Source: a virus (Duplodnaviria; Caudoviricetes). Taken from it: a stretch of DNA of 64,000 bases. The position numbers and the translations under genes were made by a program. The DNA is taken from the IMG/VR virus record IMGVR_UViG_3300025137_005045; one strand, 5' to 3'. A model generated the notes under the pieces. It saw only the letters and a list, made by a program, of their open reading frames with translations. It did no database searches and was not told where the DNA came from. This document shows, piece after piece, positions 1-64,000 of the stretch. The first letter of the stretch is position 1. The number at the start of each line of letters is the position of its first letter.

Positions 1-987
1 AGATCATTACCCAAGCAAGCTGAAGACATCACAATTAAATGGGACGGAAAACCTGCGATTGTTTTTGGACGTAATCCACAAGGACAGTTTGTGTTAACAG
101 ACAAGTCAGGATTCACTGCTAAAGGTTATAATGGATTAGCAACAAGCTCAACACAATTAGAAAAGATAATGCAACAACGTGGTGGCGAACGAGGTGATCT
201 TGTTAACATGTATAAAACTATATGGCCTGCACTAGAAGCACAAACACCAAAAGGTATGAAAGGTTATCTTATGGGTGACTTGCTATATGTAGGTACACCA
301 AAAGAAAGCAACGGTAGGTATACCTTTACTCCAAACACGGTTTCATATGCAATAGACAAAAGCACAGATCTAGGTGATCAGATAGGTAACAGTGTGGCCG
401 CATTAGCAGTACACACATTCAAAAGAAGTCCTGAAGATGCAGGACAACCATTCAGCGATATTGCACAACTAGGACAAGGTCAAGTATTAATACTAGGTCC
501 TAAAATGTCACAAACACCAACAGTTGATGTTCCAGAAGCACAATTGAGTGAACTTGAATCAACAATAAGAAAGAACTCAGATAAAATTGATGTGTTGTTT
601 AATCCAGCAAGCCTACGTGAGTATCAACTTTCTAACTTGCCGGCACTAATGAAACAGTACGGTAATCAAAAAGTTCGACAGGGTAACTTTAGTAACATGG
701 CAGAAGGCTTCTTGGAATTTGCGTCAACTAAAGTAACTCCTCAGAAATTGGAAAGATTAACTGAATTTTCCACAGACAATGCTCGTGCATTAGAACTAAC
801 GTTTACATTGTTTAGAATGATAGGTGCTATTAAAACTAAAATTGTTAGACAACTGGACAGTGCCAGTTCAGGTGTAGAAGCAAGTATAGATGGCGAACCA
901 GGACATGAAGGATATGTTACTAGTGGTATTAAACTTGTGGATAGATTACGATTTTCAAAATCAAACTTTGCAAAGAATTTACAATAA
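1..987 (+). CDS. Conserved phage protein with TIKWDGKPA motif (ligase-like nucleotidyltransferase, DUF6267-like); 5'-truncated by window edge
   Basis: Frame 1 is open from base 1 (RSLPKQAEDITIKWDGKPAIVFGRNP...), upstream of the tracked GTG at 91; KxDG motif. Confidence 0.6.
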   Translation, partial: RSLPKQAEDITIKWDGKPAIVFGRNPQGQFVLTDKSGFTAKGYNGLATSSTQLEKIMQQRGGERGDLVNMYKTIWPALEAQTPKGMKGYLMGDLLYVGTPKESNGRYTFTPNTVSYAIDKSTDLGDQIGNSVAALAVHTFKRSPEDAGQPFSDIAQLGQGQVLILGPKMSQTPTVDVPEAQLSELESTIRKNSDKIDVLFNPASLREYQLSNLPALMKQYGNQKVRQGNFSNMAEGFLEFASTKVTPQKLERLTEFSTDNARALELTFTLFRMIGAIKTKIVRQLDSASSGVEASIDGEPGHEGYVTSGIKLVDRLRFSKSNFAKNLQ

Positions 988-1553
988 TGGAATTTATTAA
1001 AGACATAACAGAATCAAGAATGTATCGTAGACTAGGACAGCTCACAGGCAAAAATGTCAATGATCTAGCTAGTCAAACATTTACACATCTATTGATGTTA
1101 AGATCATTGTACGATTTAGATAAGCCCAAGGCAGTTAAATATGCCAAAGAAATAGTAAACAATCTAAACTTCAATGGTTTTAGGGCAAGCATGCCGGATT
1201 TATATAACATGTTGGTCATGATCATAGAACAGAAAAAGTACGGTGACAGGCTGTTTAACAATTGGGAAGTAACTGTTCCTGAAATGCGTATCAAACGTGT
1301 GTTTAGAGCTATGGCACAGGGGGAACTAGATTCCAATGACTTTGCACAACTAATGTTAATCCTACAACGCAAGTTTCCAAAAATAGACGGTGACCAAATG
1401 CGTATGCGTAGAATGGTACAGGATAGTACAAAATCTACAGCATCTGATCGTAAATGGATGCACAAACGCCTTATACAGATGTCAAGAAGGATAGTTAATT
1501 CAGACTTACATCAGCTATATCAACAGGTTAGTGGAGTAAAACTAGACACATAA
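987..1553 (+). CDS. Hypothetical phage protein
   Basis: 188 aa ORF coupled to the previous stop (TAATG). Confidence 0.7.
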   Translation: MEFIKDITESRMYRRLGQLTGKNVNDLASQTFTHLLMLRSLYDLDKPKAVKYAKEIVNNLNFNGFRASMPDLYNMLVMIIEQKKYGDRLFNNWEVTVPEMRIKRVFRAMAQGELDSNDFAQLMLILQRKFPKIDGDQMRMRRMVQDSTKSTASDRKWMHKRLIQMSRRIVNSDLHQLYQQVSGVKLDT

Positions 1554-1569
1554 TTTTGGTATTTTTGAC

Positions 1570-1575
1570 TAAATA
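1570..1575 (+). promoter_or_regulatory. T4-like late promoter box TAAATA (representative of a recurrent motif)
   Basis: TAAATA lies shortly upstream of many genes: 1570, 2026, 2744, 10327, 19900, 25924, 30273, 30796, 32356, 37802, 41067, 42851, 43182, 46927, 49248, 49684; full TATAAATA at 30271, 46925, 49246. Resembles the gp55 consensus. The sequence is AT-rich, so some hits may be chance. Confidence 0.7.
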
Positions 1576-1620
1576 AGTGCAGGGAAGAAACAAATTCCCA
1601 CTTATTAGGAGAAACATATT

Positions 1621-1968
1621 ATGGCAGTAGTAACTAGAGTACATCCAGTAACATCAGCGATTGGTGTTGAAACAGCAGGTAACTTGCAGTTTTTCACTGT
1701 AACATACCCAAGTGCAGTAAACACTAAAACTGGTCCTGAGTCAACACAAGAAGCAGTTAAAAGAGCCATTGGCGATCTTGCAACAATTATTGCAATTGGA
1801 ACCTTAGGTAACTCAAACACAGAGCAAACATTTGCTGTTGAAGCAATTGGTGGCGATAATGTTACAGCGACATTACTTGATGCGGCATTTGATGCATTAG
1901 GTACAGTAGATTCAATTAACTGTGCTAACGTAACAACAACACTTAAAGATTTATACATATCCGTATAA
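1621..1968 (+). CDS. Small putative virion structural protein
   Basis: Late box at 1570, AGGAG SD, Ala/Thr/Val-rich 115 aa, own terminator. Confidence 0.5.
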   Translation: MAVVTRVHPVTSAIGVETAGNLQFFTVTYPSAVNTKTGPESTQEAVKRAIGDLATIIAIGTLGNSNTEQTFAVEAIGGDNVTATLLDAAFDALGTVDSINCANVTTTLKDLYISV

Positions 1969-1990
1969 GTTAGTATAAGTTTTATTAAAG

Positions 1991-2020
1991 AACCCTACTT
2001 TTTAAGTGGGGTTTTTTATT
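1991..2020 (+). terminator. Rho-independent terminator
   Basis: AACCCTACT-tttta-AGTGGGGTT stem followed by T-run. Confidence 0.8.
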
Positions 2021-2036
2021 GGTGGTAAATATCTAT

Positions 2037-2312
2037 ATGAAACAACAAGACTTAATGCAACAAGATATGTTTGACGACTCTACCCAATGGATATATGAAT
2101 CACCTGATCAAGGTAAGACTGTGTATCGTAGAAAACTTGGGTCTGAGCCTGGTGATCGTGAAAGAATATCCACTGGCACTTTCGATAATGATTTTGACTA
2201 TGCTCATTTTGTTTATAGACAGGATTGGGACGAGCTAGCAGGAAAACACCCGGGCATTAAGGAATATCTCGACAAGCTAAGAATGTTAATAGCACTAGTA
2301 GATGAAAAATGA
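2037..2312 (+). CDS. Hypothetical phage protein
   Basis: ORF; ATG at 2037 preferred over TTG at 2019. Confidence 0.6.
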   Translation: MKQQDLMQQDMFDDSTQWIYESPDQGKTVYRRKLGSEPGDRERISTGTFDNDFDYAHFVYRQDWDELAGKHPGIKEYLDKLRMLIALVDEK

Positions 2313-2737
2313 TAGTCTGCTGGACATTAGCTGATATCACATCAACAGGATATACTCGTAGGCCTAGCAATATCAAAGAATCTAAAAAACGTAATCAACA
2401 ACGTAACTACGAAACATTTTTACAGTTGATATCGATGCGTAATCAACCAACGGTTGTAATCGAACCTACAATGATGAATGATAGAGATATTACAGTAATG
2501 CCATTTGGTAAATCATATTTTCAGGACCTAGGATTCAAATATAATGTATGGATGTTTGCATTTGAGTGCGAACAAGAAACTGTATTTTCAAACGCAAGTA
2601 GTCAACTTGGCATGTTATTAGACGACTTTGACGGTGTTCCTATCATAACAGACCTAGATGAAAATGCTAAAATATCTAATACAATCAACACTATAGGTGA
2701 AAAGTGTAATACCTTTTTCCTACACCAAAACCAATAG
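2309..2737 (+). CDS. Hypothetical phage protein
   Basis: 142 aa ORF, ATGA overlap with upstream gene. Confidence 0.65.
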   Translation: MIVCWTLADITSTGYTRRPSNIKESKKRNQQRNYETFLQLISMRNQPTVVIEPTMMNDRDITVMPFGKSYFQDLGFKYNVWMFAFECEQETVFSNASSQLGMLLDDFDGVPIITDLDENAKISNTINTIGEKCNTFFLHQNQ

Positions 2738-2850
2738 AAGTGATAAATAAACGCAAAGCATCACAGAACGAACACACACACTAGGCACATTAAGGCTCAT
2801 TACAAACACACTAGTTTCAGTGATAAAAACCTATTGACGGAATTTATAAA

Positions 2851-3129
2851 ATGAGTGCTGTGAAAATCGAAAAACGAAACCTAGAAGCCCACGTGGAATT
2901 GTGTGCAGAGAGGTATGACGCATTGGAAGAAAAACTAGACGCGGTTGAAAAGAAAGTAGGCGCCCTTGAAACAGTTGTTCATGAGATCAAAGCAATGATC
3001 ACACATAACAATAGTTCACGACAAAAACAATTGATCAAATATAGTGTAACTATAATTGGATCTTTACTCGTATTAGTAGGATGGATGGTGGTGCACTTTA
3101 TGGTCCCATACATTTTTACAACAGTATAA
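2851..3129 (+). CDS. Coiled-coil protein with C-terminal TM helix (XhlA/holin-accessory-like)
   Basis: Heptad-rich N-terminus, hydrophobic SVTIIGSLLVLVGWMVVHFMV tail. Confidence 0.5.
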   Translation: MSAVKIEKRNLEAHVELCAERYDALEEKLDAVEKKVGALETVVHEIKAMITHNNSSRQKQLIKYSVTIIGSLLVLVGWMVVHFMVPYIFTTV

Positions 3130-3131
3130 CT

Positions 3132-3602
3132 ATGTCTGCGGCGAGCCCAACATTTAAGAAATTTAATACACTCGCTCAGCAGAGTCTAGCATCAATATCT
3201 AAAAATATAATCGTAAAAAAACAAAACACCTATGAAGTATTTGGAAAATTTCAAATACGTAAACAAGAAGATGGCTTTGTTGTTTTTCATAATGACAAAC
3301 AAATTAACACTTTTTATTCTTCACGTAACGCACTTAGCTATTGTATATTCGAAAAAAACTTTAAGTACAATGAATCTAAATTACTAGAAAGATTGGACAG
3401 CAGATTACAGTCAAAATTATTTGATATTGAAGTAGCAAAAAATACTTTAACCAATTCAAAAGATAGTTTTAAGAAATTTAACGCATTGGCTAGAGTTGAG
3501 TTATATATAGATGAAACAAAAATTATTAAAGAACAAATTAACGAAGTAGTCGAGAAGGCTAAATACTTCCAACAAAGGGAATTAGACAATGAAGTTAACT
3601 GA
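3132..3602 (+). CDS. Hypothetical phage protein
   Basis: ORF; ATG 3132 directly after upstream stop. Confidence 0.6.
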   Translation: MSAASPTFKKFNTLAQQSLASISKNIIVKKQNTYEVFGKFQIRKQEDGFVVFHNDKQINTFYSSRNALSYCIFEKNFKYNESKLLERLDSRLQSKLFDIEVAKNTLTNSKDSFKKFNALARVELYIDETKIIKEQINEVVEKAKYFQQRELDNEVN

Positions 3603-4629
3603 TATACAACCAAAAACAGACGCTAAATTTATTAGCCGAGTAATTAATAATTACTTTGCTTCAAAAGTAGATGTTCCTGCATTGAAAGAAGGCAATGCTC
3701 GTACAATGCTTACCAAAGTAAAAGCGTTAATTAACGAAACTAAAAGCACACATAAGTTCCATACCAGTGAGAAAAGCCCAGCTTATCTACAATTGCTTTT
3801 GATGGAACAAGCATTACAATCTCAATTAAAAGAGTATGGTGCTGATAGTTCAAGATATCAGAGCGGAACTGCATATACAAGCCCTACATCATCGGTAATG
3901 GCTGACATTAAACCCGAGGATGACAAAGAAGATGACATGGAAGAAGATGTTAAAGAGGCTGAAATGCCTATGCCACAAGACTTTGTACCAGAACCTGTAG
4001 TAGCACAAACAATCAAAGATCTAGGACCTGGATTAGATCCAATGGCCAATGGCTTTTATGACCTAGCATACGGAAAACTGCTTAGTAATTATCTAGCACA
4101 GGAAACTCCAGAAATTAAGAAAAAATTTCAAATAAGCTGGAATTTAGCTTGGGCAAAACAAATGAGAGAGCTGTACAGTAGGGAGTACGGTGGATATCAA
4201 AAAAGACCAGTTAAAGAAGATAAGTTAACTGAAAGTGAAGTAGAAACAGCACAGGTTGTTTTAGCGGCACAGGACATGGTTGATAAAATTGCAGGTTGGA
4301 CGGAAGATGTTGCAGATATGCAATACAAAGATTTACCTGGTCTTGTTGAAATGATGCGTAATGAAGTTGGTGTCAATGAAGCACAAGCATTCTTAGATGC
4401 ACAAACAGCAACATTAACAACACTATTAGACTCATTGGAACAAGCAAAAACAGAAGCAACAACAGCTATGGCTCCTTTAACAGGTGAACAAGCAGTTGAT
4501 CCAAGCGAATTTAGTAAAGAGCCAGATCTAGATGCCGGTGTTGACAATGATACTCCACCTGACGTGGATAGTGACGGTGATATCACGGAACCAGATCTAG
4601 AACCAGATCTTGGCAGAGAAAGAAGATAA
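3589..4629 (+). CDS. Acidic hypothetical phage protein (scaffold-like)
   Basis: 346 aa, D/E-rich, low-complexity acidic C-terminus. Confidence 0.6.
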   Translation: MKLTDIQPKTDAKFISRVINNYFASKVDVPALKEGNARTMLTKVKALINETKSTHKFHTSEKSPAYLQLLLMEQALQSQLKEYGADSSRYQSGTAYTSPTSSVMADIKPEDDKEDDMEEDVKEAEMPMPQDFVPEPVVAQTIKDLGPGLDPMANGFYDLAYGKLLSNYLAQETPEIKKKFQISWNLAWAKQMRELYSREYGGYQKRPVKEDKLTESEVETAQVVLAAQDMVDKIAGWTEDVADMQYKDLPGLVEMMRNEVGVNEAQAFLDAQTATLTTLLDSLEQAKTEATTAMAPLTGEQAVDPSEFSKEPDLDAGVDNDTPPDVDSDGDITEPDLEPDLGRERR

Positions 4630-4950
4630 ATGAAACTGTTTGAGGTCAACGGACAAGCATTAGAATTGGCCGCAATAATACAATATCTAATAGGTAAGAG
4701 TGACGAGCTAAAAACTAAACCTCAAATTAAAACAGATACATTTATTGATATGGCAAGACAGGCAGGTATAAACATATCACTTGATAATTTACAAGCATTA
4801 TCAACTCAAAATCCTTTGAAAAACATGATTACTCAGATAAATCAAGACACAATTGAATTTGGTATCTCGAACGATTTAAAAATGCCAGTTGATAAAGCAA
4901 GAGATGTTGTTAAAAAAATGGCAAAAAGATCCTTAGGTAAAAGAACTTAG
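4630..4950 (+). CDS. Hypothetical phage protein
   Basis: 106 aa ORF adjacent to upstream stop. Confidence 0.65.
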   Translation: MKLFEVNGQALELAAIIQYLIGKSDELKTKPQIKTDTFIDMARQAGINISLDNLQALSTQNPLKNMITQINQDTIEFGISNDLKMPVDKARDVVKKMAKRSLGKRT

Positions 4951-4971
4951 ATAACTATTAACATGCTCTAC

Positions 4972-5005
4972 AAAAGCTCATACTCTAGCCAGAATGAGCT
5001 TTTTT
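4972..5005 (+). terminator. Rho-independent terminator
   Basis: AAAAGCTCAT...ATGAGCTTTT inverted repeat with T-run. Confidence 0.75.
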
Positions 5006-5017
5006 AACCTCTCTGGG

Positions 5018-5046
5018 TTGACATCACCCGCTAAATAACGTAGTAT
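5018..5046 (+). promoter_or_regulatory. sigma70-type promoter for the isc cluster
   Basis: TTGACA-17 nt-TAGTAT, with a TAAATA box nested in the spacer. Confidence 0.6.
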
Positions 5047-5098
5047 ACAATTAATTATACAAGGAGTAATTGTCATAATAACAAATGAAAAACAAGTA

Positions 5099-6301
5099 AT
5101 GCCAATTTATATGGATTATTCTTCAACTACTCCTGTAGACCCTAGAGTGGCAGAAAAGATGATTCCATTTATTACTGAAGATTTTGGTAATCCAGCATCG
5201 CGAAGTCACCCATATGGTTGGACAGCTGACAAAGCTGTTGAGTCAGCAAGAAAGGAAGTTGCAAAGTTAGTGAATGCAGATGCCAGAGAAATTGTTTGGA
5301 CCTCAGGTGCCACTGAATCAAATAACTTAGCAATTAAAGGGGCGGGGAATTTTTATTCGGCTAAAGGTAAACATATTATTACCCTAGCCACCGAGCACAA
5401 AGCAGTAATTGATGCAGTAAGGGAAATGGAGCGTATTGGATATGAAGCAACATTTCTTACCCCTGAGCCAAATGGTTTGGTCGATATCGAAAAATTTAAA
5501 GATGCAATTAGACCAGATACAGTTCTGGCATCAGTAATGATGGTTAATAATGAGATTGGAGTGATTCAAGATATTGATGCACTTGGTAAGGTATGTAGAG
5601 CAGAAAAAATTATTTTTCATGTAGATGCCGCTCAGGCTACTGGAAAAGTAGAGATTGATCTTGAAAAATTACCGGTTGACCTTATGAGTTTTTCAGCCCA
5701 TAAAACGTACGGTCCAAAAGGTGTAGGTGCTTTATACGTAAGACGTAAACCAAGAATTAGAATACAAGCTCAAATACACGGAGGTGGTCACGAAAGAGGT
5801 ATGCGTTCAGGTACGTTAGCCACCCATCAGATTGTTGGTATGGGAGAAGCTTTTAGGATTGCCAGAGAAGAAATGCAAGAAGAGAATGCTCGTATAAAAA
5901 AGTTACAATTACGTCTTTTATCTGGGCTAACAGTCATTGACGAAACTTACGTTAACGGAGATTTAACAAATAGAGTTCCTCATAATTTAAATATTAGTTT
6001 CAACTACGTTGAGGGTGAATCATTGATTATGGCAATTAAAGGTATTGCAGTATCCAGTGGTTCTGCTTGTACATCAGCCAGCCTTGAGCCAAGTTATGTA
6101 TTAAGGGCATTAGGAAGAAATGATGAATTAGCTCATAGCTCAATAAGATTTTCTATTGGTCGTTACACAAAAGAAGAGGATATTGACTATACGATAAAAT
6201 TATTCAAAGAAAAGATTGGGAAATTAAGGGAACTATCCCCTCTTTGGGAAATGTTTCAAGATGGTGTTGACATAGAAAAAATCGAATGGGAAACACATTA
6301 A
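5099..6301 (+). CDS. iscS: Cysteine desulfurase IscS
   Basis: [10 protein letters not shown] start, PLP lysine [10 protein letters not shown], catalytic SSGSACTS. Confidence 0.97.
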
Positions 6302-6321
6302 AATTTTAGGAGAAGTTAATT

Positions 6322-6711
6322 ATGGCTTATAGCGATAAAGTATTAGATCATTATGAGAATCCTCGTAATGTAGGATCGTTAGACAAAACCGATCCGTCAG
6401 TGGGAACTGGCATGGTAGGTGCTCCTGCTTGTGGTGATGTAATGAAGTTACAAATACAGGTAGAGGAAGGCATGATTAAGGATGCTAAGTTTAAAACATA
6501 TGGCTGTGGCTCAGCAATAGCAAGTTCAAGCCTAGTAACAGAAATGCTTAAAGGCATGCACATAAACGATGCACATGAAATTAAAAACTCAGCAATCGCA
6601 GAAGAACTAGCACTACCTCCAGTAAAGATACATTGCTCTGTGCTAGCAGAAGATGCTATTAAATCAGCGATAGCAGATTACAAAAAGAAAAATGATGAGC
6701 CAACCAGTTGA
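6322..6711 (+). CDS. iscU: Fe-S scaffold IscU
   Basis: MAYSDKVLDHYENPRNVG, GAPACGD, GCGSAIASSS, LPPVKIHC. Confidence 0.97.
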   Translation: MAYSDKVLDHYENPRNVGSLDKTDPSVGTGMVGAPACGDVMKLQIQVEEGMIKDAKFKTYGCGSAIASSSLVTEMLKGMHINDAHEIKNSAIAEELALPPVKIHCSVLAEDAIKSAIADYKKKNDEPTS

Positions 6712-6871
6712 AACACCTTGTATGGCAATATGCAGAACAGAAAATGACGTTTGTATTGGATGTGGAAGAACAACAGAAGAAATTGAAAAATGGCTCGACT
6801 ACACGGACAATGAACGTAAAATCGTAATGGAAAGATTAGAATCATCATTTGATGACCTAGACCTATTTTGA
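6692..6871 (+). CDS. DUF1289-like small Cys-rich protein (not in ORF track, 59 aa)
   Basis: Hand translation MMSQPVETPCMAICRTENDVCIGCGRTTEEIEKW...; PCxxIC...CxGCxRTxxEIxxW pattern. Confidence 0.8.
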   Translation: MMSQPVETPCMAICRTENDVCIGCGRTTEEIEKWLDYTDNERKIVMERLESSFDDLDLF

Positions 6872-8937
6872 TGCAAAAGAAAAATATCTATTTGTGGTCG
6901 AATGGGATAACCGGTAAGGTATTACCCATACTATGGTTTTCTGCAAAAACATACTACGAAGAATATGGAAATAAAATAGATCAATGGCTCTGGCACGAAC
7001 CTTTTATACACGAATGGTCAGATGAAAAACTATTTGCATATCTCAAAGACAATCCCCCTGCAATTTTTGGTTTTTCTGTATATGTTTGGAGTTACAGTAA
7101 AATAGAAAAATTGTCAAAAAAAATATCAGAGCTATATCCTGATTGTTTAATAATATGGGGAGGTCCTCAAATTTCTATCAAATATGAGAATGATTTCTTT
7201 ACTAAACATCCAGAAGTTAAGATTGTTGTACCAAGTGATGTTTATGGTGAAGCTATATTATGTCATATACTTGATAAATTTAATAACGGTAAAGTAAAAG
7301 AAGTAGACATTCCTGAAATTTATTATCAAAGAAGTGGAATGAAATTAAAGTCTAAAATACCATTTATTAAAAAAGATTTTGTATGGCCTACTAATATATT
7401 TAAAGCACAAAAAGATTATTTTCACAGTGATATGGCTAATAGTTTAGCTATATACGAATCAACTCGAGGATGTCCTTACCGATGTAGCTATTGTGATTGG
7501 GGAGGCGGAACATTTACTAAAACAATTAAAAAACCATTAGAAACAGTTTTCTCTGAGTTAGAGTTTCTTGCTGAACAAAAAGTAGAATGGTTTTATTTTG
7601 CTGATGCAAATTTTGGTATCTTTAAGGATAGAGATTTGCAGATAATAGAATATGTAGCAAAGTTAAAAGAAAGATTCGGCTATCCTCAAATAGTAAACGT
7701 TGAAAATGCTAAAAATAATTTAGAAAGAGTATTACAAATACAAGAAATATTAATAAAAAATAAATTAGCACCTTTTTATAAAATATCAATACAAAGTGTA
7801 CATGACGATGTTAAAAAAAATATTGAAAGAGTAGATATTCCATTTGAGGAACAGTACGAAAAAGTTAAAGAACTACAAAATAAGTATGATGCACCGATCT
7901 TAATTGAAACTATTTTAGGATTACCGGGAGACAGCTATAAAAAAACTTTAGAAACTATCGAAGTACTTGAAACTAAAGAAATTGGTAGCTTTAGGCCTGC
8001 GATATGGAATTTACTCCCAGAAGCTCCTGCATATGATCCTGTAGAAAGAAAAAAATGGGGGATTAAAACTAAATGGCTTAAGATAATAACTCATCCTTTT
8101 AGATTAAAAGAAAATAAAAATATCGAAGGAGTAACAGCAACATTTTGGGATAATGACGTATTACTTGAAAATGTTATAGAGACTAAATCTTATGATCGTG
8201 TTGAGTGGTGCGACATGTTTGTATTAACTATAATTAGCGGAACATCAAAATCAATTGGTTTATCTAAATTAGTTAAATATCTCAACGAGGAAGAAAATAT
8301 TCCTATTGTAGAATTTTATAATAGCTTTTATCAAAATTTAGTTAAGAAGAAAAAATTCCTTAATAAAGAGTTAAACGAACGTATAGCCGGACTTCCTACG
8401 ATGCTGTATGACTTAGTTGATCCTGATAGCCCATCTACAGATTTTGATATTAATATAGGTGACTTTTTTCCAGGTTATCTATCACCTAATTTATTTTTTA
8501 TCTTTTCAGTAATGTTACACCCTAGTCAGTTTTATAAATCCATAGAGATGTTAATGTTACCTAGAGTTAAGGATAAGGAAAAATTGCGTGATTTAACAAA
8601 CTATTTAATTAACTCTTTTATTGATATTGACTTTGATCCTAAATTTGGTAGAAAATTTAATACTCAATATAATTGGTTTGAGTACTTTGAGAACGACAAA
8701 TACCAACTTACACCATCACGATACACCTTTAAGGTGTTAGATAAACATCTTAAGTTTGTAGGTAGTATTGATTCTGAGTTTAGTGATTATCCTGAGATTG
8801 ATGATTATAATCAGAAAGTGATTCAATTCTTTTATCATAGAGCCTATAATATGCCTAGGCCAAAGTTTACCAATAATTTAGAACTAGTAAATGATCTTAA
8901 TACAAGTGCTAAATATCATTATGATCTCGTTAACTAA
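6871..8937 (+). CDS. B12-binding-domain radical SAM protein
   Basis: CPYRCSYC motif after ESTRG; N-terminal IFGFSVYVW...IIWGGPQ cobalamin-binding-like region; TGATG coupling. Confidence 0.85.
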   Translation: MQKKNIYLWSNGITGKVLPILWFSAKTYYEEYGNKIDQWLWHEPFIHEWSDEKLFAYLKDNPPAIFGFSVYVWSYSKIEKLSKKISELYPDCLIIWGGPQISIKYENDFFTKHPEVKIVVPSDVYGEAILCHILDKFNNGKVKEVDIPEIYYQRSGMKLKSKIPFIKKDFVWPTNIFKAQKDYFHSDMANSLAIYESTRGCPYRCSYCDWGGGTFTKTIKKPLETVFSELEFLAEQKVEWFYFADANFGIFKDRDLQIIEYVAKLKERFGYPQIVNVENAKNNLERVLQIQEILIKNKLAPFYKISIQSVHDDVKKNIERVDIPFEEQYEKVKELQNKYDAPILIETILGLPGDSYKKTLETIEVLETKEIGSFRPAIWNLLPEAPAYDPVERKKWGIKTKWLKIITHPFRLKENKNIEGVTATFWDNDVLLENVIETKSYDRVEWCDMFVLTIISGTSKSIGLSKLVKYLNEEENIPIVEFYNSFYQNLVKKKKFLNKELNERIAGLPTMLYDLVDPDSPSTDFDINIGDFFPGYLSPNLFFIFSVMLHPSQFYKSIEMLMLPRVKDKEKLRDLTNYLINSFIDIDFDPKFGRKFNTQYNWFEYFENDKYQLTPSRYTFKVLDKHLKFVGSIDSEFSDYPEIDDYNQKVIQFFYHRAYNMPRPKFTNNLELVNDLNTSAKYHYDLVN

Positions 8938-9241
8938 CACAGCCGCTAAAAAAGCAGGCGCCGCAATAGCAAGCAGAAAAAATACTGTAGGTCTTCGTAT
9001 AGGAGTCACAACCACAGGCTGTTCAGGCATGGCCTATGTATTAGAATTTGTTGAAAACATATTACCAGAAGATAATACGTACACTGATAAAGGTGTTACA
9101 CTAGTAATAGACAAGAAAAATTTAACATATCTAGATGGTCTAGAATTAGATTATCAGAAAAAAGGATTAAATGAAGGATTTGAATTTATCAACCCAAACG
9201 AATCAGCAAGATGTGGCTGTGGAGAATCATTTACGGTCTAG
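8921..9241 (+). CDS. iscA: A-type Fe-S carrier IscA/HesB
   Basis: MISLTNTAA start, TTGCSGMAY, CGCGESF. Confidence 0.93.
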   Translation: MISLTNTAAKKAGAAIASRKNTVGLRIGVTTTGCSGMAYVLEFVENILPEDNTYTDKGVTLVIDKKNLTYLDGLELDYQKKGLNEGFEFINPNESARCGCGESFTV

Positions 9242-9279
9242 GGTTGGACACATACACGTACCGAAGGCTGATGGAATAA

Positions 9280-9963
9280 ATGATAACAAACAAATTTGAT
9301 TATAAAAAATTAAAAAGAACAACAACAGAACATCAAAGATTATATCAATGTCCAGATGGTAATGCAGTTCCCAGTGTTACAACAATCCTAGACAAAACTA
9401 AATCAGCAGAAAAAAAGGCAGGACTAGCACGTTGGCGTAAGAGTGTAGGTGAAGCTAAGGCAACAGCAATTGTAACAGAAGCCGCTAATCGTGGAACACG
9501 AATGCACACCTACTTGGAAAAGTATGTGCTAGGCGAAGAATTAAAGGAGTCAGTATCAAATCCATATGCTCAGCAGAGTTTAGACATGGCTAAAATAGTT
9601 GTCGAAGAGGGTCTGTGTAATGTGGATGAGTATTGGGGAACTGAAGTTGCTTTATATTTTCCAAAAATATATGCAGGAACAACTGATCTGGTAGGTGTAC
9701 ACCGAGGTGATAACGCAATACTTGACTTTAAACAAACCAACAAGCCCAAGAAGCGTGAATGGATCGAAGACTACTTTCTACAACTTGCGGCCTATGCAGA
9801 AGCACATAATGAAGTACATGGTACAAATATACGTAAAGGTGTTGTGTTAATGTGTTCAAAAGATTACAAATATCAAGAATTCATAAGTGAAGGCACTGAG
9901 TGGGACATGTGGGTTGACTTATGGTGGAAACGTGTTGAACAATATTATAAACAACATAGATAA
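9280..9963 (+). CDS. PD-(D/E)XK exonuclease (MGME1-like)
   Basis: PSVTTIL, AGTTD...ILDFKQT, QLAAY motifs. Confidence 0.85.
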   Translation: MITNKFDYKKLKRTTTEHQRLYQCPDGNAVPSVTTILDKTKSAEKKAGLARWRKSVGEAKATAIVTEAANRGTRMHTYLEKYVLGEELKESVSNPYAQQSLDMAKIVVEEGLCNVDEYWGTEVALYFPKIYAGTTDLVGVHRGDNAILDFKQTNKPKKREWIEDYFLQLAAYAEAHNEVHGTNIRKGVVLMCSKDYKYQEFISEGTEWDMWVDLWWKRVEQYYKQHR

Positions 9964-10325
9964 TGGAAACTAATCTACTATTTGCACTAGTAATAAAACA
10001 TGTTATATGTGACTTAGGACTACAGAGCCAATTTCTTTGGGGTAAAACACAAAACAAGAAATATTATTTTGGTTGCCATTTACATTATTTCCATCATGGC
10101 TTAGGCACATTAATAGTTGGATTATTTTTTGTTGATCCTCTACTAGCATTAGCATTGTCACTGGTTGATTATGTGGCACATTGGAACATTGATTATTCCA
10201 AACACAGAATCAATAAGGCTTTGTGTGTTACACACAAAGATCTGATGTATTGGTGGATTGCTTCAATTGATCAAGCCCTACATTTCTTAACTTACTATCT
10301 TCTTGTTCTCTATGTTAGTTCCTAG
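9963..10325 (+). CDS. DUF3307-like membrane protein
   Basis: HxxxDxxLQ, HWNID and DQALH motifs within hydrophobic helices. Confidence 0.7.
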   Translation: METNLLFALVIKHVICDLGLQSQFLWGKTQNKKYYFGCHLHYFHHGLGTLIVGLFFVDPLLALALSLVDYVAHWNIDYSKHRINKALCVTHKDLMYWWIASIDQALHFLTYYLLVLYVSS

Positions 10326-10360
10326 ATAAATATACTGATAACAACGGAATATTATAAAAA

Positions 10361-11938
10361 ATGGCTACAGTACAAATTTCACGAATACAACATAGACAAG
10401 GTCTATCAGAAAATTTACCTCAATTATCAGGTGGTGAACTTGGATGGAGTGTAGATACCAGACAACTATATATTGGGAATGGTACACTAGCAAATGGTGC
10501 ACCAGTAGTTGGTAACACAGAGATACTGACTCAATTCTCAGATATTGTTTCACTAGCAGACACATATACATTTAAAGGTAAGTCAGCAGGATACACAGTT
10601 AAAACAGGAGAATTAACAAGCACTCCTGTAACAAGAACACTACAAGGTAAGTTAGATGATTTTGTATCAGTTAAAGACTTTGGTGCTGTGGGTGACGGAG
10701 TCACAAATGATACAGCCGCGATCAATAGAGCATTATTTGAACTATTTTGTCGTGAAGTGAATGCAGAAGTACGTAGAAGTTTATATTTTCCAGCAGGTAA
10801 TTATTTAATTAACGATACCTTATTAATTCCGCCCTATGCTAAAATGTGGGGAGAAGGTATGAATTCAAGTATTATTAAATTAGACGTTGACCCATCGTCA
10901 ACTATTCCATCTTACCTTGCTAGAACAACAGACAGTTTACAACAAACAGGAAGTAACATTGGTACCAACTCAGCAACGACTCCTAGAAATGTTGAAATTT
11001 CAGCAATGACATTTGAAGCATTAGAAATTACAGATATATTTTTAGTAGAATCAATTGATCAAATGTATTTTGACTCAGTTGGCTTTTTAGGACCATTAAC
11101 AAGTTCAGATTTAAATGTGGCAACTGATGATGCTAGCTGTGTTAGAGCTAATGGAACTAGTGTAAACATTCCTCGTGCTGTAACATTTGATAAATGTGCA
11201 TTTACTAATATGACATACGCATTTAAAATCAATGAACGTTGTCAGGGTTGGACTGTAAGTAATTCAAAATTTGAAACACTGTACAATGGAATTAATTTAG
11301 GTGAGGCACTAGTAGATGGTGGACCTATAGGATTTAGAGCTGTTCACAACTTCTTTAATCAGATTTATAGTTCTGCTATTATATATGATTTAGTTAGCAA
11401 ATGTATTACTGCTCAGAATATCTTCTTAGAAGATTGTGGTAAACAATTTGGTGCAAGCCCGCAGGTTCCAGTAATTGATTTTAACACTGATAATAATGTA
11501 TCTGTTGGTGATATGTTTGAACGTGTTGATGCAGATAGTTTAACACATGCAAGAATTGATGTAGGAACAACTACTTCAATAGCATTTGATAATACCAAAC
11601 AACTTCAGCTAGGTAGTTTTGTTCGTGAAAGCGGAGAAACTGCTACTCTGGCTAATAACAAATCTGCCGCGACTACTGTATTCACAGTGGACCTAGGTGA
11701 CATAACAGCATGGAGCATGGATTATACTATTAAGAGAGGCTCAACTATAAGACATGGAAAAATAAGAGTACGAAATACTGGCACTCCAGTAGTTGATGAT
11801 GAGTTTGTTGAAGATGCTACTACCGGTGTTACCTTGTCAGTGGCAAATACCACAGGCACAACATATGCCTTACAGTTTAAAACAACCAACACAGGTGCAG
11901 ATGCTACTATAACTTACAGCTTAACTCAGTTAGGCTAG
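10361..11938 (+). CDS. Tail/baseplate fibre-like protein with pectate-lyase-type beta-helix
   Basis: N-terminal GELGWSVDTRQLYIGNG repeat; VSVKDFGAVGDGVTNDTAAINRA and LYFPAGNY motifs. Confidence 0.75.
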   Translation: MATVQISRIQHRQGLSENLPQLSGGELGWSVDTRQLYIGNGTLANGAPVVGNTEILTQFSDIVSLADTYTFKGKSAGYTVKTGELTSTPVTRTLQGKLDDFVSVKDFGAVGDGVTNDTAAINRALFELFCREVNAEVRRSLYFPAGNYLINDTLLIPPYAKMWGEGMNSSIIKLDVDPSSTIPSYLARTTDSLQQTGSNIGTNSATTPRNVEISAMTFEALEITDIFLVESIDQMYFDSVGFLGPLTSSDLNVATDDASCVRANGTSVNIPRAVTFDKCAFTNMTYAFKINERCQGWTVSNSKFETLYNGINLGEALVDGGPIGFRAVHNFFNQIYSSAIIYDLVSKCITAQNIFLEDCGKQFGASPQVPVIDFNTDNNVSVGDMFERVDADSLTHARIDVGTTTSIAFDNTKQLQLGSFVRESGETATLANNKSAATTVFTVDLGDITAWSMDYTIKRGSTIRHGKIRVRNTGTPVVDDEFVEDATTGVTLSVANTTGTTYALQFKTTNTGADATITYSLTQLG

Positions 11939-11939
11939 T

Positions 11940-12377
11940 ATGTGGCCAGTAGGATATGAAGAATGTCTTCAGTCCTGGGTTCAACTCAGAGAAGACTGCA
12001 ATAATAAACCCTTTCAAGAACAACTTAATCAAATAGCAGAATGGTGGGGCCACGCTCCTCGTGTTAAACATGTTATTCATTGGAACGATAAAGAAAACTG
12101 GCCAACTCCCTGGGAACTTTTGGTAGATAATTCGTATGATGATCTTGCTATAGCCTTAGGAATGTCATATACTATACTAATGTTAGATAATGTAAACGCC
12201 ACAGTTGAAATAGCCCAAGCAAAGGACGGTACAGCAAGTGACTTTTATATAGCCCTGGTCGACGATCGAAAATATATACTTAATTATGACCCGTGGTTAG
12301 CAGTAAATAGCGAACAAACAGATTTTACAATATTAAATACCGTTGACAGTGGTCAACTTTTAAAAAAAATAGGATAA
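11940..12377 (+). CDS. Hypothetical phage protein
   Basis: 145 aa ORF between fibre gene and nrdA. Confidence 0.6.
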   Translation: MWPVGYEECLQSWVQLREDCNNKPFQEQLNQIAEWWGHAPRVKHVIHWNDKENWPTPWELLVDNSYDDLAIALGMSYTILMLDNVNATVEIAQAKDGTASDFYIALVDDRKYILNYDPWLAVNSEQTDFTILNTVDSGQLLKKIG

Positions 12378-12379
12378 AG

Positions 12380-14662
12380 ATGGCAGAGATTATAGTTACT
12401 AAAAGGAATGGCGAAAAAGAACCTTTAGATATTGAAAAACTACATAAGGTAGTAATGTGGGCATGTGAAGGTATAACAGGTGTATCAGCTAGTGAGGTTG
12501 AAATCAAAAGTCATTTGCAGTTTTATAACGGTATTAAAACAAGTGACATACAGGAAACAGTTATTAAAAGTGCGGCAGACCTAATAACAGAGGACACACC
12601 TAACTATCAACATGTGGCTGGTAGACTGATCAGCTATCATATCCGCAAAGATGTTTACGCTCAATTTGAACCGTGGCATATTACAAAGTTAATTAAACAC
12701 AATATAGAACTTGGATTATACGACCCTCATTTATTAGAAGATTACACTGAAGATGAGTGGGAGCAAATTAATTCATACACCAAACATAATCGAGATGAAA
12801 TGTTATCCTACGTTGCTATGGAACAGTTTCGTGGCAAGTATCTAGTACAAAATAGAGTTACAGGTGAAATATACGAAAGTCCACAAATGACATATATGTT
12901 GATTGCGGCAACATTATTTTCAAGTTACGGAAAAAGCACACGACTACAATATGTTAAAGATTACTATGATGCAATATCAACACATCAAATAAGTTTACCT
13001 ACTCCTGTTATGGCCGGAGTAAGAACTAGCCAAAGACAATTTAGTTCATGCGTACTAATTGAAACAGATGATAGTTTAGATTCAATAAATGCTACATCAT
13101 CAAGTATTGTCAGATACGTATCGCAGAAAGCAGGTATAGGTATTAATGCTGGACGTATTCGTGCTATTAAGAGTCCAATTAGAAAAGGTGATGCTTATCA
13201 TACAGGCGTTATTCCTTTTTATAAACTATTTCAAGCGGCCACACGATCATGTTCACAAGGTGGTGTTAGAAACGGTGCGGCAACATTATACTATCCGATT
13301 TGGCATTTAGAAGTAGAAGACCTATTGGTACTTAAAAATAATAAAGGTACAGACGATAATCGTGTTAGACATATGGACTATGGTGTCCAGTTTAATAAAC
13401 TAATGTATGAGAGACTGTTGTCAGGAGGAGATATAACTTTATTCTCGCCACATGATGTACCAGGTATGTATGATGCGTTCTTTCAGGATCAGGACAAGTT
13501 TAAAGAACTTTATGAAACAGCAGAACGTAACACTCGTATACGTAAAAAAACAATTAAAGCAATGGATCTATTTGGACAATTTGTACAAGAGCGTAAAGAT
13601 ACAGGTAGAATATATTTACAAAATGTTGATCATGCTAACACACATAGCTCATTTGATCAAACAGTAGCACCAATTAAACAATCAAACCTATGTTGTGAGA
13701 TTGATTTACCGACAAAGGCTTTGAATGATATCAATGATCCAGAAGGTGAAATAGCTCTTTGTACGCTTTCAGCTATTAATTGGGGTGTGTTCAAACAGCC
13801 CGAAGACATGGAAAAGGCGTGCGGGCTTGCTGTGCGAGGATTAGACGCCCTTTTAACCTATCAGAACTATCCAGTATTAGCGGCCAGAACGAGTACAGAA
13901 AATAGAAGACCATTAGGTATTGGTATTATTAACTTTGCTTATTGGCTAGCAAAAAATGACTTAACATACACAGGAGAAGAAGCATTGCCCGAAGTTGATC
14001 GTTGGACTCAGCATTGGTCGTATTATTTGATTAAAGCAAGTGCAGATCTGGCAGAAGAGTATGGTGCATGTCCTAAGTCAAATGAAACAAAGTATCATGA
14101 AGGCATACTACCAATTGATACATATAAAAAAGAAGTCGATGAAATAGTTCCACATAAAGATCATGTTGATTGGGAAGGATTAAGAAAACAACTTAAACAA
14201 ACAGGTATACGTAATTCAACATTGATGGCACTCATGCCTGCTGAAACATCGGCACAAATTAGTAACTCAACAAACGGGATTGAACCTCCTAGAAGTTACA
14301 TTAGTATTAAGCAAAGTAAACACGGTGCATTAACACAGGTAGTGCCTGAATTTAGACGTCTTAAAAATAAGTACGAACTGCTATGGGATCAAAAAAGTCC
14401 AGAGGGTTATCTAAAAATTATGGCCATTCTCCAGAAGTATATTGATCAAGGAATTTCGGTAAATACTTCTTACAATCCACAGCATTATGAAGATGACAAA
14501 GTACCAATGAGTGACTTGCTCAAACATATTATTATGTTTTATAAGTATGGCGGAAAGCAGTTATACTACAATAACACATACGATGGTCAAGGTGAAATTG
14601 ATGTTGATCGAGACATAAAAGATAGCGTTGAAGATGACGACTGCGATAGCTGTAAAATTTAA
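12380..14662 (+). CDS. nrdA: Ribonucleotide reductase class Ia alpha subunit
   Basis: ATP cone VTKRNG, FSSCVLI, SNLCCEI, LMPAETS, C-terminal CDSCKI. Confidence 0.98.
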   Translation: MAEIIVTKRNGEKEPLDIEKLHKVVMWACEGITGVSASEVEIKSHLQFYNGIKTSDIQETVIKSAADLITEDTPNYQHVAGRLISYHIRKDVYAQFEPWHITKLIKHNIELGLYDPHLLEDYTEDEWEQINSYTKHNRDEMLSYVAMEQFRGKYLVQNRVTGEIYESPQMTYMLIAATLFSSYGKSTRLQYVKDYYDAISTHQISLPTPVMAGVRTSQRQFSSCVLIETDDSLDSINATSSSIVRYVSQKAGIGINAGRIRAIKSPIRKGDAYHTGVIPFYKLFQAATRSCSQGGVRNGAATLYYPIWHLEVEDLLVLKNNKGTDDNRVRHMDYGVQFNKLMYERLLSGGDITLFSPHDVPGMYDAFFQDQDKFKELYETAERNTRIRKKTIKAMDLFGQFVQERKDTGRIYLQNVDHANTHSSFDQTVAPIKQSNLCCEIDLPTKALNDINDPEGEIALCTLSAINWGVFKQPEDMEKACGLAVRGLDALLTYQNYPVLAARTSTENRRPLGIGIINFAYWLAKNDLTYTGEEALPEVDRWTQHWSYYLIKASADLAEEYGACPKSNETKYHEGILPIDTYKKEVDEIVPHKDHVDWEGLRKQLKQTGIRNSTLMALMPAETSAQISNSTNGIEPPRSYISIKQSKHGALTQVVPEFRRLKNKYELLWDQKSPEGYLKIMAILQKYIDQGISVNTSYNPQHYEDDKVPMSDLLKHIIMFYKYGGKQLYYNNTYDGQGEIDVDRDIKDSVEDDDCDSCKI

Positions 14663-14684
14663 TTAACTAAAAAGAAAATATCAT

Positions 14685-15809
14685 ATGAGCGTATTAAACA
14701 AACATAAAAAAGACCACACAAAATCTTTAGCCTTCTTAGACCCACATGGTGGGAATGGTATACAACGATACGACGTTGTTAAATATAGACAATTTGAAAA
14801 ACTAACAGACACTCAATTAGGTTTCTTTTGGCGACCTGAAGAAGTTGATGTTATGCGTGACTCAAAAGACTTTAAAGATCTAACGCCATATGAACAACAT
14901 ATTTTTACAAGTAACTTAAAAAGACAAATTGTACTCGATTCGGTACAAGGACGTTCACCTAATTTAGCTTTGTTACCTTTAGTGACCATACCTGAGATTG
15001 AAACCTGGATCGAAACATGGGCGTTCAACGAAACTATTCATTCACGTTCATATACGCATATCATTAGAAACGTATTTCCAGATCCATCAAAAGTATTTGA
15101 CGAATTAATGAATATTGAAGAAATTGCAAACTGCGGTACTGACATTGCAAAATATTATGATGATCTTATTCAATATCAAACAATGTATTTCTATCTAGGT
15201 GAGGGCGAGCACGTAGTTAATGGTGAAAAAGTCGTAGTTGATAGTTATGAATTAAAAAAGCGTTTATGGTTATGTATCAATTCAGTAAACGTGTTAGAAG
15301 GTATTCGTTTTTATGTTTCGTTTGCTTGTTCATGGGCATTTGCTGAACTTAAGAAAATGGAAGGTAATGCTAAAATTATTAAACTAATTGCACGTGATGA
15401 AAATGTTCACTTGGCATCAAGTCAACACTTACTAAAAATGTTACCAAAAGATGACAAAGATTATATTAAGATTAAAAAAGAATGTGAGCCTGAAGTGATT
15501 GGTATGTTTAAATCAGCAGTGGATCAAGAAGAGGCATGGGCAAAGTATTTGTTCCAAAACGGGTCAATGATTGGACTTAATGAAACTTTATTGTGTAACT
15601 ATATTGAGTGGATTGCCAACAAGCGTATGTCAACACTAGGTTTAGAGTCACCTTACAAAGGAGGATCAAATCCTCTACCTTGGACACAGAAATGGATAGC
15701 AGGAGGTGATGTGCAAGTGGCACCACAGGAAACAGAAATATCAAGTTATACAATTGGTGCAGTCAAGCAAGATGTAACAGAGGACACATTTAAAGGAATT
15801 AGTTTATAA
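14685..15809 (+). CDS. nrdB: Ribonucleotide reductase class Ia beta subunit
   Basis: FFWRPEE, ETIHSRSY, VLEGIRFYVSFA, RDENVH, VAPQETE. Confidence 0.98.
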   Translation: MSVLNKHKKDHTKSLAFLDPHGGNGIQRYDVVKYRQFEKLTDTQLGFFWRPEEVDVMRDSKDFKDLTPYEQHIFTSNLKRQIVLDSVQGRSPNLALLPLVTIPEIETWIETWAFNETIHSRSYTHIIRNVFPDPSKVFDELMNIEEIANCGTDIAKYYDDLIQYQTMYFYLGEGEHVVNGEKVVVDSYELKKRLWLCINSVNVLEGIRFYVSFACSWAFAELKKMEGNAKIIKLIARDENVHLASSQHLLKMLPKDDKDYIKIKKECEPEVIGMFKSAVDQEEAWAKYLFQNGSMIGLNETLLCNYIEWIANKRMSTLGLESPYKGGSNPLPWTQKWIAGGDVQVAPQETEISSYTIGAVKQDVTEDTFKGISL

Positions 15810-16054
15810 TGTTAACAGTGTATTCAAAAAAAAATTGCCCTTTTTGCGATCAAGCAAAGGCACTTTTAGAACGCAAAGGTATAGAACATCGCGTAGTTAA
15901 AATTGATGAAAATCCAGAAGCACGTGATTTTTTATTAGGACAAGGATTTAAATCAGTACCTCAAATCTTTTCAGAGACAGAATTATTTGTTGAAGGTGGT
16001 TATCAAGGGTTAAGTAAGTTAACAGATGAAGAGTTAACTACTAAACTAGGATAA
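15809..16054 (+). CDS. Glutaredoxin
   Basis: CPFC active site, SVPQIF, GGY. Confidence 0.93.
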   Translation: MLTVYSKKNCPFCDQAKALLERKGIEHRVVKIDENPEARDFLLGQGFKSVPQIFSETELFVEGGYQGLSKLTDEELTTKLG

Positions 16055-16057
16055 TTA

Positions 16058-16360
16058 ATGGACATAAACACAGATCAAATATATACATTCAAATTAAATT
16101 CAGGCGAAGAAATGGTAACAAAAGTAATGGAAGTTACAGATACACATTACCTCGTTGACCAACCTGTATCAATAGCCCCTGGACAACAGGGCATGCAGAT
16201 GATCCCAAGTGCATTTACCATGGAATTGAAAAAACCTGTGAAACTAAATATTAGTGCAGTAACAATGGTTTTTGAAACAAATGAAGAGGTGATCAACAGC
16301 TACAAAACAGCGACAACAGGCGTTGTTAGACCACCAGAAAAGAAAATTTTAACGGGATAG
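16058..16360 (+). CDS. Hypothetical phage protein (possible Sm-like fold)
   Basis: FKLNSGEE motif, short beta-rich protein. Confidence 0.5.
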   Translation: MDINTDQIYTFKLNSGEEMVTKVMEVTDTHYLVDQPVSIAPGQQGMQMIPSAFTMELKKPVKLNISAVTMVFETNEEVINSYKTATTGVVRPPEKKILTG

Positions 16361-16364
16361 ACAT

Positions 16365-16652
16365 ATGCCAGGAGTAGTACGCAGAGGTGATGTTAATGGA
16401 GCAGGCGGAGTTGCTATCGGAGCAAGCTCTGATGTTATTGTTAATGGCAGAGGTGTTGTATTTCCAGGTAGTCCTGTAACTCCTCATCCATGTTGCGGTG
16501 CTAAAGGTTGCGATATGCACTGTGCGGCCACTGTGGCAGGACCAGGCAGTTTTTCAGTAATAGCCAATGGTAGACCAATAATACGGCAAGGTGATTCAGA
16601 CACTTGCGGTCACTCTAGAGCTAGTTCTAGCTCAGACGTAATCTGTGGGTAA
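16365..16652 (+). CDS. PAAR-repeat spike tip protein
   Basis: VVRRGD, VIVNGR, HPCC...H, VIANGRPIIRQGDSDTCGH. Confidence 0.9.
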   Translation: MPGVVRRGDVNGAGGVAIGASSDVIVNGRGVVFPGSPVTPHPCCGAKGCDMHCAATVAGPGSFSVIANGRPIIRQGDSDTCGHSRASSSSDVICG

Positions 16653-16658
16653 TTAAAA

Positions 16659-17717
16659 ATGGCATGCGGAGGAGCACTTACAGGTATGTTAATGACAGCA
16701 GGCGCAAGTTTGCTGAATGGTACGGGTTCTGGACTAACAAGAAGTTTAGGACTTGATGATGCTGTCACAAAAGCAACTGGAAGTTTTCCTGGCTTTGGCA
16801 CAATAACAGAAGCCATAAGTGCCGCTGGTGGAGAAGGTGGAGCTAATTTAATTAGTATGGGAGGATTAACATTCCCAGGTGTAGGCAATGCAGTGCCCGG
16901 TGGTTTTCAAAGTATCTTAGGTGATAACTTTAGCATGACAGGTCTTATTAACTCAACAGCAGATGCGATAATGGGTGCTGACCTAGGTGTCTTTACTCAA
17001 CATTTTAATGCCGCTGATGGTCTAGTTGCTGGCTCAAATCAATTTATAACTTCATTAGCAAGTTTTGCCGGCGAAACATTTAGTTCATATAGCCAAAACA
17101 GTTTAATGACTGGTGCATTAGCAGACGTTAACAAAGCCCTACCATCATTTGCCACTGACATGCTTAATGTTGGTAATATTGTAGATCTAGGAAATCTAAA
17201 CAACTTAGGAAATCCTTTAAGTTTAGTTAAAAATTTAAGCCAACAGGCGGGCGGACTTGCTGTTCTAAATAAAAGTTTATTAAATGCAGGTATTGATCCT
17301 AGCTCGCTTAACACACTAATTAATTCAACTGATGTTGGAGCATTAACTGGTTCCAGCTTAGGTGACGCATTAGGAACAGGTGGACTAGTAGAGTTTGCAG
17401 GTACCAGAAATGCACAAGATTTATTAAGTGGCGGAAGTACTAATTATGCGACATTAGGTCGCCCCCCAGCTAACACAGGATTAATGAGTGCTGTATACAA
17501 TGCAATGTCCAATGTTAAAGGAGATGACCTAGCACAGGTACAAGCAATATTAGGTAGTAATGTATCAGGACTAACTACCATGCAAGATATGTTAGATCCT
17601 ACCAAGATAATGCCAAACAGTTTCCCTAGTTTAACTTCAATTCCAAGTGCTGGATTTGAAGCAGGACAAAATCAACAAGCATTGGCCGCAAGTTCATTAA
17701 GCAGGGTTTACATATAA
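16659..17717 (+). CDS. Gly/Ala-rich putative tail/baseplate protein
   Basis: Composition and position after PAAR. Confidence 0.5.
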   Translation: MACGGALTGMLMTAGASLLNGTGSGLTRSLGLDDAVTKATGSFPGFGTITEAISAAGGEGGANLISMGGLTFPGVGNAVPGGFQSILGDNFSMTGLINSTADAIMGADLGVFTQHFNAADGLVAGSNQFITSLASFAGETFSSYSQNSLMTGALADVNKALPSFATDMLNVGNIVDLGNLNNLGNPLSLVKNLSQQAGGLAVLNKSLLNAGIDPSSLNTLINSTDVGALTGSSLGDALGTGGLVEFAGTRNAQDLLSGGSTNYATLGRPPANTGLMSAVYNAMSNVKGDDLAQVQAILGSNVSGLTTMQDMLDPTKIMPNSFPSLTSIPSAGFEAGQNQQALAASSLSRVYI

Positions 17718-18766
17718 TGACAACACTGAACGAAAAATTTAACGGACTGGGTAATAAATTATATACAGCGTTACCAGAAGATATTGCAGACGCCAACAAA
17801 GCATTAGCAAGATCATTGGGACAAATTAAAAATGTTTTTGATCTAACAACTGCTCAGATAGGAACGGTAGCCGGAAGTCTTGAAACAACCAAAGATTTAA
17901 GTTTAATTAAAGATGGAGGCGGGTTAGATCAGGATGTGATTGATTTTTATAATAGTACCATCGCAACAGGAAGTGGTCAAAATGGTGAACTATTATTAAC
18001 TGATGTTATTGGTACAGCCGCTGGTTGGGTGCATACAGATGAGCTTAATGCAGAAGCTGACAGATTAGCAACTCTTAATGCGTTAGGAGAACTTGATAAT
18101 TTGCAAGCACATCCAACACCAAAAGAATTTGATAGTGCTGGTAACGGATTATACACAGTATTAAATTATCATTGGGTACATAATGCTTATTATACACCAT
18201 TTTTGTCTAATCCTCTTGATCCGGAATCATTAGTTCCGCAATGGACAATTCCGTCGAAAATAACTTTGACTGCTAGTAAAGCTGGAACGTATTCAAGTAA
18301 ACTTGCATTAAGCAATGCCGTTGTTGAATTAGCCAATACTGAAATAGAAAGAATAGCAAACGCATATCCATTACAAGCAGGACAAAGTGTTACTGCATTT
18401 ACAAATATGGGTAATCAAATGGTACGAGAAAAAACAAATCAAGCGGCCGCAGGAATATCTCCAACTGAAACACAAACAGGAACAAAAACATCAGTACAAG
18501 GATTAATCAGTAACTTACACAGCATAGGGCAGGATACCAGTTTAGGTGGCAGTGCCTATGTGTTAGAAAAACTTGCTGATACACGTATTAAAGGTGGACA
18601 AGCTGTGATAGCAAGTATGAGAGAAGGCAGAAATATTCAAAAACTAGCAGAAGTTGGAATATCTACATCATTATTTGCAAACTCGACTCCTAGAACAACC
18701 GAACAGGCTACCTTGCTAACATCAACGTTCACTGTTGACGAAGCAAAAAATGATGCACCTCAATAA
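17717..18766 (+). CDS. Putative tail/baseplate protein
   Basis: 349 aa, coupled (TAATG) to previous gene. Confidence 0.5.
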   Translation: MTTLNEKFNGLGNKLYTALPEDIADANKALARSLGQIKNVFDLTTAQIGTVAGSLETTKDLSLIKDGGGLDQDVIDFYNSTIATGSGQNGELLLTDVIGTAAGWVHTDELNAEADRLATLNALGELDNLQAHPTPKEFDSAGNGLYTVLNYHWVHNAYYTPFLSNPLDPESLVPQWTIPSKITLTASKAGTYSSKLALSNAVVELANTEIERIANAYPLQAGQSVTAFTNMGNQMVREKTNQAAAGISPTETQTGTKTSVQGLISNLHSIGQDTSLGGSAYVLEKLADTRIKGGQAVIASMREGRNIQKLAEVGISTSLFANSTPRTTEQATLLTSTFTVDEAKNDAPQ

Positions 18767-18770
18767 ATCA

Positions 18771-18798
18771 TTGACAATGATTATACAGACTGTATAAT
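18771..18798 (+). promoter_or_regulatory. sigma70-type early promoter (leaderless transcript predicted)
   Basis: TTGACA-16 nt-TATAAT; ATG at 18805 coincides with predicted +1. Confidence 0.7.
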
Positions 18799-18804
18799 TA
18801 TTTT

Positions 18805-19236
18805 ATGAAATACTTTTCTTACGCTCTAACTGCAAACGAATCGACCATGATAGATATCTGTCCAAAAGCAGTCCGTTTTGGCCCTAGCACATTATACAGT
18901 CACGAATTACGTTTTGCAAAAACAGCAGATATCATACAAAATATTAATTCAACTGTTGAAGGTGTGTTATGGGAAGTACCTGAAGAATATATAGACATGA
19001 TTACTATTATAGAAAATCACGAAGATAAAAAACAAGTGTTAGTGTCCGATGGGAAAGACACAATTAGAGCATGGACATCAAAGAGGAAACTGTATGTTCC
19101 ACCAGGTCCGCCCACATGGAGTTATTGGGAACGGATTGAAAATTCTTATGATCAACAAGGATTGCCAACTTTACAAATAATACATGCAATAGATCAACTG
19201 GACAACTATTATAATACAGGTTTTAAATTTGAATAA
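18805..19236 (+). CDS. Gamma-glutamylcyclotransferase-like (AIG2/GGCT) protein, divergent
   Basis: KYFSY...M...CPKA...ELRF...VEGVLWEV pattern. Confidence 0.65.
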   Translation: MKYFSYALTANESTMIDICPKAVRFGPSTLYSHELRFAKTADIIQNINSTVEGVLWEVPEEYIDMITIIENHEDKKQVLVSDGKDTIRAWTSKRKLYVPPGPPTWSYWERIENSYDQQGLPTLQIIHAIDQLDNYYNTGFKFE

Positions 19237-19864
19237 AGAACTCAGTGATAATTTACTAGGACTAGGTAATAATTATACCGGAGGTATGATATCACCAGAC
19301 TGTAAGTCGTTTTACGTAAACATACCTAAGAATGCCTCGTCATTTATTAATCCATGGCTGTGGGAGAATGATTGGGAATTTTCAAAAGGCAATGATCAAA
19401 TTAGCGAAGTGTTAATAGTACTTCGTGATCCTGTAGAACGTTTTATATCTGGCTTCACCCAATATATACAAGGTAATATTTTATTTACAACATTTGATTA
19501 TGGAGCACCTACCCTGACTATAGAAAAGCTAAATGAATATTGGCCTATGGTTGAACGATTTATGGGAGATCAAGTTGTATGGTTTGATGATCATACCTGG
19601 TTTCAAAATTATTATGTTAAAGACGTATTTCCTAACATACCGAGACGTTATTTTTGGATCGACGATCAGTTGAATAATAATCTTAAGCAGGCATATAATT
19701 TAAATGATCCTGCTAATGCAGATATAAATGCTAGTCGAGGAATAGGATTAGAAATAAAACAATTAATTAGAAATAGCTTACGTAATCCAGTAATATTAGC
19801 ACAGGTTAAACGAATATTACAACCAGATTATGATCTTATAAGTCAAGCTGGGTTGACCAAATAA
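19229..19864 (+). CDS. Sulfotransferase family protein
   Basis: YVNIPKNASSF (5'-PSB) and LRDPVERFISG (3'-PB) motifs. Confidence 0.75.
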   Translation: MNKELSDNLLGLGNNYTGGMISPDCKSFYVNIPKNASSFINPWLWENDWEFSKGNDQISEVLIVLRDPVERFISGFTQYIQGNILFTTFDYGAPTLTIEKLNEYWPMVERFMGDQVVWFDDHTWFQNYYVKDVFPNIPRRYFWIDDQLNNNLKQAYNLNDPANADINASRGIGLEIKQLIRNSLRNPVILAQVKRILQPDYDLISQAGLTK

Positions 19865-19881
19865 TTAAAATACGTTATAAT
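19853..19881 (+). promoter_or_regulatory. sigma70-type promoter
   Basis: TTGACC-17 nt-TATAAT. Confidence 0.65.
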
Positions 19882-19930
19882 AGTAACACTTTGAAGCAGT
19901 AAATAGTTGAACGAACAGGAGAATAGTTGT

Positions 19931-20542
19931 ATGCAGTTAACAACGAAGGTACTATACGCAACACTAGTTATGTTATTGATATTTGGCATTAATTATCAAG
20001 TATCACAAGACGCTGAATCAGGAAACATCATTGCAGAACTTAAACAACAGCAACAAAAGATAGAACATCAAGAGCAAAAACGAATAATAGCTCAATTAGA
20101 ACGTGAGGATCGTTGGATGAAAGAGATAGGATGTCTAGCTCGCAATGTATATTATGAAGCACGTGGTGAAAGCCTACAAGGGCAAAAAGCAGTGGCACTA
20201 GTTACTTTAAACAGAGTTGAAAATCCAATGTTCCCTAACACAATCTGCAAAGTTGTTAACGAACGTAAAGTAGTTAAAGGTGTAACCAAATGCCAATTCT
20301 CCTGGCGATGTCAAGGTCACGCAAATCCTAAAAAAGCAGTAAGACAAAGTCATGAAAGCTATCAAGCGGCCATAACTGCTATACTACATTATGATAGCTT
20401 GACAGAAACATTAGTTACAGCAGATACACTATTTTTCCATGCCAAACATGTTAGACCGTTTTGGAGGAAAGTTAAACAACGACTGGCACAGATTGACAAT
20501 CATATATTCTACGAACAACGTCCAGGAGACCGACGTAGATAA
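19931..20542 (+). CDS. Cell wall hydrolase, SleB/Hydrolase_2 family, with N-terminal TM anchor
   Basis: CLARNVYYEARGE, VTLNRV, CQFSW, IDNHIFY; AGGAG SD before ATG 19931. Confidence 0.9.
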   Translation: MQLTTKVLYATLVMLLIFGINYQVSQDAESGNIIAELKQQQQKIEHQEQKRIIAQLEREDRWMKEIGCLARNVYYEARGESLQGQKAVALVTLNRVENPMFPNTICKVVNERKVVKGVTKCQFSWRCQGHANPKKAVRQSHESYQAAITAILHYDSLTETLVTADTLFFHAKHVRPFWRKVKQRLAQIDNHIFYEQRPGDRRR

Positions 20543-20574
20543 TAGTTGTTAAAAAACAACAAAAAATTAACAAC

Positions 20575-20603
20575 AAATACCTCTAAAATAGGGGTATTTT
20601 TTT
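20575..20603 (+). terminator. Rho-independent terminator
   Basis: AAATACCTCT-aaaat-AGGGGTATTT followed by T-run. Confidence 0.8.
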
Positions 20604-20614
20604 GGTTAAAATGG

Positions 20615-20643
20615 TTGACCATTAATTCAGAATTCGCTATAAT
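20615..20643 (+). promoter_or_regulatory. sigma70-type early promoter
   Basis: TTGACC-17 nt-TATAAT. Confidence 0.75.
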
Positions 20644-20691
20644 TGTATTAAGAAATAAGAAAAACAAGTTAATTATTTAGGGGTAGATAAG

Positions 20692-21159
20692 ATGACATAC
20701 ACAACAGAGAATCCAACACTAGAGTTACTTCAAGAAAAATACAACTCTACTGCACTAAAATTAAACTACAAAGGCGATCCAATTAGAGGCGGATCAGTAA
20801 CTGAAGGTGAATGGCATCGTGATGGCGTTGCTGTATTAGGTGGTACTACAGACTACGGTCCAGCTGGTTCTACTAAACACGAATGGAAACTTGGTAGTAA
20901 AGGTGAAGTTCGTTGGGTAGCATCAAATAACATTCCTCCAACAGACATCTTAGAAATGGCTGTGGTTGATGGCACAATTACTTGGGAAATGTTTGAACGT
21001 ACACAAGAACAAAAAGATATTGAAACTCAAGAGTTTCTTGGTCGTTACAGGGCTCAGCGTGAGAAGTATGGTTACTCAGAAGAAGAGCAAATGGAGATGC
21101 GTGCTGAGTTTGGTGACGAAGAAGTTGTTGACGTGTTTACTGGTAAGGTGATATCATAA
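20692..21159 (+). CDS. Hypothetical early protein
   Basis: 155 aa ORF after early promoter. Confidence 0.7.
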   Translation: MTYTTENPTLELLQEKYNSTALKLNYKGDPIRGGSVTEGEWHRDGVAVLGGTTDYGPAGSTKHEWKLGSKGEVRWVASNNIPPTDILEMAVVDGTITWEMFERTQEQKDIETQEFLGRYRAQREKYGYSEEEQMEMRAEFGDEEVVDVFTGKVIS

Positions 21160-21452
21160 TGGACTTTAATTGGTGGTTACTGATTCCAATAGGAATAGCT
21201 TTGCTGGGTGTTTTGGCACACGGAATATTCCTTGCTATAGTTATTTTCCTTGTTGGTTATGCTGGCGGTGCTTTCTTTTGGGATCATGGTGCAGGAATAT
21301 TATGTGGATTTATTTTACTCACTATGTCGATATGTAATGATCATGCCGGCGGTGGCTCTTATAGCGTAAGAAAACAGCACTGGTGGGATTCAGATCCAGA
21401 CAAAGCTGGCGGTAAGATAGAAACATTTGATATTGATATAAGGAAGAAATAA
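21159..21452 (+). CDS. Hypothetical membrane protein
   Basis: Two hydrophobic segments; TAATG coupling. Confidence 0.6.
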   Translation: MDFNWWLLIPIGIALLGVLAHGIFLAIVIFLVGYAGGAFFWDHGAGILCGFILLTMSICNDHAGGGSYSVRKQHWWDSDPDKAGGKIETFDIDIRKK

Positions 21453-21454
21453 TA

Positions 21455-21838
21455 ATGTTACCAACAGTCGGAACAGCAATAACAGTTACAACAGAAAGCC
21501 GTATGCGAAGCGTGTACGGTGACTATGCTTATCAGGAGTTAACTGGTCAAGTGATAGCTAGTCCTAAATGGTTAAAAGCCACAGAGTTTGCCATTGATAA
21601 TCCTGATCACCCTAATGGCTTTTCAGTTATCAATATGAACAATGTTGTAGACATCAGAGATGCTGATGGTCACGAATATAAATTTACCACAGATAATACG
21701 ATTAAAGTTTGGACAGTTACTGGTAGCAAAGGTAACGAATATACTGTAAAATTACAAGATGGAGAATACAGTTGTGAATGTCTAGGCTTTCAATATAGAA
21801 AACATTGTAAACATATAACAAAATGTACATCGGCTTAA
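21455..21838 (+). CDS. SWIM zinc-finger protein
   Basis: C-terminal YSCECLGFQYRKHCKHI. Confidence 0.8.
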   Translation: MLPTVGTAITVTTESRMRSVYGDYAYQELTGQVIASPKWLKATEFAIDNPDHPNGFSVINMNNVVDIRDADGHEYKFTTDNTIKVWTVTGSKGNEYTVKLQDGEYSCECLGFQYRKHCKHITKCTSA

Positions 21839-21840
21839 AA

Positions 21841-23157
21841 ATGAAACCTTGGGAAATAATAAAACTGCTTGAAGCAGACAACAGTAGATTAGCGAAAGAG
21901 AAAATACTTCGTGACGAAGCTGGATGTGCAAATTCAGAATTCTTTTTAGGCGTCCAACTAGCCCTCGATCCACTAATTACATTTGGTGTCAAGAAGGTAG
22001 CAGAACAAAAAGGTCCTGGTGGACCTGGGCTAGAGTGGACCATATTTAAACAGGCAGTGAATGGCTTATGTTCTAGAGAAGTTACAGGCAATGCCGCACA
22101 AGAAGTTTTGCAGGCCCTCATGGAGACCTCTACTGCTGAGCAGTGGAACCTGTGGTATCGACGTATCCTTATTAAGGACTTACGTTGTGGCGTTAGTGAA
22201 AAGACTGTGAATAATGTAGTCAAGAAAGATTACCCCAACTATATTATTCCAGTCTTCACTTGCCAATTAGCACACGATGGTGCTAATCATGAGAAGAAAG
22301 TTGCAGGTAAAAAACAATTAGAAGTTAAACTTGATGGCGTTAGAGTTATTGCTATTTTACATAAGGATAAGCGTCCAGAAGTATTCAGCCGTAATGGTAA
22401 ACAGTTTCATAATTTTGAACACATTGTTGATCAATTAGCACATGTTGTTCAGACTTATGGCATCGGAACAGACATGATATTAGATGGTGAAGTTATGAGC
22501 AGTTCATTTCAGGACTTGATGAAACAAGTCCACCGTAAAACTAATATCCAATCTGACGATGCTACACTACATTGTTTTGATATGATCACTCTTGAAGAGT
22601 TTTTAGGTGGTGGAAGTATTGTTCCACAGTATGTTAGATCAGGACTGGTCAAGGAGTTTGTTAGCAAGCATCAAGAGGAATTACCTAACGTAGCAGTATT
22701 AGATTGGATTGATGTTGACTTGGATACCTCCGAAGGACAAGAGTCGCTTAAACAGGTCAACAAGCAGGCTATAGACGGTGGTTACGAAGGAATAATGATC
22801 AAAGATCCTAAAGCAGGATATGAATGTAAACGTAGTCATAGTTGGTTAAAAATGAAACCGTTCATTGAAGTTACATTGGAAGTAATGGATGTAGAAGAGG
22901 GGACTGGCCGTAATGCTGGTCGATTAGGTGCACTTATTTGTGAAGGAGAGGATGATGGACTTACTATTAGGGTTAATTGCGGTAGTGGCTTTACTGATAT
23001 CGATCGCGATAGTTTTTGGAATAATAGGACAAAGCTCAATGGAAGACTTGTGGAAGTCAGAGCAGACGCAATCACGCAAAACCAAGACAAAACGTACTCG
23101 TTAAGATTTCCTAGATTCAAAGGATTTCGTGGTATGGAACCAGGAGAGAAATTATGA
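21841..23157 (+). CDS. ATP-dependent DNA ligase
   Basis: EVKLDGVR (KxDG), LDGEV, EGIMIK, WLKMKP, LRFPRF. Confidence 0.95.
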   Translation: MKPWEIIKLLEADNSRLAKEKILRDEAGCANSEFFLGVQLALDPLITFGVKKVAEQKGPGGPGLEWTIFKQAVNGLCSREVTGNAAQEVLQALMETSTAEQWNLWYRRILIKDLRCGVSEKTVNNVVKKDYPNYIIPVFTCQLAHDGANHEKKVAGKKQLEVKLDGVRVIAILHKDKRPEVFSRNGKQFHNFEHIVDQLAHVVQTYGIGTDMILDGEVMSSSFQDLMKQVHRKTNIQSDDATLHCFDMITLEEFLGGGSIVPQYVRSGLVKEFVSKHQEELPNVAVLDWIDVDLDTSEGQESLKQVNKQAIDGGYEGIMIKDPKAGYECKRSHSWLKMKPFIEVTLEVMDVEEGTGRNAGRLGALICEGEDDGLTIRVNCGSGFTDIDRDSFWNNRTKLNGRLVEVRADAITQNQDKTYSLRFPRFKGFRGMEPGEKL

Positions 23158-23369
23158 TACAAGACTTTTTGCTATTTCTAATTGAAAAAGGTACTATGGC
23201 AGAAATGCCATGGTATGTTGATCCTGCAATCATAGTACTATTTCTTATCAGTAATATACTAATGTTTATTCCTAGTTTGAATTATCCTGTGATAAATGAA
23301 ACAGGAGAGGAATGGTATGATAGGTTGGAAAAACAAAGAGATCAACAAAAATGGTTGAGTTTATCGTGA
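23154..23369 (+). CDS. Small membrane protein
   Basis: One TM segment; ATGA overlap. Confidence 0.5.
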   Translation: MIQDFLLFLIEKGTMAEMPWYVDPAIIVLFLISNILMFIPSLNYPVINETGEEWYDRLEKQRDQQKWLSLS

Positions 23370-23512
23370 GTATACCACAAAAACCTAAACCTTGGCGTCA
23401 GCGAGTGCGTGATTTATTTGAAAAGAACTTACCGTTTGGACACAAAGTAGAACAGGATAAAACTAAAATAATTGACCGTAAACGTAAATATAAAAAGGAC
23501 ATTGACCATTAA
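23366..23512 (+). CDS. Small basic protein (48 aa, not in track)
   Basis: GTGA overlap with upstream stop; ends one base before next ATG; ...RDLFEKNLPFGHKVEQDKTKIIDRKRKYKKDIDH. Confidence 0.55.
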   Translation: MSIPQKPKPWRQRVRDLFEKNLPFGHKVEQDKTKIIDRKRKYKKDIDH

Positions 23513-23842
23513 ATGGATAACGTGTATAATTGTTCAGTATGTAGCACAGATTTTGATGAATATTCAGAAGGTGGTATAGTAGGTAACTTTGGTATGTTAC
23601 CGGTAGCATTATGTCCAACATGTTTATCTTGTATGTGTGACATGGCAGATCAAATGAGGGAGGATGATGATATGGAAGTAGCACAAGCAGTGGAACAGAT
23701 GTATTCAATAGCAAGAGCAGTTGAAAAAACCGGCGATGGTTATCTGGCAGGAGATATAAAAGAAGTAGCTGATCGCCTTAATAAGAAAACTGGACCCATA
23801 TTAACGGATGATGATATGGACACTATTAAGAGGGCTACGTAA
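23513..23842 (+). CDS. Zinc-ribbon hypothetical protein
   Basis: CSVC...CPTC pairs. Confidence 0.55.
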   Translation: MDNVYNCSVCSTDFDEYSEGGIVGNFGMLPVALCPTCLSCMCDMADQMREDDDMEVAQAVEQMYSIARAVEKTGDGYLAGDIKEVADRLNKKTGPILTDDDMDTIKRAT

Positions 23843-24027
23843 TGTTAACTAAAACTTATGATGTAGTATACTGGGACGAAGGCGGTAAGAAAGAAATTGT
23901 CAATAGTTTTCCTACTCTAGAAGAAGCACAACAGGTATTTTTTAAATGTATGGAAGGCGATAAAGAAGCACAGATCAATGCCAGCTATGACATTGAAGAA
24001 AGCTATGTAGGAGTTCCAGGTTATTAA
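23842..24027 (+). CDS. Hypothetical protein
   Basis: 61 aa, TAATG coupling. Confidence 0.55.
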   Translation: MLTKTYDVVYWDEGGKKEIVNSFPTLEEAQQVFFKCMEGDKEAQINASYDIEESYVGVPGY

Positions 24028-24640
24028 TCCTAAAACAATAAACATTGCTAATAGAGATACAGCTACCACACTAACTAATATTTGTAAACTACTCAGAGAC
24101 GCATATAGTCGCAACTGGATAACCAGTCGTGATGGTAACATTAGTTGGCACCCTGAAGATGCTAGTTACTTTTATATTACACCAAGTGGTGTGCGTAAAC
24201 AGGATATGACTCCTGAACTGTTTAAAAAGATTGATATTGATACACTAGAAGAGCTGGATGATAATTTAAATTTTCGCCCAAGCGGAGAAATACATCTACA
24301 TCATAGATTGATTAAACAAACACACCAGGAACAATGCGTAGTTCATCTGCACCCTACTTATATTGTTGCGGCAATGCAGACAATGGAGTTATCTAAATTA
24401 GTCAATGACTATCCTGAGATTAGCAGATATACTCGTGTTGCTGACAATGTAGGCATGGTACCACCTATCAGTGAAGAACTAGCAGAACAATGTATATTAA
24501 AATTAGGCGAAGACAAAGACATTGTTGGTATCAAAGCACACGGTGCTGTCAGTAGAGGAAACACTTTATATGATGCTTATGAACACACAGAGCGTCTTGA
24601 ACATATTTGTAAAATTGTATTGGTAGGGAGAACTGTATGA
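24023..24640 (+). CDS. Class II aldolase/epimerase family protein (start codon uncertain)
   Basis: Conserved WITSRDGNIS...YITPSGVRK lies in frame upstream of the tracked GTG; metal ligands SGEIHLH, VHLHP, KAHG; no ATG/GTG/TTG between 24011 and 24190. Confidence 0.75.
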   Translation: MNPKTINIANRDTATTLTNICKLLRDAYSRNWITSRDGNISWHPEDASYFYITPSGVRKQDMTPELFKKIDIDTLEELDDNLNFRPSGEIHLHHRLIKQTHQEQCVVHLHPTYIVAAMQTMELSKLVNDYPEISRYTRVADNVGMVPPISEELAEQCILKLGEDKDIVGIKAHGAVSRGNTLYDAYEHTERLEHICKIVLVGRTV

Positions 24641-25065
24641 GTATGCACATGGAAGGTCCTGCATTAACTACAACAAGGACTAAAAAATATAAACTTACTA
24701 AAGTTAGACGAGCTCAGTTAAAAGAAGATATGTTTCACTATAACAAGAAACGTAAACGTAACGGTGAAGTTAAAATTACATTCGACGAATACTTAGATTA
24801 TCGTTGTGGTATTGTTACAAAAAGAAAACTGCACCCCAGTGAACAGGGCGAGCTTAGAGCTGATTATTTACAACTACCGCCACATAGACAAAATGAAGTT
24901 AAACACCCTAGCAAGCCAATGGGTGATGGCATAGCTACTAAAAAAGATTCAACACAATATACAGGCACATTAATTAAAGGTATCGCTACAATGCACAAGT
25001 CAAATGCTATTCCTATAATTGATGAAAAACAAGCAAAAGAAGTTTCGTCGATGAGGAGAGGTTAA
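24637..25065 (+). CDS. Conserved phage hypothetical protein
   Basis: C-terminal YTGTLIKGIATMHKSNAIPI motif typical of T4-like phage hypotheticals. Confidence 0.65.
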   Translation: MSMHMEGPALTTTRTKKYKLTKVRRAQLKEDMFHYNKKRKRNGEVKITFDEYLDYRCGIVTKRKLHPSEQGELRADYLQLPPHRQNEVKHPSKPMGDGIATKKDSTQYTGTLIKGIATMHKSNAIPIIDEKQAKEVSSMRRG

Positions 25066-25067
25066 CA

Positions 25068-25289
25068 ATGAGTGATATAAAGGTACACTGTACAGACAAA
25101 GGAATGGATGTTGATGGATTTATTTTAAATCATAGACATAAAATGTTTATGGATGTTGCTATTAATACTGTTAAAGTTAAATTTCAGTATGATCCTAAAT
25201 TTAAACAGTATGTTGGTAATATGGCTGGTCTTGAATGGATAGTCAAAGAAGCAGACTTACCGGACGAGTATGACGAATATAAAAGGTAG
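25068..25289 (+). CDS. Hypothetical protein
   Basis: 73 aa, GGAG SD. Confidence 0.6.
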   Translation: MSDIKVHCTDKGMDVDGFILNHRHKMFMDVAINTVKVKFQYDPKFKQYVGNMAGLEWIVKEADLPDEYDEYKR

Positions 25290-25584
25290 TGTTATTATTA
25301 TTGCATTTTTCTTTCTGCAAGGTTGTACAACCGCAGTAGTTAAATTTCTAGGAATTGGTGGTGCTGTTGAAGGAGCCGCCGGTGCAACTGTTGCAGTTGA
25401 AATAGCAGAAACATTAGACCAAGCAAAAACTATAGGTGATGCAATAAGTTGGGGAAATACAGGAAAAACACTAACGGATCATGCTATCAGTAAGTATACC
25501 GGTAAAGACTGTAGAACATTTAACATACTGAAAGAAAAAGAAATATGTGAGGAAGTAAACAAGGACCAAGATAAAGGAAAATAA
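25270..25584 (+). CDS. Putative lipoprotein
   Basis: Hydrophobic signal ending FLQG-C. Confidence 0.6.
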   Translation: MTNIKGSVIIIAFFFLQGCTTAVVKFLGIGGAVEGAAGATVAVEIAETLDQAKTIGDAISWGNTGKTLTDHAISKYTGKDCRTFNILKEKEICEEVNKDQDKGK

Positions 25585-25585
25585 T

Positions 25586-25885
25586 ATGGGTGAATGGAAA
25601 ACAGATATTAAAGGAGAAGAAATCAATGTCGACGAGATGGCACTTGCTAAAATGCTATATGGTGCGTTGAAAGAGTCTCTTAAAGACAGTGACTTATATT
25701 ACAAAGGAATAAGTCCTGAATACTATTATCTTACAGATAAAGGTAAGGATACATTGATTGCATTTGTTGAACAGATGTCACCTTTGATATTAAAAGCAGA
25801 TGAAGACCATATACGCCAGAGGGCCAAAACAATGACTTTTGACAAACTTTCCAAAGAATCAGATCTTCCACACATTCCCAAATGA
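25586..25885 (+). CDS. Hypothetical protein
   Basis: 99 aa ORF in operon. Confidence 0.6.
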   Translation: MGEWKTDIKGEEINVDEMALAKMLYGALKESLKDSDLYYKGISPEYYYLTDKGKDTLIAFVEQMSPLILKADEDHIRQRAKTMTFDKLSKESDLPHIPK

Positions 25886-25935
25886 TTTCATAAACACCAT
25901 GTTACAACCAGCTTAAAAACAGTTAAATACACGTT

Positions 25936-27186
25936 ATGCGAAAACTTACATTTAGCGACAAATATTTAATACCGTGGTTGACTCTATTATCAGGGTTAGC
26001 TATCTCTGTGGTTGCTGTTTGGTATTCAGTTGCAGGACTTGTTGCTATATTTGCCGCCTCTGCTACAGCTATCATTATCATGGGTGTGGTACTGGAAGTA
26101 GGTAAATTAATAACAGCAGTATATCTACATAGATACTGGGATGTAACAGTACCATGGTTGAAAAGATATCTTGCTATAGCAGTCTTATTCTTAATGTTTA
26201 TTACGTCCATGGGAATTTTTGGATTCCTATCAAAAGCACACATTGAACAAACTTCTATGAGTGACGAACAGTCAGCACAAGTAGAAGTTATCGACGAAAA
26301 GATAACACGTTCAGATGCTAAGATTGATAGATGGCAAGATGAAATAGATAGGTTACTCCAAACAGGATCAGCAGGTACCGGAGGAGTATTATTAGAAGTA
26401 GACACTGTTGCTCTTAAAGATCTCAGAATACAAATTAAAACAGAAAAAGATGTTGTACGTACAGAAGCTGACAACCGTATTACGGTTGCTCAAAACAGAC
26501 GAGACAAAGAAGTTGAAGCGGCTAAACCATTACTGGAAGGTTGGGGCGGTCAAGACGATTATAACAAAGCAGTTGAAAAGGCTAAAAACGTTGAGCGTAA
26601 TGAATCAAATATTGCTCGTACAGATCGCGATAAGAAACTTAAAGCAATTGATAAGAAATATGCTAAAGAGATTAATTTATTAAACAAGCGTATTGCAAAT
26701 GCCAGGAAAGGAAATACATCAAAAGCTAAGGGTGCAGATGAACGCATTAAAGAAATTGAACAGAATATTGAAGCTGAACAATTAAAAATAGATTTAGTAC
26801 GTGAGGACAAATTAGTTTATGAGAAAGAGTACCGTAAACTAGAAGCAGAAGTTGGACCTATTAAATATATTGCTGAATTTGTTTACGGCCAAGCAGATAA
26901 AGACATATTAGAAAAAGCAGTGACCTGGGTAATCATACTAATTATATTTGTATTTGATCCATTAGCAGTTGGTCTATTAATTGCTTCACAATACGCATTT
27001 TTATTAGCAAGAGGTGAGGACCTAAGACCTTTTGATTCTAAAAAGGAAACGCCGTCTGTGTTGAAACAAGATGGTAAAACAAAAGTAATTGAAAGAGTAT
27101 ATGAGGTAGAAGCGGAAGTAGATGACACTACCCCCGAAGATATTGAAGTACTTGAAAAACAAGTAAAAGATAAATTGGAGAAATAA
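25936..27186 (+). CDS. Membrane-anchored long coiled-coil protein
   Basis: Three N-terminal TM helices, long coiled coil, C-proximal TM (VILIIFVFDPLAVGLLIA). Confidence 0.7.
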   Translation: MRKLTFSDKYLIPWLTLLSGLAISVVAVWYSVAGLVAIFAASATAIIIMGVVLEVGKLITAVYLHRYWDVTVPWLKRYLAIAVLFLMFITSMGIFGFLSKAHIEQTSMSDEQSAQVEVIDEKITRSDAKIDRWQDEIDRLLQTGSAGTGGVLLEVDTVALKDLRIQIKTEKDVVRTEADNRITVAQNRRDKEVEAAKPLLEGWGGQDDYNKAVEKAKNVERNESNIARTDRDKKLKAIDKKYAKEINLLNKRIANARKGNTSKAKGADERIKEIEQNIEAEQLKIDLVREDKLVYEKEYRKLEAEVGPIKYIAEFVYGQADKDILEKAVTWVIILIIFVFDPLAVGLLIASQYAFLLARGEDLRPFDSKKETPSVLKQDGKTKVIERVYEVEAEVDDTTPEDIEVLEKQVKDKLEK

Positions 27187-27187
27187 A

Positions 27188-27379
27188 ATGGCAAAACCAC
27201 AAGACGCATTAGATAGTATATGGGACAAATACAGAACATCGTTAAATGCCTTAGCAGATGCCTTAGATGAAAACGAAACATTAAAAGCAGATGCTGACAT
27301 TGACTTTACTACACCATCAGACATAGAAGAACTCGAAAAACGTGTTCAAGCAAAGTTAGTTAATGGAATCGACGAGTAA
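27188..27379 (+). CDS. Small hypothetical protein formed from duplicated segments
   Basis: N-half resembles start of 27363 ORF; C-half resembles end of 25936 ORF. Confidence 0.5.
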   Translation: MAKPQDALDSIWDKYRTSLNALADALDENETLKADADIDFTTPSDIEELEKRVQAKLVNGIDE

Positions 27380-28064
27380 TAAAGAACAGCTAACTGATAT
27401 TTGGCAGAAGTACAAGACTGCCTTAACAAGACTAGATTGGGCTCTTGACCAATTAGCTAAGAGACCTATTGCTAATTCTGAACCAGTAGTTGCTCAACTT
27501 ACCCCACTACATCCACCATCTCAAACACAAGACACAACTGAATTTTCAGTAACATCTGAACCTACGGATATACGTGACATGAAGCCTGCTGATGTTCATG
27601 CAGTATTCATTGAGGGAACAATGCTAGATGAGTATATGGATATGATTGAATTAATAGAGCGAGGAAATCATATAGAATCAATAGCAGTAACTGCCAGAGG
27701 CAAAAGTAACCCTAAATTACATAGTCCAGAAAGTTTAAATTCTTTATATCCTGGAATACTTAACACTCTTAAACTGGTGGCAGATAACAATGAACCATTT
27801 GAAGCAAATGCTAGTTTTGGATCAAAGTATCCGGCTAATCCAAATAAAGGAGACGTATTTTTAAGGGTAGACCAATTACCAACTAAATTGTTCAAATTCA
27901 ACGGAATCAAGTGGATTGAGCTTGACAAAGATGTCAGTTCAAGTTATGCTTATAATGATGAGTACATAAAATACCTAACTACCATGATAGATAACGGTCA
28001 GTATGATATCGAATTACTTAGTGAGAGTGAACGTGCCGCAATTGATGATTATTTAAAGGATTAA
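27363..28064 (+). CDS. Conserved phage hypothetical protein
   Basis: FGSKYPANPNKGDVFLRVDQLPTKLFKFNGIKW domain. Confidence 0.6.
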   Translation: MESTSNKEQLTDIWQKYKTALTRLDWALDQLAKRPIANSEPVVAQLTPLHPPSQTQDTTEFSVTSEPTDIRDMKPADVHAVFIEGTMLDEYMDMIELIERGNHIESIAVTARGKSNPKLHSPESLNSLYPGILNTLKLVADNNEPFEANASFGSKYPANPNKGDVFLRVDQLPTKLFKFNGIKWIELDKDVSSSYAYNDEYIKYLTTMIDNGQYDIELLSESERAAIDDYLKD

Positions 28065-28065
28065 T

Positions 28066-28809
28066 ATGGGATGGAAATCTAGAATACCTGATAAACCAGG
28101 ACATGTAAAATTAGCAATAGAGGCAATCGCTAAGGAAGGTTGGACTATCTTAGAAGGAGATAGGGTTCCAGCAAAAGCGTTAATAAAAGGATGTCGAACT
28201 GCTACTGATGACGACATTAGTAAACTTAGTATAACAAATTATCAAAATGCACAGCTTCAAGAAGCTCTTGGTTATGTTAAAAACTTTGACTGTGCCATCG
28301 ACGGTGGTGCTAATTACGGATTTATAGCATATCATCTAAATCATTTTAAACAAACACACGCATTTGAAATGTTCCCTCCAGTTAGAGAGTGTCTAGAAAA
28401 GAATGTTAAACATTTTGGTTTATCAAATATAAAAGTTCATCCTTGTGGGTTGGGCGAAACTGCCAAGAATGTAGCAATGCGATCTAAAGGTACTTTTGGA
28501 AATCATATACACCCCAACGGTGAAGAGGGCGATGGATCAATGAGAGTTATTACAATTGATAGCTTAAATTTAACAGCCTGCGATTTTATTAAATTAGACT
28601 GTGAAGGGTATGAACCTTTTATCATTCAGGGTGCAATCAATACTATAAGTAAATTTAAGCCAGTATTGCTTATGGAACATAAAAAATTAAGTGAATCATA
28701 CTACGGTGTTAAAGATAGAGAAGACCATATTAACTTATTAATAGATATGGGATATAAAATAATTAAACGATATAAAAAAGACATCATCATGGCACCAACA
28801 TGGCAATAG
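28066..28809 (+). CDS. FkbM-family SAM methyltransferase
   Basis: AIDGGANYG, AFE, IDSL...FIKLDCEGYE. Confidence 0.85.
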   Translation: MGWKSRIPDKPGHVKLAIEAIAKEGWTILEGDRVPAKALIKGCRTATDDDISKLSITNYQNAQLQEALGYVKNFDCAIDGGANYGFIAYHLNHFKQTHAFEMFPPVRECLEKNVKHFGLSNIKVHPCGLGETAKNVAMRSKGTFGNHIHPNGEEGDGSMRVITIDSLNLTACDFIKLDCEGYEPFIIQGAINTISKFKPVLLMEHKKLSESYYGVKDREDHINLLIDMGYKIIKRYKKDIIMAPTWQ

Positions 28810-29999
28810 ACGAAAAAATTAAAACATGCAGTTTCTGTGGTAAAACAAAAGAACAATCAAAGAAATTGATTATTGGAGAATCTGCTGGAATCTGTAACGA
28901 GTGTGTAAATTTTTGCCAAGAACTGTTAGGTCAGGATCTTGAAGAATTTGTTAAGTCAGAATTAGATCTTAATCCTATTAAAATTAAAGAACATCTTGAC
29001 AAGCATGTGATTGGTCAAGAAAATGCTAAAATAATGATCAGTGTATCTGTAGCCAATCACTATAAACGTATTGGTAAACAAACTCCTGTAGAAATTGACA
29101 AGGCCAATGTATTACTTTTAGGTCCTACCGGATGTGGTAAAACCATGCTAGCTAAAAGTATAGCAAAATATCTTGATGTTCCATTTGCTATTGCAGATGC
29201 TACAAGTTTAACAGAAGCAGGATATGTAGGAGATGATGCTGAAACTATGATTTCTAGATTGCTACATGCCTCCGGAGGAGATGTTAAAAAAGCAGAACGT
29301 GGTATTATTTTTATTGACGAACTAGATAAAATTACTCGTAAGAGCGAAAGCACAAGTATAACCAGAGATGTATCAGGTGAGGGAGTACAGCAAGCTCTCC
29401 TAAAAATAATAGAAGGTACTAAATGTCGTGTAAATCTAACAGGTAATCGTAAACATCCGTCGGGTGATATTGCAGAAGTAGATACTTCAAACATTTTGTT
29501 TATTGCTGGTGGTGCATTTGTAGGATTAGATGATCTTATTAAAAATAGAATCAGTAATACTGGAATGGGATTTGGGTCCACTCTGACAGATAATAAAGAA
29601 CAAATAGATCTTAATCAAGTATCGCCACAAGACTTACTCAAGTACGGATTAATTCCTGAGCTTGTTGGTCGATTCACTAATGTGGTTGCTCTTAAAGAAT
29701 TAGACGGAAGTCAATTAGCCCAAATATTAACAGACGTTAAAAATAATTTGGTAGATCAATACAAGTATTTGTTTGATTTGGACGGCGTTAAATTAGAAGT
29801 TACGCAAGATGCAGTTCAGGCAGTAGTTAAACGCACACAGACGCTTGAAACAGGTGCTAGAGGCCTACATACAGAACTAGAGCGTACACTTATGTCACAT
29901 ATGTATAACATATCTTCTTACAAAGATCAGGGCATAAAAACAGTGACCATTGATGAGCAACAGGTAAATAAACCAAAGATATTAACTAAAGAGGAATAA
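28800..29999 (+). CDS. clpX: ATP-dependent Clp protease ATPase ClpX
   Basis: C4 zinc finger CSFC...CNEC, Walker A GPTGCGKT, IIFIDE, RDVSGEGVQQALLK, GARGL; IGF loop reads MGF. Confidence 0.95.
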   Translation: MAIDEKIKTCSFCGKTKEQSKKLIIGESAGICNECVNFCQELLGQDLEEFVKSELDLNPIKIKEHLDKHVIGQENAKIMISVSVANHYKRIGKQTPVEIDKANVLLLGPTGCGKTMLAKSIAKYLDVPFAIADATSLTEAGYVGDDAETMISRLLHASGGDVKKAERGIIFIDELDKITRKSESTSITRDVSGEGVQQALLKIIEGTKCRVNLTGNRKHPSGDIAEVDTSNILFIAGGAFVGLDDLIKNRISNTGMGFGSTLTDNKEQIDLNQVSPQDLLKYGLIPELVGRFTNVVALKELDGSQLAQILTDVKNNLVDQYKYLFDLDGVKLEVTQDAVQAVVKRTQTLETGARGLHTELERTLMSHMYNISSYKDQGIKTVTIDEQQVNKPKILTKEE

Positions 30000-30001
30000 C
30001 A

Positions 30002-30214
30002 TTGACAAAGGTATATCTAAATGATAGAGATACAGTTGAACGTGCATTACGAAAACTAAAAAAGAAACTGTTAACAGCAGATCTTTTAAATGAATTGCGT
30101 GATCGTCAACACTATATAAAACCAACTACTAAACGTAAGTTGAAAAAAGCGGCCGCTAAAAAACGCTGGCAACGCGAGCTAGCAAGCCAAACACTTCCTA
30201 AAAAACTCTACTAA
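30002..30214 (+). CDS. rpsU: Ribosomal protein bS21
   Basis: VERALRKLKKK...ELRDRQHYIKPTTKRK...AAKKRW; TTG start. Confidence 0.9.
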   Translation: MTKVYLNDRDTVERALRKLKKKLLTADLLNELRDRQHYIKPTTKRKLKKAAAKKRWQRELASQTLPKKLY

Positions 30215-30281
30215 GTCTTAGCTTAATTTCAAAATAACCAAAATATATTTACAATATAGAGGTTTTCCTGTATAAATACAA

Positions 30282-30346
30282 TTATACGTTGCCGCAATAG
30301 GGACGTATAAATTTAACTTGCTTAATTTAAGGAGATTTATATCATG
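30282..30346 (+). promoter_or_regulatory. ROSE-like RNA thermometer in hsp20 5' UTR
   Basis: Upstream hairpin TTATACGT/ACGTATAA (30282-30310), then UUGCU (30318-22) pairing with SD AAGGAG (30329-34) leaving the hallmark bulged G. Confidence 0.7.
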
Positions 30347-30784
30347 ACTAGACTAACGACTCTAGACCTACAACCGTTTTACAGAAACTCTGTTGGAATT
30401 GACAGAATATTTGATTCAATGATTAACAGAATAGAACACTCAAGTTCAACAACTAATTACCCACCATATAATATTATAAAAATTGACGATGACAACTATA
30501 AGATTGAAGTTGCTGTTGCTGGTTTTACCAAAGGCGAGATTGATGTGCAAACACATGACGGCCAATTAATTATTACAGGTGAGAAACAAGATCAAGAACC
30601 TAATGGGGACAACTACTTACACAGTGGTATTAGTAACCGTAAGTTTTTGAGAACGTTTGAACTAAGTGACTATGTAGAAGTAGCTTCGGCGAAAGTTAAA
30701 GACGGTATTCTCACAGTTGATTTAGAACGACATGTTCCTGAATCAATGAAACCAAAGACCATTGATATAAATTATAAATCATAG
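30344..30784 (+). CDS. Small heat-shock protein Hsp20 (IbpA-like)
   Basis: NYPPYNIIK, IEVAVAGF, YLHSGISNRKFLRTF, DGILTVDL, PKTIDI. Confidence 0.95.
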   Translation: MTRLTTLDLQPFYRNSVGIDRIFDSMINRIEHSSSTTNYPPYNIIKIDDDNYKIEVAVAGFTKGEIDVQTHDGQLIITGEKQDQEPNGDNYLHSGISNRKFLRTFELSDYVEVASAKVKDGILTVDLERHVPESMKPKTIDINYKS

Positions 30785-30863
30785 TATAATTTATGTAAAT
30801 ACAAACAGCATGGGAAACTCCGTGTTTCCCAAGTTGTTATCATTAATAATATAAAGGATTGCA

Positions 30864-31169
30864 ATGACACAGACACAGGTAAAAAATAAAGTTAAACCAG
30901 ACGTTGTAGTTAAAGAACCTCCAATGTATAAAGTTATCTATGTCAATGACGAAGAGACATCGATGGAGTTTGTTGTGACTAGTCTTGTTGAATATTTTGA
31001 TTATACTGTGCAATTAGCGAATGAGAAAACATTAGAAGTTCATGAAGCCGGAGCGGCATCAGTAGCTGTTCTACCTTACGAAATAGCTGAACAAAAAGGT
31101 ATTGAAGTTACTCTGAGTGCTAGAACAAATGGCTATCCTTTAATGATTAAGATAGAGCCAACCGGTTAA
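30864..31169 (+). CDS. clpS: Clp adaptor ClpS
   Basis: EPPMYKVIYVNDEETSMEFVV, EVHEAG, YEIAEQK, YPL. Confidence 0.9.
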   Translation: MTQTQVKNKVKPDVVVKEPPMYKVIYVNDEETSMEFVVTSLVEYFDYTVQLANEKTLEVHEAGAASVAVLPYEIAEQKGIEVTLSARTNGYPLMIKIEPTG

Positions 31170-31945
31170 AGATCAATAATAATTTGTTTAGGATTGTAAG
31201 GTAGTCGATCCCAAGCATCTTCTATATTACGTCTTGGGTTTGAAACAAATCTAATTCCATCAAATACTTCATCTACAGGATTTTGATAGTGACCAAAACA
31301 CCAGGTATCTATTAATTCTTTACTATCAGCAAGTATACATTGATTTAATAACGTGTTACCTAATAAATTAAATCTAACACTTTCCTTACTTGCAGTATCA
31401 TGTATAAGTTGAGGAAGTGGAACCGTGTTAGTAACTATTATAATTTTTTCTACTTCTTCAATGGTTTGTAATCTTTCTATACTAGCACTTAGATATCGCA
31501 CATCACTATATGCTAAGGCATATATATTAGCCAATTCATTAGTATTACATTGCCAATCTTCTTTCAATAATTTTTCTGCTTGTTCATCATTTATCAATGG
31601 ATTAAAATCATAGGTCCACCATCCATTACATGCTACAAATGCAACTCCACTATAAATTGCAACATTATCTTGTAGGAAAACAACATTACCCATTCTACTA
31701 ATTTGTTTTTTGAGTTCTTTATAGCTTTCGTTCATATCGGACAAATGATCACGATGATCCAAACTGCCATCTATATAGAATACGGTTTTATATTGTTTAC
31801 CAAGATGTTTAAGTGTCTCAAGTAGTACGTTTCGATCACGTGAAATGTTACCGGCAACGACACAATATAGACTGGTCGGTTGACCTTCCCAGTTCAAATC
31901 GTATATAATGTTTAAGTCACTTATTAAGTCGAATGTAATTTGCAT
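31166..31945 (-). CDS. Calcineurin-like metallophosphoesterase, degenerate
   Basis: FDLISDLN, VVAGN, WCFGH, RFVSNPR; several metal ligands substituted. Confidence 0.65.
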   Translation of the reverse strand: MQITFDLISDLNIIYDLNWEGQPTSLYCVVAGNISRDRNVLLETLKHLGKQYKTVFYIDGSLDHRDHLSDMNESYKELKKQISRMGNVVFLQDNVAIYSGVAFVACNGWWTYDFNPLINDEQAEKLLKEDWQCNTNELANIYALAYSDVRYLSASIERLQTIEEVEKIIIVTNTVPLPQLIHDTASKESVRFNLLGNTLLNQCILADSKELIDTWCFGHYQNPVDEVFDGIRFVSNPRRNIEDAWDRLPYNPKQIIIDL

Positions 31946-31973
31946 TATAAGTAATTATGCCAGGAGACAACCA

Positions 31974-32336
31974 ATGAATATAGTATTAGAAAATCAAGTA
32001 ACAGATGATATAAAAGAAAAATTTATGCTAGCTGAGCTAGATAGTTTTCAGAATGAACCCGATGGTGTAGCTATCCAAAGCTACGCTGTAATCACTAAAG
32101 ATGAAATTAATCTTCAGGAAATACATAATGTTGAGAGATTTATAGACCTTCATAATAATCTGATGAAAAATTATAGAATCAGAAATTGGAAATATTGTGA
32201 AGATGCTATAGAACATTTAATGGGAAAGTTTAGAGGTGAGCTCGATAGCTTCTATACTGTATTAAATGAAAGAATCAATGCACTCAAAGACATAACTCTA
32301 GCTGAGGAGTGGACTCCCCACATTCAGCAGTACTAA
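31974..32336 (+). CDS. Stand-alone homologue of the C-terminal domain of the CHASE2 adenylate cyclase
   Basis: HNNLMKNYRIRNWKYC...LMGKFRGELDSFY...W resembles HQEMYASYQAQEFDKA...LKSHFEGQMTSYY...W of the 47163 ORF; AGGAG SD before ATG 31974. Confidence 0.55.
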   Translation: MNIVLENQVTDDIKEKFMLAELDSFQNEPDGVAIQSYAVITKDEINLQEIHNVERFIDLHNNLMKNYRIRNWKYCEDAIEHLMGKFRGELDSFYTVLNERINALKDITLAEEWTPHIQQY

Positions 32337-32378
32337 TTTATAGATTACTCCCTGATAAATAATAGTAGGGAGTAGCAA

Positions 32379-32861
32379 ATGAAAATATTAGTATACATAC
32401 TATTGGCTGTAAGTTTAAACATTTTGTTTATTGCTGGCGGTGGATTTGTAGGTACAGTAGTAGCACAACCAATGAATGATTTTACGTTCAAAAGTCCAGC
32501 CTTTAACGGTAATGGATACTCCGCACACGTATTAACAATAGAAAATCAAGAATTTAGTCGTAAAAAAGCACTAGCTGAGAAGATCGAATCTGAATTAAAA
32601 GACGCTGAGCGTGAAGCACAAAGCACTAATATTGCTAAGTTTATGAGTAACTTAGAATCTAGAATCTATGCACAAATATCACAAGATTTAGCTACAGCAA
32701 TGTTTACAGACGATGAATCAAGTCCAACAAGTGGTACCTTAAGTTTTGAAGGTAATATTATTAACTGGAATAGGTCAGCAGATATTATCACCTTAGGGGT
32801 CACAGACATTGTTGGAACAACAACCACAATTGAGATACCATTAGGTGATTTTACATTTTAA
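32379..32861 (+). CDS. csgF: Curli assembly protein CsgF-like
   Basis: Signal peptide, FTFKSPAFNGNGY...ENQE, LESRIYAQISQ; directly before csgG. Confidence 0.8.
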   Translation: MKILVYILLAVSLNILFIAGGGFVGTVVAQPMNDFTFKSPAFNGNGYSAHVLTIENQEFSRKKALAEKIESELKDAEREAQSTNIAKFMSNLESRIYAQISQDLATAMFTDDESSPTSGTLSFEGNIINWNRSADIITLGVTDIVGTTTTIEIPLGDFTF

Positions 32862-34192
32862 TGAAAATAATAATTATTTTATTGATGACTCTAACAATTT
32901 TAGGTTGTGCAACAGGACAGGCTATAAAACAAACATATGATGTGCCAGTACTAATAGAGAAAAGCACTGCTAAAGAATTTGATACTATACCGCCTCCAGC
33001 ATTAGGTAAGATAGTTGTAGCAGTATACTCGTTTACTGACAAGACCGGACAAAGACGTCCAAGCAATACGCAGTCAAGTTTTAGTACAGCAGTTACACAA
33101 GGATCAGATGCTTTTTTACTTAAAGCACTTGGTGATGTAGGAAGAGGAAGATGGTTCACAGTGGTTGAACGTGGAGGACTGCAAAGTATAACGCAAGAAA
33201 GACAGATTATTAGACAAATGCGTGAAGCTTATGATGGAGTTGACGCAAAGAAATTAATGCCAATGAAGTTTGCTGGTATGTTGATAGAAGGTGGCATAAC
33301 AGGTTACGATACTTCAACAAGAAGTGGTGGTATGGGCATGCGTGTATTAGGCATAGGACCACAAACACAATTTAGTGAGGATATTATCACTGTAAGTTTG
33401 CGAGCAATAAGTGTTAACACCGGCGAAGTGATTGCCGCAGTTAATGTACAGAAAACAATATATTCTACAGCAGACAGTATAGCAGTATTAAAATTCTTCG
33501 ACAATGACACACAGATTTTTGAATTTGAATCGGGAATTACATTAAATGAGCCAGCAACATTGGCAGTTAAAACTACAGTCGAAGCGGCAGTGGTTGAATT
33601 AATTAAAGAAGGTGAGCGTAAGGATATATGGGACTACGGTGAATATCCTGAGACAGTAGAGATAGAGCCTACAATTGTTGAAGTGATAAAGGAAGTTGAG
33701 GTAGTAAGGGAAGTTGAGGTAATAAAGGAAGTTGAGGTAATAAAAGAAGTTGAAGTGATAAAAGAAGTTGAAGTGATAAAGGAAGTTGAGGTAATAAAAG
33801 AAGTGTATACTGAACTACCGCCACTACAGGAAGAAGAGTCTATGGCTACGGTACTCAGTGATAACATTGATAAAATAGTGGCACGTATGAAGGATGTAGA
33901 AGTGATCGACGAAACGGTGCTTGAAGAAATTGCACCACAAGACGAACTGACTGTAAGTGATTTACCGCCATTACAGGAAGAGGAGATTATAACTCCTGAT
34001 CTTTACTATGACAGTATAAAAGAAGAGTACACTGAACTACCGCCATTACAGGACGAGGAGTCTTTAATTTTAGAGCGTTACAATGATGATATCAGTGAAG
34101 ATATTGATAAAGTAGTGACACGTGTTCAGGATGAATTAGAAGAATATTATCAACGATGTTTAGAATATAATCATGAGGAGAACTGTCCGTAA
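32861..34192 (+). CDS. csgG: Curli secretion channel CsgG with acidic repetitive C-terminal extension
   Basis: Lipobox ILG-C; VAVYSFTDKTGQ...FSTAVTQG...WFTVVERGGLQSITQERQIIR; EGGITGYD. Confidence 0.92.
   Translation: MKIIIILLMTLTILGCATGQAIKQTYDVPVLIEKSTAKEFDTIPPPALGKIVVAVYSFTDKTGQRRPSNTQSSFSTAVTQGSDAFLLKALGDVGRGRWFTVVERGGLQSITQERQIIRQMREAYDGVDAKKLMPMKFAGMLIEGGITGYDTSTRSGGMGMRVLGIGPQTQFSEDIITVSLRAISVNTGEVIAAVNVQKTIYSTADSIAVLKFFDNDTQIFEFESGITLNEPATLAVKTTVEAAVVELIKEGERKDIWDYGEYPETVEIEPTIVEVIKEVEVVREVEVIKEVEVIKEVEVIKEVEVIKEVEVIKEVYTELPPLQEEESMATVLSDNIDKIVARMKDVEVIDETVLEEIAPQDELTVSDLPPLQEEEIITPDLYYDSIKEEYTELPPLQDEESLILERYNDDISEDIDKVVTRVQDELEEYYQRCLEYNHEENCP
33677..33802 (+). repeat. Seven tandem 18-bp coding repeats (VEVIKE)
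   Basis: GTTGA(A/G)GT(G/A)(A/G)TAA(A/G)(G/A)GAA x7, in frame in csgG. Confidence 0.95.
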
Positions 34193-34252
34193 GTGATTTT
34201 TCAGACTTACAGGATAAAGTAGTAAAAATGCTTAATAAGCAAGGAAGGAAAA

Positions 34253-35164
34253 ATGAAATTTATTAAACTATTTGGAATGATGTTTCTTACGTTGTCAATG
34301 GCACATGCCGCTGACAATAGCATTTATATTGACCAAATTGGTAGTAGTTCTACCATTAATATAAAACAAGATGGATCAGGTAACAAAGTGTTTGGAGTAG
34401 GCGATTCTGAAGGAACTCCGGCCAAGTTTACAGGTTCATCGCAAACTGTTGATATTAGACAAGTGGGAGGTAGTAACATATTAGGTATTGATATGAACAC
34501 CACAGTCGTATCTGGTGTTGGTGTTGACCTCAAATACTACATCACAGGTTCGAACTCTGTAGCAAGTATTGATATCAATGGAGACGGCTTAGGAACAGCG
34601 GCTAACAATACCATTGACATTCAACAAACTGGTAACCTGAATGATTTAATCTTTGACTTACTAGGTACAGGAAATACAATTAATGCGGCAATGACAGGTG
34701 GTACTTTAAACGATCTTACTTTTGATATTGATGCTGATAGTTTAACTGTAGATGTTGCTGTTAGTGGAGGTGGCTCTAACAAAATTACATTAACACTTGG
34801 TTCAAGCAGTTCAGACATAGATATTACAACTGTCGGTGCTAGTAATCAAGTTACTTCTACACAAACTGGTGTAGGTGTATTTGACTTAGATGTCATTGCA
34901 AATAGCAGTAGTAACACAATCACAACTGTACAACGAGACGTTGGTAATAGTGGAACAGATATTAATATTACGTCCGCTGGATCTACCAATACAGTATCAA
35001 CTAGCCAAATTGGTTCCTCGGGTTCTTCAGGACATGAAATTGAAATAGATATTGCAGGAGCAAGCAACAACATAACAGTTACCCAGTCTGGAGGATTAGA
35101 AAATGATTCCAATATTGATATAACTGGTAGTAGTAATACTTGGACAATCACTCAGGAAGAATAA
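34253..35164 (+). CDS. Secreted curlin-repeat protein (CsgA/CsgB-like)
   Basis: Signal peptide AHA-A; repeated N-x-I-x-I-x-Q-x-G units (NSIYIDQIGSSSTINIKQDGSGN, NNTIDIQQTGNLN, NNITVTQSGG). Confidence 0.8.
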   Translation: MKFIKLFGMMFLTLSMAHAADNSIYIDQIGSSSTINIKQDGSGNKVFGVGDSEGTPAKFTGSSQTVDIRQVGGSNILGIDMNTTVVSGVGVDLKYYITGSNSVASIDINGDGLGTAANNTIDIQQTGNLNDLIFDLLGTGNTINAAMTGGTLNDLTFDIDADSLTVDVAVSGGGSNKITLTLGSSSSDIDITTVGASNQVTSTQTGVGVFDLDVIANSSSNTITTVQRDVGNSGTDINITSAGSTNTVSTSQIGSSGSSGHEIEIDIAGASNNITVTQSGGLENDSNIDITGSSNTWTITQEE

Positions 35165-35165
35165 A

Positions 35166-35336
35166 ATGCTTGAAGACGATGATGTTGTTATCATACACAG
35201 CTATCTAGGAGACGAGTCGTTATCGTTTGCAGGTTGGCTTAAGGTTGATCATAATATAGACGTTAACACTTTATCTTTAAAAGATCATGTTAAGTATCGT
35301 AAACTATGGACAAAAACTTCCCGCTATACTGGATAA
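35166..35336 (+). CDS. Small hypothetical protein (56 aa, not in track)
   Basis: ATG two bases after curlin stop; MLEDDDVVIIHSYLGDESLSFAGWLK... Confidence 0.4.
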   Translation: MLEDDDVVIIHSYLGDESLSFAGWLKVDHNIDVNTLSLKDHVKYRKLWTKTSRYTG

Positions 35337-36424
35337 TATCAATGTTCCTTATAATGCCAACATTGGCATGGGGAGCCGTTGGAAAAATTTCTGCTCAACA
35401 GCATGATATAGGGAGCATTACTCGTAATAAAGAAGTACTCAAAGCTGATCTTAATGCAACGATAGAAATGCTTGATGCATTAAGAACTACTCAAGGCACT
35501 CTGGAAATAACTTTTAAAGATGACACAATAGTACAAATGACCGAAAGTGCCAGGATGACTGTTGATGATTTTGTTTATGATCCAAAGAACAAAGACGCAG
35601 GCAAATTAGCAATTAAAATAGCGGCTGGTACTGCCAGATATGCATCAGGACAAATTGCTAAAGACAAACCTCAAGCAGTCAAAATTAAAACTCCAACAGC
35701 AACAATATCAGTTCGTGGTACAGACTTTACAACAACAGTGGATGAGATTGGTGCTACTACAGTTATCTTATTACCTAGTTGTCCTTTTGGATGGGCATCT
35801 ATAGAAAGAGATTGTAAAACAGGTGCCATTGATGTTGAAAGCATGGGAGGTATTGTGTATATGGATAAACCATTTCAAGCCACTCGTGTTCCTAATCTAG
35901 ATTCTAAACCAACTCCTCCGGTTATTGTTGATTTGACAGAAGAAATGATTAAGAACATTCTTATTACTGGTACACCAAAAGAGATTGAAGCTGAAGAAGT
36001 TGGCCAGACTAATGTATCTGCATTAGATAATAATGCTCTTGATCAGGACCTGTTAGAAAATGAATTAGATAAAGCAGATGAACAATTGTATGTAAACAAA
36101 CTTAATCAAAACTTGTTAGAGAGAGACTTTCTGGTTAATGTGCTAGATATTTTAAATATGCAGTTAGCACTGGCACAAGAGAGAATACTATCTGTCTCAG
36201 AGAAGAATGAACTACTGCCTGATTTTATTCCTGACCAAGGTGTGACATTTACCACCGACGGTATAATAGTTGAATTGTGCATGGACACAACAGGTAGTGA
36301 CATAAGCTGTATTACAGTTCCTGAGAATCAAGAAACTACTATACGACAGATACAAGGTGCAGTTGATATAACCAACAGAGTAATTGATAATGGTACTACC
36401 ACCATTACCACGGAACAAAACTAA
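35306..36424 (+). CDS. FecR-domain periplasmic protein
   Basis: LEITFKDDTIVQMTESARMTVDDFVYDP...GTARYASG...IKTPTATISVRGTDF. Confidence 0.88.
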   Translation: MDKNFPLYWIISMFLIMPTLAWGAVGKISAQQHDIGSITRNKEVLKADLNATIEMLDALRTTQGTLEITFKDDTIVQMTESARMTVDDFVYDPKNKDAGKLAIKIAAGTARYASGQIAKDKPQAVKIKTPTATISVRGTDFTTTVDEIGATTVILLPSCPFGWASIERDCKTGAIDVESMGGIVYMDKPFQATRVPNLDSKPTPPVIVDLTEEMIKNILITGTPKEIEAEEVGQTNVSALDNNALDQDLLENELDKADEQLYVNKLNQNLLERDFLVNVLDILNMQLALAQERILSVSEKNELLPDFIPDQGVTFTTDGIIVELCMDTTGSDISCITVPENQETTIRQIQGAVDITNRVIDNGTTTITTEQN

Positions 36425-37773
36425 TGATTAGAATATTCACACTTGTATTTTTGTTGTTAATTATATCGAATTTTTTAACAACAAAAGCAGAGGCCGCAAC
36501 CGGACTAACTTATACAACTTTAGCTTGTGGGACCTCCTGGCCCTGCTCATTGACCGGTTCCGTTTTATCTACGGGAACTATTTCCACTGGAGACGTGAAT
36601 TTAAATTGGGGCAGTGGAGAAGTATTAGACTCTGGTAGAAGTGATTATGTTGTTGTAAAACTAGAAGGCTATTTTGTAATGCCAGGAACAGCAGGAACAA
36701 GTTATTCAGTAGAATTTACAAACCAAGATGATGATGGGTCAAGAACTATAATTGGTGGAACAACAGTCATTGATGATTGGTCTGGACTACACTCACCAGC
36801 AGACAGAAGTGGTACTATTACCTTAGTTGGTGGAACAACCTATTCATATCTGAGATATATGTCAGAATGGACTGGTGGTGCTGTATTAAGACAATTTTGG
36901 AAAATAGGTTCTGGCTCTAGAACTTATATGAATTTTGCAGACGACTTTACCACAACATCAAGTCCTGTAACATCAACAACCACCGGTACAAGTAGTGGTA
37001 TAAGTTCTAGTCAAGCAACTACAGTATCAACAGCAAGAACCAGAGCAACAGCGGCAAGTGCAGGTACTAACCCAGATAATTCTGTTTATATAGATCAAGC
37101 TGGTTCCAGTAATACTGTAGTGATTCTACAAGATGGTTCATCAGGTAATCATATACGAGGCATAGGAGTTGACAATGCATCTTTAGTAGGTGACTCCAAT
37201 GACATTGAGATTAAACAGGGTGCTGGTACATCAGGTGATGGAGTTAATTTAATTGAATTAATGGTTGATGGTGATACCAATGATCTAAAACTATATCAAG
37301 ATAGATACGACGATGGAACACCAGATGCAGACCCATCCGGTGATCATATCATTAAGCTGGATGTTGATGGTAATTTAAATGATATTGAAGTAATTCAACG
37401 AGCAAATGGTACAGTTGGTCATTTTGCTGAAATAGATATAACTGGCAATTCTAGTAATTTTGATATTCTACAAAAAGGACAATCCGAAAAACAATTGTTT
37501 ATAGATGTAACTGGTAATAGCAATATAATAGATGTTACACAACGAGACAGCTCATCTAAATTTGCGGATATAAAATTAATTGGAAATGGTCATGATGTGA
37601 CTGTACTACAAAAAGGAACAGGTGCTCATAACGCAACAATTGATTTAACTTTTGGTTCAGGAGCAAGCACTGTGGATTTAACACAACAAGGTAGTTCAAA
37701 TCAATCATATTCTCTAGAACAAATTTGTTACGATGTATCCGGGTGTTCAACTACAGTAACCCAAGGATATTAA
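36424..37773 (+). CDS. Secreted PA14 domain + Ser/Thr linker + curlin-repeat protein
   Basis: Signal peptide; VNLNWGSG...VKLEGYF...DDDGSR...VIDDW...EWTGGAVLRQFW (PA14); C-terminal Q-x-G-x-x-N repeats. Confidence 0.8.
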   Translation: MIRIFTLVFLLLIISNFLTTKAEAATGLTYTTLACGTSWPCSLTGSVLSTGTISTGDVNLNWGSGEVLDSGRSDYVVVKLEGYFVMPGTAGTSYSVEFTNQDDDGSRTIIGGTTVIDDWSGLHSPADRSGTITLVGGTTYSYLRYMSEWTGGAVLRQFWKIGSGSRTYMNFADDFTTTSSPVTSTTTGTSSGISSSQATTVSTARTRATAASAGTNPDNSVYIDQAGSSNTVVILQDGSSGNHIRGIGVDNASLVGDSNDIEIKQGAGTSGDGVNLIELMVDGDTNDLKLYQDRYDDGTPDADPSGDHIIKLDVDGNLNDIEVIQRANGTVGHFAEIDITGNSSNFDILQKGQSEKQLFIDVTGNSNIIDVTQRDSSSKFADIKLIGNGHDVTVLQKGTGAHNATIDLTFGSGASTVDLTQQGSSNQSYSLEQICYDVSGCSTTVTQGY

Positions 37774-37807
37774 TAATTTTATTACTGCCTGCAGGAAAGA
37801 ATAAATA

Positions 37808-37920
37808 GTAATTGCAACGCTAACAGTCTGTTGGCGTCGGTAAAAAATGACGCGGACTAAAAGTCCTTTTAGAGATGTGTAGCTCTTAACGCCCACCGTA
37901 TGTAGAATTCTCTACTAGCT
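37808..37920 (+). ncRNA. Candidate structured RNA of unknown family
   Basis: Follows TAAATA at 37802; several short hairpins, no ORF. Confidence 0.35.
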
Positions 37921-37930
37921 AAAATAGTGC

Positions 37931-37959
37931 TTGACAATACAAACTATACTAACTATAAT
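37931..37959 (+). promoter_or_regulatory. Consensus sigma70 promoter
   Basis: TTGACA-17 nt-TATAAT. Confidence 0.8.
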
Positions 37960-37983
37960 AGTTAACTACGGAACCATATTATT

Positions 37984-39030
37984 ATGACTAAAAAAACTTT
38001 AACCACTTTTTATGCTTTAGCATATCTATTAATATCAGGAGGAGTAATTGCACTTGCTAACCCTTCTTGGAATATAATATCAGTATTGATTGCTATACCA
38101 ATACTATATGGAATATTTGAAACTAAATTCTTTACGAATGATAGCAAAGTAAAATGGGCTCAGGCGTTCGTATATATTGGCAGTATAACAACATTAATAT
38201 TTCTATTTGATTGGACAATGTTATTATTAGGAATTGTTGCTGGATGGGTATTATTTGGAGTTGGAGTTAGTATATGTTTACATAAGTGGGCTTCACACAA
38301 GACATTTATACCTAAAAATAAATTTTGGAAAATAATTATTTTATTTTTTGGAACATTATGCACATTAGGTAGCACTATTAGTTGGGCCGCTGGACATAGA
38401 GAACACCATAGATTTACTGATAAGGATGGTGATCCGCATCGACCTGCAGGAAGTTTATGGCATAAAATTAAAGTTTACTTTTATTATTTCCCAACATATC
38501 CAATTAGCCCTATGTTAATTAAAGACCTTACAGTAGATCGTGATCATAAATGGTTTCATAGAAATTATTATAAAATCATATATGCGTACATATTAGGTTT
38601 GTTTTTAATTAATCCTAGCTATGCAGGATACTTTTATTTTATACCAGCGTTATATGTGTTTACAGGCATAAGTTGGGTAACAGTAATAGCACATATACCA
38701 ACCAACGGACGTTTTGGATTTAGAAAAGATACCTGGCGTATATACAAAAGTGATGATTACACATATAACAGTCACATTTGGCAATTCCTGTTAATGGGAG
38801 AAGGATATCATAATACACATCATAGTAGTCCATGGTTATGGAATAATGCTATATTACCTGGAGAGTTTGATATATCTGCAACAATTATTAAACATATAGG
38901 TATACCTAACGACAAACAACCTAAAGAATGGGATAGTGTTCGTCGAGGGCAGGAAATGTTTGATGAAATACAAGCAGAAGTTGCTAAAAATGAACAAGAC
39001 GATAGTCTAGCTGTACCAAAAGCAACATGA
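37984..39030 (+). CDS. Membrane fatty-acid desaturase (delta-9-like)
   Basis: His boxes HKWASH, HREHH, HNTHH; GEGY motif; TM helices. Confidence 0.9.
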   Translation: MTKKTLTTFYALAYLLISGGVIALANPSWNIISVLIAIPILYGIFETKFFTNDSKVKWAQAFVYIGSITTLIFLFDWTMLLLGIVAGWVLFGVGVSICLHKWASHKTFIPKNKFWKIIILFFGTLCTLGSTISWAAGHREHHRFTDKDGDPHRPAGSLWHKIKVYFYYFPTYPISPMLIKDLTVDRDHKWFHRNYYKIIYAYILGLFLINPSYAGYFYFIPALYVFTGISWVTVIAHIPTNGRFGFRKDTWRIYKSDDYTYNSHIWQFLLMGEGYHNTHHSSPWLWNNAILPGEFDISATIIKHIGIPNDKQPKEWDSVRRGQEMFDEIQAEVAKNEQDDSLAVPKAT

Positions 39031-39752
39031 GCAAACCTATTGCATTAGTAGGTCATAGAGCTGGAATGGATTTAATAATTGATATTACTGACGCTATGGG
39101 ACTAGAGATTGCTGGTATTTTTGACAAATATTTTTACGGTAATACAGACAGTACAGAAGGTATTCCTTTTATTGGAAACGAAGAAGAAATTACAGAAGAT
39201 GATATTGAAAAATATAATTTTGTTTTAACATCTAATTATGTTGGTCATGCAAAGTTAACTAATTATGAACACAATGGTGACAATCTAAGACAACGTCGTA
39301 TTAAAATATTTAAAGATCGCAATTTACCTACAGCTAATCTTATTCATCCTAATTCATATGTAGGAGATAAGACACATATTGGATCAAGTGTAATCATTGG
39401 TAGAGACTGCTATGTACGAGCTAATTCACATATAGGTGATTTTTGCTTTCTTGATAGCGGAGCGGCAGTGGCTCATGATGTACATCTTGGGGAAAATGTA
39501 ATTATAACTCCTTATAGTTTCGTTGCTGGTTTTGTTAATATTGGAAATAATGTAATGATTGGAGCAGGATCAAAGATAGTAAATGGTTATAGTGATAGAT
39601 CATTAAACATTGGAGACAATGTAAAAGTTATGGCCGGTTCAACAGTTTTTAAAGATGTGCCAGAAGGGAAATTTGTTACAAACACAGGTAAAATTTTACG
39701 AAGAATTGATTTAAAAAAGGAAAAGGAAAAGGAAAATGGATTACAAGATTAA
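39027..39752 (+). CDS. Hexapeptide-repeat sugar acetyltransferase (NeuD/PglD-like)
   Basis: N-terminal Rossmann-like region, NLIHP, left-handed beta-helix repeats, [11 protein letters not shown]. Confidence 0.85.
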
Positions 39753-41022
39753 AGACTTAGATCTAGCAGACTGGGGTCATAAAGAAATAGCTATCGCAGA
39801 AACAGAAATGCCAGGATTAATAGCTGTTAGAGAAGAATTTAAGGATCAACAACCTTTAAAAGGTGCCCGAATTACAGGTAGCTTACACATGACAGTGCAA
39901 ACTGCTGTGCTAGTTGAAACTTTGGTTGCGTTAGGTGCTAGTGTACGCTGGAGTTCATGTAATATCTTTTCAACACAAGATCATGCCGCGGCCGCATTAG
40001 CAGAACAGGGAATTCCTGTATTTGCTTGGAAAGGCGAAACAGAAGAAGAGTATTGGTGGTGTATAGAACAAACACTAGAAGGACCCGATGGATGGAAACC
40101 AAATATATTACTAGACGACGGTCACGATCTAACTGGTTATATTATGGACAATCGTCCTGACTTACTGGATGATATTGTTGGAGTAACGGAAGAAACAACT
40201 ACAGGCATACACAAGATATTGGAACGTATTGAAAAAGGTAAAATGCTATTACCAGCTATCAATGTTAATGATTCTGTAACCAAAGCTAAGTTTGATAACT
40301 TGTATGGTTGTCGTGAAAGTTTAGTTGATGGTATTAAGCGTGCCACTGATGTTATGATAGCAGGTAAGACTGCTGTGGTAGCAGGCTACGGTGATGTTGG
40401 TAAAGGTTCAGCACAGGCATTGAAAGCATTATCAGCTCAGGTATGGATAACTGAAGTAGATCCAATTTGTGCTTTACAAGCCGCAATGGAAGGATTCAAA
40501 GTAGTCACCATGGACTATGCTAAAGATAAGGCAGACATCTTCGTAACAGCAACAGGCAACGTTGATGTTATTACTAAAGAACACATGATAGCAATGAAAA
40601 ACAATGCCATTGTTTGTAATATTGGACACTTTGATAGTGAAATTGATATTGCTGGTGTAAGTGATTTTGGATGGGATGAAATTAAACCACAAGTAGATCA
40701 TGTTACCTTGCCGAGTGGTAATAAAATTATTATTCTGGCAAGAGGTAGATTGATTAATCTAGGTTGTGCCACAGGACATCCTAGTTATGTTATGTCAAAC
40801 TCATTTACTAATCAAGTGCTAGCACAAATAGAAATGTTTAATAATCCTGACAGCTATGAAACAGGCAAACTCTATCTACTACCTAAACATCTAGATGAAA
40901 AAGTAGCAGAGCTACATCTGGCTAAAGTAGGTGCAGAATTAACCCGTTTAACGGATAAACAAGCTGAATATATTTCAGTTCCTGTTAACGGCCCTTATAA
41001 GGTGGAAACATATAGATATTAA
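39736..41022 (+). CDS. ahcY: S-adenosylhomocysteine hydrolase
   Basis: [58 protein letters not shown]. Confidence 0.98.
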
Positions 41023-41103
41023 CACTATATGTTGTGCTTTTTTTAAACCCAGCCACTGGATTACGATAAATATTACAGTAATATTACATAGGAAACATTT
41101 TAT

Positions 41104-41883
41104 ATGAAAGCATTAAAAATAGCAGTATTATCAACAGTATTTTTAACGTCGGCTGTTGTAGCTGACGAACATAGCAGAACAAAAGCTACAGTAGATACTA
41201 GTAATAACTGGAACATATCAGTTACAGCTACTAGTGAGTATCTATTTCGTGGTCTAAAACAAACTCAAGGTGACCCTGCACTACAAGCTAGTATAGATTA
41301 TAACTTTGATGGTGGACTGTATGCCGGTGCATGGGCAAGTACAGTTAAATGGACCGAAGAAGGCTACATGAATAACAACGATGTAGAAACTAACTTTTTT
41401 GTAGGTTATTCAGACACACTTGGACAAACAGGTATTGGATATGACGTAGGTGTATTACAATACTATTATCCAGGTACTGTTAAAAATGGTGTTGCAGATA
41501 CTGACGCAACAGAAATTTATGCTGGTGTTAACAAAGACATACTTGGCATGAATTGGGCTGTTAAATATTCTCAAGTTGTCTCAGATGATGCTTGGGGAAT
41601 TGGAGATGCTGATGGTAGTCAATATGTTGAAGCAAATCTAACAGTTCCATTAACAGAAAAACTTTCAGCACTTGCTCATGTAGGTCGCTCTGAGTTTGAC
41701 GGTAATGGCAATGACGTATATGATTATACTGACTGGTCACTTGGTGCAGAATATGCAGTAGGCGATTATGTTACAGTAGGTGCTGGTTACTCAGACACAA
41801 ATACTAACGAAGCAAACTGGACCCTTAATGGTGAAGACCAAGGTAAAGGACAAACACTTGCTTGGTTAACATACGCATTCTAA
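41104..41883 (+). CDS. TorF-family putative outer-membrane porin
   Basis: Signal peptide; SEYLFRGLKQTQGDPALQASIDY...YAGAWAS; YDVG...YYYPG; terminal Phe. Confidence 0.88.
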   Translation: MKALKIAVLSTVFLTSAVVADEHSRTKATVDTSNNWNISVTATSEYLFRGLKQTQGDPALQASIDYNFDGGLYAGAWASTVKWTEEGYMNNNDVETNFFVGYSDTLGQTGIGYDVGVLQYYYPGTVKNGVADTDATEIYAGVNKDILGMNWAVKYSQVVSDDAWGIGDADGSQYVEANLTVPLTEKLSALAHVGRSEFDGNGNDVYDYTDWSLGAEYAVGDYVTVGAGYSDTNTNEANWTLNGEDQGKGQTLAWLTYAF

Positions 41884-41902
41884 ATTAAATTAGAATAAAT
41901 TG

Positions 41903-41928
41903 AAAGCACCTTTGGGTGCTTTTTTTTT
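41903..41928 (+). terminator. Rho-independent terminator
   Basis: AAAGCACC-tttg-GGTGCTTT followed by T-run. Confidence 0.85.
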
Positions 41929-42039
41929 GAAAAAGAAACGATACAATAAAGATTACAGTTAGATTACAAAAATGCAATTAGTGCTTGCTTTTTCTTAAAA
42001 TCCTAGTAAAATATAGTTTTAAGTAATTAAATACAATTG

Positions 42040-42318
42040 ATGAAAACATTCAAATACTATTTCAACAAAACTATCATCACACTTTGTATTCTCTTCTTTT
42101 TCGTAATATGGTATCAAGTACTTTCTAAAATAATATGTAATTCATTTTGTGAAGTTGAGCAAGAAGTGCAAGGAGTTGTTATAGCATATGAGGATATGAC
42201 TCCTGAACAACGTCGAGCAGAATTTGAAAAACTAAAAGCACAAAGGACAGCAGAAAATGAAAAAAATAGTAGTATTACTAACACTACTGGCAGTGTCAAC
42301 ATTAGCTCTAGCAGATAA
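42040..42318 (+). CDS. Single-TM hypothetical protein
   Basis: N-terminal TM, helical C-terminus; overlaps porin start. Confidence 0.45.
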   Translation: MKTFKYYFNKTIITLCILFFFVIWYQVLSKIICNSFCEVEQEVQGVVIAYEDMTPEQRRAEFEKLKAQRTAENEKNSSITNTTGSVNISSSR

Positions 42319-42820
42319 ACCAGGATACTATTCAGCTATTAAGTTTAGTATAGAAGAAAGTAATACTGGAGGAAGTGACAGTACTAAATGGGCAGTCAAA
42401 TATGGTAAGCACATTAACAAACATCTTGATGCTGAATTATATACAAGAACAAAAGACAAAGACTCTGGTAGTAATGATACAAGAGTAGAAGCCGCAGTGA
42501 TTGGCAAGTACAAACTAACAGATGATTGGTCAACTAGTCTTAGAGTTGGTGCTGGTAACAAATATACACGAACTGATGACTTTGGTTATTGGACAGTTAC
42601 ACCAGCAGTAAAATATAAAATTACTGACAAGCTAAGTGCTAAACTTGGATATAGATTTCGTGACGCATTTGAAACAGAAAGACAACAGAATGACCAAACA
42701 ATTAAGTTAGGCATTGGCTACAAGTTAACCAGTGATGTATCTCTAGGTGCTGGCTATGACTGGAAACGTGGTGACAGTGATGCTGACGGTTTTGGAGTTG
42801 GTTTTAAATTCGAATTTTAA
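42257..42820 (+). CDS. Small outer-membrane beta-barrel (KdgM/porin-like)
   Basis: Signal peptide ALA-D; alternating aromatic beta-strands; ends GFKFEF. Confidence 0.75.
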   Translation: MKKIVVLLTLLAVSTLALADKPGYYSAIKFSIEESNTGGSDSTKWAVKYGKHINKHLDAELYTRTKDKDSGSNDTRVEAAVIGKYKLTDDWSTSLRVGAGNKYTRTDDFGYWTVTPAVKYKITDKLSAKLGYRFRDAFETERQQNDQTIKLGIGYKLTSDVSLGAGYDWKRGDSDADGFGVGFKFEF

Positions 42821-42865
42821 TAATATTGTATAATGGTAGGTGTTGAGTACTAAATAATATTACAA

Positions 42866-42909
42866 CGTTCATCCCACTGGGACGGAAGTAGGCATAAGCT
42901 GAAGGAACG
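42866..42909 (+). ncRNA. Glutamine riboswitch (glnA RNA motif)
   Basis: P1 CGTTC(42866-70)/GAACG(42905-09), P2 TCCC-act-GGGA, E-loop GACGGAAGTAGG...GAAGGAACG, short P3. Confidence 0.85.
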
Positions 42910-42934
42910 CTTCTTGTTAAAAGGAGGTAGCTTT

Positions 42935-43129
42935 ATGTATGCTAAAGAAAATAATACATCCACCATATTAAAAATTGCAACATTGTTAGATCTTGAAGTA
43001 AAAGAAGTAACTAAATTTCTTGAACTAATGCTAGACGGATACAACTTCACAGATGCCCTTAACGGTTGTCATTTGACCAGAGAGGACTGTGAACTAGTAT
43101 TAGCAGAACTTAAGAAAAGAAAAAAATAA
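42935..43129 (+). CDS. 64 aa protein downstream of the riboswitch
   Basis: Strong SD AAGGAGGT at 42921-28, ATG 42935; helical with basic tail. Confidence 0.7.
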   Translation: MYAKENNTSTILKIATLLDLEVKEVTKFLELMLDGYNFTDALNGCHLTREDCELVLAELKKRKK

Positions 43130-43144
43130 TATGGTACAACTTAG

Positions 43145-43170
43145 AAAAGCACTTTTAGGAGTGCTTTTTT
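43145..43170 (+). terminator. Rho-independent terminator
   Basis: AAAAGCACT-tttagg-AGTGCTTTT. Confidence 0.85.
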
Positions 43171-43242
43171 ATTGTCTATAATAAATACCTTTAAGCACAA
43201 GACCAAAAGTCTTATTTTACTAATTTTTCAAAAAGGTAATAT

Positions 43243-43353
43243 ATGGCCAATAAGAATTGCTACTGGAGACCAGAGACAGATGATGATATGGAATGGTTAA
43301 ACAGCCTGGCGAAACCCATAAAACCCATAAAACCCACTGATCAAAAGAAGTAG
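43243..43353 (+). CDS. Small orphan peptide (36 aa, not in track)
   Basis: Late box 43182, AAGG SD; MANKNCYWRPETDDDMEWLNSLAKPIKPIKPTDQKK. Confidence 0.4.
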   Translation: MANKNCYWRPETDDDMEWLNSLAKPIKPIKPTDQKK

Positions 43354-43379
43354 ACATATCTAACTATAGACTATATAAT
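43351..43379 (+). promoter_or_regulatory. sigma70-type promoter (near-leaderless)
   Basis: TAGACA-17 nt-TATAAT; ATG follows 7 nt after the -10 box. Confidence 0.55.
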
Positions 43380-43386
43380 ATAACTT

Positions 43387-44145
43387 ATGATAGTCATAAC
43401 AGGTTACGGTTACGTAGGAAAAGCCATCGAATCGGCACTAATTCCACACGTTGATATAGCTATTGTTGATCCAATGATCAACGATAAACGTGTGTCTGAC
43501 TTTGATGCTGAAGCAGTAATCGTAGCTGTATCAACACCCAACACACTAGACGGTAGTTGTAACATGCAAAACGTATTTGATGTATTGGCAGATGTACCCG
43601 AAGATGTTCCTGTACTAATTAAATCAACTATATCAATAGAAGGATGGAACGAACTGACTGATAAGTATCCTGATCATAAGATTACATTTAGTCCAGAGTT
43701 TCTAAGAGCTAACACTGCAATCGAAGACTTTCACAATCAGGACTATGTATTTTTAAGTGGTGATAATCATAAGTATTGGGAAAAACTATTCTTAGATACT
43801 ATTAAGAAACCAAGTCAGATTTATTCAGCTGAAGAACTTATATTAGCTAAACTATTTCGGAACAGTTTTCTAGCAACCAAAGTTACATTCTTTAATCAGG
43901 TCAATGACTTATGTCAACGATTAGAGTTAGACTACGAGAAAGTCAGAAAGATTATCACAGATGATCAGCGTATAGGTACTGGCCATTCACAAGTTACAGA
44001 AGAACGTGGATATGGTGGACACTGCTTACCTAAGGATACAGAAGCACTATTAAAAAGTGCATTGCAACATGGATGTAGTATGAGCTTAATTCAAGAAGCA
44101 ATTCGATATAATAAACATATTAAGAAAAAAACTAATAAATATTGA
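43387..44145 (+). CDS. UDP-glucose/GDP-mannose dehydrogenase family, short form
   Basis: ITGYGYVG, IKST, FSPEFLR, GYGGHCLPKD; lacks C-terminal domain. Confidence 0.85.
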   Translation: MIVITGYGYVGKAIESALIPHVDIAIVDPMINDKRVSDFDAEAVIVAVSTPNTLDGSCNMQNVFDVLADVPEDVPVLIKSTISIEGWNELTDKYPDHKITFSPEFLRANTAIEDFHNQDYVFLSGDNHKYWEKLFLDTIKKPSQIYSAEELILAKLFRNSFLATKVTFFNQVNDLCQRLELDYEKVRKIITDDQRIGTGHSQVTEERGYGGHCLPKDTEALLKSALQHGCSMSLIQEAIRYNKHIKKKTNKY

Positions 44146-44146
44146 T

Positions 44147-44896
44147 ATGCTTACAACAATACTTTTTTTCGCTCTTTGTTATCACATACTATGGGCAACG
44201 TTCTCTATAGGTGTTCATCGACAACACATGCACACATATTGGAAATTAAATCCTGTGTTAGATCATTTATTTAGATTTATATTATGGCTAACTTGGGGAG
44301 CATTGAATTTTAAAAATGCAATACCAAATTTAGTAGCTCAGCATCGAAAACATCATGCACAAAGTGATCAATGGAACGATATTGATAATTATGATCCTGT
44401 AAGTCCTCATGTGTTTAGTTTAAGAAAGCTGTTAGATTTTTCAAAAATTCGTCCAGGAACACAATACTGGATAAATCCAAAAGATATATCAATTTGGGGT
44501 AAAGGTGCAACATCCTATGATGATTGGATAGAAAACAACATATATGTAAAATATCCTACATCAGGATTAACCATATTATGGATAATTGCTACTTTTTTAT
44601 TTGGATGGCCTGGTTTTATAATAGGTGGTTTATATAAATTTTCAATCAAAAAGGTAGTAGCATTCCATGCGGCATGTTTGCACGTAGTTGGATATAGAAC
44701 TCAAAAAGCTAAACTGTCTTCTGATAGATCGTTGAATACATTTCCGTTATCATTAGTAACTGCTGGAGAAGGATTGCATGGTAATCATCATGATAATTGT
44801 CGTCCAAGTAATTTTTCATTTCACTGGTGGGAATTAGATTTGGGTTATTGGTATGCTGTTGGTTTATCTAAGCTAAAACTTTTAAAATTTATCTAA
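44147..44896 (+). CDS. Second membrane fatty-acid desaturase
   Basis: HRQHMH, HRKHH, GEGLHGNHH, WWELDLGY. Confidence 0.85.
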   Translation: MLTTILFFALCYHILWATFSIGVHRQHMHTYWKLNPVLDHLFRFILWLTWGALNFKNAIPNLVAQHRKHHAQSDQWNDIDNYDPVSPHVFSLRKLLDFSKIRPGTQYWINPKDISIWGKGATSYDDWIENNIYVKYPTSGLTILWIIATFLFGWPGFIIGGLYKFSIKKVVAFHAACLHVVGYRTQKAKLSSDRSLNTFPLSLVTAGEGLHGNHHDNCRPSNFSFHWWELDLGYWYAVGLSKLKLLKFI

Positions 44897-45051
44897 AGAT
44901 ACAGAAGCACTGTACAGTAATAGGTAAATCTTATTATCCCCATTTAAACATTCAACAAGCAAAACCTGTTAAAAATCAAATTACTATAGTATAATTAAAT
45001 AAGTACAATACTATGAGAAAGGAATTAATTATGGAAAGAGAAGAATAAATT

Positions 45052-46272
45052 ATGGATACTTTTTTTCTTGGCATTACACTTTTTACTTTGATTGTGTTGT
45101 CACTTGTAACGATAATTATTTTTGCTCGAAGTCAACTTGTCCAATCAGGTGAAGTTAATATTACTATCAATGGCGAAAAAAATATAAAAGTGCCTGCTGG
45201 TGGAAAGTTACTACAGGCCTTAGCTGGAGAAAAATTATTTGTTCCATCAGCTTGTGGAGGTGGTGGTACTTGTGCTCAGTGTAAGGTTAAAGTTCATTCA
45301 GGAGGAGGATCCATTCTCCCAACTGAAGAAGGACATATCAGTAAACGAGATGCGTCTTGTGGAGATAGGCTGTCATGTCAGGTAGCAGTAAAGCAGGACA
45401 TGGAAATTGAAGTACCTGAGGAAGTTTTTGGAGTCAGAAAGTGGGAATGTAAAGTATTAAGTAATGATAATGTTGCTACATTTATTAAAGAATTAATTAT
45501 AGAGCTCCCCAAAGGTGAAGATGTAAATTTTAAAGCAGGTGGATATATTCAAATTGAAGCACCTAGCTATAAACTTTCATATAAGGACTTTGATATTGGG
45601 AAGGAATATCACGAGGATTGGGATAGATTTAAGATATGGGATGTTACCTCTGAGGTAAATGAACCAATTGAAAGAGCATACTCTATGGCAAATTATCCTG
45701 AAGAAAAGGGTATAGTAATGCTAAATGTTCGAATTGCAACTCCACCTCCAGGTTCATCTGGAATTCCAGCTGGAAAAATGTCTTCTTATATTTTTAATTT
45801 GAAAAAGGGTGATGCAGTTACTATATCAGGACCCTTTGGTGAGTTCTTTGCACGTGAAACCAAAAAAGAAATGATTTTTATTGGTGGAGGTGCTGGTATG
45901 GCACCAATGAGAAGTCTTATTTTTGATCAGTTTAGGAGAATAAAATCTGACCGAAAAGCATCATTCTGGTATGGAGCGAGATCGAAAAAAGAAATGTTTT
46001 ATGTCGATGATTTTGATCAGATTCAAAAAGATAATGAAAACTTTTCTTGGCATGTTGCTTTGTCCGATTCACTTCCGGAAGATAAATGGAAAGGGCATAA
46101 GGGATATATTCATAATATACTTTTTGAACAGTATTTAAAAGATCATCCAGCTCCAGAGGATTGTGAGTACTACCTATGTGGGCCACCTATAATGAATCAA
46201 TCAGTGGTTAATATGTTAATAGATCTGGGAGTCGATCGTGAAGATATTTTACTTGATGATTTTGGTGGGTAG
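45052..46272 (+). CDS. nqrF: Na+-translocating NADH:quinone oxidoreductase subunit F
   Basis: N-terminal TM; [10 protein letters not shown]...RLSCQ (2Fe-2S); RAYSMAN; [11 protein letters not shown]; YLCGPP; DDFGG end. Confidence 0.97.
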
Positions 46273-46295
46273 TTGAATATAAGGAAAAATTTAAA

Positions 46296-46550
46296 ATGAA
46301 TACAAAAGTATTAAGATTTACAGCCTCATGGTGCGAGCCATGTAAGGCATTAGCAAAAACAATTGAAGACGCTGATATTGAATTACCAATTGAAGTTATT
46401 GATATAGACAAAGAAGCCTCTAGAGCTATGAAATTTCAAATACGCTCTGTACCTACAATAGTTATTGTTGATGAGAACGGTGAGGAACTTCGACGACAAA
46501 TCGGAATGATGACATTGTCACAGTTTGAGCATTTTGTTAAAAATGTTTAG
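46296..46550 (+). CDS. Thioredoxin
   Basis: FTASWCEPCK, IRSVPT. Confidence 0.9.
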   Translation: MNTKVLRFTASWCEPCKALAKTIEDADIELPIEVIDIDKEASRAMKFQIRSVPTIVIVDENGEELRRQIGMMTLSQFEHFVKNV

Positions 46551-46726
46551 TTGCTAATCATGATAATCATTATGTTTTTTAATTAATTATATGTTATTAT
46601 TATAATAAGTAATAGCAGTAGCAACTGTTGTTACTTGAAGCAGATCTCAAATTGGACTTGTGGTAACACTCTCCAATGATTTGGTTAGCCGACTTATTAA
46701 AAAACTTTTTATAAAGGACTATTATT

Positions 46727-46798
46727 ATGTGGACTAAACCTCAAGCAACAGAAATGCGTTTTGGTTTTGAAGTAACTATGTACGTAATGAACAAGTAA
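46727..46798 (+). CDS. pqqA: Coenzyme PQQ precursor peptide PqqA (23 aa, not in track)
   Basis: MWTKPQATEMRFGFEVTMYVMNK with W-x-K-P start and E-x-x-x-Y core; AAGGA SD at 46714-18. Confidence 0.93.
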   Translation: MWTKPQATEMRFGFEVTMYVMNK

Positions 46799-46852
46799 TT
46801 GTTTGTTAGTATATAAAACTTTAAACTAGCATTACACTGTTTAAAAATTTAG

Positions 46853-46879
46853 AAAGCACTCATTTATGGGTGCTTTTTA
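46853..46879 (+). terminator. Rho-independent terminator after pqqA
   Basis: AAAGCACTC-atttat-GGGTGCTTT followed by T-run. Confidence 0.85.
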
Positions 46880-46988
46880 TTTGACCAACAAATATACATT
46901 ATATTATAATATGAGCAAGTATTCTATAAATACTTTTACTAGTTCACAAGACTAGTAATTTTTAAAAATCCCAAAAGGAGAAGAAAAA

Positions 46989-47141
46989 ATGTCAGTAGAA
47001 ACAAAAATAGACTGGAATGAAGAAGATAAAGAAGCAAAAGAAGATAAAGAAATGACAGCTAAAAAACAGAGTGAAGAATTTTCTAAATCTAAATCAGAAG
47101 AAATGGCAAGAAGAGTTGTCGCTTTTAGTGACTGCGGTTAA
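46989..47141 (+). CDS. Small charged peptide ending RRVVAFSDCG (50 aa, not in track)
   Basis: TATAAATA at 46925, AAGGAG SD at 46975-80, clean ORF. Confidence 0.6.
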   Translation: MSVETKIDWNEEDKEAKEDKEMTAKKQSEEFSKSKSEEMARRVVAFSDCG

Positions 47142-47162
47142 TATTAACAACTAGATAAAATT

Positions 47163-49214
47163 ATGCCTACAAAATTACTGACCAAGGTGTTAGTTTCACC
47201 CTGGACAGCTCTTATTACTCTCACGATCATATTGTACATAGGCGTTCAACAACCTCAATTCATTGAAAGTGTTAAGTTAAGATACTTTGATACCTTAATC
47301 ACAAGCCAACCAGAACAACAAACAACTATATCAACAGTTAACATTGACGAATCCGCATTAGAAAAATATGGACAATGGCCTTTTAGTCGTGATATCTACG
47401 CAGACATAATTAAGGACTTGTATGAACGTGGTGCTGGACTAGTGGTATTCAATGTGCTTATGCCTGAACAGGATAGACTGGGCAAAGATTCAGTGCTAGC
47501 TAAAACAATGGAAGAATATCCAGTTGTACTTCCGAACTATGGTAGTGATAAAACAAAGAATATGCCACGTAATCCCGGTGCTGTTTCGATAGGTGACCCT
47601 GAAGGCAAAGTAGTGGAGTATGATGGCATTGTGGCAAGTATACCTGAACTAGAAAATCTAGCTTACGGTACAGGTATCGTAACAACATTCCCTGAAGTAG
47701 ATGGCGTTACTCGTAGATTGCCAATGGTCATTAAGAGTGGAGACACACTATATCCAAGTATGGGTTTAGAAGTTCTACGTATACTAGCAGGTGATCCTAG
47801 TTTCCAGATTAAATTCTCAGACATAGGTATTGATAAGTTACGTGTACCACAGTTTGGTATTTTATCAACAGACCCTATTGGGCGTGTATGGATTGATTAT
47901 CAGCAACGAGCTCAAGCATACAGTTTAACTGAACTTCCAAATACATTTGACAGTGGAATAGTTATTGTGGGTACGAGTGCTCCGGGTATTAGTAATCCAA
48001 TATCAACCAGTCGTGGCGAAGTATGGCCGCAAGATATGCAGGCCTCAGTGATAGCTACACTAGCAAGTGGTATCAATATCCAACGTCCAGACTGGGCATC
48101 GGGTAGCGAACTACTTGCTCTGGTAGTTTTAAGTATTATATTACTGTTTTTAACACGTTGGGTATATGTGGGCTTAGGAGTAGGAATAGTAGCACTAGCG
48201 GCGATTGTGCCGGTCACACAGTACCTTTATGCAACATATTTGTTCTTGTTTGATGCTACATTAATGTTAGGTGGATTAACAATTATACTGCTACATGCTT
48301 ACGGTGTTAAGTTTGTTTCAGAGTTCTTACAGAAGCAGGCAATCAAGAAACAGTTTGCTGGTTATGCGTCGCCGACGGTGGTTAAACTGCTACAAGAAAA
48401 TCCAGCATTAATTAAAGATGGTATGAAGCGGGAGATTTCAATTTGCTTTTCAGACTTACGTGGATTTACACCCTTAGGTGAAAGTTTTGGTGATGACGTA
48501 AAAGGGCTTACACAAATTATGAATAGCTATATGGATGCCATTACACAACCTATTCTGGATAGTAACGGTATGGTTATCAAGTATATTGGTGATGCTAGTA
48601 TGCACGTACATAATGCTCCCAAAGATGATCCTAATCATGCTAAAAGTGCTGTTCAAACAGGACTTAACATGATTGAAGCTGTTAGAAAGTTCAATGATAA
48701 AATTGTAGCCAAAGGCCGTCCACCGATAGGTATGGGTGCTGGCATCAACACCGGACTTGGATATCTAGGAGAAATGGGCTCAACAGCAAGACATAGTTAT
48801 GATGTACTAGGTGATGCTGTATCAACAGCGGCACGTATTGAAAGCAAGTGTAAAGAATACGGATGTTTATTATTGGTAGGTGAAGCCACTTACGATAAAA
48901 CCAAGGATGACTTCTTTTATCTGCAGGTAGACGAACTAGCAGTCAAAGGTAAAACAGTCGGCATTAGAATATACACAGTTTTAGATACTCCATTCAATGC
49001 GTATTACAATAGTCGAAAAAAACATCAAGAAATGTATGCATCATATCAAGCACAAGAGTTTGATAAAGCAATTAAAATGTGTCAAAATTTAAAGTCACAC
49101 TTTGAAGGACAAATGACTAGCTATTACGACATGTGGATTGAACGTTGCGAGTATATGCTAACACAAGATTTGCCTAAAGATTGGAACGGAGTCTTTATAG
49201 CAACTACCAAATAA
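47163..49214 (+). CDS. CHASE2-domain class III adenylate/guanylate cyclase
   Basis: CHASE2 (VNIDESALEKYGQWPFSR, PEVDGVTRR), three TM helices, cyclase motifs FSDLRGFT, IKYIGD, GINTG, YDVLGDAVSTAARIE. Confidence 0.95.
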   Translation: MPTKLLTKVLVSPWTALITLTIILYIGVQQPQFIESVKLRYFDTLITSQPEQQTTISTVNIDESALEKYGQWPFSRDIYADIIKDLYERGAGLVVFNVLMPEQDRLGKDSVLAKTMEEYPVVLPNYGSDKTKNMPRNPGAVSIGDPEGKVVEYDGIVASIPELENLAYGTGIVTTFPEVDGVTRRLPMVIKSGDTLYPSMGLEVLRILAGDPSFQIKFSDIGIDKLRVPQFGILSTDPIGRVWIDYQQRAQAYSLTELPNTFDSGIVIVGTSAPGISNPISTSRGEVWPQDMQASVIATLASGINIQRPDWASGSELLALVVLSIILLFLTRWVYVGLGVGIVALAAIVPVTQYLYATYLFLFDATLMLGGLTIILLHAYGVKFVSEFLQKQAIKKQFAGYASPTVVKLLQENPALIKDGMKREISICFSDLRGFTPLGESFGDDVKGLTQIMNSYMDAITQPILDSNGMVIKYIGDASMHVHNAPKDDPNHAKSAVQTGLNMIEAVRKFNDKIVAKGRPPIGMGAGINTGLGYLGEMGSTARHSYDVLGDAVSTAARIESKCKEYGCLLLVGEATYDKTKDDFFYLQVDELAVKGKTVGIRIYTVLDTPFNAYYNSRKKHQEMYASYQAQEFDKAIKMCQNLKSHFEGQMTSYYDMWIERCEYMLTQDLPKDWNGVFIATTK

Positions 49215-49295
49215 AATAGTTACATTTATGTAACATATTGTTTTATATAAATAATAATAGTGGACAACTATACTAATGCCCACAAGGAGCATTAA

Positions 49296-49646
49296 ATGTT
49301 TAAGTCACTATTATTAATAATATTATTACTATTCACTGTCTCAGCAATTGCTGACAGTTCTAAAGTCTGTGTTCGAAATCAAGCCGGAGGCTTAATCGTA
49401 TTGACACAAGAAGCATGTCAAATTCCAATTGTCTCAAATAGTTTCCCATTTTACGGTTATGCTACTGAAGCTAACGGAACATTTCACGAAGGATGTTTTA
49501 ATATTCCTAAAATCGACGATGCTCAACAATCACCAGGTGTAAGAATTGTTCCTGTTGTAAACTTCATTGATGGAAATGACGGGGAAATAATTACATTTGA
49601 AGCTGAAGTGTTTAGGGCGGAATCTTGCCCAGTTTCATCTATTTAA
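49296..49646 (+). CDS. Secreted hypothetical protein
   Basis: Signal peptide AIA-D, four Cys, AGGAG SD, late box. Confidence 0.65.
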   Translation: MFKSLLLIILLLFTVSAIADSSKVCVRNQAGGLIVLTQEACQIPIVSNSFPFYGYATEANGTFHEGCFNIPKIDDAQQSPGVRIVPVVNFIDGNDGEIITFEAEVFRAESCPVSSI

Positions 49647-49694
49647 TGATCACAAGAAATTTAAAGTCAATGATTCCAAACAGTAAATATCATT

Positions 49695-49871
49695 ATGAAT
49701 AAAAAATATCAAGAATGGTCAAGAAATAATACTATAGGTTGGGTATCTAAAGAACCAATTACAGGAAAATTTGCTAGTGATCCTTGGGAAGGACAGTTCG
49801 GCTATAACAATGTTGGAGAATATGTTCAATACCGAAATGGTATCTGGACTAAAGTAAAAACATACAATTAG
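49695..49871 (+). CDS. Small hypothetical protein (58 aa, not in track)
   Basis: TAAATA at 49684; convergent with minus-strand block. Confidence 0.4.
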   Translation: MNKKYQEWSRNNTIGWVSKEPITGKFASDPWEGQFGYNNVGEYVQYRNGIWTKVKTYN

Positions 49872-50125
49872 CGTGTTTTTGTAGAAGCAATACTGTCTAT
49901 ATGTTTTTGTACATGATCAACAAGAGCATTAAGCTCATCAATTAAGCCCTGATCCATATAAGATCTGACTATCTGAGCTAACATTAATCCATTAAACTCA
50001 CTTAGTGAAATTTCATGATTGTCAATGAAGTCCATGGTTATCTCAGTAAGATCCTCTGCCATTTCTTCAACTTCGATCTGACTTAAATCGTCAAAGGATG
50101 GTTCTATATCGTCATCGTTTATCAT
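49868..50125 (-). CDS. Acidic hypothetical protein
   Basis: 85 aa, coupled to upstream minus gene. Confidence 0.55.
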   Translation of the reverse strand: MINDDDIEPSFDDLSQIEVEEMAEDLTEITMDFIDNHEISLSEFNGLMLAQIVRSYMDQGLIDELNALVDHVQKHIDSIASTKTR

Positions 50126-50439
50126 TAGTCTTCCTTTTTCTTTTCTTTTTTAATACTATCTTGTTTAATTGCTTCGTCGATAATTTCTTGTTTGTTTTCT
50201 TCTGATATTTCTTTACCACGAAGTTGAAGAACTGTATTTAATTTTTGGTTCAGCCTAATTAGATCATTATCTAACATACGAATACGATCAATTAATGCAA
50301 TTAAAGTTTTTTGTGCGTCACTTAGAATAGGTTTAACTTCTCGAGTAGCCCATATCCAAATATAATAGACAAAGTAACCTAAACCACATGCGGCCACTAT
50401 TGGGAATCCGTACTTTGAAATTAAATCTGCTATATCCAT
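50125..50439 (-). CDS. YvrJ-like single-TM protein
   Basis: MDIADLISKYGFPIV + TM + coiled coil. Confidence 0.6.
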   Translation of the reverse strand: MDIADLISKYGFPIVAACGLGYFVYYIWIWATREVKPILSDAQKTLIALIDRIRMLDNDLIRLNQKLNTVLQLRGKEISEENKQEIIDEAIKQDSIKKEKKKED

Positions 50440-50568
50440 GCTAATACTTATTCAGAGTTTTTGGGTGTGATTATTATTTCAGCATTACCCAATTGACATA
50501 CCATTCTAAACTTATTGCCCACAGTTGTATCGTAACAATGCTAACAACTATTAGTATAAGAAATTTTT

Positions 50569-50682
50569 TCATTCGTCTTCAAATTTTTCTTCTTCAAAAG
50601 GTTTTACAAAGAATACAACAAAAATTATAAACAATAGGGTAACAATAGGAGCGGCAAATAATACCCATAACTCCCAAGACAT
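50569..50682 (-). CDS. Small TM peptide (37 aa)
   Basis: MSWELWVLFAAPIVTLLFIIFVVFFVKPF...; starts right after DUF1353 stop. Confidence 0.45.
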   Translation of the reverse strand: MSWELWVLFAAPIVTLLFIIFVVFFVKPFEEEKFEDE

Positions 50683-50683
50683 T

Positions 50684-51151
50684 TTACTTATCTGCGTCGG
50701 TAGGTTTAATTGAAGACTTTCCAAACCACTTAACAGCATTATAACATGCCCATTTCTTCCAAGCTGGTATTGCTGGTTCAGCATCATTCATTGCATCTCT
50801 AAAGACTCTGTCTGATGTTTTCTTAGCTTCAAATGCAGTAGCATCATCACCGTTATGATAGCGGAATTTTCTAATTTTAGCATAAAGAACATCATGTATA
50901 ACAGCGGCTCTGGCACAATCAAAAGGTGCTATAAAAAACCATGCAACTCTCGGTACTGATGCCATATCTGTTTTTAATCCTGCTGGTGCAGTAATCTTAC
51001 AACTACGACCATCAATTGGTGCCTTTACTGCTTTAAGTGTTCCAACTTCATGATCAGTTAGATGATCATCTTCATACACTAGCTTGGTATTCAATACCCA
51101 TTGTCTTGGTGGATGGTATTTTGCGTCCATTAATCCGTTGAACTTACTCAT
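50684..51151 (-). CDS. DUF1353-family protein
   Basis: ITAPAGLKTDMASVPR, AAVIHDVLY, SDRVFRDAM, YNAVKWFG. Confidence 0.85.
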   Translation of the reverse strand: MSKFNGLMDAKYHPPRQWVLNTKLVYEDDHLTDHEVGTLKAVKAPIDGRSCKITAPAGLKTDMASVPRVAWFFIAPFDCARAAVIHDVLYAKIRKFRYHNGDDATAFEAKKTSDRVFRDAMNDAEPAIPAWKKWACYNAVKWFGKSSIKPTDADK

Positions 51152-51181
51152 TTTATTGCTCCTATTTTTTATGTTTGTTTA

Positions 51182-51463
51182 TTAGTCCCGTCTCGCATCA
51201 TTCTTACCATCTGCACGAGCAATACGATCCAAGTCAGGTTTGACTCCTAATACAGATGACATTAACATGTCGATACGTATAACATCATGATTCATTGTTT
51301 TAACACGATTGTCGAGAGCTTTAATAATACCAGTAAGCCCTTTGATAGAACCCATGACACCACCTAATATAAATTTCATTGTAAGAAATACAAAATAGCC
51401 GCCGACCAAAGCGGCCATTATTGGAAAGCCAACTTCGGCTACTAGTTTAAAAATTTCGTCCAA
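51182..51463 (-). CDS. YvrJ-like single-TM protein (paralogue of 50125-50439)
   Basis: MDEIFKLVAEVGFPIM + TM; IKALDNRVKTMNHDVIR resembles LIALIDRIRMLDNDLIR. Confidence 0.6.
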   Translation of the reverse strand: MDEIFKLVAEVGFPIMAALVGGYFVFLTMKFILGGVMGSIKGLTGIIKALDNRVKTMNHDVIRIDMLMSSVLGVKPDLDRIARADGKNDARRD

Positions 51464-51565
51464 TTCAGAACCCCCGTTCAGTGGTCTTGTTTATTATATG
51501 CGTATTTAACCAATACATTCAGCTACTTAATATACGTATTTAATTATTAACAAAATTTGAAAAGT

Positions 51566-52753
51566 TTAGGAAGTAAGAAGTTTTCTAGTAGTAGAATAAT
51601 CTATTTCTGAATCATCATATTCAATATCCTTAAATAATTTTTTAGTATTATCTAACAATTCGTCTGTAATGATTTCTTTAAACTTGCCATAGAAGTGATG
51701 GAAGTTATGCTCAATGATAGGTTTACATTTACGTTGTACCTCAATTTTCTCAGATTCTGATAGGTCACAATACCATTTGATTTGAGATACCACTGCGTTA
51801 ATTCGATCGTCATTATTCTTAATAGAGTCATAACTCTCGTCTATGATGCCTGTAAATGTTTTAAAACCATACGAACGTAAGTACTCCAAGTTGCCCGGGG
51901 CGGCTAGTAACATAAAAGGCTGTTTACTTACAATAGGTTTAAATATTTTTTCTGTCAGATGTAGCTTGTCGTAATAGAATATAGTTTCTGTAACTATATG
52001 CCAAAAGGCATCTACGTCAGCTATGTCTGCTGATGCTGAGCCAGGAATCTGATCATTATCTATAATCAATTTATATTCATTTACAGGATTATCTGATGGA
52101 TTGGTACTTACTCCGTAACTTACAGCACCTTGATCTAATAAATTCTTTTTTCTAAGTTGTTCAACGAATGTTTGACGATAAGCCCTATCGCCGGTAACTA
52201 TTCTATTAAAACTTACAAAATTATATTTGTAGTCTTTAACTATATCTTTAGTATAATTTAGTGCATGAAATCCTCGAAACCAATCCAATGCCGCAAAGCC
52301 GTGAAAGAAATAGTATAATCCTTTCATGTTGTATTTTTCTAAATATGAATTAATCGTTTGAGATTTTTCACTGGTAGCAATTATGTTGGGTTCTTTATAT
52401 AATCTATTAGGGTCGGCTAAATTTAATAGATGAATTTCGGGATCAGGTGCATTGTGCCATAGGCCTAACTCTTTATTATGTAATTGTATTTGTAGTAGTT
52501 CTTCCACACTATGCCCAGTTGGAAATCGAAAAATATTAATATAGTTATCACTGATATTTTCTAAGAGAGGTTCTTGATCATAGAATAAAATTTTAAATTT
52601 ATTATCATAAGAATTCTCTATCTCGGTAAGGCAGTCCAAACTAAGCTCGCTGACTGGTCCTTCTATGGCAACTCCGTCAGGCAAATGCACACAGTCAAAA
52701 TCCTTAAAGATTCCCTGATAAAAGAATTTGTATATATGTTCAATTTGGAGCAT
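51566..52753 (-). CDS. Conserved phage protein, glycosyltransferase-like C-terminus
   Basis: FVSFNR...R, IVTET...LTEKIFKPI...PFMLL...LEYLRSYGFKTF...IDESYD motif common in aquatic phages. Confidence 0.6.
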   Translation of the reverse strand: MLQIEHIYKFFYQGIFKDFDCVHLPDGVAIEGPVSELSLDCLTEIENSYDNKFKILFYDQEPLLENISDNYINIFRFPTGHSVEELLQIQLHNKELGLWHNAPDPEIHLLNLADPNRLYKEPNIIATSEKSQTINSYLEKYNMKGLYYFFHGFAALDWFRGFHALNYTKDIVKDYKYNFVSFNRIVTGDRAYRQTFVEQLRKKNLLDQGAVSYGVSTNPSDNPVNEYKLIIDNDQIPGSASADIADVDAFWHIVTETIFYYDKLHLTEKIFKPIVSKQPFMLLAAPGNLEYLRSYGFKTFTGIIDESYDSIKNNDDRINAVVSQIKWYCDLSESEKIEVQRKCKPIIEHNFHHFYGKFKEIITDELLDNTKKLFKDIEYDDSEIDYSTTRKLLTS

Positions 52754-52842
52754 AATGATATTTACTTAAATTAATTTAGACCGTATAATAAAACAATGAT
52801 AAGTACAAGATAATTATAGTAGTATATTAAAGGATATCACAT

Positions 52843-54075
52843 ATGAACATTGGATTCATTGGGCTAGGCAAACTAGGACTAGATTGTGCAGAAGTAATGG
52901 CAGAAAAGCATAATGTGAGAGGATACGACGTAGAACCTAGAACTAGCCATTCAGTTGCAGTAACAACTCCTGAGAATACAATTAATCAATCAGATTGGTT
53001 GTTTATTGCAGTACCCACTCCACATCAAGAAGGATATGATGGGTCAGTACCATCAAGTCATATGGAACCTAAGGACTTTGGTCATGAATATGTATATGAT
53101 GCCATTGACAACATCAACAGATACGCTAAAGAAAGCAAAAAAGTTGTGCTAATATCAACAGTATTACCTGGAACAACACGCAAACATTTTATTACCAGAT
53201 TAGATAGCAAGCATCAGTTTTTATACAACCCTTATTTGATTGCTATGGGTTCAGTTAAGTGGGATATGGTGAATCCAGAGATGGTTATGATTGGCACTGA
53301 GGATGGCAATCCTAACGCACTAGCAAAAGAACTAATTGATATATACCAGACAATAATGGAAAACGATCCACGTTACGAAATAGGCACGTGGGATGAATGT
53401 GAAGCAATTAAAATATTTTATAACACCTTTATTTCAGCCAAGGTTGGCTTGGCTAACATGGTACAGGACTTTGCTATGAAGATAGGGCATATTGACGTAG
53501 ACGTTGTTACAAATGCTCTGGCTAAGTCAGACATGCGTATTATGGGACCTAAATATATGACAGCAGGTATGGGAGATGCTGGTGCTTGCCACCCGAGAGA
53601 TAATATTGCACTTAGATGGCTAGCACAGGAGTATGAAGTTGGCTATGACATGTTTGACACTATCATGAGTGCTAGAGAAGTACAAGCTAAAAACTTAGCC
53701 AAATATCTGGTAGATGCGGCCAAACAAAATTTGATTGACGGTCCTATCGTTATACATGGTAAAGCATATAAGCCAGATGTGGAATACTGTATTGGATCCT
53801 ATTCAACTCTGGTAGGATTTTATGTTAAAGAACTTGGATCTGAGGTTGTTTACATTGATCCGTTAGCAGATGACAAAACCGAATGTGTTGATAATGCTGA
53901 GCGTGCTGTTGTATTGATGGCCCACAACAGACAGATCACATATGGTTATACCGGCGAGCAAGAAAAACAAAACTTTTACTTTGATATTAAACCTGGATCA
54001 ATAGTTGTTGATCCTTGGAGACAACTTGAATCTACCGACGCTTACGAAGTTTTACACTACGGAAACACACGATAA
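52843..54075 (+). CDS. UDP-glucose/GDP-mannose dehydrogenase family
   Basis: GFIGLGKLG, YNPYLI, GDAGACHPRD, GKAYKP. Confidence 0.9.
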   Translation: MNIGFIGLGKLGLDCAEVMAEKHNVRGYDVEPRTSHSVAVTTPENTINQSDWLFIAVPTPHQEGYDGSVPSSHMEPKDFGHEYVYDAIDNINRYAKESKKVVLISTVLPGTTRKHFITRLDSKHQFLYNPYLIAMGSVKWDMVNPEMVMIGTEDGNPNALAKELIDIYQTIMENDPRYEIGTWDECEAIKIFYNTFISAKVGLANMVQDFAMKIGHIDVDVVTNALAKSDMRIMGPKYMTAGMGDAGACHPRDNIALRWLAQEYEVGYDMFDTIMSAREVQAKNLAKYLVDAAKQNLIDGPIVIHGKAYKPDVEYCIGSYSTLVGFYVKELGSEVVYIDPLADDKTECVDNAERAVVLMAHNRQITYGYTGEQEKQNFYFDIKPGSIVVDPWRQLESTDAYEVLHYGNTR

Positions 54076-54574
54076 CTGGGCATCTGGTTATACTGATCCG
54101 TTATGGGCGTTAAGCCATAGAGATCTTAAGTATACCAATTATCCGTTTAACGATCAAGATACCCTAGCACAATGGCAAGAACATGGACTTGATTTTAATA
54201 ACTATACAGGTGATCTAATTAATCATAATAAATGTCCTGACTGGGCAAGAGGTCTAGCCAATGGAATAGGATTAGATAATATTGGTGTTAGTTTATATAA
54301 GATGGCTCCTGGTCGTGTTCTTCCAGGGCACATAGACACTTATCGAGCTTACAAAAAAATACTTGATATTGATCACGATCGTATATTTCGTATTTTGGTC
54401 TTCCTAGAAGATTGGGCTAGTGGACATATACTAGAAGTTGACAAGCAATTGGTACCAAATTGGCAAGCAGGAGATTGGATAGGATGGAGAGGTGACACAC
54501 ATCACCTAGCGGGTAATTTAGGAACAACAGATAGATACACACTACAGATAACAGGAACATATGAGCCAGAATAA
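54005..54574 (+). CDS. 2OG-Fe(II) oxygenase / cupin-like hydroxylase (start uncertain)
   Basis: PGRVLPGHIDTY (HxD), HLAGN (distal His), RYTLQITG. Confidence 0.7.
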   Translation: MLILGDNLNLPTLTKFYTTETHDNWASGYTDPLWALSHRDLKYTNYPFNDQDTLAQWQEHGLDFNNYTGDLINHNKCPDWARGLANGIGLDNIGVSLYKMAPGRVLPGHIDTYRAYKKILDIDHDRIFRILVFLEDWASGHILEVDKQLVPNWQAGDWIGWRGDTHHLAGNLGTTDRYTLQITGTYEPE

Positions 54575-54743
54575 AATTAGTCAAGACCTAAGTACACAAC
54601 GTATTGCAATAAGCACTGACGGTATTGAAATAGATAGTAGTCAAGGTAATCTTGTATCTGAAGCATTATTACTTGGTACTATTGTTATTGTGGTAGCTAT
54701 TTTATATGTAGGAAAGAAATGGATAGATAGGAAGTTTAAATAA
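54561..54743 (+). CDS. Small TM protein
   Basis: 60 aa, one C-terminal TM. Confidence 0.45.
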   Translation: MSQNKISQDLSTQRIAISTDGIEIDSSQGNLVSEALLLGTIVIVVAILYVGKKWIDRKFK

Positions 54744-54745
54744 CA

Positions 54746-55669
54746 GTGAAAATACAATCATCAGATGAATACTCACAGTTACAATCAGTCATTGTAGGAA
54801 CTGCTGAAAATGCTAACTGGCCGACCCAAGACAAAGCGTTCCGTGATATGGAACGTTCTACTCGTTGGAAAAATACTCCAGTACCAAGCGGACCTGTTCC
54901 TCAATTTATAATTGATCAAGCTGAAAAAGAGCTGAATGAAATGTGTAACATGTTAATACAACATAACGTTGATGTTCACAGACCCAATTGGTTTGATTAT
55001 CAGAGGCAAGATAGCATGTACGGTTACTGTCCGAGAGATAGACTGTTAGTAATTGATGATAAGATAGTTAATTGCAACATGCGTTTTCCTGTTAGACAGC
55101 ACGAAATAGACACATACGATTTCTTACCACACGAAAACATTATTACAGTAGATAAACCAGAGGCAGTATTTGATGCGGCTAACGTATTACGACTAGGTGA
55201 TGATTTATTATATCTGGTAAGTGATTCAGGAAATCTTAAAGGCAGTGAATGGTTACAAGCAACATTCCCTAACAAGCGTGTGCATGTATTAGATAATATA
55301 TACCAAGGTGTACATATTGATTCAACTATTACTGCGTTAAACGATCATACTGTGGTGTTAAACGGTGGACGCATAAATGAAACTAACTTGCCCGAATTAT
55401 TTAAAGACTGGGACTGCATATATTTTAATTCGCAAGATGTTAAACCTGCAGGGTTCTACAAGTATCCTTACGCATCAAAATGGATGGCACTAAATATGTT
55501 TTCGATTGATCCAACAACAGTTATGGTAGATAGAGATCAGGACACAATAATTAATGAACTAGAAAAGAAAAACTTTACAGTGATTCCGTTAAAACTGAGT
55601 CATGCAAGAACACTAGGCGGTGGGTTCCACTGCTGTACATTAGATTTATGGAGAAGCAACGATGCTTGA
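54746..55669 (+). CDS. Amidinotransferase (glycine/inosamine type)
   Basis: YCPRD, FDAANV, HIDST, TLGGGFHCCTLDL catalytic Cys. Confidence 0.9.
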   Translation: MKIQSSDEYSQLQSVIVGTAENANWPTQDKAFRDMERSTRWKNTPVPSGPVPQFIIDQAEKELNEMCNMLIQHNVDVHRPNWFDYQRQDSMYGYCPRDRLLVIDDKIVNCNMRFPVRQHEIDTYDFLPHENIITVDKPEAVFDAANVLRLGDDLLYLVSDSGNLKGSEWLQATFPNKRVHVLDNIYQGVHIDSTITALNDHTVVLNGGRINETNLPELFKDWDCIYFNSQDVKPAGFYKYPYASKWMALNMFSIDPTTVMVDRDQDTIINELEKKNFTVIPLKLSHARTLGGGFHCCTLDLWRSNDA

Positions 55670-56918
55670 TCAAAAAGCAATAACAGAAGTAATAGAAGAG
55701 CAGATACATATCAAGGTTCAAGAAGAAATGGAACTGCTACTTAAAGATAATTCATGGAGCACAGTTGTTGAAGAACATCTAAAACGTTTTGCACAAGATA
55801 GAGTAGCCGCAAAATTTGCTAGTGCAGAGTATCTACCTACAATATTAAAAACCATTGATGAGTCAGTTAAGAGATTGTTCGATGATGGAAAAATAGACGA
55901 CTTTATTGGACTGGTCGACGAACACAAGTTAAATCAATTAGTTGATGATAAAGTATCGCCGATTATCGACGAATATATTGAAAAACAGTTTGGGGATCCA
56001 GACTGGCTGACTAAAATACAATCAATTAGTAATCACTCAGCGATGGTCCGTGCAGAAAAAGAACTAGCTAAGTTAGATATTGACAGTAAGATAAGTCAAA
56101 TGATAGATGTAAAACTTGATAATAAAATTAAAAGTATTGAAGATAAAGCAACTAGTCCGCAGTTAACTATATTAGATGATATTGTTGTTAACGAACACGA
56201 ATTTGTAACTGATAGCATCACCGTGATTTCAGATGCTACTATTAATAAAAGTCTTACTGTCAATGACTTAATTATTCGAGGTCGAGTCAACACAGACAAC
56301 TCTAGTTGGTCGGAGTTGAGTAACAAGATCAAAGAAGAAACTGTTGATAGCGTAAGAGATGATCTGACAGACATTATCACAAACAGTGTACTAACCACTG
56401 TTCAAAAGAAAGGTATTCAACTTAAAGATATTAAAATAGGTAAAGAAAAGTTGATCGACGATGGCATGTTATCTAGTGCAATTACTAAAAGTAGTTTAGA
56501 ACGAGTAGGATTACTACAAGGATTAACAGTGATTGGATCTACATCATTAAATGAAACTGTGACAGTTAGTCGAGGCAAATTAGGAATTAATACAGACACT
56601 CCTTCTTCTGCACTAGACATATGGGATGGAGAGGTACAAATTACATTAGGTAAAAAACAAAAAGATACCGGATATATCGGCTTGAATCGAAAAGGAACCT
56701 TAGAGATCGGAACAGATAACAATGCTATTACGATTGATCCAGAAGGTAAAACCAAAATCAATAAGTTAATGATTGGACGTAATAACATTAGTTGGAGTAG
56801 CGAACTACCAGGGTTTTCTGGACAAAAAGGTGATATTGTATTTAATATGGATCCAGATACAAACAATGAGATAGGCTGGCAGTGCCTAGGACAATTCCTT
56901 TGGAGGAAAATTAGTTAA
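55662..56918 (+). CDS. Hypothetical phage protein, possibly structural
   Basis: Helical N-half; beta-rich C-half with GINTDTP and KGDIVFNMDP...GWQC fibre-like motifs. Confidence 0.5.
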   Translation: MLDQKAITEVIEEQIHIKVQEEMELLLKDNSWSTVVEEHLKRFAQDRVAAKFASAEYLPTILKTIDESVKRLFDDGKIDDFIGLVDEHKLNQLVDDKVSPIIDEYIEKQFGDPDWLTKIQSISNHSAMVRAEKELAKLDIDSKISQMIDVKLDNKIKSIEDKATSPQLTILDDIVVNEHEFVTDSITVISDATINKSLTVNDLIIRGRVNTDNSSWSELSNKIKEETVDSVRDDLTDIITNSVLTTVQKKGIQLKDIKIGKEKLIDDGMLSSAITKSSLERVGLLQGLTVIGSTSLNETVTVSRGKLGINTDTPSSALDIWDGEVQITLGKKQKDTGYIGLNRKGTLEIGTDNNAITIDPEGKTKINKLMIGRNNISWSSELPGFSGQKGDIVFNMDPDTNNEIGWQCLGQFLWRKIS

Positions 56919-57478
56919 TGGAATATTGTTGGCTAGCTCAAAAAGACTATGATCCTGATACCACTATTGGTACAGATAAAATGAAAGATGTTGCTAGCAT
57001 ATGGGGTAGCTGGAAAAGTCATAGACAGTGTCAAACTGATAATTGTGTAGTTGATGATTTTAAAGATGCAAACAGTTTAATTAAAAGAAATTTTAACTTT
57101 GAAACTAACCTATGGACACATGAAGAAAACTTTGTTAACTTAGGTCGACCTGACGCACTAAGTCTACACAAAATAGGAATTGATAACGATTTACAGGACC
57201 GTGATGATCTTGTAGCAATGGCACTGGCAGGAGCCCGTTACGATCTGGTGATAGCAGTAGGATTTGATCTCAGTTACAATACCAAATTAACAGATAAATT
57301 AGAAATAAACAATCACAAACGTTATCTCTCAGCAGTAGCAAATATAATCAAAGGCTTCTCAACAACTCAGTTTGTTTTCATAGACTTACCTTTAGAAGCA
57401 ACCCAAAACTTTTCTAAATTAGAAAATTTCACTTGCGATAATATACAAAATGTGTTAACATTAGTATCTGAACTTTAA
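56918..57478 (+). CDS. Hypothetical phage protein
   Basis: 186 aa, TAATG coupling. Confidence 0.6.
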   Translation: MEYCWLAQKDYDPDTTIGTDKMKDVASIWGSWKSHRQCQTDNCVVDDFKDANSLIKRNFNFETNLWTHEENFVNLGRPDALSLHKIGIDNDLQDRDDLVAMALAGARYDLVIAVGFDLSYNTKLTDKLEINNHKRYLSAVANIIKGFSTTQFVFIDLPLEATQNFSKLENFTCDNIQNVLTLVSEL

Positions 57479-57495
57479 TAACAAAAGGATACATT

Positions 57496-57603
57496 GTGAT
57501 TACTACAAAAGATTTCATACGTGGATTTGGAGTGAGTGTCTTACTTTTAATTTTATATGTGGTAGGATGGTTTATTAATAATCCTTGGTTACTTGGATTT
57601 TAA
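57496..57603 (+). CDS. Small TM peptide (35 aa, not in track)
   Basis: AAGGA SD, GTG start, hydrophobic core. Confidence 0.4.
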   Translation: MITTKDFIRGFGVSVLLLILYVVGWFINNPWLLGF

Positions 57604-57620
57604 TGATAGGTTGTTTTTGA

Positions 57621-58085
57621 ATGGAAAAACAATTAATAGAATGGATGAAAGAGTTTGTAGAACAACCTAACCCTAAATTAGGTAATTGGGCTCCTTGCCC
57701 TTATGCTCGTGCGGCACGCATAAACAATCAAATTGAAATTCGTCAAGGTACTAATCCTCTCATTGATGTTGAGAGTATAAACTGGAAACGTGAAGTGTAT
57801 GTATTTTGGTATCCAACAGAACAGTATACAGGCCTAGAGTTTGAGCAGATAGCACGAGATCTAAATGATGCTTATATGCCAAACGACATTGTGGTACTAG
57901 AAGATCATCCAGAGTTAGTTGAAACAGTGAATGGTGTCCACATGAACTTTGGACAATCAGCGTTGCTGATAGTACAAAGATTGAAAGAATTGAACTCAGC
58001 CGCTGACAAATTACGTAGCAAAGGATATTATGATCATTGGAACCAGTCAGAATTAGATCAAGTAGTGACCTGGCGTAATAGGTAA
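57621..58085 (+). CDS. DUF1415-like protein
   Basis: W...FVEQP...NWAPCPYA resembles the LCPFA motif. Confidence 0.5.
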   Translation: MEKQLIEWMKEFVEQPNPKLGNWAPCPYARAARINNQIEIRQGTNPLIDVESINWKREVYVFWYPTEQYTGLEFEQIARDLNDAYMPNDIVVLEDHPELVETVNGVHMNFGQSALLIVQRLKELNSAADKLRSKGYYDHWNQSELDQVVTWRNR

Positions 58086-58086
58086 G

Positions 58087-58539
58087 ATGATGTTATCACC
58101 AAACGACCAAAATCTATATTACGCCAGAATTGATCTAGCAAAAACTAATTACAAAACAATAAAAAATTTTAAAGTAATCAATAATCCTAACATTGACGAA
58201 CTACAATCAATCTTTAAAAAATATTGTGATCATAAAAAGTTCCTAAGCGTGGAACCTATGTGGGACAACGAATTTATATGGGAACACAATGACGTATTAG
58301 GTTATTATGATGACGCCAAACTGGTTGCGTGGAGTGTGGTTACCAAGTATAATGAAGATGTAGCATACGCAGTGCAGTTTGCTTGGGATTACGATAATCC
58401 CAAATTGTCACTGGGTATTAAAAGTTTACAAACAGAATGTGCTTACTATAAAAGTCAAGGTTACCGGTATTACTATCTAGGCGAAGCACACAAGTATAAA
58501 GAACAATTTGATGGATTTGAAATATTAGGAAAACTTTAA
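58087..58539 (+). CDS. ATE_C-like (Arg/Leu-tRNA-protein transferase C-domain, GNAT fold) protein
   Basis: KLVAWSV...SLGIKSLQTECAYYKSQGYRYYYLG...YKEQFDGFEIL parallels Bpt/ATE LVAV...SLGT...YLYLG...YK..F. Confidence 0.65.
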   Translation: MMLSPNDQNLYYARIDLAKTNYKTIKNFKVINNPNIDELQSIFKKYCDHKKFLSVEPMWDNEFIWEHNDVLGYYDDAKLVAWSVVTKYNEDVAYAVQFAWDYDNPKLSLGIKSLQTECAYYKSQGYRYYYLGEAHKYKEQFDGFEILGKL

Positions 58540-58871
58540 TGGACATATATAATATTTGGGCAGATAAGAAAGGTGACATAGACGATCAACAATGGATTAC
58601 TAATATGAATGCTTTTTTACAGCAGTTAGTAGATGAAGGTAAGATGGAAAAGTTTCGTGTTATGCGTATGAAATTAGGGTTTAGGAGCATGGATATACCA
58701 GAGTGGCATATCATGATGGAATTTAAAGATATGAACCAACTTGACGCCGCCCACAATAGAGTAGCACCACTCAAAGGTGAACTAGAAGATAAACATAAGA
58801 GCTTTAATCAATTTGTGGATGTAGAAACAATACAACACGCTTTATACAGAGATTACCCAGATGACATATAG
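58539..58871 (+). CDS. DUF6614-like protein
   Basis: YNIWAD, RMKLGFR, WHIMME...QLDAA, ALYRDYPD. Confidence 0.65.
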   Translation: MDIYNIWADKKGDIDDQQWITNMNAFLQQLVDEGKMEKFRVMRMKLGFRSMDIPEWHIMMEFKDMNQLDAAHNRVAPLKGELEDKHKSFNQFVDVETIQHALYRDYPDDI

Positions 58872-60000
58872 CGTACACCAACACTGGGATCCACTTAAAG
58901 TATGTGCAGTAGGTATATCATATCCACCAGAGTTCTATTCGTTTATTAAAAACGCTAAAGCACGTGGTGTTATGGAACGGATTGCCCAAGAAACTGAAGA
59001 AGACTATCAAAGTTTAATTAAGATATTACATAGGTTTGGTGTTGAGACTGTAAGGCCACGTCTTAGTAATGATCTAAGTCAATATTTTAGAGTGAACGGA
59101 TCTCCTATGCCGCCGAGCTTTATGACACCTAGAGATTATACGGCAATGATAGGTGACACATTTTATATGCCGGGTCAGAAGCTTACCGCTGAGAAATCCT
59201 GGAATAATGTTAAAGGACCAGACTGGCCGGTTGACTATCCAGGGTGGGATAATTTAGAATCCTGGATACAACAAGAGTTGCTAGAAGTACATGGTGTAGG
59301 AAAGAATGATATTAATTTTGACTATTTCGTACCTATTTCAGAGTTATTACAGCAACAAGGGAATAAGATCATTGAAACTTCTGGAGTGATCAATTCAGCA
59401 GTGATTACTCGTATTGGTCGAGATCTATATCACGGAACTAATGACTACAATCAAGATCAGGATCAATTATTACAAGATCGAACAGAGATATTCCCTAACT
59501 ATCGCAATCATGTTGTTAACTCAGGTGGACATAGCGACGCGACATTCTGCCCCGTTAAACCTGGATTAATTGTTAGTTTACAAGATATACCAACATACCA
59601 GGAAACATTCCCAGACTGGGAGGTAGTATATCTCCCAGGGCAAAGTTGGACTCGTGTTAAACCTTTCTTAGATCTTAAAGAAAAAAATAAAGGAAAATTT
59701 TGGGTTCCTGGAGAAGAATATAACGATGACTTTACAGACTATGTGAACGAGTGGTTAGGCAAGTGGGTGGGGTACGTTGAAGAAACGGTATTTGATGTTA
59801 ACATGTTGGTCATCGACGAACACAATGTCATAGTCAACAACGAAAACGATCAAGTGTTTGAAGCTTTTGAAAGACATGGTGTCACGCCTCATGTATGTAA
59901 TTTTAGACATAGATACTTCTGGGACGGTGGTATACACTGTATAACCAGTGACTTACATAGAGAAGGCACACAACAAAACTACTTTCCTAAAAGAGGTTGA
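58861..60000 (+). CDS. Second amidinotransferase
   Basis: HQHWDPLKVCAVG, TPRD, GHSDATF, FDVNML, YFWDGGIHCITSDL. Confidence 0.88.
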   Translation: MTYSVHQHWDPLKVCAVGISYPPEFYSFIKNAKARGVMERIAQETEEDYQSLIKILHRFGVETVRPRLSNDLSQYFRVNGSPMPPSFMTPRDYTAMIGDTFYMPGQKLTAEKSWNNVKGPDWPVDYPGWDNLESWIQQELLEVHGVGKNDINFDYFVPISELLQQQGNKIIETSGVINSAVITRIGRDLYHGTNDYNQDQDQLLQDRTEIFPNYRNHVVNSGGHSDATFCPVKPGLIVSLQDIPTYQETFPDWEVVYLPGQSWTRVKPFLDLKEKNKGKFWVPGEEYNDDFTDYVNEWLGKWVGYVEETVFDVNMLVIDEHNVIVNNENDQVFEAFERHGVTPHVCNFRHRYFWDGGIHCITSDLHREGTQQNYFPKRG

Positions 60001-60025
60001 CCTTTTAACCAAAATACCGTATAAT
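59997..60025 (+). promoter_or_regulatory. sigma70-type early promoter (leaderless uvsE)
   Basis: TTGACC-17 nt-TATAAT; ATG at 60032 is the predicted +1. Confidence 0.75.
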
Positions 60026-60031
60026 ACTTGC

Positions 60032-61063
60032 ATGACCAAAAAAATTGGATTTGCATGTAAGTGGATTGATCGTGAAGATCAAGTAGATGGCATTAAACCT
60101 AAAGATGATGCCAAGCAATACAATACACGTTCAACAACAGTGCGTTGGCTAAACAATCAAACTCGAGAAGTAGCAGAGCAAAGACTATGGGACCTTATGG
60201 TCCATAACATAGAGTCCACACGTAAACTAATAGAAAGAGTAGGAGGATTAGATGAGCATCTCAGAATGGTTCGGCTTTCAAGTGATATATTACCTGTTTA
60301 TACTCAGCATGAGTGGAGCTACTTTTGGCGCCGCAGTGATGTTATTGCTTACGCAGAGCGGGCGTTTGATCAAGTGGGTCAGTTGGCTCGTGGTCTTGGG
60401 GTCCGTTTGTCTTTTCATCCAGGGCAGTTTACAGTTTTGGCAAGTGCTAACCCAAGCATTGTCGAGCGTAGCATTGAAGAATTCGAATATCATAATGATA
60501 TGATCCGTTGGATGGGTTTTGGTAAAACATTCCAAGACTTCAAGTGTAACGTACATATATCAGGTAAGCAAGGTCCAGAGGGTATTATCAAAGCATTACC
60601 AAGACTATCACCTGAGGCACGCAACACACTTACAATAGAAAATGACGAAATATCCTGGGGATTAGATGCCAGTTTAGAACTAGTAGAACATTGTGCTTTG
60701 GTGTTAGACATACATCATCATTACATTAAGACAGGTGAATACATTGAACCCACAGATGATAGATACAAAAAGCTATTAGAGTCGTGGCGAGGTGTACGTC
60801 CTGTTATACACTATTCATACAGTAGAGACGAATGGTTGCCCGAGGGCTTTGACCATAGTGAACTACCTAACTTAAACTTATTACTTGAGAGTGGACACAA
60901 GAAACAGAAGTTGCGAGCTCACAGTGATTTTTACCCTAACCAACTAGCCAATGATTGGGCTTTACAATTCTTATCGCATTCAGATATTATGTGTGAAGCT
61001 AAAGGCAAGAACATAGCTAGTTTCCGTGTAGCCGATAGAGCAAAGGAGTTAAATTTATTATGA
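60032..61063 (+). CDS. uvsE: UV-damage endonuclease UvsE/UVDE
   Basis: KIGFAC, RLSSDILP, RLSFHPGQF, IENDE, LDIHHH, RAHSD, MCEAKGK. Confidence 0.93.
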   Translation: MTKKIGFACKWIDREDQVDGIKPKDDAKQYNTRSTTVRWLNNQTREVAEQRLWDLMVHNIESTRKLIERVGGLDEHLRMVRLSSDILPVYTQHEWSYFWRRSDVIAYAERAFDQVGQLARGLGVRLSFHPGQFTVLASANPSIVERSIEEFEYHNDMIRWMGFGKTFQDFKCNVHISGKQGPEGIIKALPRLSPEARNTLTIENDEISWGLDASLELVEHCALVLDIHHHYIKTGEYIEPTDDRYKKLLESWRGVRPVIHYSYSRDEWLPEGFDHSELPNLNLLLESGHKKQKLRAHSDFYPNQLANDWALQFLSHSDIMCEAKGKNIASFRVADRAKELNLL

Positions 61064-61287
61064 ACAAAGAAACTTTGTACTGGATAGTCTGTATAATATT
61101 AACAGGTTTATTTTTTAATCTAATAACAGGTTGTGCTAATACACAAATGGCACAACAAAATGCACAAGATGCTGAGTATCGAAAACAAACAGCTGAATAT
61201 GTAGAAAGTCAGAAAAAGCAAATAGGTACCAGAGTAAAAAACGCATCAGGCCCCTTAGAAGTACCAGCAGACTTATATGCTGATTAA
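61060..61287 (+). CDS. Putative lipoprotein
   Basis: Signal ending LITG-C. Confidence 0.6.
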   Translation: MNKETLYWIVCIILTGLFFNLITGCANTQMAQQNAQDAEYRKQTAEYVESQKKQIGTRVKNASGPLEVPADLYAD

Positions 61288-61305
61288 TAAAACAAATTTA
61301 ATTGG

Positions 61306-61334
61306 TTGACCATAAAATACAAATGTCGTATAAT
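61306..61334 (+). promoter_or_regulatory. sigma70-type early promoter (leaderless)
   Basis: TTGACC-17 nt-TATAAT; ATG at 61341 is the predicted +1. Confidence 0.75.
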
Positions 61335-61340
61335 GTGTAC

Positions 61341-61568
61341 ATGAAAGTTTTATTATTAGTATTGTTATTAAGTGGATGTTCTGCATATTCACATAAACCA
61401 GCACCGGATTCGGTAGCTATAATGCCAAATGATTGTGCTAACGAACAAGCATTAACAAACTATCTTGAACAACAAATAGAGAGGACAGATGATGAAGCTA
61501 CTAAACGTCGCTACAAGCATCGTCTTTGGGACTTCCGTTATAATTGCAACCTCGTTGCAAGCAAATGA
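61341..61568 (+). CDS. Putative lipoprotein
   Basis: MKVLLLVLLLSG-C lipobox. Confidence 0.75.
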   Translation: MKVLLLVLLLSGCSAYSHKPAPDSVAIMPNDCANEQALTNYLEQQIERTDDEATKRRYKHRLWDFRYNCNLVASK

Positions 61569-61815
61569 ACGGGAACCAATGGACTTTGAAGATTTAGATC
61601 ATTTTCAAATTGATTGTAATTTAAAGAAAGAGCAGACAGAGTTTTTAAATTCAATGAGAACTAAAAATAAAACGTGGGCCCGATTTCAGTGGAAATTTAT
61701 GCCGTGGCAAGCTGTTACTGATCACAAGGGATATTCAAAAAATAAAAGGCAAGCAACAGGAGCATACGATTGGGTGATAAATCAACACTTACACACTATA
61801 GCATCGCAGTGCTAA
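61489..61815 (+). CDS. Putative secreted protein
   Basis: Signal-like N-terminus ending LQA-N. Confidence 0.5.
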   Translation: MMKLLNVATSIVFGTSVIIATSLQANEREPMDFEDLDHFQIDCNLKKEQTEFLNSMRTKNKTWARFQWKFMPWQAVTDHKGYSKNKRQATGAYDWVINQHLHTIASQC

Positions 61816-62348
61816 TTGCATGTAGTGCAAATTTTGCACTTGCAGACTGTAATGTTAAGTCAAATATTGTAACTAATGCAACTTTAGACAATTTCGATAT
61901 AAAAAATAAAACTGATTTTGAATTTATAACAGTTGACAACGGAAAGAGAGCGTGTAAAGCTACTATTAGAACTTCATTTAATGGAACTCCTATTACAATT
62001 ACTGAACAAGCAATAATGCAAAGTGGTGTACATATATTAGAAACATGTAAACTAGCAGAAGCACAATCAATAGAACAATTAATTAAGCGTGTCGGCGAAG
62101 TTAGCATCACCGCTCGTAGTGAAATGAACTGTGATGAAAGTGAGAATACAATGTTCTCTCCTAAAGTTGGTAACATAGGAAAGTTAACACAATTTAAGAA
62201 AGATGGAAAATATAATAGAACATTTGTACATCAAGGATCAGAATGTATTTGGTTCAATGATGTTGAGTGGACCGGAGAGCTACATCAAGCTAACGGAATT
62301 GCATGTAAGTTAACAGATGATAATTATGTTGTGGTTGACAAATTTTAA
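61770..62348 (+). CDS. Putative secreted Cys-containing protein
   Basis: Signal-like ALA-D, paired Cys; start uncertain. Confidence 0.55.
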   Translation: MGDKSTLTHYSIAVLIACSANFALADCNVKSNIVTNATLDNFDIKNKTDFEFITVDNGKRACKATIRTSFNGTPITITEQAIMQSGVHILETCKLAEAQSIEQLIKRVGEVSITARSEMNCDESENTMFSPKVGNIGKLTQFKKDGKYNRTFVHQGSECIWFNDVEWTGELHQANGIACKLTDDNYVVVDKF

Positions 62349-62363
62349 GTTTGGTGTTATACT
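62335..62363 (+). promoter_or_regulatory. sigma70-type promoter
   Basis: TTGACA-17 nt-TATACT. Confidence 0.7.
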
Positions 62364-62395
62364 AACAAGGTATTTTAAATAAGGAAGGTACAATT

Positions 62396-63049
62396 ATGGA
62401 TATTCGTAAACTAATAGGAGCAGTGAGTGTGTTGGCACTTGTAGGTTGTGCTAGTGCTCCACAAGGTCCAGCTGAGGTAGCAGTACAAAAAACAATTGAT
62501 GATATACCTAAATGGTATGTTGAGCTACCTGAAGTTGATGAAGATGAAAAAGTATTATATGTTGCAGGTACAGGTAAGAGTGGCATGCTGATGCTAGCAA
62601 AAGATAAAGCTATTCTAGATGTTGAAAAACAACTAGCTAACAAAATATCAGCAAAGGTTAGCTCACGTTTCAAACAGTATATCAGAGAAGTTGGTGCTGG
62701 TACACCGTTAACTATTCAGGACAACGAACAGGTTGTTAAGAAATTAGTTACAGAAGCAAATGTTGCAGGTTATATCAATGAAGATCATGAAATACAACGT
62801 GAAGGTGATCAGTATCGTGTTTATATCCTGGCAAAGTATCCAATTGAGGATAATACACTAAGAGCTATTGCACAAACTGAACAATTGATCAACAAGTTCA
62901 AAGGCGACAAGGATAAAGCATTTAAAGAACTTGATAGAGAAATTGATGCTAATAGAGATGGTGGAGCACCAACTTATGCAACACCTGAAGCATCTGAAGT
63001 TAGTTTTAATGAAATATCAGAAGTACAAGTATTTCCATTAGCTAACTAG
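62396..63049 (+). CDS. LPP20-like lipoprotein
   Basis: Lipobox LVG-C; PKWY...YVAGTGKS...AKDKA. Confidence 0.75.
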   Translation: MDIRKLIGAVSVLALVGCASAPQGPAEVAVQKTIDDIPKWYVELPEVDEDEKVLYVAGTGKSGMLMLAKDKAILDVEKQLANKISAKVSSRFKQYIREVGAGTPLTIQDNEQVVKKLVTEANVAGYINEDHEIQREGDQYRVYILAKYPIEDNTLRAIAQTEQLINKFKGDKDKAFKELDREIDANRDGGAPTYATPEASEVSFNEISEVQVFPLAN

Positions 63050-63080
63050 TAAAAGCTACAGGGCAGTCGACGGCCCAAAG

Positions 63081-63106
63081 GAGCCCACTTCGGTGGGTTT
63101 CTTTTT
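63081..63106. terminator. Terminator between convergent genes
   Basis: GAGCCCAC-ttcg-GTGGGTTT followed by CTTTTT. Confidence 0.8.
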
Positions 63107-63108
63107 GA

Positions 63109-63933
63109 CTATTGTAAGTTATATTTTTCCATTAATTCCCAAGGTAGGCTAGTTACAGACTCTCTGCCTTCGAAGTGACAGTATGCTAACCAATGTTGCC
63201 AAGCACGTACCTGATCTGGATCTGGATAGTAAGGATTTTCTATTTCTGATAAATCTTGTGAACACATTTCGTTAGCGGCACACGGTGCTGATGTAAACGT
63301 GGGTATTCCATAACCAATTGCTTCAACAGCGGCCATGCTATTATATGTAACCAGAGCAAAGATCTTGTCACGATCAAATTGATGATATATGCTATTTTTT
63401 TCAATTCTGAGTTGACGTATTGGTCTATCTCTAATAATAATAGGACGATCAGTATATTTCTTTATTTCTGCTATAGTTTTCTCAAACCAATCTTTAAGAG
63501 AGTATCCATAATAAAAACAACTCTTATTTGCCGCTGGTGCTATTAAGATTGCACGACCATCTCGTTTCCATTTAGAAAATCTTAAAGGATGAGAATGACC
63601 AGCTGATTCCACTAACTCACACTGTGACTCAAACCTATCATCAGGTAAATCATACCTAGGCTTACTATGTTGTATATCGTTTGGTACCATACGAACAAAA
63701 GATTTCCGAGGAGTTACATTGCCATAATAACCACAGTCCATATAGTACCAAGGTCTTCCAGTCTTCTTGGCTATATTAATTGCTTTACGATTACCAATAA
63801 AATTACGAAATAATGCCGGTGTGTCTACAGGTAATGTATCCAGATCTTTTCTTGAACAAAAAGTTATATTGTTCATATGATCGTTCATAGCATTAATGAA
63901 AACATCGTCTCGGTCTATTGATAGTAGTTTCAT
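63109..63933 (-). CDS. Conserved phage protein, glycosyltransferase-like
   Basis: WYYMDCGYY, IIIRDRP, ALVTYNSMAAVEAIGYGIPTF, WQHWLAYC. Confidence 0.6.
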   Translation of the reverse strand: MKLLSIDRDDVFINAMNDHMNNITFCSRKDLDTLPVDTPALFRNFIGNRKAINIAKKTGRPWYYMDCGYYGNVTPRKSFVRMVPNDIQHSKPRYDLPDDRFESQCELVESAGHSHPLRFSKWKRDGRAILIAPAANKSCFYYGYSLKDWFEKTIAEIKKYTDRPIIIRDRPIRQLRIEKNSIYHQFDRDKIFALVTYNSMAAVEAIGYGIPTFTSAPCAANEMCSQDLSEIENPYYPDPDQVRAWQHWLAYCHFEGRESVTSLPWELMEKYNLQ

Positions 63934-64000
63934 AATTTAGGTTGCTGTTCCATCCAATTAAATAAATTATTATATTCTGTTTTATAGTCTTTCCAATATG
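63930..64000 (-). CDS. 3' end of a minus-strand gene cut by the window edge
   Basis: ...YWKDYKTEYNNLFNWMEQQPKL* with ATGA overlap onto next gene. Confidence 0.5.
   Translation of the reverse strand, partial: YWKDYKTEYNNLFNWMEQQPKL

Follow-up and report, generated by a model that had tools for sequence, protein, structure and literature searches.

Type VIII secretion (curli) modules that carry their own CsgA/B-type subunits together with FecR were reported in 2022 in podo- and myo-pelagiphages (PMC9599517), and the pelagiphage and methylophage examples comprise HTVC008M, Melnitz, pelagimyophage MAGs and HTVC023P-type podophages (PMC7029224, PMC9004378, PMC9599517). In GenBank, Melnitz is annotated with the module, curlins included, and HTVC008M in part, its record having held the note 'curlin minor subunit CsgB' since deposit. 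Here we analysed a stretch of 64,000 nucleotides (the window) belonging to a jumbo phage of marine origin that has not been cultured. Its curli module most resembles that of HTVC008M and that of Melnitz, both T4-like (Kyanoviridae) phages. With a probability of about 0.6, the locus is a member of this already described viral module of marine phages. The preliminary description had presented the carriage of cargo by the phage as new; this cannot be maintained, as the order CsgF-CsgG-CsgA/B-FecR-CsgA/B-adenylate cyclase was published for pelagiphages in 2022 (PMC9599517), and its ideas of host aggregation and superinfection block had been anticipated as 'sibling capture' and superinfection exclusion (PMC7029224, PMC9599517).

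The five genes that had been listed, for CsgF, CsgG, two curlins and FecR, are all present on the plus strand, two of their junctions being 1-nt stop/start overlaps. Behind a TAAATA late-type box, csgF and the lipoprotein gene csgG come first; then come the genes for a curlin of 303 aa, for a periplasmic protein with a FecR domain and for a fusion of PA14, linker and curlin. All five products bear an export signal, a Sec signal sequence or, in CsgG, a lipobox. CsgF, CsgG, FecR, PA14 and, on the fusion, Curlin_rpt exceed their Pfam cut-offs. The synteny of HTVC008M and Melnitz is identical, and the same order was found in all 80 IMG/VR loci examined, with both curlin genes in the same place and CsgF always there; at least 570 viral stretches match the module. 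The list of five was nevertheless incomplete, two more module genes having been overlooked at 47163-49214 and 31908-32336. In common with the pelagiphage/methylophage module, the locus has the order CsgF-CsgG-curlin-FecR-curlin-CHASE2 cyclase, a CsgG of 44-46% identity and a marine habitat. It differs in that the cyclase is set apart by a 9.4-kb island with its own sigma-70 promoter, that CsgG has a unique 181-residue acidic repeat tail, and that upstream, in place of any histidine-kinase Pfam domain, stands a cyclase-tail paralogue. The papers on the pelagiphage/methylophage module make no mention of a PA14 head. The genome, a contig of ~293 kb, is twice the size of that of HTVC008M.

The enterobacterial CsgBAC/CsgDEFG system offers a more distant comparison. 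Both systems share a homologous CsgG lipoprotein channel, a CsgF of the same family and subunits made up of curlin repeats, whose profiles match E. coli CsgA directly, if weakly. Unlike enterobacterial curli, the phage module is without CsgE, CsgC and CsgD; the preliminary description had noted none of these as visible in the window, which holds for the module ORFs, the part covered by the Pfam search. The absence of a CsgE-like specificity factor among these ORFs is a point against fibre secretion. Moreover, the mature part of phage curlin 1 opens directly with the repeats, a separate N-terminal targeting segment being absent; the phage subunits are longer by a factor of two to three, and one of them bears a folded lectin-like domain at its N-terminus; genes for FecR and the cyclase are interleaved in the module; and the carrier is a virus whose published hosts are without curli (PMC9004378, PMC9599517).

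Upstream of csgF, a T4-type late-promoter-like box, GATAAATA, followed by the Shine-Dalgarno AGGGAG, is read in the sequence at 32354..32372 (plus strand). Its TAAATA (32356-32361) lies 23 nt 5' of the csgF ATG, and of 63 distinct related sequences upstream of csgF, 26 show TAAATA between -35 and -14 (background 1%; binomial p ~1e-34). The late box proposed at 32356 is real, its position being kept in relatives, and no late-type box precedes the other four module genes. Downstream, a perfect sigma-70 consensus promoter (TTGACA, 17 nt, TATAAT; 12/12 matches, the best site in the region) at 37931..37959 (plus strand) starts the next transcription unit and thus bounds the five-gene late unit. A 56-aa ORF in the spacer between curlin 1 and fecR (35166..35336, plus strand) is a doubtful gene, kept only in the closest relative (contig L003/L012, 56% identity) and matching nothing in Pfam or PHROG.

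The csgF-like gene (32379..32861, plus strand) encodes 160 aa with a Sec signal peptide and matches Pfam CsgF over profile positions 22-132 of 132 (E 2.6e-12, 47.5 bits against a cut-off of 25.8) and phrog_35372 (E 1.5e-50). The best-conserved part of CsgF is its mature N-terminal motif, in which P31, D34, F37, K38, P40, F42, G44 and G46 are invariant among 36 viral CsgFs. The viral CsgF profile matched none of the solved CsgF structures, which argues against a fibre module; the Melnitz authors had modelled phage CsgF as divergent from that of E. coli (PMC9004378). The product of csgG (32861..34192, plus strand; 443 aa) consists of a core, residues 1-261, and a 181-residue acidic C-terminal tail. 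It matches Pfam CsgG (E 1e-48, 165.8 bits against 20.8) and, over residues 4-261, the E. coli CsgG structures (E 4e-46), and the cysteine of its lipobox L-G-C16 is kept in 77 of 81 viral CsgGs. The channel-loop segment SFSTAVTQG is conserved across the viral family; set beside the residues that we take to line the constriction of E. coli CsgG, it keeps them only in part, with Phe conserved and Ser at the preceding position, a further point against fibre secretion. The tail, with a net charge of ~ -41, includes an 18-nt x 7.1 tandem repeat coding (EVIKEV)n (33677..33804, plus strand; Tandem Repeats Finder score 179) and has no relatives in any related locus examined. The holdfast anchor HfaA/HfaB/HfaD of Caulobacter, an alphaproteobacterium, has a CsgG-like exporter, and its curlin-like surface proteins multimerise and retain a polysaccharide adhesin. 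Against this general description, the phage module is set apart by its CsgF and its Pfam matches to Csg families, and Foldseek gave no more than a weak match to HfaD (E 0.1).

Curlin 1 (34253..35164, plus strand; 303 aa), presumed to be the major subunit, has a signal peptide ending in AHA and then curlin-type repeats with a period of 23 residues. Of the two subunits, the fusion exceeds the Curlin_rpt cut-off (45 bits against 20.7), whereas curlin 1 stays below it with 16.5 bits, which counts against the fibre module. We regard it as a curlin all the same, because its family profile matches the solved curli subunits 8c50 (E 9e-5) and 8enq (E 0.005), because hhalign relates its family (473 homologues) to that of the fusion at 99.4%, the first repeat being common to both, and because the top solved match of its model is 8c50 CsgA (Z 24.6 over 261 residues, 20% identity; next best 18.8). 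The AlphaFold2 (AF2) model, with pLDDT 84 and pTM 0.82, is strand-turn-strand throughout. Short contigs from three seawater metatranscriptome studies map on curlin 1, a weak hint, since such libraries can contain DNA.

Curlin 2 (36424..37773, plus strand; 449 aa), described from the outset as a PA14-curlin fusion with a signal peptide, is borne out as such. On the plus strand it comprises a PA14 head (residues 28-161, nt 36505-36906; 27.4 bits against 24), a Thr/Ser-rich linker (residues 162-217) and a curlin solenoid (residues 218-449, nt 37075-37770). In the AF2 model (pLDDT 79) the linker is of low confidence. An unbiased PDB search returned the RsgI3 PA14 (Z 20.0, rmsd 1.8 Å) and 8c50 CsgA (Z 19.4, 29% identity), and profile comparison gave RsgI3 PA14 (5e-25), 8c50 (7e-17) and E. 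coli CsgA (0.013). As had been anticipated, both curlins are modelled as strand-turn-strand solenoids, each with a 23-residue period, and the best solved match of both is a curli subunit crystal structure, that of the long multi-repeat Pontibacter korlensis CsgA R15.5 (PDB 8c50; PMC10192328). This protein is bacterial and, unlike curlin 2, headless, and its high rmsd of 8.7-8.8 Å means that its twist or curvature differs from that of the models.

The PA14 head shares its fold with RsgI3 of clostridia, the Lap RTX adhesin 6m8m, the Marinomonas primoryensis PA14 and yeast Flo/Epa (Z 13-20, rmsd 1.8-3.7 Å), and its conserved DDG segment aligns with that of carbohydrate-binding PA14 domains. All the adhesins and sensors compared are exposed on the cell surface and, unlike the phage head, none sits on a curlin; for the phage protein, sugar binding is predicted from the fold. 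Curlin 2 is 35% identical end to end to HTVC008M AGE60352 ('hypothetical'), and HTVC008M also carries a PA14 head, unannotated. Among 69 complete copies of the second curlin, the head is of PA14 type in 33, belongs to one of five other families in 15 and is missing in 21; the second curlin is thus modular, with swapped heads on a constant curlin base. One alternative head fold recurs on a viral autotransporter cluster, which we record as a lead only. In the literature we found no mention of the PA14 head or of head modularity in the second curlin, and the variable head is the only new detail in a kind of module published for ocean phages in 2022 (PMC9599517). Curlin 2 combines its 135-residue head with an invariant C-terminal Cys pair. 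CsgG channels let unfolded chains through, so the head and the Cys pair would have to cross before folding and oxidation, which weighs against fibre secretion.

The FecR-domain protein (35306..36424, plus strand; 372 aa) matches Pfam FecR (E 1.7e-9, 38.4 bits against 24) and phrog_37870 (E 4e-102). Gene callers start it at M13 (35342), the residue at which the Atlas copy begins, and this is probably the true start. It has invariant cysteines at C159, C170, C325 and C335, its nearest Atlas clusters are 100% viral, and it has a signal peptide only, with neither an anti-sigma domain nor transmembrane architecture; we propose that it is not an iron regulator. The CHASE2 adenylate cyclase (47163..49214, plus strand; 683 aa; Pfam CHASE2 E 5e-35, Guanylate_cyc E 1.2e-17), the sixth conserved module gene, lies 9.4 kb downstream, displaced by an inserted gene island. 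It is also downstream in most of the 80 related loci, at 0 to 4.6 kb from curlin 2 in the 52 measured. A 142-aa ORF without a Pfam family (31908..32336, plus strand) is a free-standing paralogue of the C-terminal part of the cyclase that follows its catalytic domain (BLASTP to residues 578-674, E 3e-5); by tblastn, a counterpart lies directly 5' of csgF in ~25 related loci, where the cyclase C-termini are matched as well. Bacterial FecR-domain proteins adjoin CHASE2 sensors (PMC5192318, PMC5498481), as they do in ~10 of 69 bacterial loci examined. The Burkholderia BiofilmReg operon likewise encodes a signal-peptide FecR-domain protein with a CHASE2 membrane sensor (PMC5192318), and in Sinorhizobium the cAMP regulator Clr, whose regulon is downstream of CHASE2 cyclases such as CyaD1, has among its targets SMc02177, which encodes a FecR-domain protein (PMC5498481). 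Unlike these cassettes, the phage pair is interleaved with secretion genes, and the viral FecR has a conserved extra C-terminal part of 200 residues.

The same genes could be read as an envelope sensor, in which the FecR-domain protein, the cyclase and the tail paralogue would set cAMP, while CsgG, CsgF and the curlins would act, by analogy with FecA-FecR, as an outer-membrane antenna and not as a matrix builder. FecR shows the strongest conservation in the module (among 3741 homologues, the best 120 are 46-98% identical along their full length), most loci also have the cyclase, the FecR-CHASE2 pair is a recurrent bacterial signalling cassette, a free cyclase-tail paralogue stands at the head of the module, and many viral CsgGs have long periplasmic tails. 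We nevertheless judge this explanation unlikely, as it accounts neither for two polymer-type subunits of 9-10 repeats each nor for the swapping of heads, and some loci have no cyclase within reach.

Slightly less probable still is that CsgG, with or without CsgF, is simply an outer-membrane channel that times lysis or passes molecules in or out, the curlins being relics or unrelated, as proposed for Melnitz (PMC9004378) and raised for pelagimyophages (PMC7029224). Without a CsgE gate the channel could be ungated (PMC9599517), and Melnitz cultures showed no clumping by cytograms or TEM (PMC9004378), which also speaks against a fibre module. However, the Melnitz paper took csgA/B as absent, whereas GenBank annotates two curlin-repeat proteins in that phage. 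In all 80 loci the curlin genes keep their place, their signal peptides are intact and their repeats are strongly conserved, the 43 invariant columns over 34 curlin sequences are not expected of relics, and a bare pore needs no CsgF, yet CsgF is always present. That the curlin-repeat proteins belong to the particle, as its fibres or as decorations, with PA14 as the receptor-binding domain of the virion, is very improbable: phage tail spikes and fibres do include beta-solenoids and PA14-like lectin domains, and tailspikes are among the lower structural matches, but both curlins carry a cleavable Sec signal peptide, whereas tailed phages put their virions together in the cytoplasm, the curlin genes lie between csgG/csgF and the periplasmic FecR protein, outside the structural module, and among solved structures a curli subunit, rather than a tailspike, matches best.

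Read as a type VIII secretion module, the locus suggests the following course. A late-type promoter would drive csgF-csgG-curlin1-fecR-curlin2 as a single unit, and Sec would take all five products out of the cytoplasm. Lipidated CsgG would form an outer-membrane channel, into which CsgF may dock through its conserved N-terminal peptide. Curlin 1 would leave unfolded and, once outside, polymerise to a beta-solenoid fibre of the curli type. Curlin 2 could join or seed this fibre through the same curlin repeats, and its putative carbohydrate-binding PA14 head would then be displayed at the infected cell's surface. For the FecR-domain protein, the likeliest role is that of a periplasmic partner to the CHASE2 cyclase, which would tie envelope events to cAMP. 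In the literature, no phage curli module is reported to form fibres. Of the original proposal of a pore made late with its own subunits and a lectin-like head, the substance agrees with the export signals, the solenoid models, the PA14 fold and the late box, and the novelty falls to the earlier publication. For the phage, the likely benefit would be a sticky, glycan-binding coat late in infection, which could hold neighbouring hosts or particles near the burst, or mask receptors.

The module opens with five densely packed ORFs in one orientation (+ strand), placed exactly where the preliminary description had put them: csgF (32379-32861), csgG (32861-34192), a 303-aa curlin (curlin 1, 34253-35164), a FecR-domain gene (35306-36424) and a PA14-linker-curlin fusion of 449 aa (curlin 2, 36424-37773). 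The HMM searches suggested there returned CsgF, CsgG, FecR, PA14 and the Curlin_rpt of the fusion above the curated cut-offs, and the Curlin_rpt match of curlin 1 fell below threshold. PHROGs lists the CsgF, CsgG and FecR proteins as viral families without assigned function. All five N-termini carry Sec-type signals, with a lipobox cysteine in CsgG. The proposed late box is real, since TAAATA stands at 32356-32361, 23 nt 5' of the csgF start, and of 63 distinct csgF upstream regions in related phages, 26 have the same hexamer between -35 and -14, against a background of 1%. No late box was found upstream of the other four genes, and a perfect sigma-70 promoter (37931-37959, + strand) opens the next transcription unit; the five genes therefore look like a single late transcription unit.

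The proteins of the window map to a contig of about 293 kb, and the neighbouring genes (ribonucleotide reductase, ligase and a tail-fibre-like protein) fit a large phage. Near-identical DNA was found in marine metagenomes of several studies. A megablast search of GenBank phages with the locus gave no match, relatives being found at the protein level only. No RNA dataset matched the whole locus; curlin 1 as a query alone recovered short pieces in three metatranscriptome runs, where the lack of coverage of the other genes is uninformative. A ClpX-like ATPase (28800-29999) and an Hsp20 (30344-30784) are encoded immediately 5' of the module, together with a 101-aa ORF (30864-31169) that resembles ClpS by eye. 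The spacer between curlin 1 and fecR holds a 56-aa ORF (35166-35336), kept only in the nearest relative (loci L003/L012, 56% identity), which overlaps the long fecR start and not the M13 start chosen by other gene callers.

Modules of this type have been described before. In 2020, csgF and csgG plus three linked genes were reported in pelagimyophages, with "sibling capture" proposed (PMC7029224). The pair was later found in the OM43 phage Melnitz, where a pore for lysis timing was argued, csgA/B were believed absent and the cultures showed no clumping (PMC9004378, 2022). CsgF, CsgG, CsgA/B, FecR, a second CsgA/B and an adenylate cyclase were then described in podo- and myo-pelagiphages, with genes at all 65 GOV2.0 stations, transcripts, and about 0.1% of assembled viral proteins assigned to such modules; aggregation, superinfection defence and import were put forward as possible roles (PMC9599517, 2022). 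The hosts described in these papers themselves lack curli genes (PMC9004378; PMC9599517). In GenBank, two curlin-repeat proteins, a FecR protein and a cyclase are annotated in Melnitz, and the entry of the pelagiphage HTVC008M (host Pelagibacter HTCC1062) includes the note "curlin minor subunit CsgB". The presence of cargo beside the pore, presented at first as the novelty of the locus, is thus already on record in PMC9599517 and in the Melnitz entry. The accompanying interpretation, of infected cells displaying lectin-tipped amyloid, is reasonable and agrees with the sequence evidence; in essence it repeats what has been published, and the locus is not of a new kind.

The order CsgF-CsgG-CsgA/B-FecR-(second CsgA/B)-(cyclase) of PMC9599517 is shared by the window, HTVC008M and Melnitz. 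At least 570 viral stretches with a match to the module were confirmed, and CsgF-CsgG-curlin-FecR was present in every one of the 80 IMG/VR loci fetched with FecR, a second curlin and a CHASE2 cyclase nearly always following. When contigs were scanned for bacteria that could have supplied the module as a whole, the full module appeared on only 11 MAG contigs (L084-L094), each time in the viral order. Their labels are discordant (Pelagibacter, Flavobacteriaceae, Legionellales, Rhodobacteraceae, Pirellulales, Polynucleobacter, Caulobacteraceae and Bacteroidetes), and the probable explanation is mis-binning of phage DNA into bacterial genomes. Among the fetched loci, the true bacterial FecR relatives have no Csg neighbours. 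Two features are peculiar to the window: the cyclase is displaced, and the acidic repeat tail of CsgG is unique.

Despite its sub-threshold Pfam score, the 303-aa protein is a curlin. Its residues recur with a period of 23, the profile of its 34-member family matches the solved curli subunits 8c50 and 8enq, and its first repeat aligns with the first repeat of the PA14 fusion (hhalign, 99.4%). As anticipated, it also models as a solenoid (AF2; pLDDT 84, pTM 0.82), with strand-turn-strand throughout. When this model was compared with Foldseek candidates by VIA-align, the best match was a Pontibacter CsgA crystal structure (8c50; Z 24.6 over 261 residues), the next reaching 18.8; Foldseek itself returned nothing significant from PDB and AFDB Swiss-Prot, so that the CsgA match comes from VIA-align only.

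Curlin 2 scored 45 bits for PF07012 (cut-off 20.7), and its AF2 model bears out the predicted architecture, with a PA14 sandwich (residues 28-161) joined by a Thr/Ser linker of low confidence to a solenoid (218-449). In an unbiased search of 48,161 solved chains, the model matched best the PA14 domain of the clostridial protein RsgI3 (Z 20.0, rmsd 1.8 Å, 142 residues) and second best CsgA 8c50 (Z 19.4, 29% identity). The head scored 27.4 bits for PF07691 (cut-off 24), and its profile matched RsgI3 PA14 with an E value of 5e-25. As to the Ca2+-dependent carbohydrate binding of PA14 domains, a DDG segment is conserved in the head and D103 is invariant. The protein also has an invariant C-terminal cysteine pair.

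Among the 69 complete second curlins of the fetched loci, 33 carry a PA14-type head, 15 a head from one of five other families and 21 none, and the curlin part is alignable across all of them whatever the head. A Pfam scan of ten non-PA14 heads gave no family, and the second curlin of Melnitz (host H5P1), 338 aa long, had no PA14 match. The PA14-plus-curlin architecture recurs in more than 100 metagenomic clusters and in a cultured phage, the 441-aa "hypothetical protein" of HTVC008M being likewise PA14 plus curlin, with 35% identity to curlin 2 from end to end. The PA14 domain goes unmentioned in PMC7029224, PMC9004378 and PMC9599517, and full-text searches turned up no paper that connects PA14 with curlins in phages. 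A modular, lectin-headed second curlin, common to this phage and cultured HTVC008M, may thus be what is new here.

The variety of heads on an alignable curlin part suggests a constant domain for export and anchoring combined with an exchangeable binding head. Curlin 2 could accordingly be read as a natural "choice-of-anchor" display protein, a tentative reading to which we would give a probability of roughly 0.3. The constant curlin domain would serve type VIII export and fibre anchoring, and the N-terminal head (PA14, a jelly roll like that of choice-of-anchor L, a domain akin to NIDO, one of at least three others, or no head) would be swapped between phages, retargeting the new fibres of the infected cell to other, probably strain-specific, glycans or particles. 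If so, the evolution of the heads would resemble that of receptor-binding proteins, with the difference that their place of action is the host surface and not the virion.

Searches of the ESM Atlas gave leads for two of the alternative heads, one lying structurally near bacterial "choice-of-anchor L" domains and another resembling NIDO domains. The first of these, the head of a non-PA14 second curlin (L031:4748-6268, a fetched locus), also has a TM score of 0.79 to a cluster that is 100% viral and in which 30% of the members carry an autotransporter beta-domain. Type V and type VIII secretion may be alternative ways for phages to display this head.

The FecR protein is the most conserved gene product of the module, and its C-terminal 200 residues are conserved. 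Its sole hydrophobic segment is of the N-terminal signal type, the FecR domain begins at residue 59, and no sigma factor or TonB-receptor genes were found within the module. A role as anti-sigma iron-citrate regulator was rejected, since the protein shares the domain but lacks the anti-sigma architecture. The FecR family profile gave chance-level rows only against solved structures. The preliminary description had overlooked the CHASE2 adenylate cyclase (47163-49214, + strand) that closes the module in relatives. In Burkholderia, genes for periplasmic FecR-domain proteins lie next to those for CHASE2 sensors, and in Sinorhizobium a FecR-domain protein is part of the regulon downstream of CHASE2 cyclases (PMC5192318/PMC5498481); the FecR-CHASE2 neighbourhood was also seen in about 10 bacterial loci among the 69 fetched. 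By analogy with these neighbours, and given the high conservation and the lack of anti-sigma architecture, FecR is most likely the periplasmic partner of the cyclase. Complex prediction of FecR 24-372 with CHASE2 domain 29-312 from paired alignments gave scores of 0.00, 0.34 and 0.00, which weigh neither way. That the entire module serves sensing would agree with FecR and the cyclase being conserved; it appears unlikely, as it explains neither the polymer-type subunits nor the swapping of heads.

Also overlooked was a 142-aa ORF (31908-32336, + strand) just before the late box, which resembles the cyclase C-terminal region, has no Pfam match, is kept at the same position in about 25 loci and may be the gene named HK (histidine kinase) in PMC9599517, which stands directly upstream of the published module. 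The cyclase is retained as in the published module but lies 9.4 kb from curlin 2, behind an island (37931-47160) that follows the sigma-70 promoter; since this gap measures 0 to 4.6 kb in other loci, it is an insertion hot spot. The island encodes a fatty-acid desaturase, a hexapeptide transferase, a UDP-glucose dehydrogenase fragment, an NqrF-like reductase, an apparent S-adenosylhomocysteine hydrolase (named by sequence alone) and two predicted outer-membrane beta-barrel proteins (Gcw_chp, 41104-41883; OMP_b-brl, 42257-42820), and thus adds phage-encoded envelope proteins besides CsgG.

CsgG scored 165.8 bits for PF03783 (cut-off 20.8), its core (residues 4-261) aligns with solved E. coli CsgG (E 4e-46), and its lipobox Cys16 is present in 77 of 81 viral homologues. 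The channel-constriction residues of the E. coli loop are Tyr, Asn and Phe; in the loop SFSTAV the Phe is kept, Ser replaces the preceding Asn and the Tyr position is not conserved. The CsgG tail (33644-34192) has 181 residues and a net charge of about -41. It contains seven EVIKEV repeats, encoded by an 18-nt tandem repeat, as well as three copies of the motif ELPPLQ(E/D)EE and a Cys pair at its end, and no relatives of it were found in the fetched loci. DNA contigs of another marine sample show breaks and loose ends within the tandem repeat, perhaps because its copy number varies. Of 67 distinct viral CsgGs, 29 (loci L037, L030, L082, L043, L068 and others) have extensions of 40-180 residues at the C-terminus, many of them Pro/Val/Lys/Glu-rich spacers resembling TonB-type linkers and followed by a short conserved domain; these extensions would be periplasmic and could reach wall or inner-membrane partners.

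CsgF scored 47.5 bits for PF10614 (cut-off 25.8; profile positions 22-132 of 132). The N-terminal part of E. coli CsgF plugs into the CsgG barrel, and in the phage proteins the mature N-terminal peptide is the best conserved part, with a motif invariant in 36 viral CsgFs. Neither phmmer nor the family profile matched a CsgF chain among solved structures. The CsgE, CsgC, CsgH and CsgD families had no match among the module ORFs; the published phage modules have none of them either, and most curli loci outside the Gammaproteobacteria are reported to lack them (PMC9599517), so that chaperones and CsgD are no prerequisite for belonging to the wider family. A module serving as a pore only would suit the absence of a gate; we consider it somewhat less probable still than sensing, as two well-conserved, signal-bearing curlins and CsgF are kept universally. 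That the curlins are virion components was rejected because of their signal peptides.

In the mechanism considered probable, the steps with support from sequence are the export of all five products, a CsgG core that matches E. coli CsgG, a CsgF conserved chiefly in its mature N-terminal peptide, and two subunits with a common first repeat. Curlin 1 would form the bulk subunit, curlin 2 would co-polymerise or nucleate, and the PA14 head would bind sugar, giving a lectin-decorated fibre on cells about to lyse. Difficulties for this model are that the PA14 domain and the C-terminal Cys pair would have to cross a channel taking unfolded chains, that the module has no CsgE-like factor, and that Melnitz was cultured without clumping.

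The window offers no new system, but a sharper and testable picture, with all products exported, a late-type promoter and a swapped lectin-type head. Because the head is swapped among phages, it is a concrete target for glycan arrays and display assays, and the experiment is feasible since HTVC008M is cultured and likewise has a PA14-headed subunit. Engineered curli display could also take the natural head-curlin fusions as ready templates. Phage-borne modules of this type abound in the ocean, and should they work, infected free-living plankton would acquire a sticky amyloid coat, with effects on aggregation, particle attachment, phage encounter rates and gene exchange.

Follow-up and report, generated by a model that had tools for sequence, protein, structure and literature searches.

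Does a small gene carried by a marine phage take its cue from glutamine, and if so, in which direction does the control act, where did the gene come from and what does it encode? These questions are raised by a short segment, positions 42850-43171, of a 64,000-nucleotide stretch of viral DNA (IMG/VR record IMGVR_UViG_3300025137_005045; hereafter, the window). Glutamine is the cell's internal read-out of nitrogen supply. Our reading, to which we assign a probability of about 0.72, is that the segment constitutes a self-contained phage unit composed of a late-type promoter box, a glutamine riboswitch acting as an ON switch, a hairpin between an anti-Shine-Dalgarno (anti-SD) and the Shine-Dalgarno (SD) sequence, a 64-codon gene of the OM43 lineage and a terminator; a TATAAT box further upstream is perhaps also part of it. 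OM43 methylotrophs are abundant in coastal oceans. A late gene gated on host glutamine would represent an infection decision drawn from the nutrient status of the host, and made by means of an RNA sensor that the host family lacks.

The window has approximately 35% G+C, and nearly all of its ORFs lie on one strand. Matches to PHROGs were obtained for both ribonucleotide reductase subunits, an ATP-dependent DNA ligase, tail-fibre/spike-like and virion-structural proteins and an endonuclease. The reductase, ligase, tail and virion matches and the one-strand coding agree with the phage nature that a preliminary description, made from the letters of the sequence, had assumed for this DNA. Nearby host-like genes encode AhcY, two outer-membrane barrels (one of them a TorF/Gcw_chp porin), a UDP-glucose-dehydrogenase-like protein, an NqrF-like reductase, a CHASE2 cyclase, the curli proteins CsgF and CsgG, ClpX, ClpS and Hsp20. 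The collection of cultured phages contains no DNA match for positions 42600-43400 and, by tblastn, no match for the 64-amino-acid protein, which is encoded at only two loci in IMG/VR. Identical or near-identical proteins are found on marine metagenome contigs of up to 312-315 kb that share the same gene order. Because of the phage-like genes, the one-strand coding and these 312-315 kb relatives with conserved gene order, the source can be read as an uncultured marine jumbo phage.

The gene directly upstream of the unit (42257-42820, + strand) encodes a 187-amino-acid outer-membrane beta-barrel protein (Pfam OMP_b-brl and DUF2490). All phage-type relatives with enough flanking sequence also have this gene ahead of the riboswitch, and a 40%-identical homologue occurs in one OM43-type genome, on a contig other than the one that carries that genome's copy of the small gene. 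No terminator was found between the outer-membrane protein gene and the riboswitch, so read-through transcripts are possible.

The aptamer is a match to the type-1 glutamine riboswitch family (glnA RNA motif, RF01739) at 42864-42913 on the + strand. When the whole window was searched by using cmscan against Rfam 15 at gathering thresholds, this match spanned model positions 1-53 of 53 and scored 60.1 bits (E 8.7e-11), compared with a gathering score of 35 bits for RF01739; it is well beyond chance. The preliminary description had placed a glnA-motif aptamer at 42866-42909 and had proposed an Infernal search with the Rfam glnA model, and the full-length match above the gathering score bears the assignment out. 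All strongly conserved consensus positions are kept in the cmscan alignment. The three-stem junction comprises P1 (42866-70/42905-09), P2 (42872-75/42879-82, closed by a 3-nucleotide loop) and P3 (42891-93/42898-900), in which all 12 pairs are standard, one of them being G-U. At the junction, ACGGAAGUA and GAAGGAACG fit the consensus, as does the C after P1, and none of these nucleotides varies among 14 related units. P2 falls short of the consensus length, and the posterior probabilities of the alignment are lower there. The aptamer is located in the 5' UTR, on the coding strand, with its 3' end 7 nucleotides before the SD, and its expression platform overlaps the ribosome-binding site. On the strength of these sequence features, we regard 42864-42913 as a genuine type-1 glutamine aptamer in the 5' UTR of the 64-amino-acid ORF.

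Conservation was measured as mean pairwise identity among 14 distinct full-length related phage units. The anti-SD and the SD are each 100% identical, the aptamer is 97.6% identical (4 of 45 columns variable) and the TAAATA box within the late-type promoter box is 93.7% identical. By comparison, the promoter-proximal spacer has 74% identity, and the loop of the anti-SD/SD hairpin and the spacer between SD and ATG have 70% each. This contrast with the flanks is strong evidence that selection acts on the aptamer and its platform. The coding region is 86% identical, and its variable sites number 27, 10 and 40 of 64 at the first, second and third codon positions, respectively, which is a coding signature. 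Because the aptamer is nearly invariant, evidence from covariation is thin; the sole stem change seen converts the G-U pair of P3 to A-U in relatives and keeps the pairing. Every phage-type homologue locus with enough upstream sequence has an RF01739 match at the same position (57.8-63.1 bits), including the deepest-branching phage copy (L173), whose gene is also followed by a terminator.

T4-type late promoters carry a TATAAATA box roughly 6-7 nucleotides upstream of the transcript start. A box of this kind, CTAAATA, is found at 42850-42856 (+ strand), 9 nucleotides upstream of P1. The late box noted earlier at 42851 is thus present and conserved, but it matches the T4 late consensus TATAAATA at just 6 of 8 positions. 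Among hexamers composed of four A and two T residues, TAAATA ranks first in the window by both number and proportion of intergenic occurrences (23 of 44), and its reverse complement is intergenic in 5 of 21 occurrences. Further TAAATA boxes, at 3559 and 10327, lie 30-34 nucleotides ahead of a virion-structural gene and a tail-fibre-like gene, respectively. Counted over the whole window, exact copies of CTAAATA, TATAAATA and TATAATGG show no excess; of the motif counts, only the bias of TAAATA towards intergenic positions and towards one strand is suggestive. The 9-nucleotide spacing between box and aptamer is at the edge of the 5-8 nucleotides typical of other viral aptamers. Late expression from a transcript that starts at about the first aptamer nucleotide is therefore no more than plausible. 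A possible early or host-type promoter of the unit is the sigma-70 -10-like hexamer TATAAT (TGTATAATGG) at 42829-42834 (+ strand). This box is kept as TAT(A/T)ATGG in relatives, and a box of the same type also occurs upstream of host copies of the gene that have no riboswitch; no -35 partner for it passed a promoter scan.

The terminator that had been noted after the ORF is indeed found, at 43142-43171 (+ strand), as an intrinsic terminator with a 13-pair stem, a loop of 4 nucleotides and a subsequent T run. Contigs assembled from metatranscriptomic libraries of three studies span the riboswitch and gene of 90-95%-identical relatives, and two such contigs, from two studies, end at positions equivalent to 43169 and 43171, that is, at the terminator. 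These contigs may stem from contaminating DNA and are a weak hint of expression. They do not extend over the upstream outer-membrane protein gene, a gap that carries no information about separate transcription.

The gene itself occupies 42935-43129 (+ strand, stop codon included). Its ATG at 42935, as described previously, opens a 64-codon ORF, and homologues start at the same methionine; all of the 23 close homologues (73-92% identity) begin with MY(T/A). The protein, termed P0001, has about equal numbers of acidic and basic residues and a basic C-terminal tail. It has no significant match in Pfam, PHROGs, NCBIfam, a PDB profile search or an ESM feature search. An exhaustive profile search of 1.84 billion representatives yielded only 8 clusters at E <= 1e-10, so the family is one without detectable distant relatives.

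The earlier expectation of a helical protein, for which structure prediction had been suggested, is matched by AlphaFold2, which predicts four helices from 17 sequences with a mean pLDDT of 83.6. When this model was compared with 48,161 PDB representatives by using VIA-align, the best match was to residues 1-69 of Tex (3bzc_A), with an rmsd of 1.4 A over 58 residues and a Z score of 8.5, which is within the range flagged as common for small helical models. The helix-turn-helix (HtH) of Spt6, TFE-alpha and sigma region 4 follow with Z scores of 5-6. A shape search of the ESM Atlas returned Tex_N clusters (TM 0.76-0.81), and Foldseek found no match in PDB or BFVD at E <= 0.001. The predicted four-helix arrangement superposes on the N-terminal HtH subdomain of Tex/Spt6 (Pfam Tex_N, PDB 3bzc). 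Unlike Tex, P0001 stands alone with 64 amino acids and has no YqgF, HhH or S1 domains, and it has no sequence match to Tex_N at E values up to 10. P0001 is thus predicted to be a compact four-helix, HtH-like domain that resembles the start of Tex_N. Our best guess from the model, made with low confidence, is that the protein might be a small regulator associated with nucleic acid or with RNA polymerase. Nothing was found in support of the role in lysis timing that had been suggested for it.

Although described at first as an orphan phage protein, P0001 has homologues, without a riboswitch, among the chromosomal genes of streamlined marine Methylophilaceae of OM43 type. When species-representative genomes were scanned, homologues appeared in six Methylophilaceae genomes (single-cell genomes and metagenome-assembled genomes). 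The gene is present in 8 of 201 sampled Methylophilaceae genomes, all of which are 1.1-1.4 Mb in size and thus of OM43 type. One host homologue resides on a 1.0-Mb contig among ordinary chromosomal genes, with a CMAS-type methyltransferase, DoxX, a VTT/DedA protein, a DCC1-like oxidoreductase and photolyase-related genes as its neighbours. These divergent homologues (57-68% identity) have AT-rich leaders without a riboswitch, and RF01739 is absent from sampled Methylophilaceae genomes (0 of 151, plus 0 of 3), in agreement with a published observation that the host of phage Melnitz also lacks the riboswitch (Buchholz et al. 2022, PMC9004378).

In an unrooted maximum-likelihood tree, the riboswitch-bearing (phage) and riboswitch-less (host) copies are split by one branch with support of 100/99, and the deepest phage copy (L173) retains host-like C-terminal residues. 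Capture of the small gene by a phage from a host is likely, as judged from sequences and an unrooted tree, and OM43-type Methylophilaceae are likely to be the hosts of the phage. The phage lineage appears, from the arrangement of its sequences, to have joined a host-lineage gene to a phage-type, nitrogen-gated cassette. Glutamine can report nitrogen status in OM43-type hosts, because all five genomes searched encode glutamine synthetase and PII. A cargo restricted to OM43-type bacteria and their phage would imply an unstudied host factor that was worth copying and re-regulating.

The anti-SD CUUCUU (CTTCTT in the DNA) at 42910-42915 pairs with positions 42921-26 of the SD, AAGGAGG at 42921-42927 (+ strand), which ends 7 nucleotides before the start codon; CUUCUU and the AAGGAG part of the SD are the segments invariant in the 14 units. 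This pairing had been proposed from inspection and is recovered in the unconstrained minimum-free-energy (MFE) fold. The anti-SD begins with C42910, which corresponds to the conserved C after P1. In the solved aptamer, this C engages in a long-range G-C pair that depends on the ligand (Ren et al. 2015, as summarised in PMC6212724). In Synechocystis, the C and the next bases of the gifB leader keep the ribosome-binding site covered as long as glutamine is not bound (Klahn et al. 2018, PMC6212724), and both characterised types of glutamine riboswitch are ON switches, with expression increasing after an ammonium or glutamine upshift (PMC6212724).

When nine distinct leaders were folded, the MFE structure of all nine held the CUUCUU/AAGGAG hairpin, and aptamer bases of the P3 region paired with the start-codon region. 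For the leader in the window, ViennaRNA gave -23.4 kcal/mol for the MFE structure, -16.8 with the aptamer enforced and -14.0 with C42910 also held unpaired. The program therefore prefers the alternative fold over the aptamer fold by 6-9 kcal/mol, a preference that tertiary contacts and ligand binding would have to offset. The anti-SD hairpin has -6.2 kcal/mol when extended into two nucleotides of the 3' arm of P1, -3.7 with the C42910-G42926 pair and -1.1 without that pair. Because the anti-SD starts with the aptamer's C and the extended helix takes two P1 nucleotides, the two folds compete.

From these considerations, we infer that the leader is a translational ON switch at high glutamine, like cyanobacterial gifB; this direction is favoured because of the gifB analogy and the marginal energy of the helix, whereas in silico the SD stays mostly paired even when the aptamer is imposed on the fold. 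Control at the level of translation is compatible with the conserved anti-SD/SD hairpin. In the absence of glutamine, the SD and start-codon region would be paired with the CUUCUU tail and with the 3' half of the aptamer. On binding of glutamine, P1 would close and C42910 would be pulled into the long-range G-C pair of the aptamer, which would leave only a marginal 5-bp helix over the SD and make ribosome loading possible. The protein would then be made only at high host glutamine, that is, in a nitrogen-replete host, and probably late in infection.

The same riboswitch might work by another logic, in which glutamine represses expression, or in which its target is transcription or the stability of the mRNA and not the initiation of translation. 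The persistence of a formable CUUCUU/AAGGAG hairpin, and of a mostly paired SD, when the aptamer is enforced would fit such behavior, but the ON behavior of both characterised riboswitch types, the use by the anti-SD of a C that the bound aptamer needs, the two P1 nucleotides consumed by the extended helix and the lack of any terminator-like hairpin between aptamer and ORF make it unlikely. Still less probable in our estimation is that the aptamer does not gate the ORF at all and is instead a sequence relic or serves another purpose, such as stabilizing the RNA or sensing a different ligand. Although its P2 falls below the consensus length, with a 3-nucleotide loop and reduced posterior probabilities, no conserved nucleotide of the junction has been lost; conservation within the unit is highest in aptamer, anti-SD and SD; and small ORFs in at least 120 viral contigs are preceded by this architecture.

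Another alternative concerns the product of the gene. P0001 might be an analogue of the glutamine synthetase (GS)-inactivating factors IF7/IF17, or a small PII-binding protein, in which case the unit would be a nitrogen feedback loop. The cyanobacterial riboswitch mainly controls the GS inhibitor IF17, the OM43-type genomes with a homologue encode GS and PII (5 of 5 for each), and P0001 is likewise small with a basic C-terminal tail. However, neither P0001 nor any of 17 family members matches DUF4278 (YRG-type motif) at E values up to 10, a search in which YRG-type ORFs behind other viral aptamers, serving as a positive control, do match this domain, and no other match to P0001 is found at E 10. 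In the model, the four helices form a folded HtH-like domain. The host copy lacks a riboswitch and does not have nitrogen genes as neighbours, and the genes around it also vary between host subclades. We consider this alternative improbable, and nothing supports the regulation of PII or GS that the preliminary description had envisaged.

With translational activation by glutamine as the preferred reading, the closest characterised counterpart is the Synechocystis gifB (IF17) leader (RF01739; PMC6212724), in which the same aptamer family occupies the 5' UTR directly before the SD and the C after P1 starts a short anti-SD with proposed release on glutamine binding, the layout seen here. In-line probing of the gifB leader changes with glutamine at a KD in the millimolar range. 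The two differ in that the cargo here is not DUF4278/IF17, P2 has fewer nucleotides, a late-type promoter box is present where gifB has an NtcA-regulated promoter, and the element is borne by a phage whose likely host family is without RF01739 in the 151 sampled genomes.

The riboswitch itself is ordinary and of a kind already published in marine phages (Weinberg et al. 2010; Buchholz et al. 2022). That glnA RNAs precede nitrogen genes and short ORFs has been known since 2010 (Weinberg et al. 2010, PMC2864571). Among phages, earlier reports of glutamine riboswitches concern cyanophages as well as pelagimyophages and Melnitz (for the latter two, Buchholz et al. 2022, PMC9004378). The glnA and Downstream-peptide RNAs of marine cyanobacteria and metagenomes precede short ORFs of 17-100 amino acids that belong to no known family (PMC2864571). 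In contrast to those and to viral peptides of this type, the cargo here is a protein with a predicted fold, and its homologues include chromosomal genes of a host lineage outside the cyanobacteria. Also, many of the IMG/VR viral ORFs behind the aptamer encode lysine/arginine-rich peptides, whereas the charge of P0001 is near balance. What is new is the cargo and its apparent OM43 host-lineage origin, the occurrence in a probable jumbo phage whose host family is without the sensor, and the general picture of a cassette made of late box, aptamer and small ORF.

Methylophilales phage Melnitz, which infects an OM43 host, has an aptamer that is 85% identical to the present one over 46 nucleotides, and curli CsgGF genes occur in both phages. 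Melnitz belongs to the Kyanoviridae and has a size of 141 kb, compared with relatives of the present window that reach 312-315 kb. Its riboswitch was assigned to ssrA by Buchholz et al. (PMC9004378). The Melnitz aptamer lies directly before a GGGGAGAG SD and an unannotated 32-codon ORF, which is a member of the largest viral ORF family and is unrelated to the 64-amino-acid protein (no tblastn match). Profile comparison with the gp33-like late-transcription coactivator of Melnitz was negative, so P0001 was rejected as a gp33 analogue. The statement that OM43 lacks glnA (Buchholz et al., PMC9004378) fails for the five OM43-type genomes searched, in which glutamine synthetase is present in 5 of 5.

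A more general reading, which we hold tentatively and at somewhat less than even odds, is that a portable late cassette gated by nitrogen is in use among marine T4-like and jumbo phages, with varied cargos, here an OM43 gene, and that the ssrA assignment in Melnitz is wrong. In such a cassette, a TAAATA late box would be followed by a glutamine aptamer and an anti-SD/SD hairpin, and small-protein cargos would have been slotted in repeatedly; the present unit has a standard phage layout with a different cargo. If so, a copy of a host-type HtH-like regulator would be expressed only in a glutamine-rich cell, under a sensor absent from the host, and the Melnitz riboswitch would gate an overlooked 32-codon gene and not ssrA.

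A pattern scan revealed the type-1 aptamer in at least 120 IMG/VR viral contigs. Among the matches listed, 116 of 120 aptamers are followed by an SD and a small ORF of 17-87 amino acids, and an anti-SD comes straight after the post-P1 C at many loci (for example, CACCU...GGGUG). Judging from this survey, small and for the most part unannotated ORFs seem to be what most glutamine riboswitches of phages control, which makes these viral ORFs candidate nitrogen-responsive phage effectors. TAAATA is found within 40 nucleotides upstream in 63 of 97 listed examples with usable upstream sequence, and 5-8 nucleotides before P1 in 50 of the 97. The ORFs listed include unrelated families of 37, 24, 20, 13 and 8 members, so that the cargos in IMG/VR comprise at least five large unrelated ORF families; among the listed groups, the YRG group is the only one that matches DUF4278 and is IF17-like.

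Type-1 glutamine aptamers occur on at least 120 viral contigs in IMG/VR. In most of the matches listed, a TAAATA box, which resembles a late promoter, lies 5-8 nt upstream of the aptamer, and in 116 of these contigs (of at least 120 listed) the aptamer is followed by a Shine-Dalgarno sequence and an ORF of 17-87 aa. Some aptamers are arranged in tandem, with a further aptamer 3' arm preceding the aptamer in 22 of the at least 120 contigs listed. The ORFs behind the IMG/VR aptamers listed belong to at least five large families, and a match to DUF4278, the Pfam family of IF17-like factors that inactivate glutamine synthetase, is found only in the YRG group.

The annotation of Methylophilales phage Melnitz (MZ577097.1; region L041:2501-2670) assigns its glutamine aptamer to the 3' end of ssrA. 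Immediately 3' of this aptamer, a GGGGAGAG Shine-Dalgarno sequence precedes an ORF of 32 codons that lacks annotation. Because this ORF is a member of the largest family found behind viral glutamine aptamers among the matches listed, the published ssrA assignment of the Melnitz switch appears doubtful.

On the + strand of the window, TAAATA occurs in 23 intergenic versus 21 intragenic copies, corresponding to 2.63 versus 0.38 per kb, and the intergenic copies are typically located 7-85 nt upstream of ORFs. This density and positioning suggest a relaxed NTAAATA as the late-promoter consensus of the phage.

A further instance of a late-type box adjoining a glutamine aptamer is found in RNA runs X17 and X20, which come from two seawater metatranscriptome studies. 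Contigs in these runs match only window positions 42878-42910 and represent a different, well-covered glutamine aptamer, in which TATAAAT abuts the 5' side of P1 (CGTTCAACCC...).

OM43, the likely host lineage, was stated to lack glnA (PMC9004378). However, glutamine synthetase (PF00120) and PII proteins are encoded in all five OM43-type Methylophilaceae genomes (G001, G114, G141, G149 and G178), and the presence of PF00120 contradicts that statement. RF01739, the type-1 glutamine riboswitch, has been reported in SAR86 by a long-read study (PMC12379486). There it is paired with a porin, which echoes the layout of the window, and this pairing may reflect phage-derived DNA.

The window also includes a match to the ROSE_3 RNA thermometer at 30283-30349, with a score of 43.6 bits, just above the cut-off of 43. 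The match covers the start codon of an Hsp20 gene (30344-30784; 146 aa), which is situated between an upstream ClpX-like gene and a downstream ClpS gene, and a TATAAATA box is located nearby, at 30271. The locus looks like a phage-borne heat-shock thermometer ahead of a small heat-shock protein. A curli-type module at 32379-37773, comprising CsgF, CsgG, a FecR-domain protein and a curlin-repeat/PA14 protein, resembles those of pelagimyophages and Melnitz.

Follow-up and report, generated by a model that had tools for sequence, protein, structure and literature searches.

A predicted pqqA transcription unit with a host-like RNA leader in marine phage DNA, and its likely OM43-type methylotroph host

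Viral PqqA was reported in 2020 by Coutinho et al. from viruses of Lake Baikal (Microbiome 8:163; PMC7678222). In that study the population VP_266, a freshwater virus of Methylophilaceae known from metagenomes only, carries a stand-alone pqqA that was read as an auxiliary metabolic gene supporting methanol dehydrogenase. In the Methylophilaceae themselves, a single pqqBCDEFG set is accompanied by 3-12 pqqA copies (PMC4109929), and xoxF is the most abundant transcript of OM43 (PMC5120137). The present analysis concerns a 64,000-nucleotide stretch of viral DNA (Caudoviricetes; IMG/VR record IMGVR_UViG_3300025137_005045), hereafter the window, in which pqqA likewise stands alone, in a phage whose predicted hosts are methylotrophs, and is given the same metabolic reading. 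Unlike VP_266, which was described without the anatomy of its locus, the window belongs to a marine and apparently large phage, and its pqqA sits in a cassette made of a predicted promoter, a leader and a terminator, the leader being homologous to that of an OM43-type host pqqA. The presence of pqqA in phages is already known and common; what is added here is the conservation of the cassette and the covarying leader shared with the host. As judged from its sequence and that of its relatives, the locus is most probably a functional auxiliary gene of host origin: a 'moron' whose single cistron is pqqA, carried by a large marine phage of OM43-type Methylophilaceae.

The closest bacterial counterparts are the orphan pqqA genes of Methylophilaceae (PMC4109929), which encode the same type of peptide; the window peptide differs by one residue from the copies of two OM43-type genomes (L343 and L353). 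At the nucleotide level, the best OM43-type host copy is identical at 68 of the 72 nt of the ORF (94%). The leader-bearing first copy of the OM43-type tandem pair is an especially close counterpart, with the same Shine-Dalgarno sequence and the same hairpin, located 39-45 nt 5' of the ATG in the hosts. The monocistronic layout closed by a terminator is also that of the OM43-type orphan genes. The phage copy is nevertheless distinguished from them by an additional 5' hairpin, a different -10 region, compensatory substitutions in the mid and outer stems of the shared hairpin, an apical stem shortened to 3 pairs, and its occurrence as a single gene instead of a tandem pair. Cultured methylophages constitute the third point of comparison. 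Intact ORFs of 23-24 codons, each with a Shine-Dalgarno sequence, are found in Venkman (MT375522), MEP301 (MW452941), MEP401 and MEP402 (OP830906/7), P19250A (KX815270) and Melnitz (MZ577095-98), and the encoded peptides are 77-96% identical to that of the window. Unlike the window copy, these genes are located in different genome contexts and phage families and are devoid of the OM43-type leader hairpin.

The pqqA coding sequence extends from 46727 to 46798 on the plus strand (23 codons and a stop) and is preceded by the Shine-Dalgarno sequence AAGGA at 46714-46718 (+), 8 nt 5' of the ATG. An initial annotation, made from the letters of the window, had pointed out this 23-residue ORF with its ribosome-binding site, identified it as PqqA and proposed a comparison with PqqA profiles. 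The ORF and peptide are as it described them, and the score of the peptide exceeds the curated cut-off of both available profiles, with 43.6 bits for Pfam PF08042 (cut-off 21.1 bits) and 39.3 bits for NCBIfam TIGR02107 (cut-off 20 bits). The translated ORF contains E15-V-T-M-Y19, corresponding to the Glu-X-X-X-Tyr crosslink motif (Glu15-X3-Tyr19). In PqqA, this Glu/Tyr pair provides the two residues that are crosslinked on the way to PQQ. By profile scores and motif, the window peptide can be considered a bona fide PqqA. The same annotation had noted that pqqB-E are missing. Indeed, TBLASTN searches of the window, itself a part of a larger phage genome, with HMM-verified PqqB, PqqC, PqqD and PqqE of Methylophilaceae returned no hit at E < 1. 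The window pqqA is therefore not linked to a pqqBCDE operon within these 64 kb, and such a linkage is not an obligatory feature of PqqA because Methylophilaceae have many orphan pqqA copies. No methanol dehydrogenase gene was detected among the window ORFs scanned, and no SoxYZ-like carrier gene in the window.

The gene was further described as forming its own transcription unit with a downstream terminator, and the surrounding signals are in agreement with both statements. On the 5' side, the -10 region inferred from the sequence (46592-46606, +) consists of an extended -10 element, TG-t-TATTAT (46592-46600), overlapping a TATAAT box (46601-46606), so that the pqqA promoter is a predicted extended -10 match; transcription would start at about 46607, at the foot of the first leader hairpin. 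A TGnTAT-type motif is also conserved among the cassette relatives, which are 15 metagenome loci retrieved with a 20-mer of the leader. On the 3' side, a predicted intrinsic terminator (46850-46882, +; z = -4.9) combines a 13-pair stem (46850-46879) with a U-rich run reaching to about 46882. Its GC core (46856-46873), in which 46856-46862 pairs with 46867-46873, is extended by A/U pairs; the cassette relatives retain the element with a different loop. This terminator was found by a purpose-written script and was missed by a simple consensus scanner; no Rfam family matches the region. Directly after it, a promoter with 11/12 consensus matches, TTGACC-N18-TATAAT (46881-46910, +), is predicted to serve the next unit, composed of orf50 and a CHASE2 cyclase gene. 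Its equivalent in the cassette relatives is TTGACT-N17-TATAAT. By its position, this predicted promoter delimits the pqqA unit on its 3' side.

Upstream of the -10 region, an AT-rich block that is conserved in the 15 cassette relatives contains a Fur-box-like 19-mer (46556-46574, +) matching the E. coli Fur consensus at 16/19 positions. Two matches to this consensus with three mismatches or fewer are found in the window, versus 0.11 expected. An actual Fur box was considered at this position but not retained, the agreement falling to about 13/19 in most cassette relatives and only the ATAATGAT half being kept in hosts. The block also contains an ATGAT(A/T)ATC core that recurs 5' of host pqqA genes and of other viral ones, and 46556-46574 is possibly the site of a regulator. 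The octamers ATGATTTT, TAATGATT and AAAATCAT are the commonest ones between 60 and 260 nt 5' of host and viral pqqA (loci L007-L246 and L342-L353). The 8-mer motif is present in 34/109 host and 40/118 viral upstream regions, versus 2-5 in shuffled sequences, and may represent a shared regulator site or a promoter element.

The 126-nt leader of pqqA is predicted to fold into two hairpins with a free energy of -30.5 kcal/mol (z = -3.65), a stability that none of 200 shuffled sequences equalled. Hairpin 1 (46606-46637, +; 14 pairs and a 4-nt loop) is slightly larger than the 12-bp hairpin initially placed at 46607-46636. The second stem, initially located at about 46651-46677, coincides exactly with the mid stem of hairpin 2, a composite structure (46641-46683, +) made of a lower stem (46641-46646/46678-46683), a mid stem (46651-46656/46672-46677) and an apical stem (46660-46662/46667-46669). 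With initiation from the extended -10 at 46592-46600, the transcript would begin at about 46607 and hairpin 1 would be the 5'-terminal structure of the mRNA; this hairpin probably sits at the extreme 5' end of the pqqA messenger. It is kept in all nine distinct cassette variants, with 9-14 pairs and the same AAGUAAU anchor, despite indels in its 3' arm. Within the same nine variants, hairpin 2 is paired in 100% of the cells and its variation is limited to A-U to G-U changes, the compensatory changes described below stemming from the comparison of host and phage.

Neither blastn-short nor nhmmer detected homologues of the leader outside the cassette group, and it took a structure-aware pattern and a covariance model to reveal those of the hosts. 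The hairpin 2 pattern matches in 13 of 361 genomes of the host family, and the reversed control gave no match. Twelve of these 13 genomes, all of 1.2-1.4 Mb and of OM43 type, have the hairpin 39-45 nt 5' of a pqqA start codon. The thirteenth match comes from a genome of 2.3 Mb, is not followed by pqqA and was discarded as a likely chance hit. The OM43-type genomes (L342-L353; for example G001:C13:7095-7355) contain a tandem pqqA pair about 200 nt apart and a third copy elsewhere, and the leader hairpin precedes only the first gene of the pair. A -10-like box is found in these hosts 8-12 nt 5' of the hairpin, which therefore would head the host transcript too.

A covariance analysis of the leader, proposed in the initial annotation, was carried out on a joint alignment of 21 distinct host and phage sequences and came out in favor of hairpin 2. 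In this alignment 94.2% of the cells are paired, and six pairs are altered on both sides, a number matched by 2 of 500 shuffled alignments. The covariation score (0.229 versus 0.134) was reached by none of them, and sliding the partners reduced pairing to 15-68%. From host to phage, the mid stem changes from G-C to A-U at two positions and the outer stem from U-A to C-G; the apical stems covary freely among hosts, and the single-stranded motifs flanking the hairpin are invariant in host and phage. These data indicate that hairpin 2 and the leader of one chromosomal pqqA copy in OM43-type genomes are homologous, and the pqqA leader of the phage is, on this comparison, host-derived. A folded RNA leader common to OM43-type hosts and a phage lineage seems to be undescribed so far.

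This conservation raises the question of whether the RNA, rather than the peptide, could be the active part. The leader and the short ORF would then serve, as a decoy or sponge, to capture a host factor that normally controls the host pqqA mRNA, be it an RNase, an sRNA or an RNA-binding regulator, and the peptide would be secondary. A hairpin maintained by covariation between host and phage, its invariant flanking motifs and the fact that no known Rfam family matches the leader would fit such a role. The amino acids, including the Glu and Tyr codons, are by contrast under strong purifying selection while synonymous sites vary freely, and most viral pqqA copies lack the leader, which the covariance model recovered at about 7 of 100 viral loci without finding it in any cultured phage; a decoy function is for these reasons very improbable. 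According to another proposal, the hairpin would be a cis-regulatory leader RNA through which a cellular signal or factor adjusts the stability or translation of the pqqA mRNA; by copying it, the phage would plug its own precursor gene into the host control of PQQ synthesis, or compete with that control. This proposal is tentative and, on balance, rather doubtful.

The relationship with OM43-type bacteria is also visible in the peptide. Among 120 genome matches, its C-terminal type occurs almost only in Methylophilaceae, the family suggested as host from the outset, and the leader hairpin precedes pqqA in 12 small genomes of this same family. The candidate OM43-type hosts each encode one PqqE above cut-off and three pqqA copies. 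Together with the near identity of the ORF, these similarities support the prediction that the phage infects OM43-type Methylophilaceae, and the host assignment appears sound.

Such a resemblance to host DNA could also arise from a chimeric assembly in which host and phage sequences were joined at pqqA, a possibility that the initial annotation had itself raised as fatal to its interpretation. The host-like class of the sequence is the only feature pointing in this direction. The junctions are spanned by several assemblies obtained from different samples: L328, assembled separately, is 92.7% identical over positions 46343-49215 of the window, and L339, L334 and L042 are syntenic with the window across the same junctions. 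Because independent assemblies bridge the same points, a host-phage chimera is very unlikely, and of the explanations weighed here it is the one deserving the least credit. The composition leads to the same verdict, with an even GC content of 0.35 around pqqA and phage genes on both sides. According to PHROG and Pfam profiles, these comprise ribonucleotide reductase, DNA ligase, exonuclease, endolysin-like, tail-spike-like and virion structural proteins on the 5' side, and a tail assembly chaperone, an endonuclease and a UDP-glucose dehydrogenase on the 3' side.

The organization of the cassette itself is conserved. Its elements follow one another in the same order in 15/15 loci (AT-rich ATGAT(A/T)ATC block, T-run, TGnTAT-type -10, hairpins 1 and 2, Shine-Dalgarno sequence, pqqA, terminator and next promoter), and the cassette is 86-92% identical among relatives, versus 72-76% for its flanks. 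In the syntenic IMG/VR relative L042, a thioredoxin gene is followed by pqqA with the same leader and then, directly, by a gene at 898-1617 (+) encoding a quinoprotein-dehydrogenase-associated SoxYZ-like carrier (TIGR04557, 197.5 bits; cut-off 140). As predicted from this profile match, the carrier is a second tie to PQQ enzymes.

Beyond the cassette group, a TBLASTN search of viral genomes with the peptide, as initially suggested, was fruitful. In GenBank phages, intact pqqA genes with a Shine-Dalgarno sequence were found in nine records of cultured methylophages (Venkman, MEP301, MEP401, MEP402, P19250A and four Melnitz records) and in one uncultured virus, the Manatee Spring podovirus. Almost all of these genes lack an annotation or are covered by a CDS called on the other strand, and pqqA is not mentioned in the papers describing Melnitz or MEP401/402. 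In Venkman and MEP301, pqqA is antisense to all neighboring genes and therefore forms a unit of its own there. In one Melnitz genome (MZ577097, approximately 76134-76208; L006 3995-4069), a 24-codon pqqA-like ORF adjoins a tRNA-Leu gene, and the GenBank entry annotates a hypothetical CDS over it on the opposite strand. In IMG/VR, a degenerate pattern retrieved at least 120 contigs with pqqA, in all of which the ORF is intact. The 106 distinct viral copies give a pS of 0.57 and a pN of 0.08, hence a pN/pS of 0.14, which becomes 0.24 once the codons that served for ascertainment are excluded. The viral copies are under purifying selection. The Glu and Tyr are invariant in 106/106 of them, both residues lying inside the codons used to find the copies. 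An SD-like motif precedes 117/117 viral and 116/116 host copies, and a terminator is present within 90 nt in 57/117 viral versus 110/116 host copies.

These figures are directly relevant to two further explanations in which pqqA would bring nothing as a gene. The first holds that the segment is a neutral passenger, host DNA (pqqA and its leader) captured recently and without benefit to the phage. It could account for the 94% identity of the ORF with OM43-type copies, for the host-like leader and for the variable position of pqqA, which differs between phage lineages and is near the cyclase gene in 2/80 cyclase loci only. It accords poorly with the intact state of the gene in several unrelated phage morphotypes and at least 120 viral contigs, with the fact that about half of the synonymous sites differ at a pN/pS of 0.14, and with a cassette better conserved than the genes flanking it. 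A recent neutral capture is consequently improbable, even if slightly less so than the RNA decoy. The second explanation considers the sequence as a patch of homology through which the phage could recombine with the host chromosome or with other phages, comparable to an attP-like site or a mosaic joint, and not as an expressed gene. Recombination could indeed be supported by 72 nt that share about 80-94% identity with several host loci, and pqqA lies near recombinase genes in some siphophages. The full ORF with start codon and Shine-Dalgarno sequence in every copy, often with a terminator, and a variation that is mainly synonymous are not expected from such a patch; in addition, the window carries genes of the lytic large-phage type, with no integrase among the ORFs scanned. 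This second explanation has a very slim chance of being correct, between those of the decoy and of the chimera.

The functional auxiliary gene remains the preferred reading, and the following sequence of events can be proposed for it. The host RNA polymerase would start at about 46607 from the predicted extended -10 and stop at the terminator, giving a transcript of approximately 270 nt. Hairpins at the 5' terminus of bacterial mRNAs are known to shield them from 5'-end-dependent decay; the 5'-terminal hairpin and the host-type leader may thus stabilize the messenger or set its level of translation. The phage PqqA would be bound by the host PqqD and crosslinked by PqqE, after which PqqB, PqqC and peptidases would complete PQQ for the XoxF methanol dehydrogenase. 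One PqqA is consumed for each PQQ made, whereas PqqB-E are reusable catalysts. When host transcription is cut by the phage takeover, the precursor would be the component that runs out, and the phage would carry only pqqA because PqqA is consumed with each PQQ while PqqB-E are reused. As the initial annotation had proposed, the extra precursor would sustain methanol oxidation during infection. Two considerations count against the idea of precursor supply. PQQ is a cofactor that is recycled, and studies of PQQ production point instead to PqqB, PqqC or PqqE as possible bottlenecks (PMC9851590).

The cyanophage psbA gene offers an analogy, since it replaces a component of fast turnover. In both cases the phage would bring only the rapidly consumed part of a host energy system and leave the rest to the host machinery. 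The molecule, the pathway and the host are unrelated, however, and the benefit of psbA has experimental support whereas that of pqqA is a proposal. If this proposal is correct, viruses of abundant marine and freshwater methylotrophs would support the methanol oxidation of their hosts by supplying the only consumable part of PQQ synthesis, with a bearing on the flow of carbon from methanol in the ocean. As pqqA is missed by gene callers, it is undercounted in surveys of viral auxiliary genes. The host-derived leader would also provide a concrete handle on the control of pqqA in streamlined methylotrophs. Finally, the phage leader constitutes a phage-specific sequence tag by which viral pqqA transcripts could be told from those of the host in metatranscriptomes. 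In RNA runs X19-X22, compared with positions 45900-47700 of the window, contigs cover only about 46723-46801 and then diverge into unlike sequence; these contigs therefore come from host or other pqqA copies.

Concerning the phage itself, no cultured phage is close to it, and the window is best assigned to a large marine phage. The label of large phage was adopted because relatives bearing the same cyclase include contigs of up to 357 kb. This gene (47163-49214, +) encodes a CHASE2 sensor fused to an adenylate/guanylate cyclase, and relatives of it are encoded by Melnitz and by at least 325 stretches of IMG/VR, some of them contigs of 100-357 kb. A classification as 'Melnitz-like myophage' was considered and abandoned, the cyclase being the only part that resembles Melnitz at the DNA level (72% nucleotide identity). 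Other segments of the window give weak matches to the ribonucleotide reductase of jumbo phages and to the UDP-glucose dehydrogenase of the pelagiphage HTVC008M and of cyanophages. A general linkage between pqqA and the cyclase was rejected as well, given the 2/80 loci mentioned above; in L247, where the closest relative of the cyclase is found, pqqA is missing upstream of it.

Several neighboring genes deserve mention in their own right. A full-length NqrF (45052-46272, +; TIGR01941, 674.6 bits, cut-off 295) stands alone, with no other nqr gene among the window ORFs scanned. It is flanked by a DesA-family desaturase-like ORF (44147-44896) and a thioredoxin gene (46296-46550), and may be the electron donor of phage desaturases. 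A second fatty-acid desaturase is encoded at 37984-39030. This gene belongs to a host-like cargo that also comprises a radical SAM protein with a sub-threshold match to a B12-binding domain (6868-8937), a ClpX-like ATPase (28800-29999), a FecR-domain protein followed by a curlin-repeat/PA14 protein (35306-37773) and an S-adenosylhomocysteine hydrolase (39736-41022). At the RNA level, a ROSE_3 thermoregulator match at 30283-30349 (+) is borderline (43.6 bits for a gathering score of 43) and may be due to chance. A glutamine riboswitch aptamer (RF01739) is predicted at 42864-42913 (+), in the auxiliary-gene region of the phage, with 60.1 bits for a gathering score of 35.
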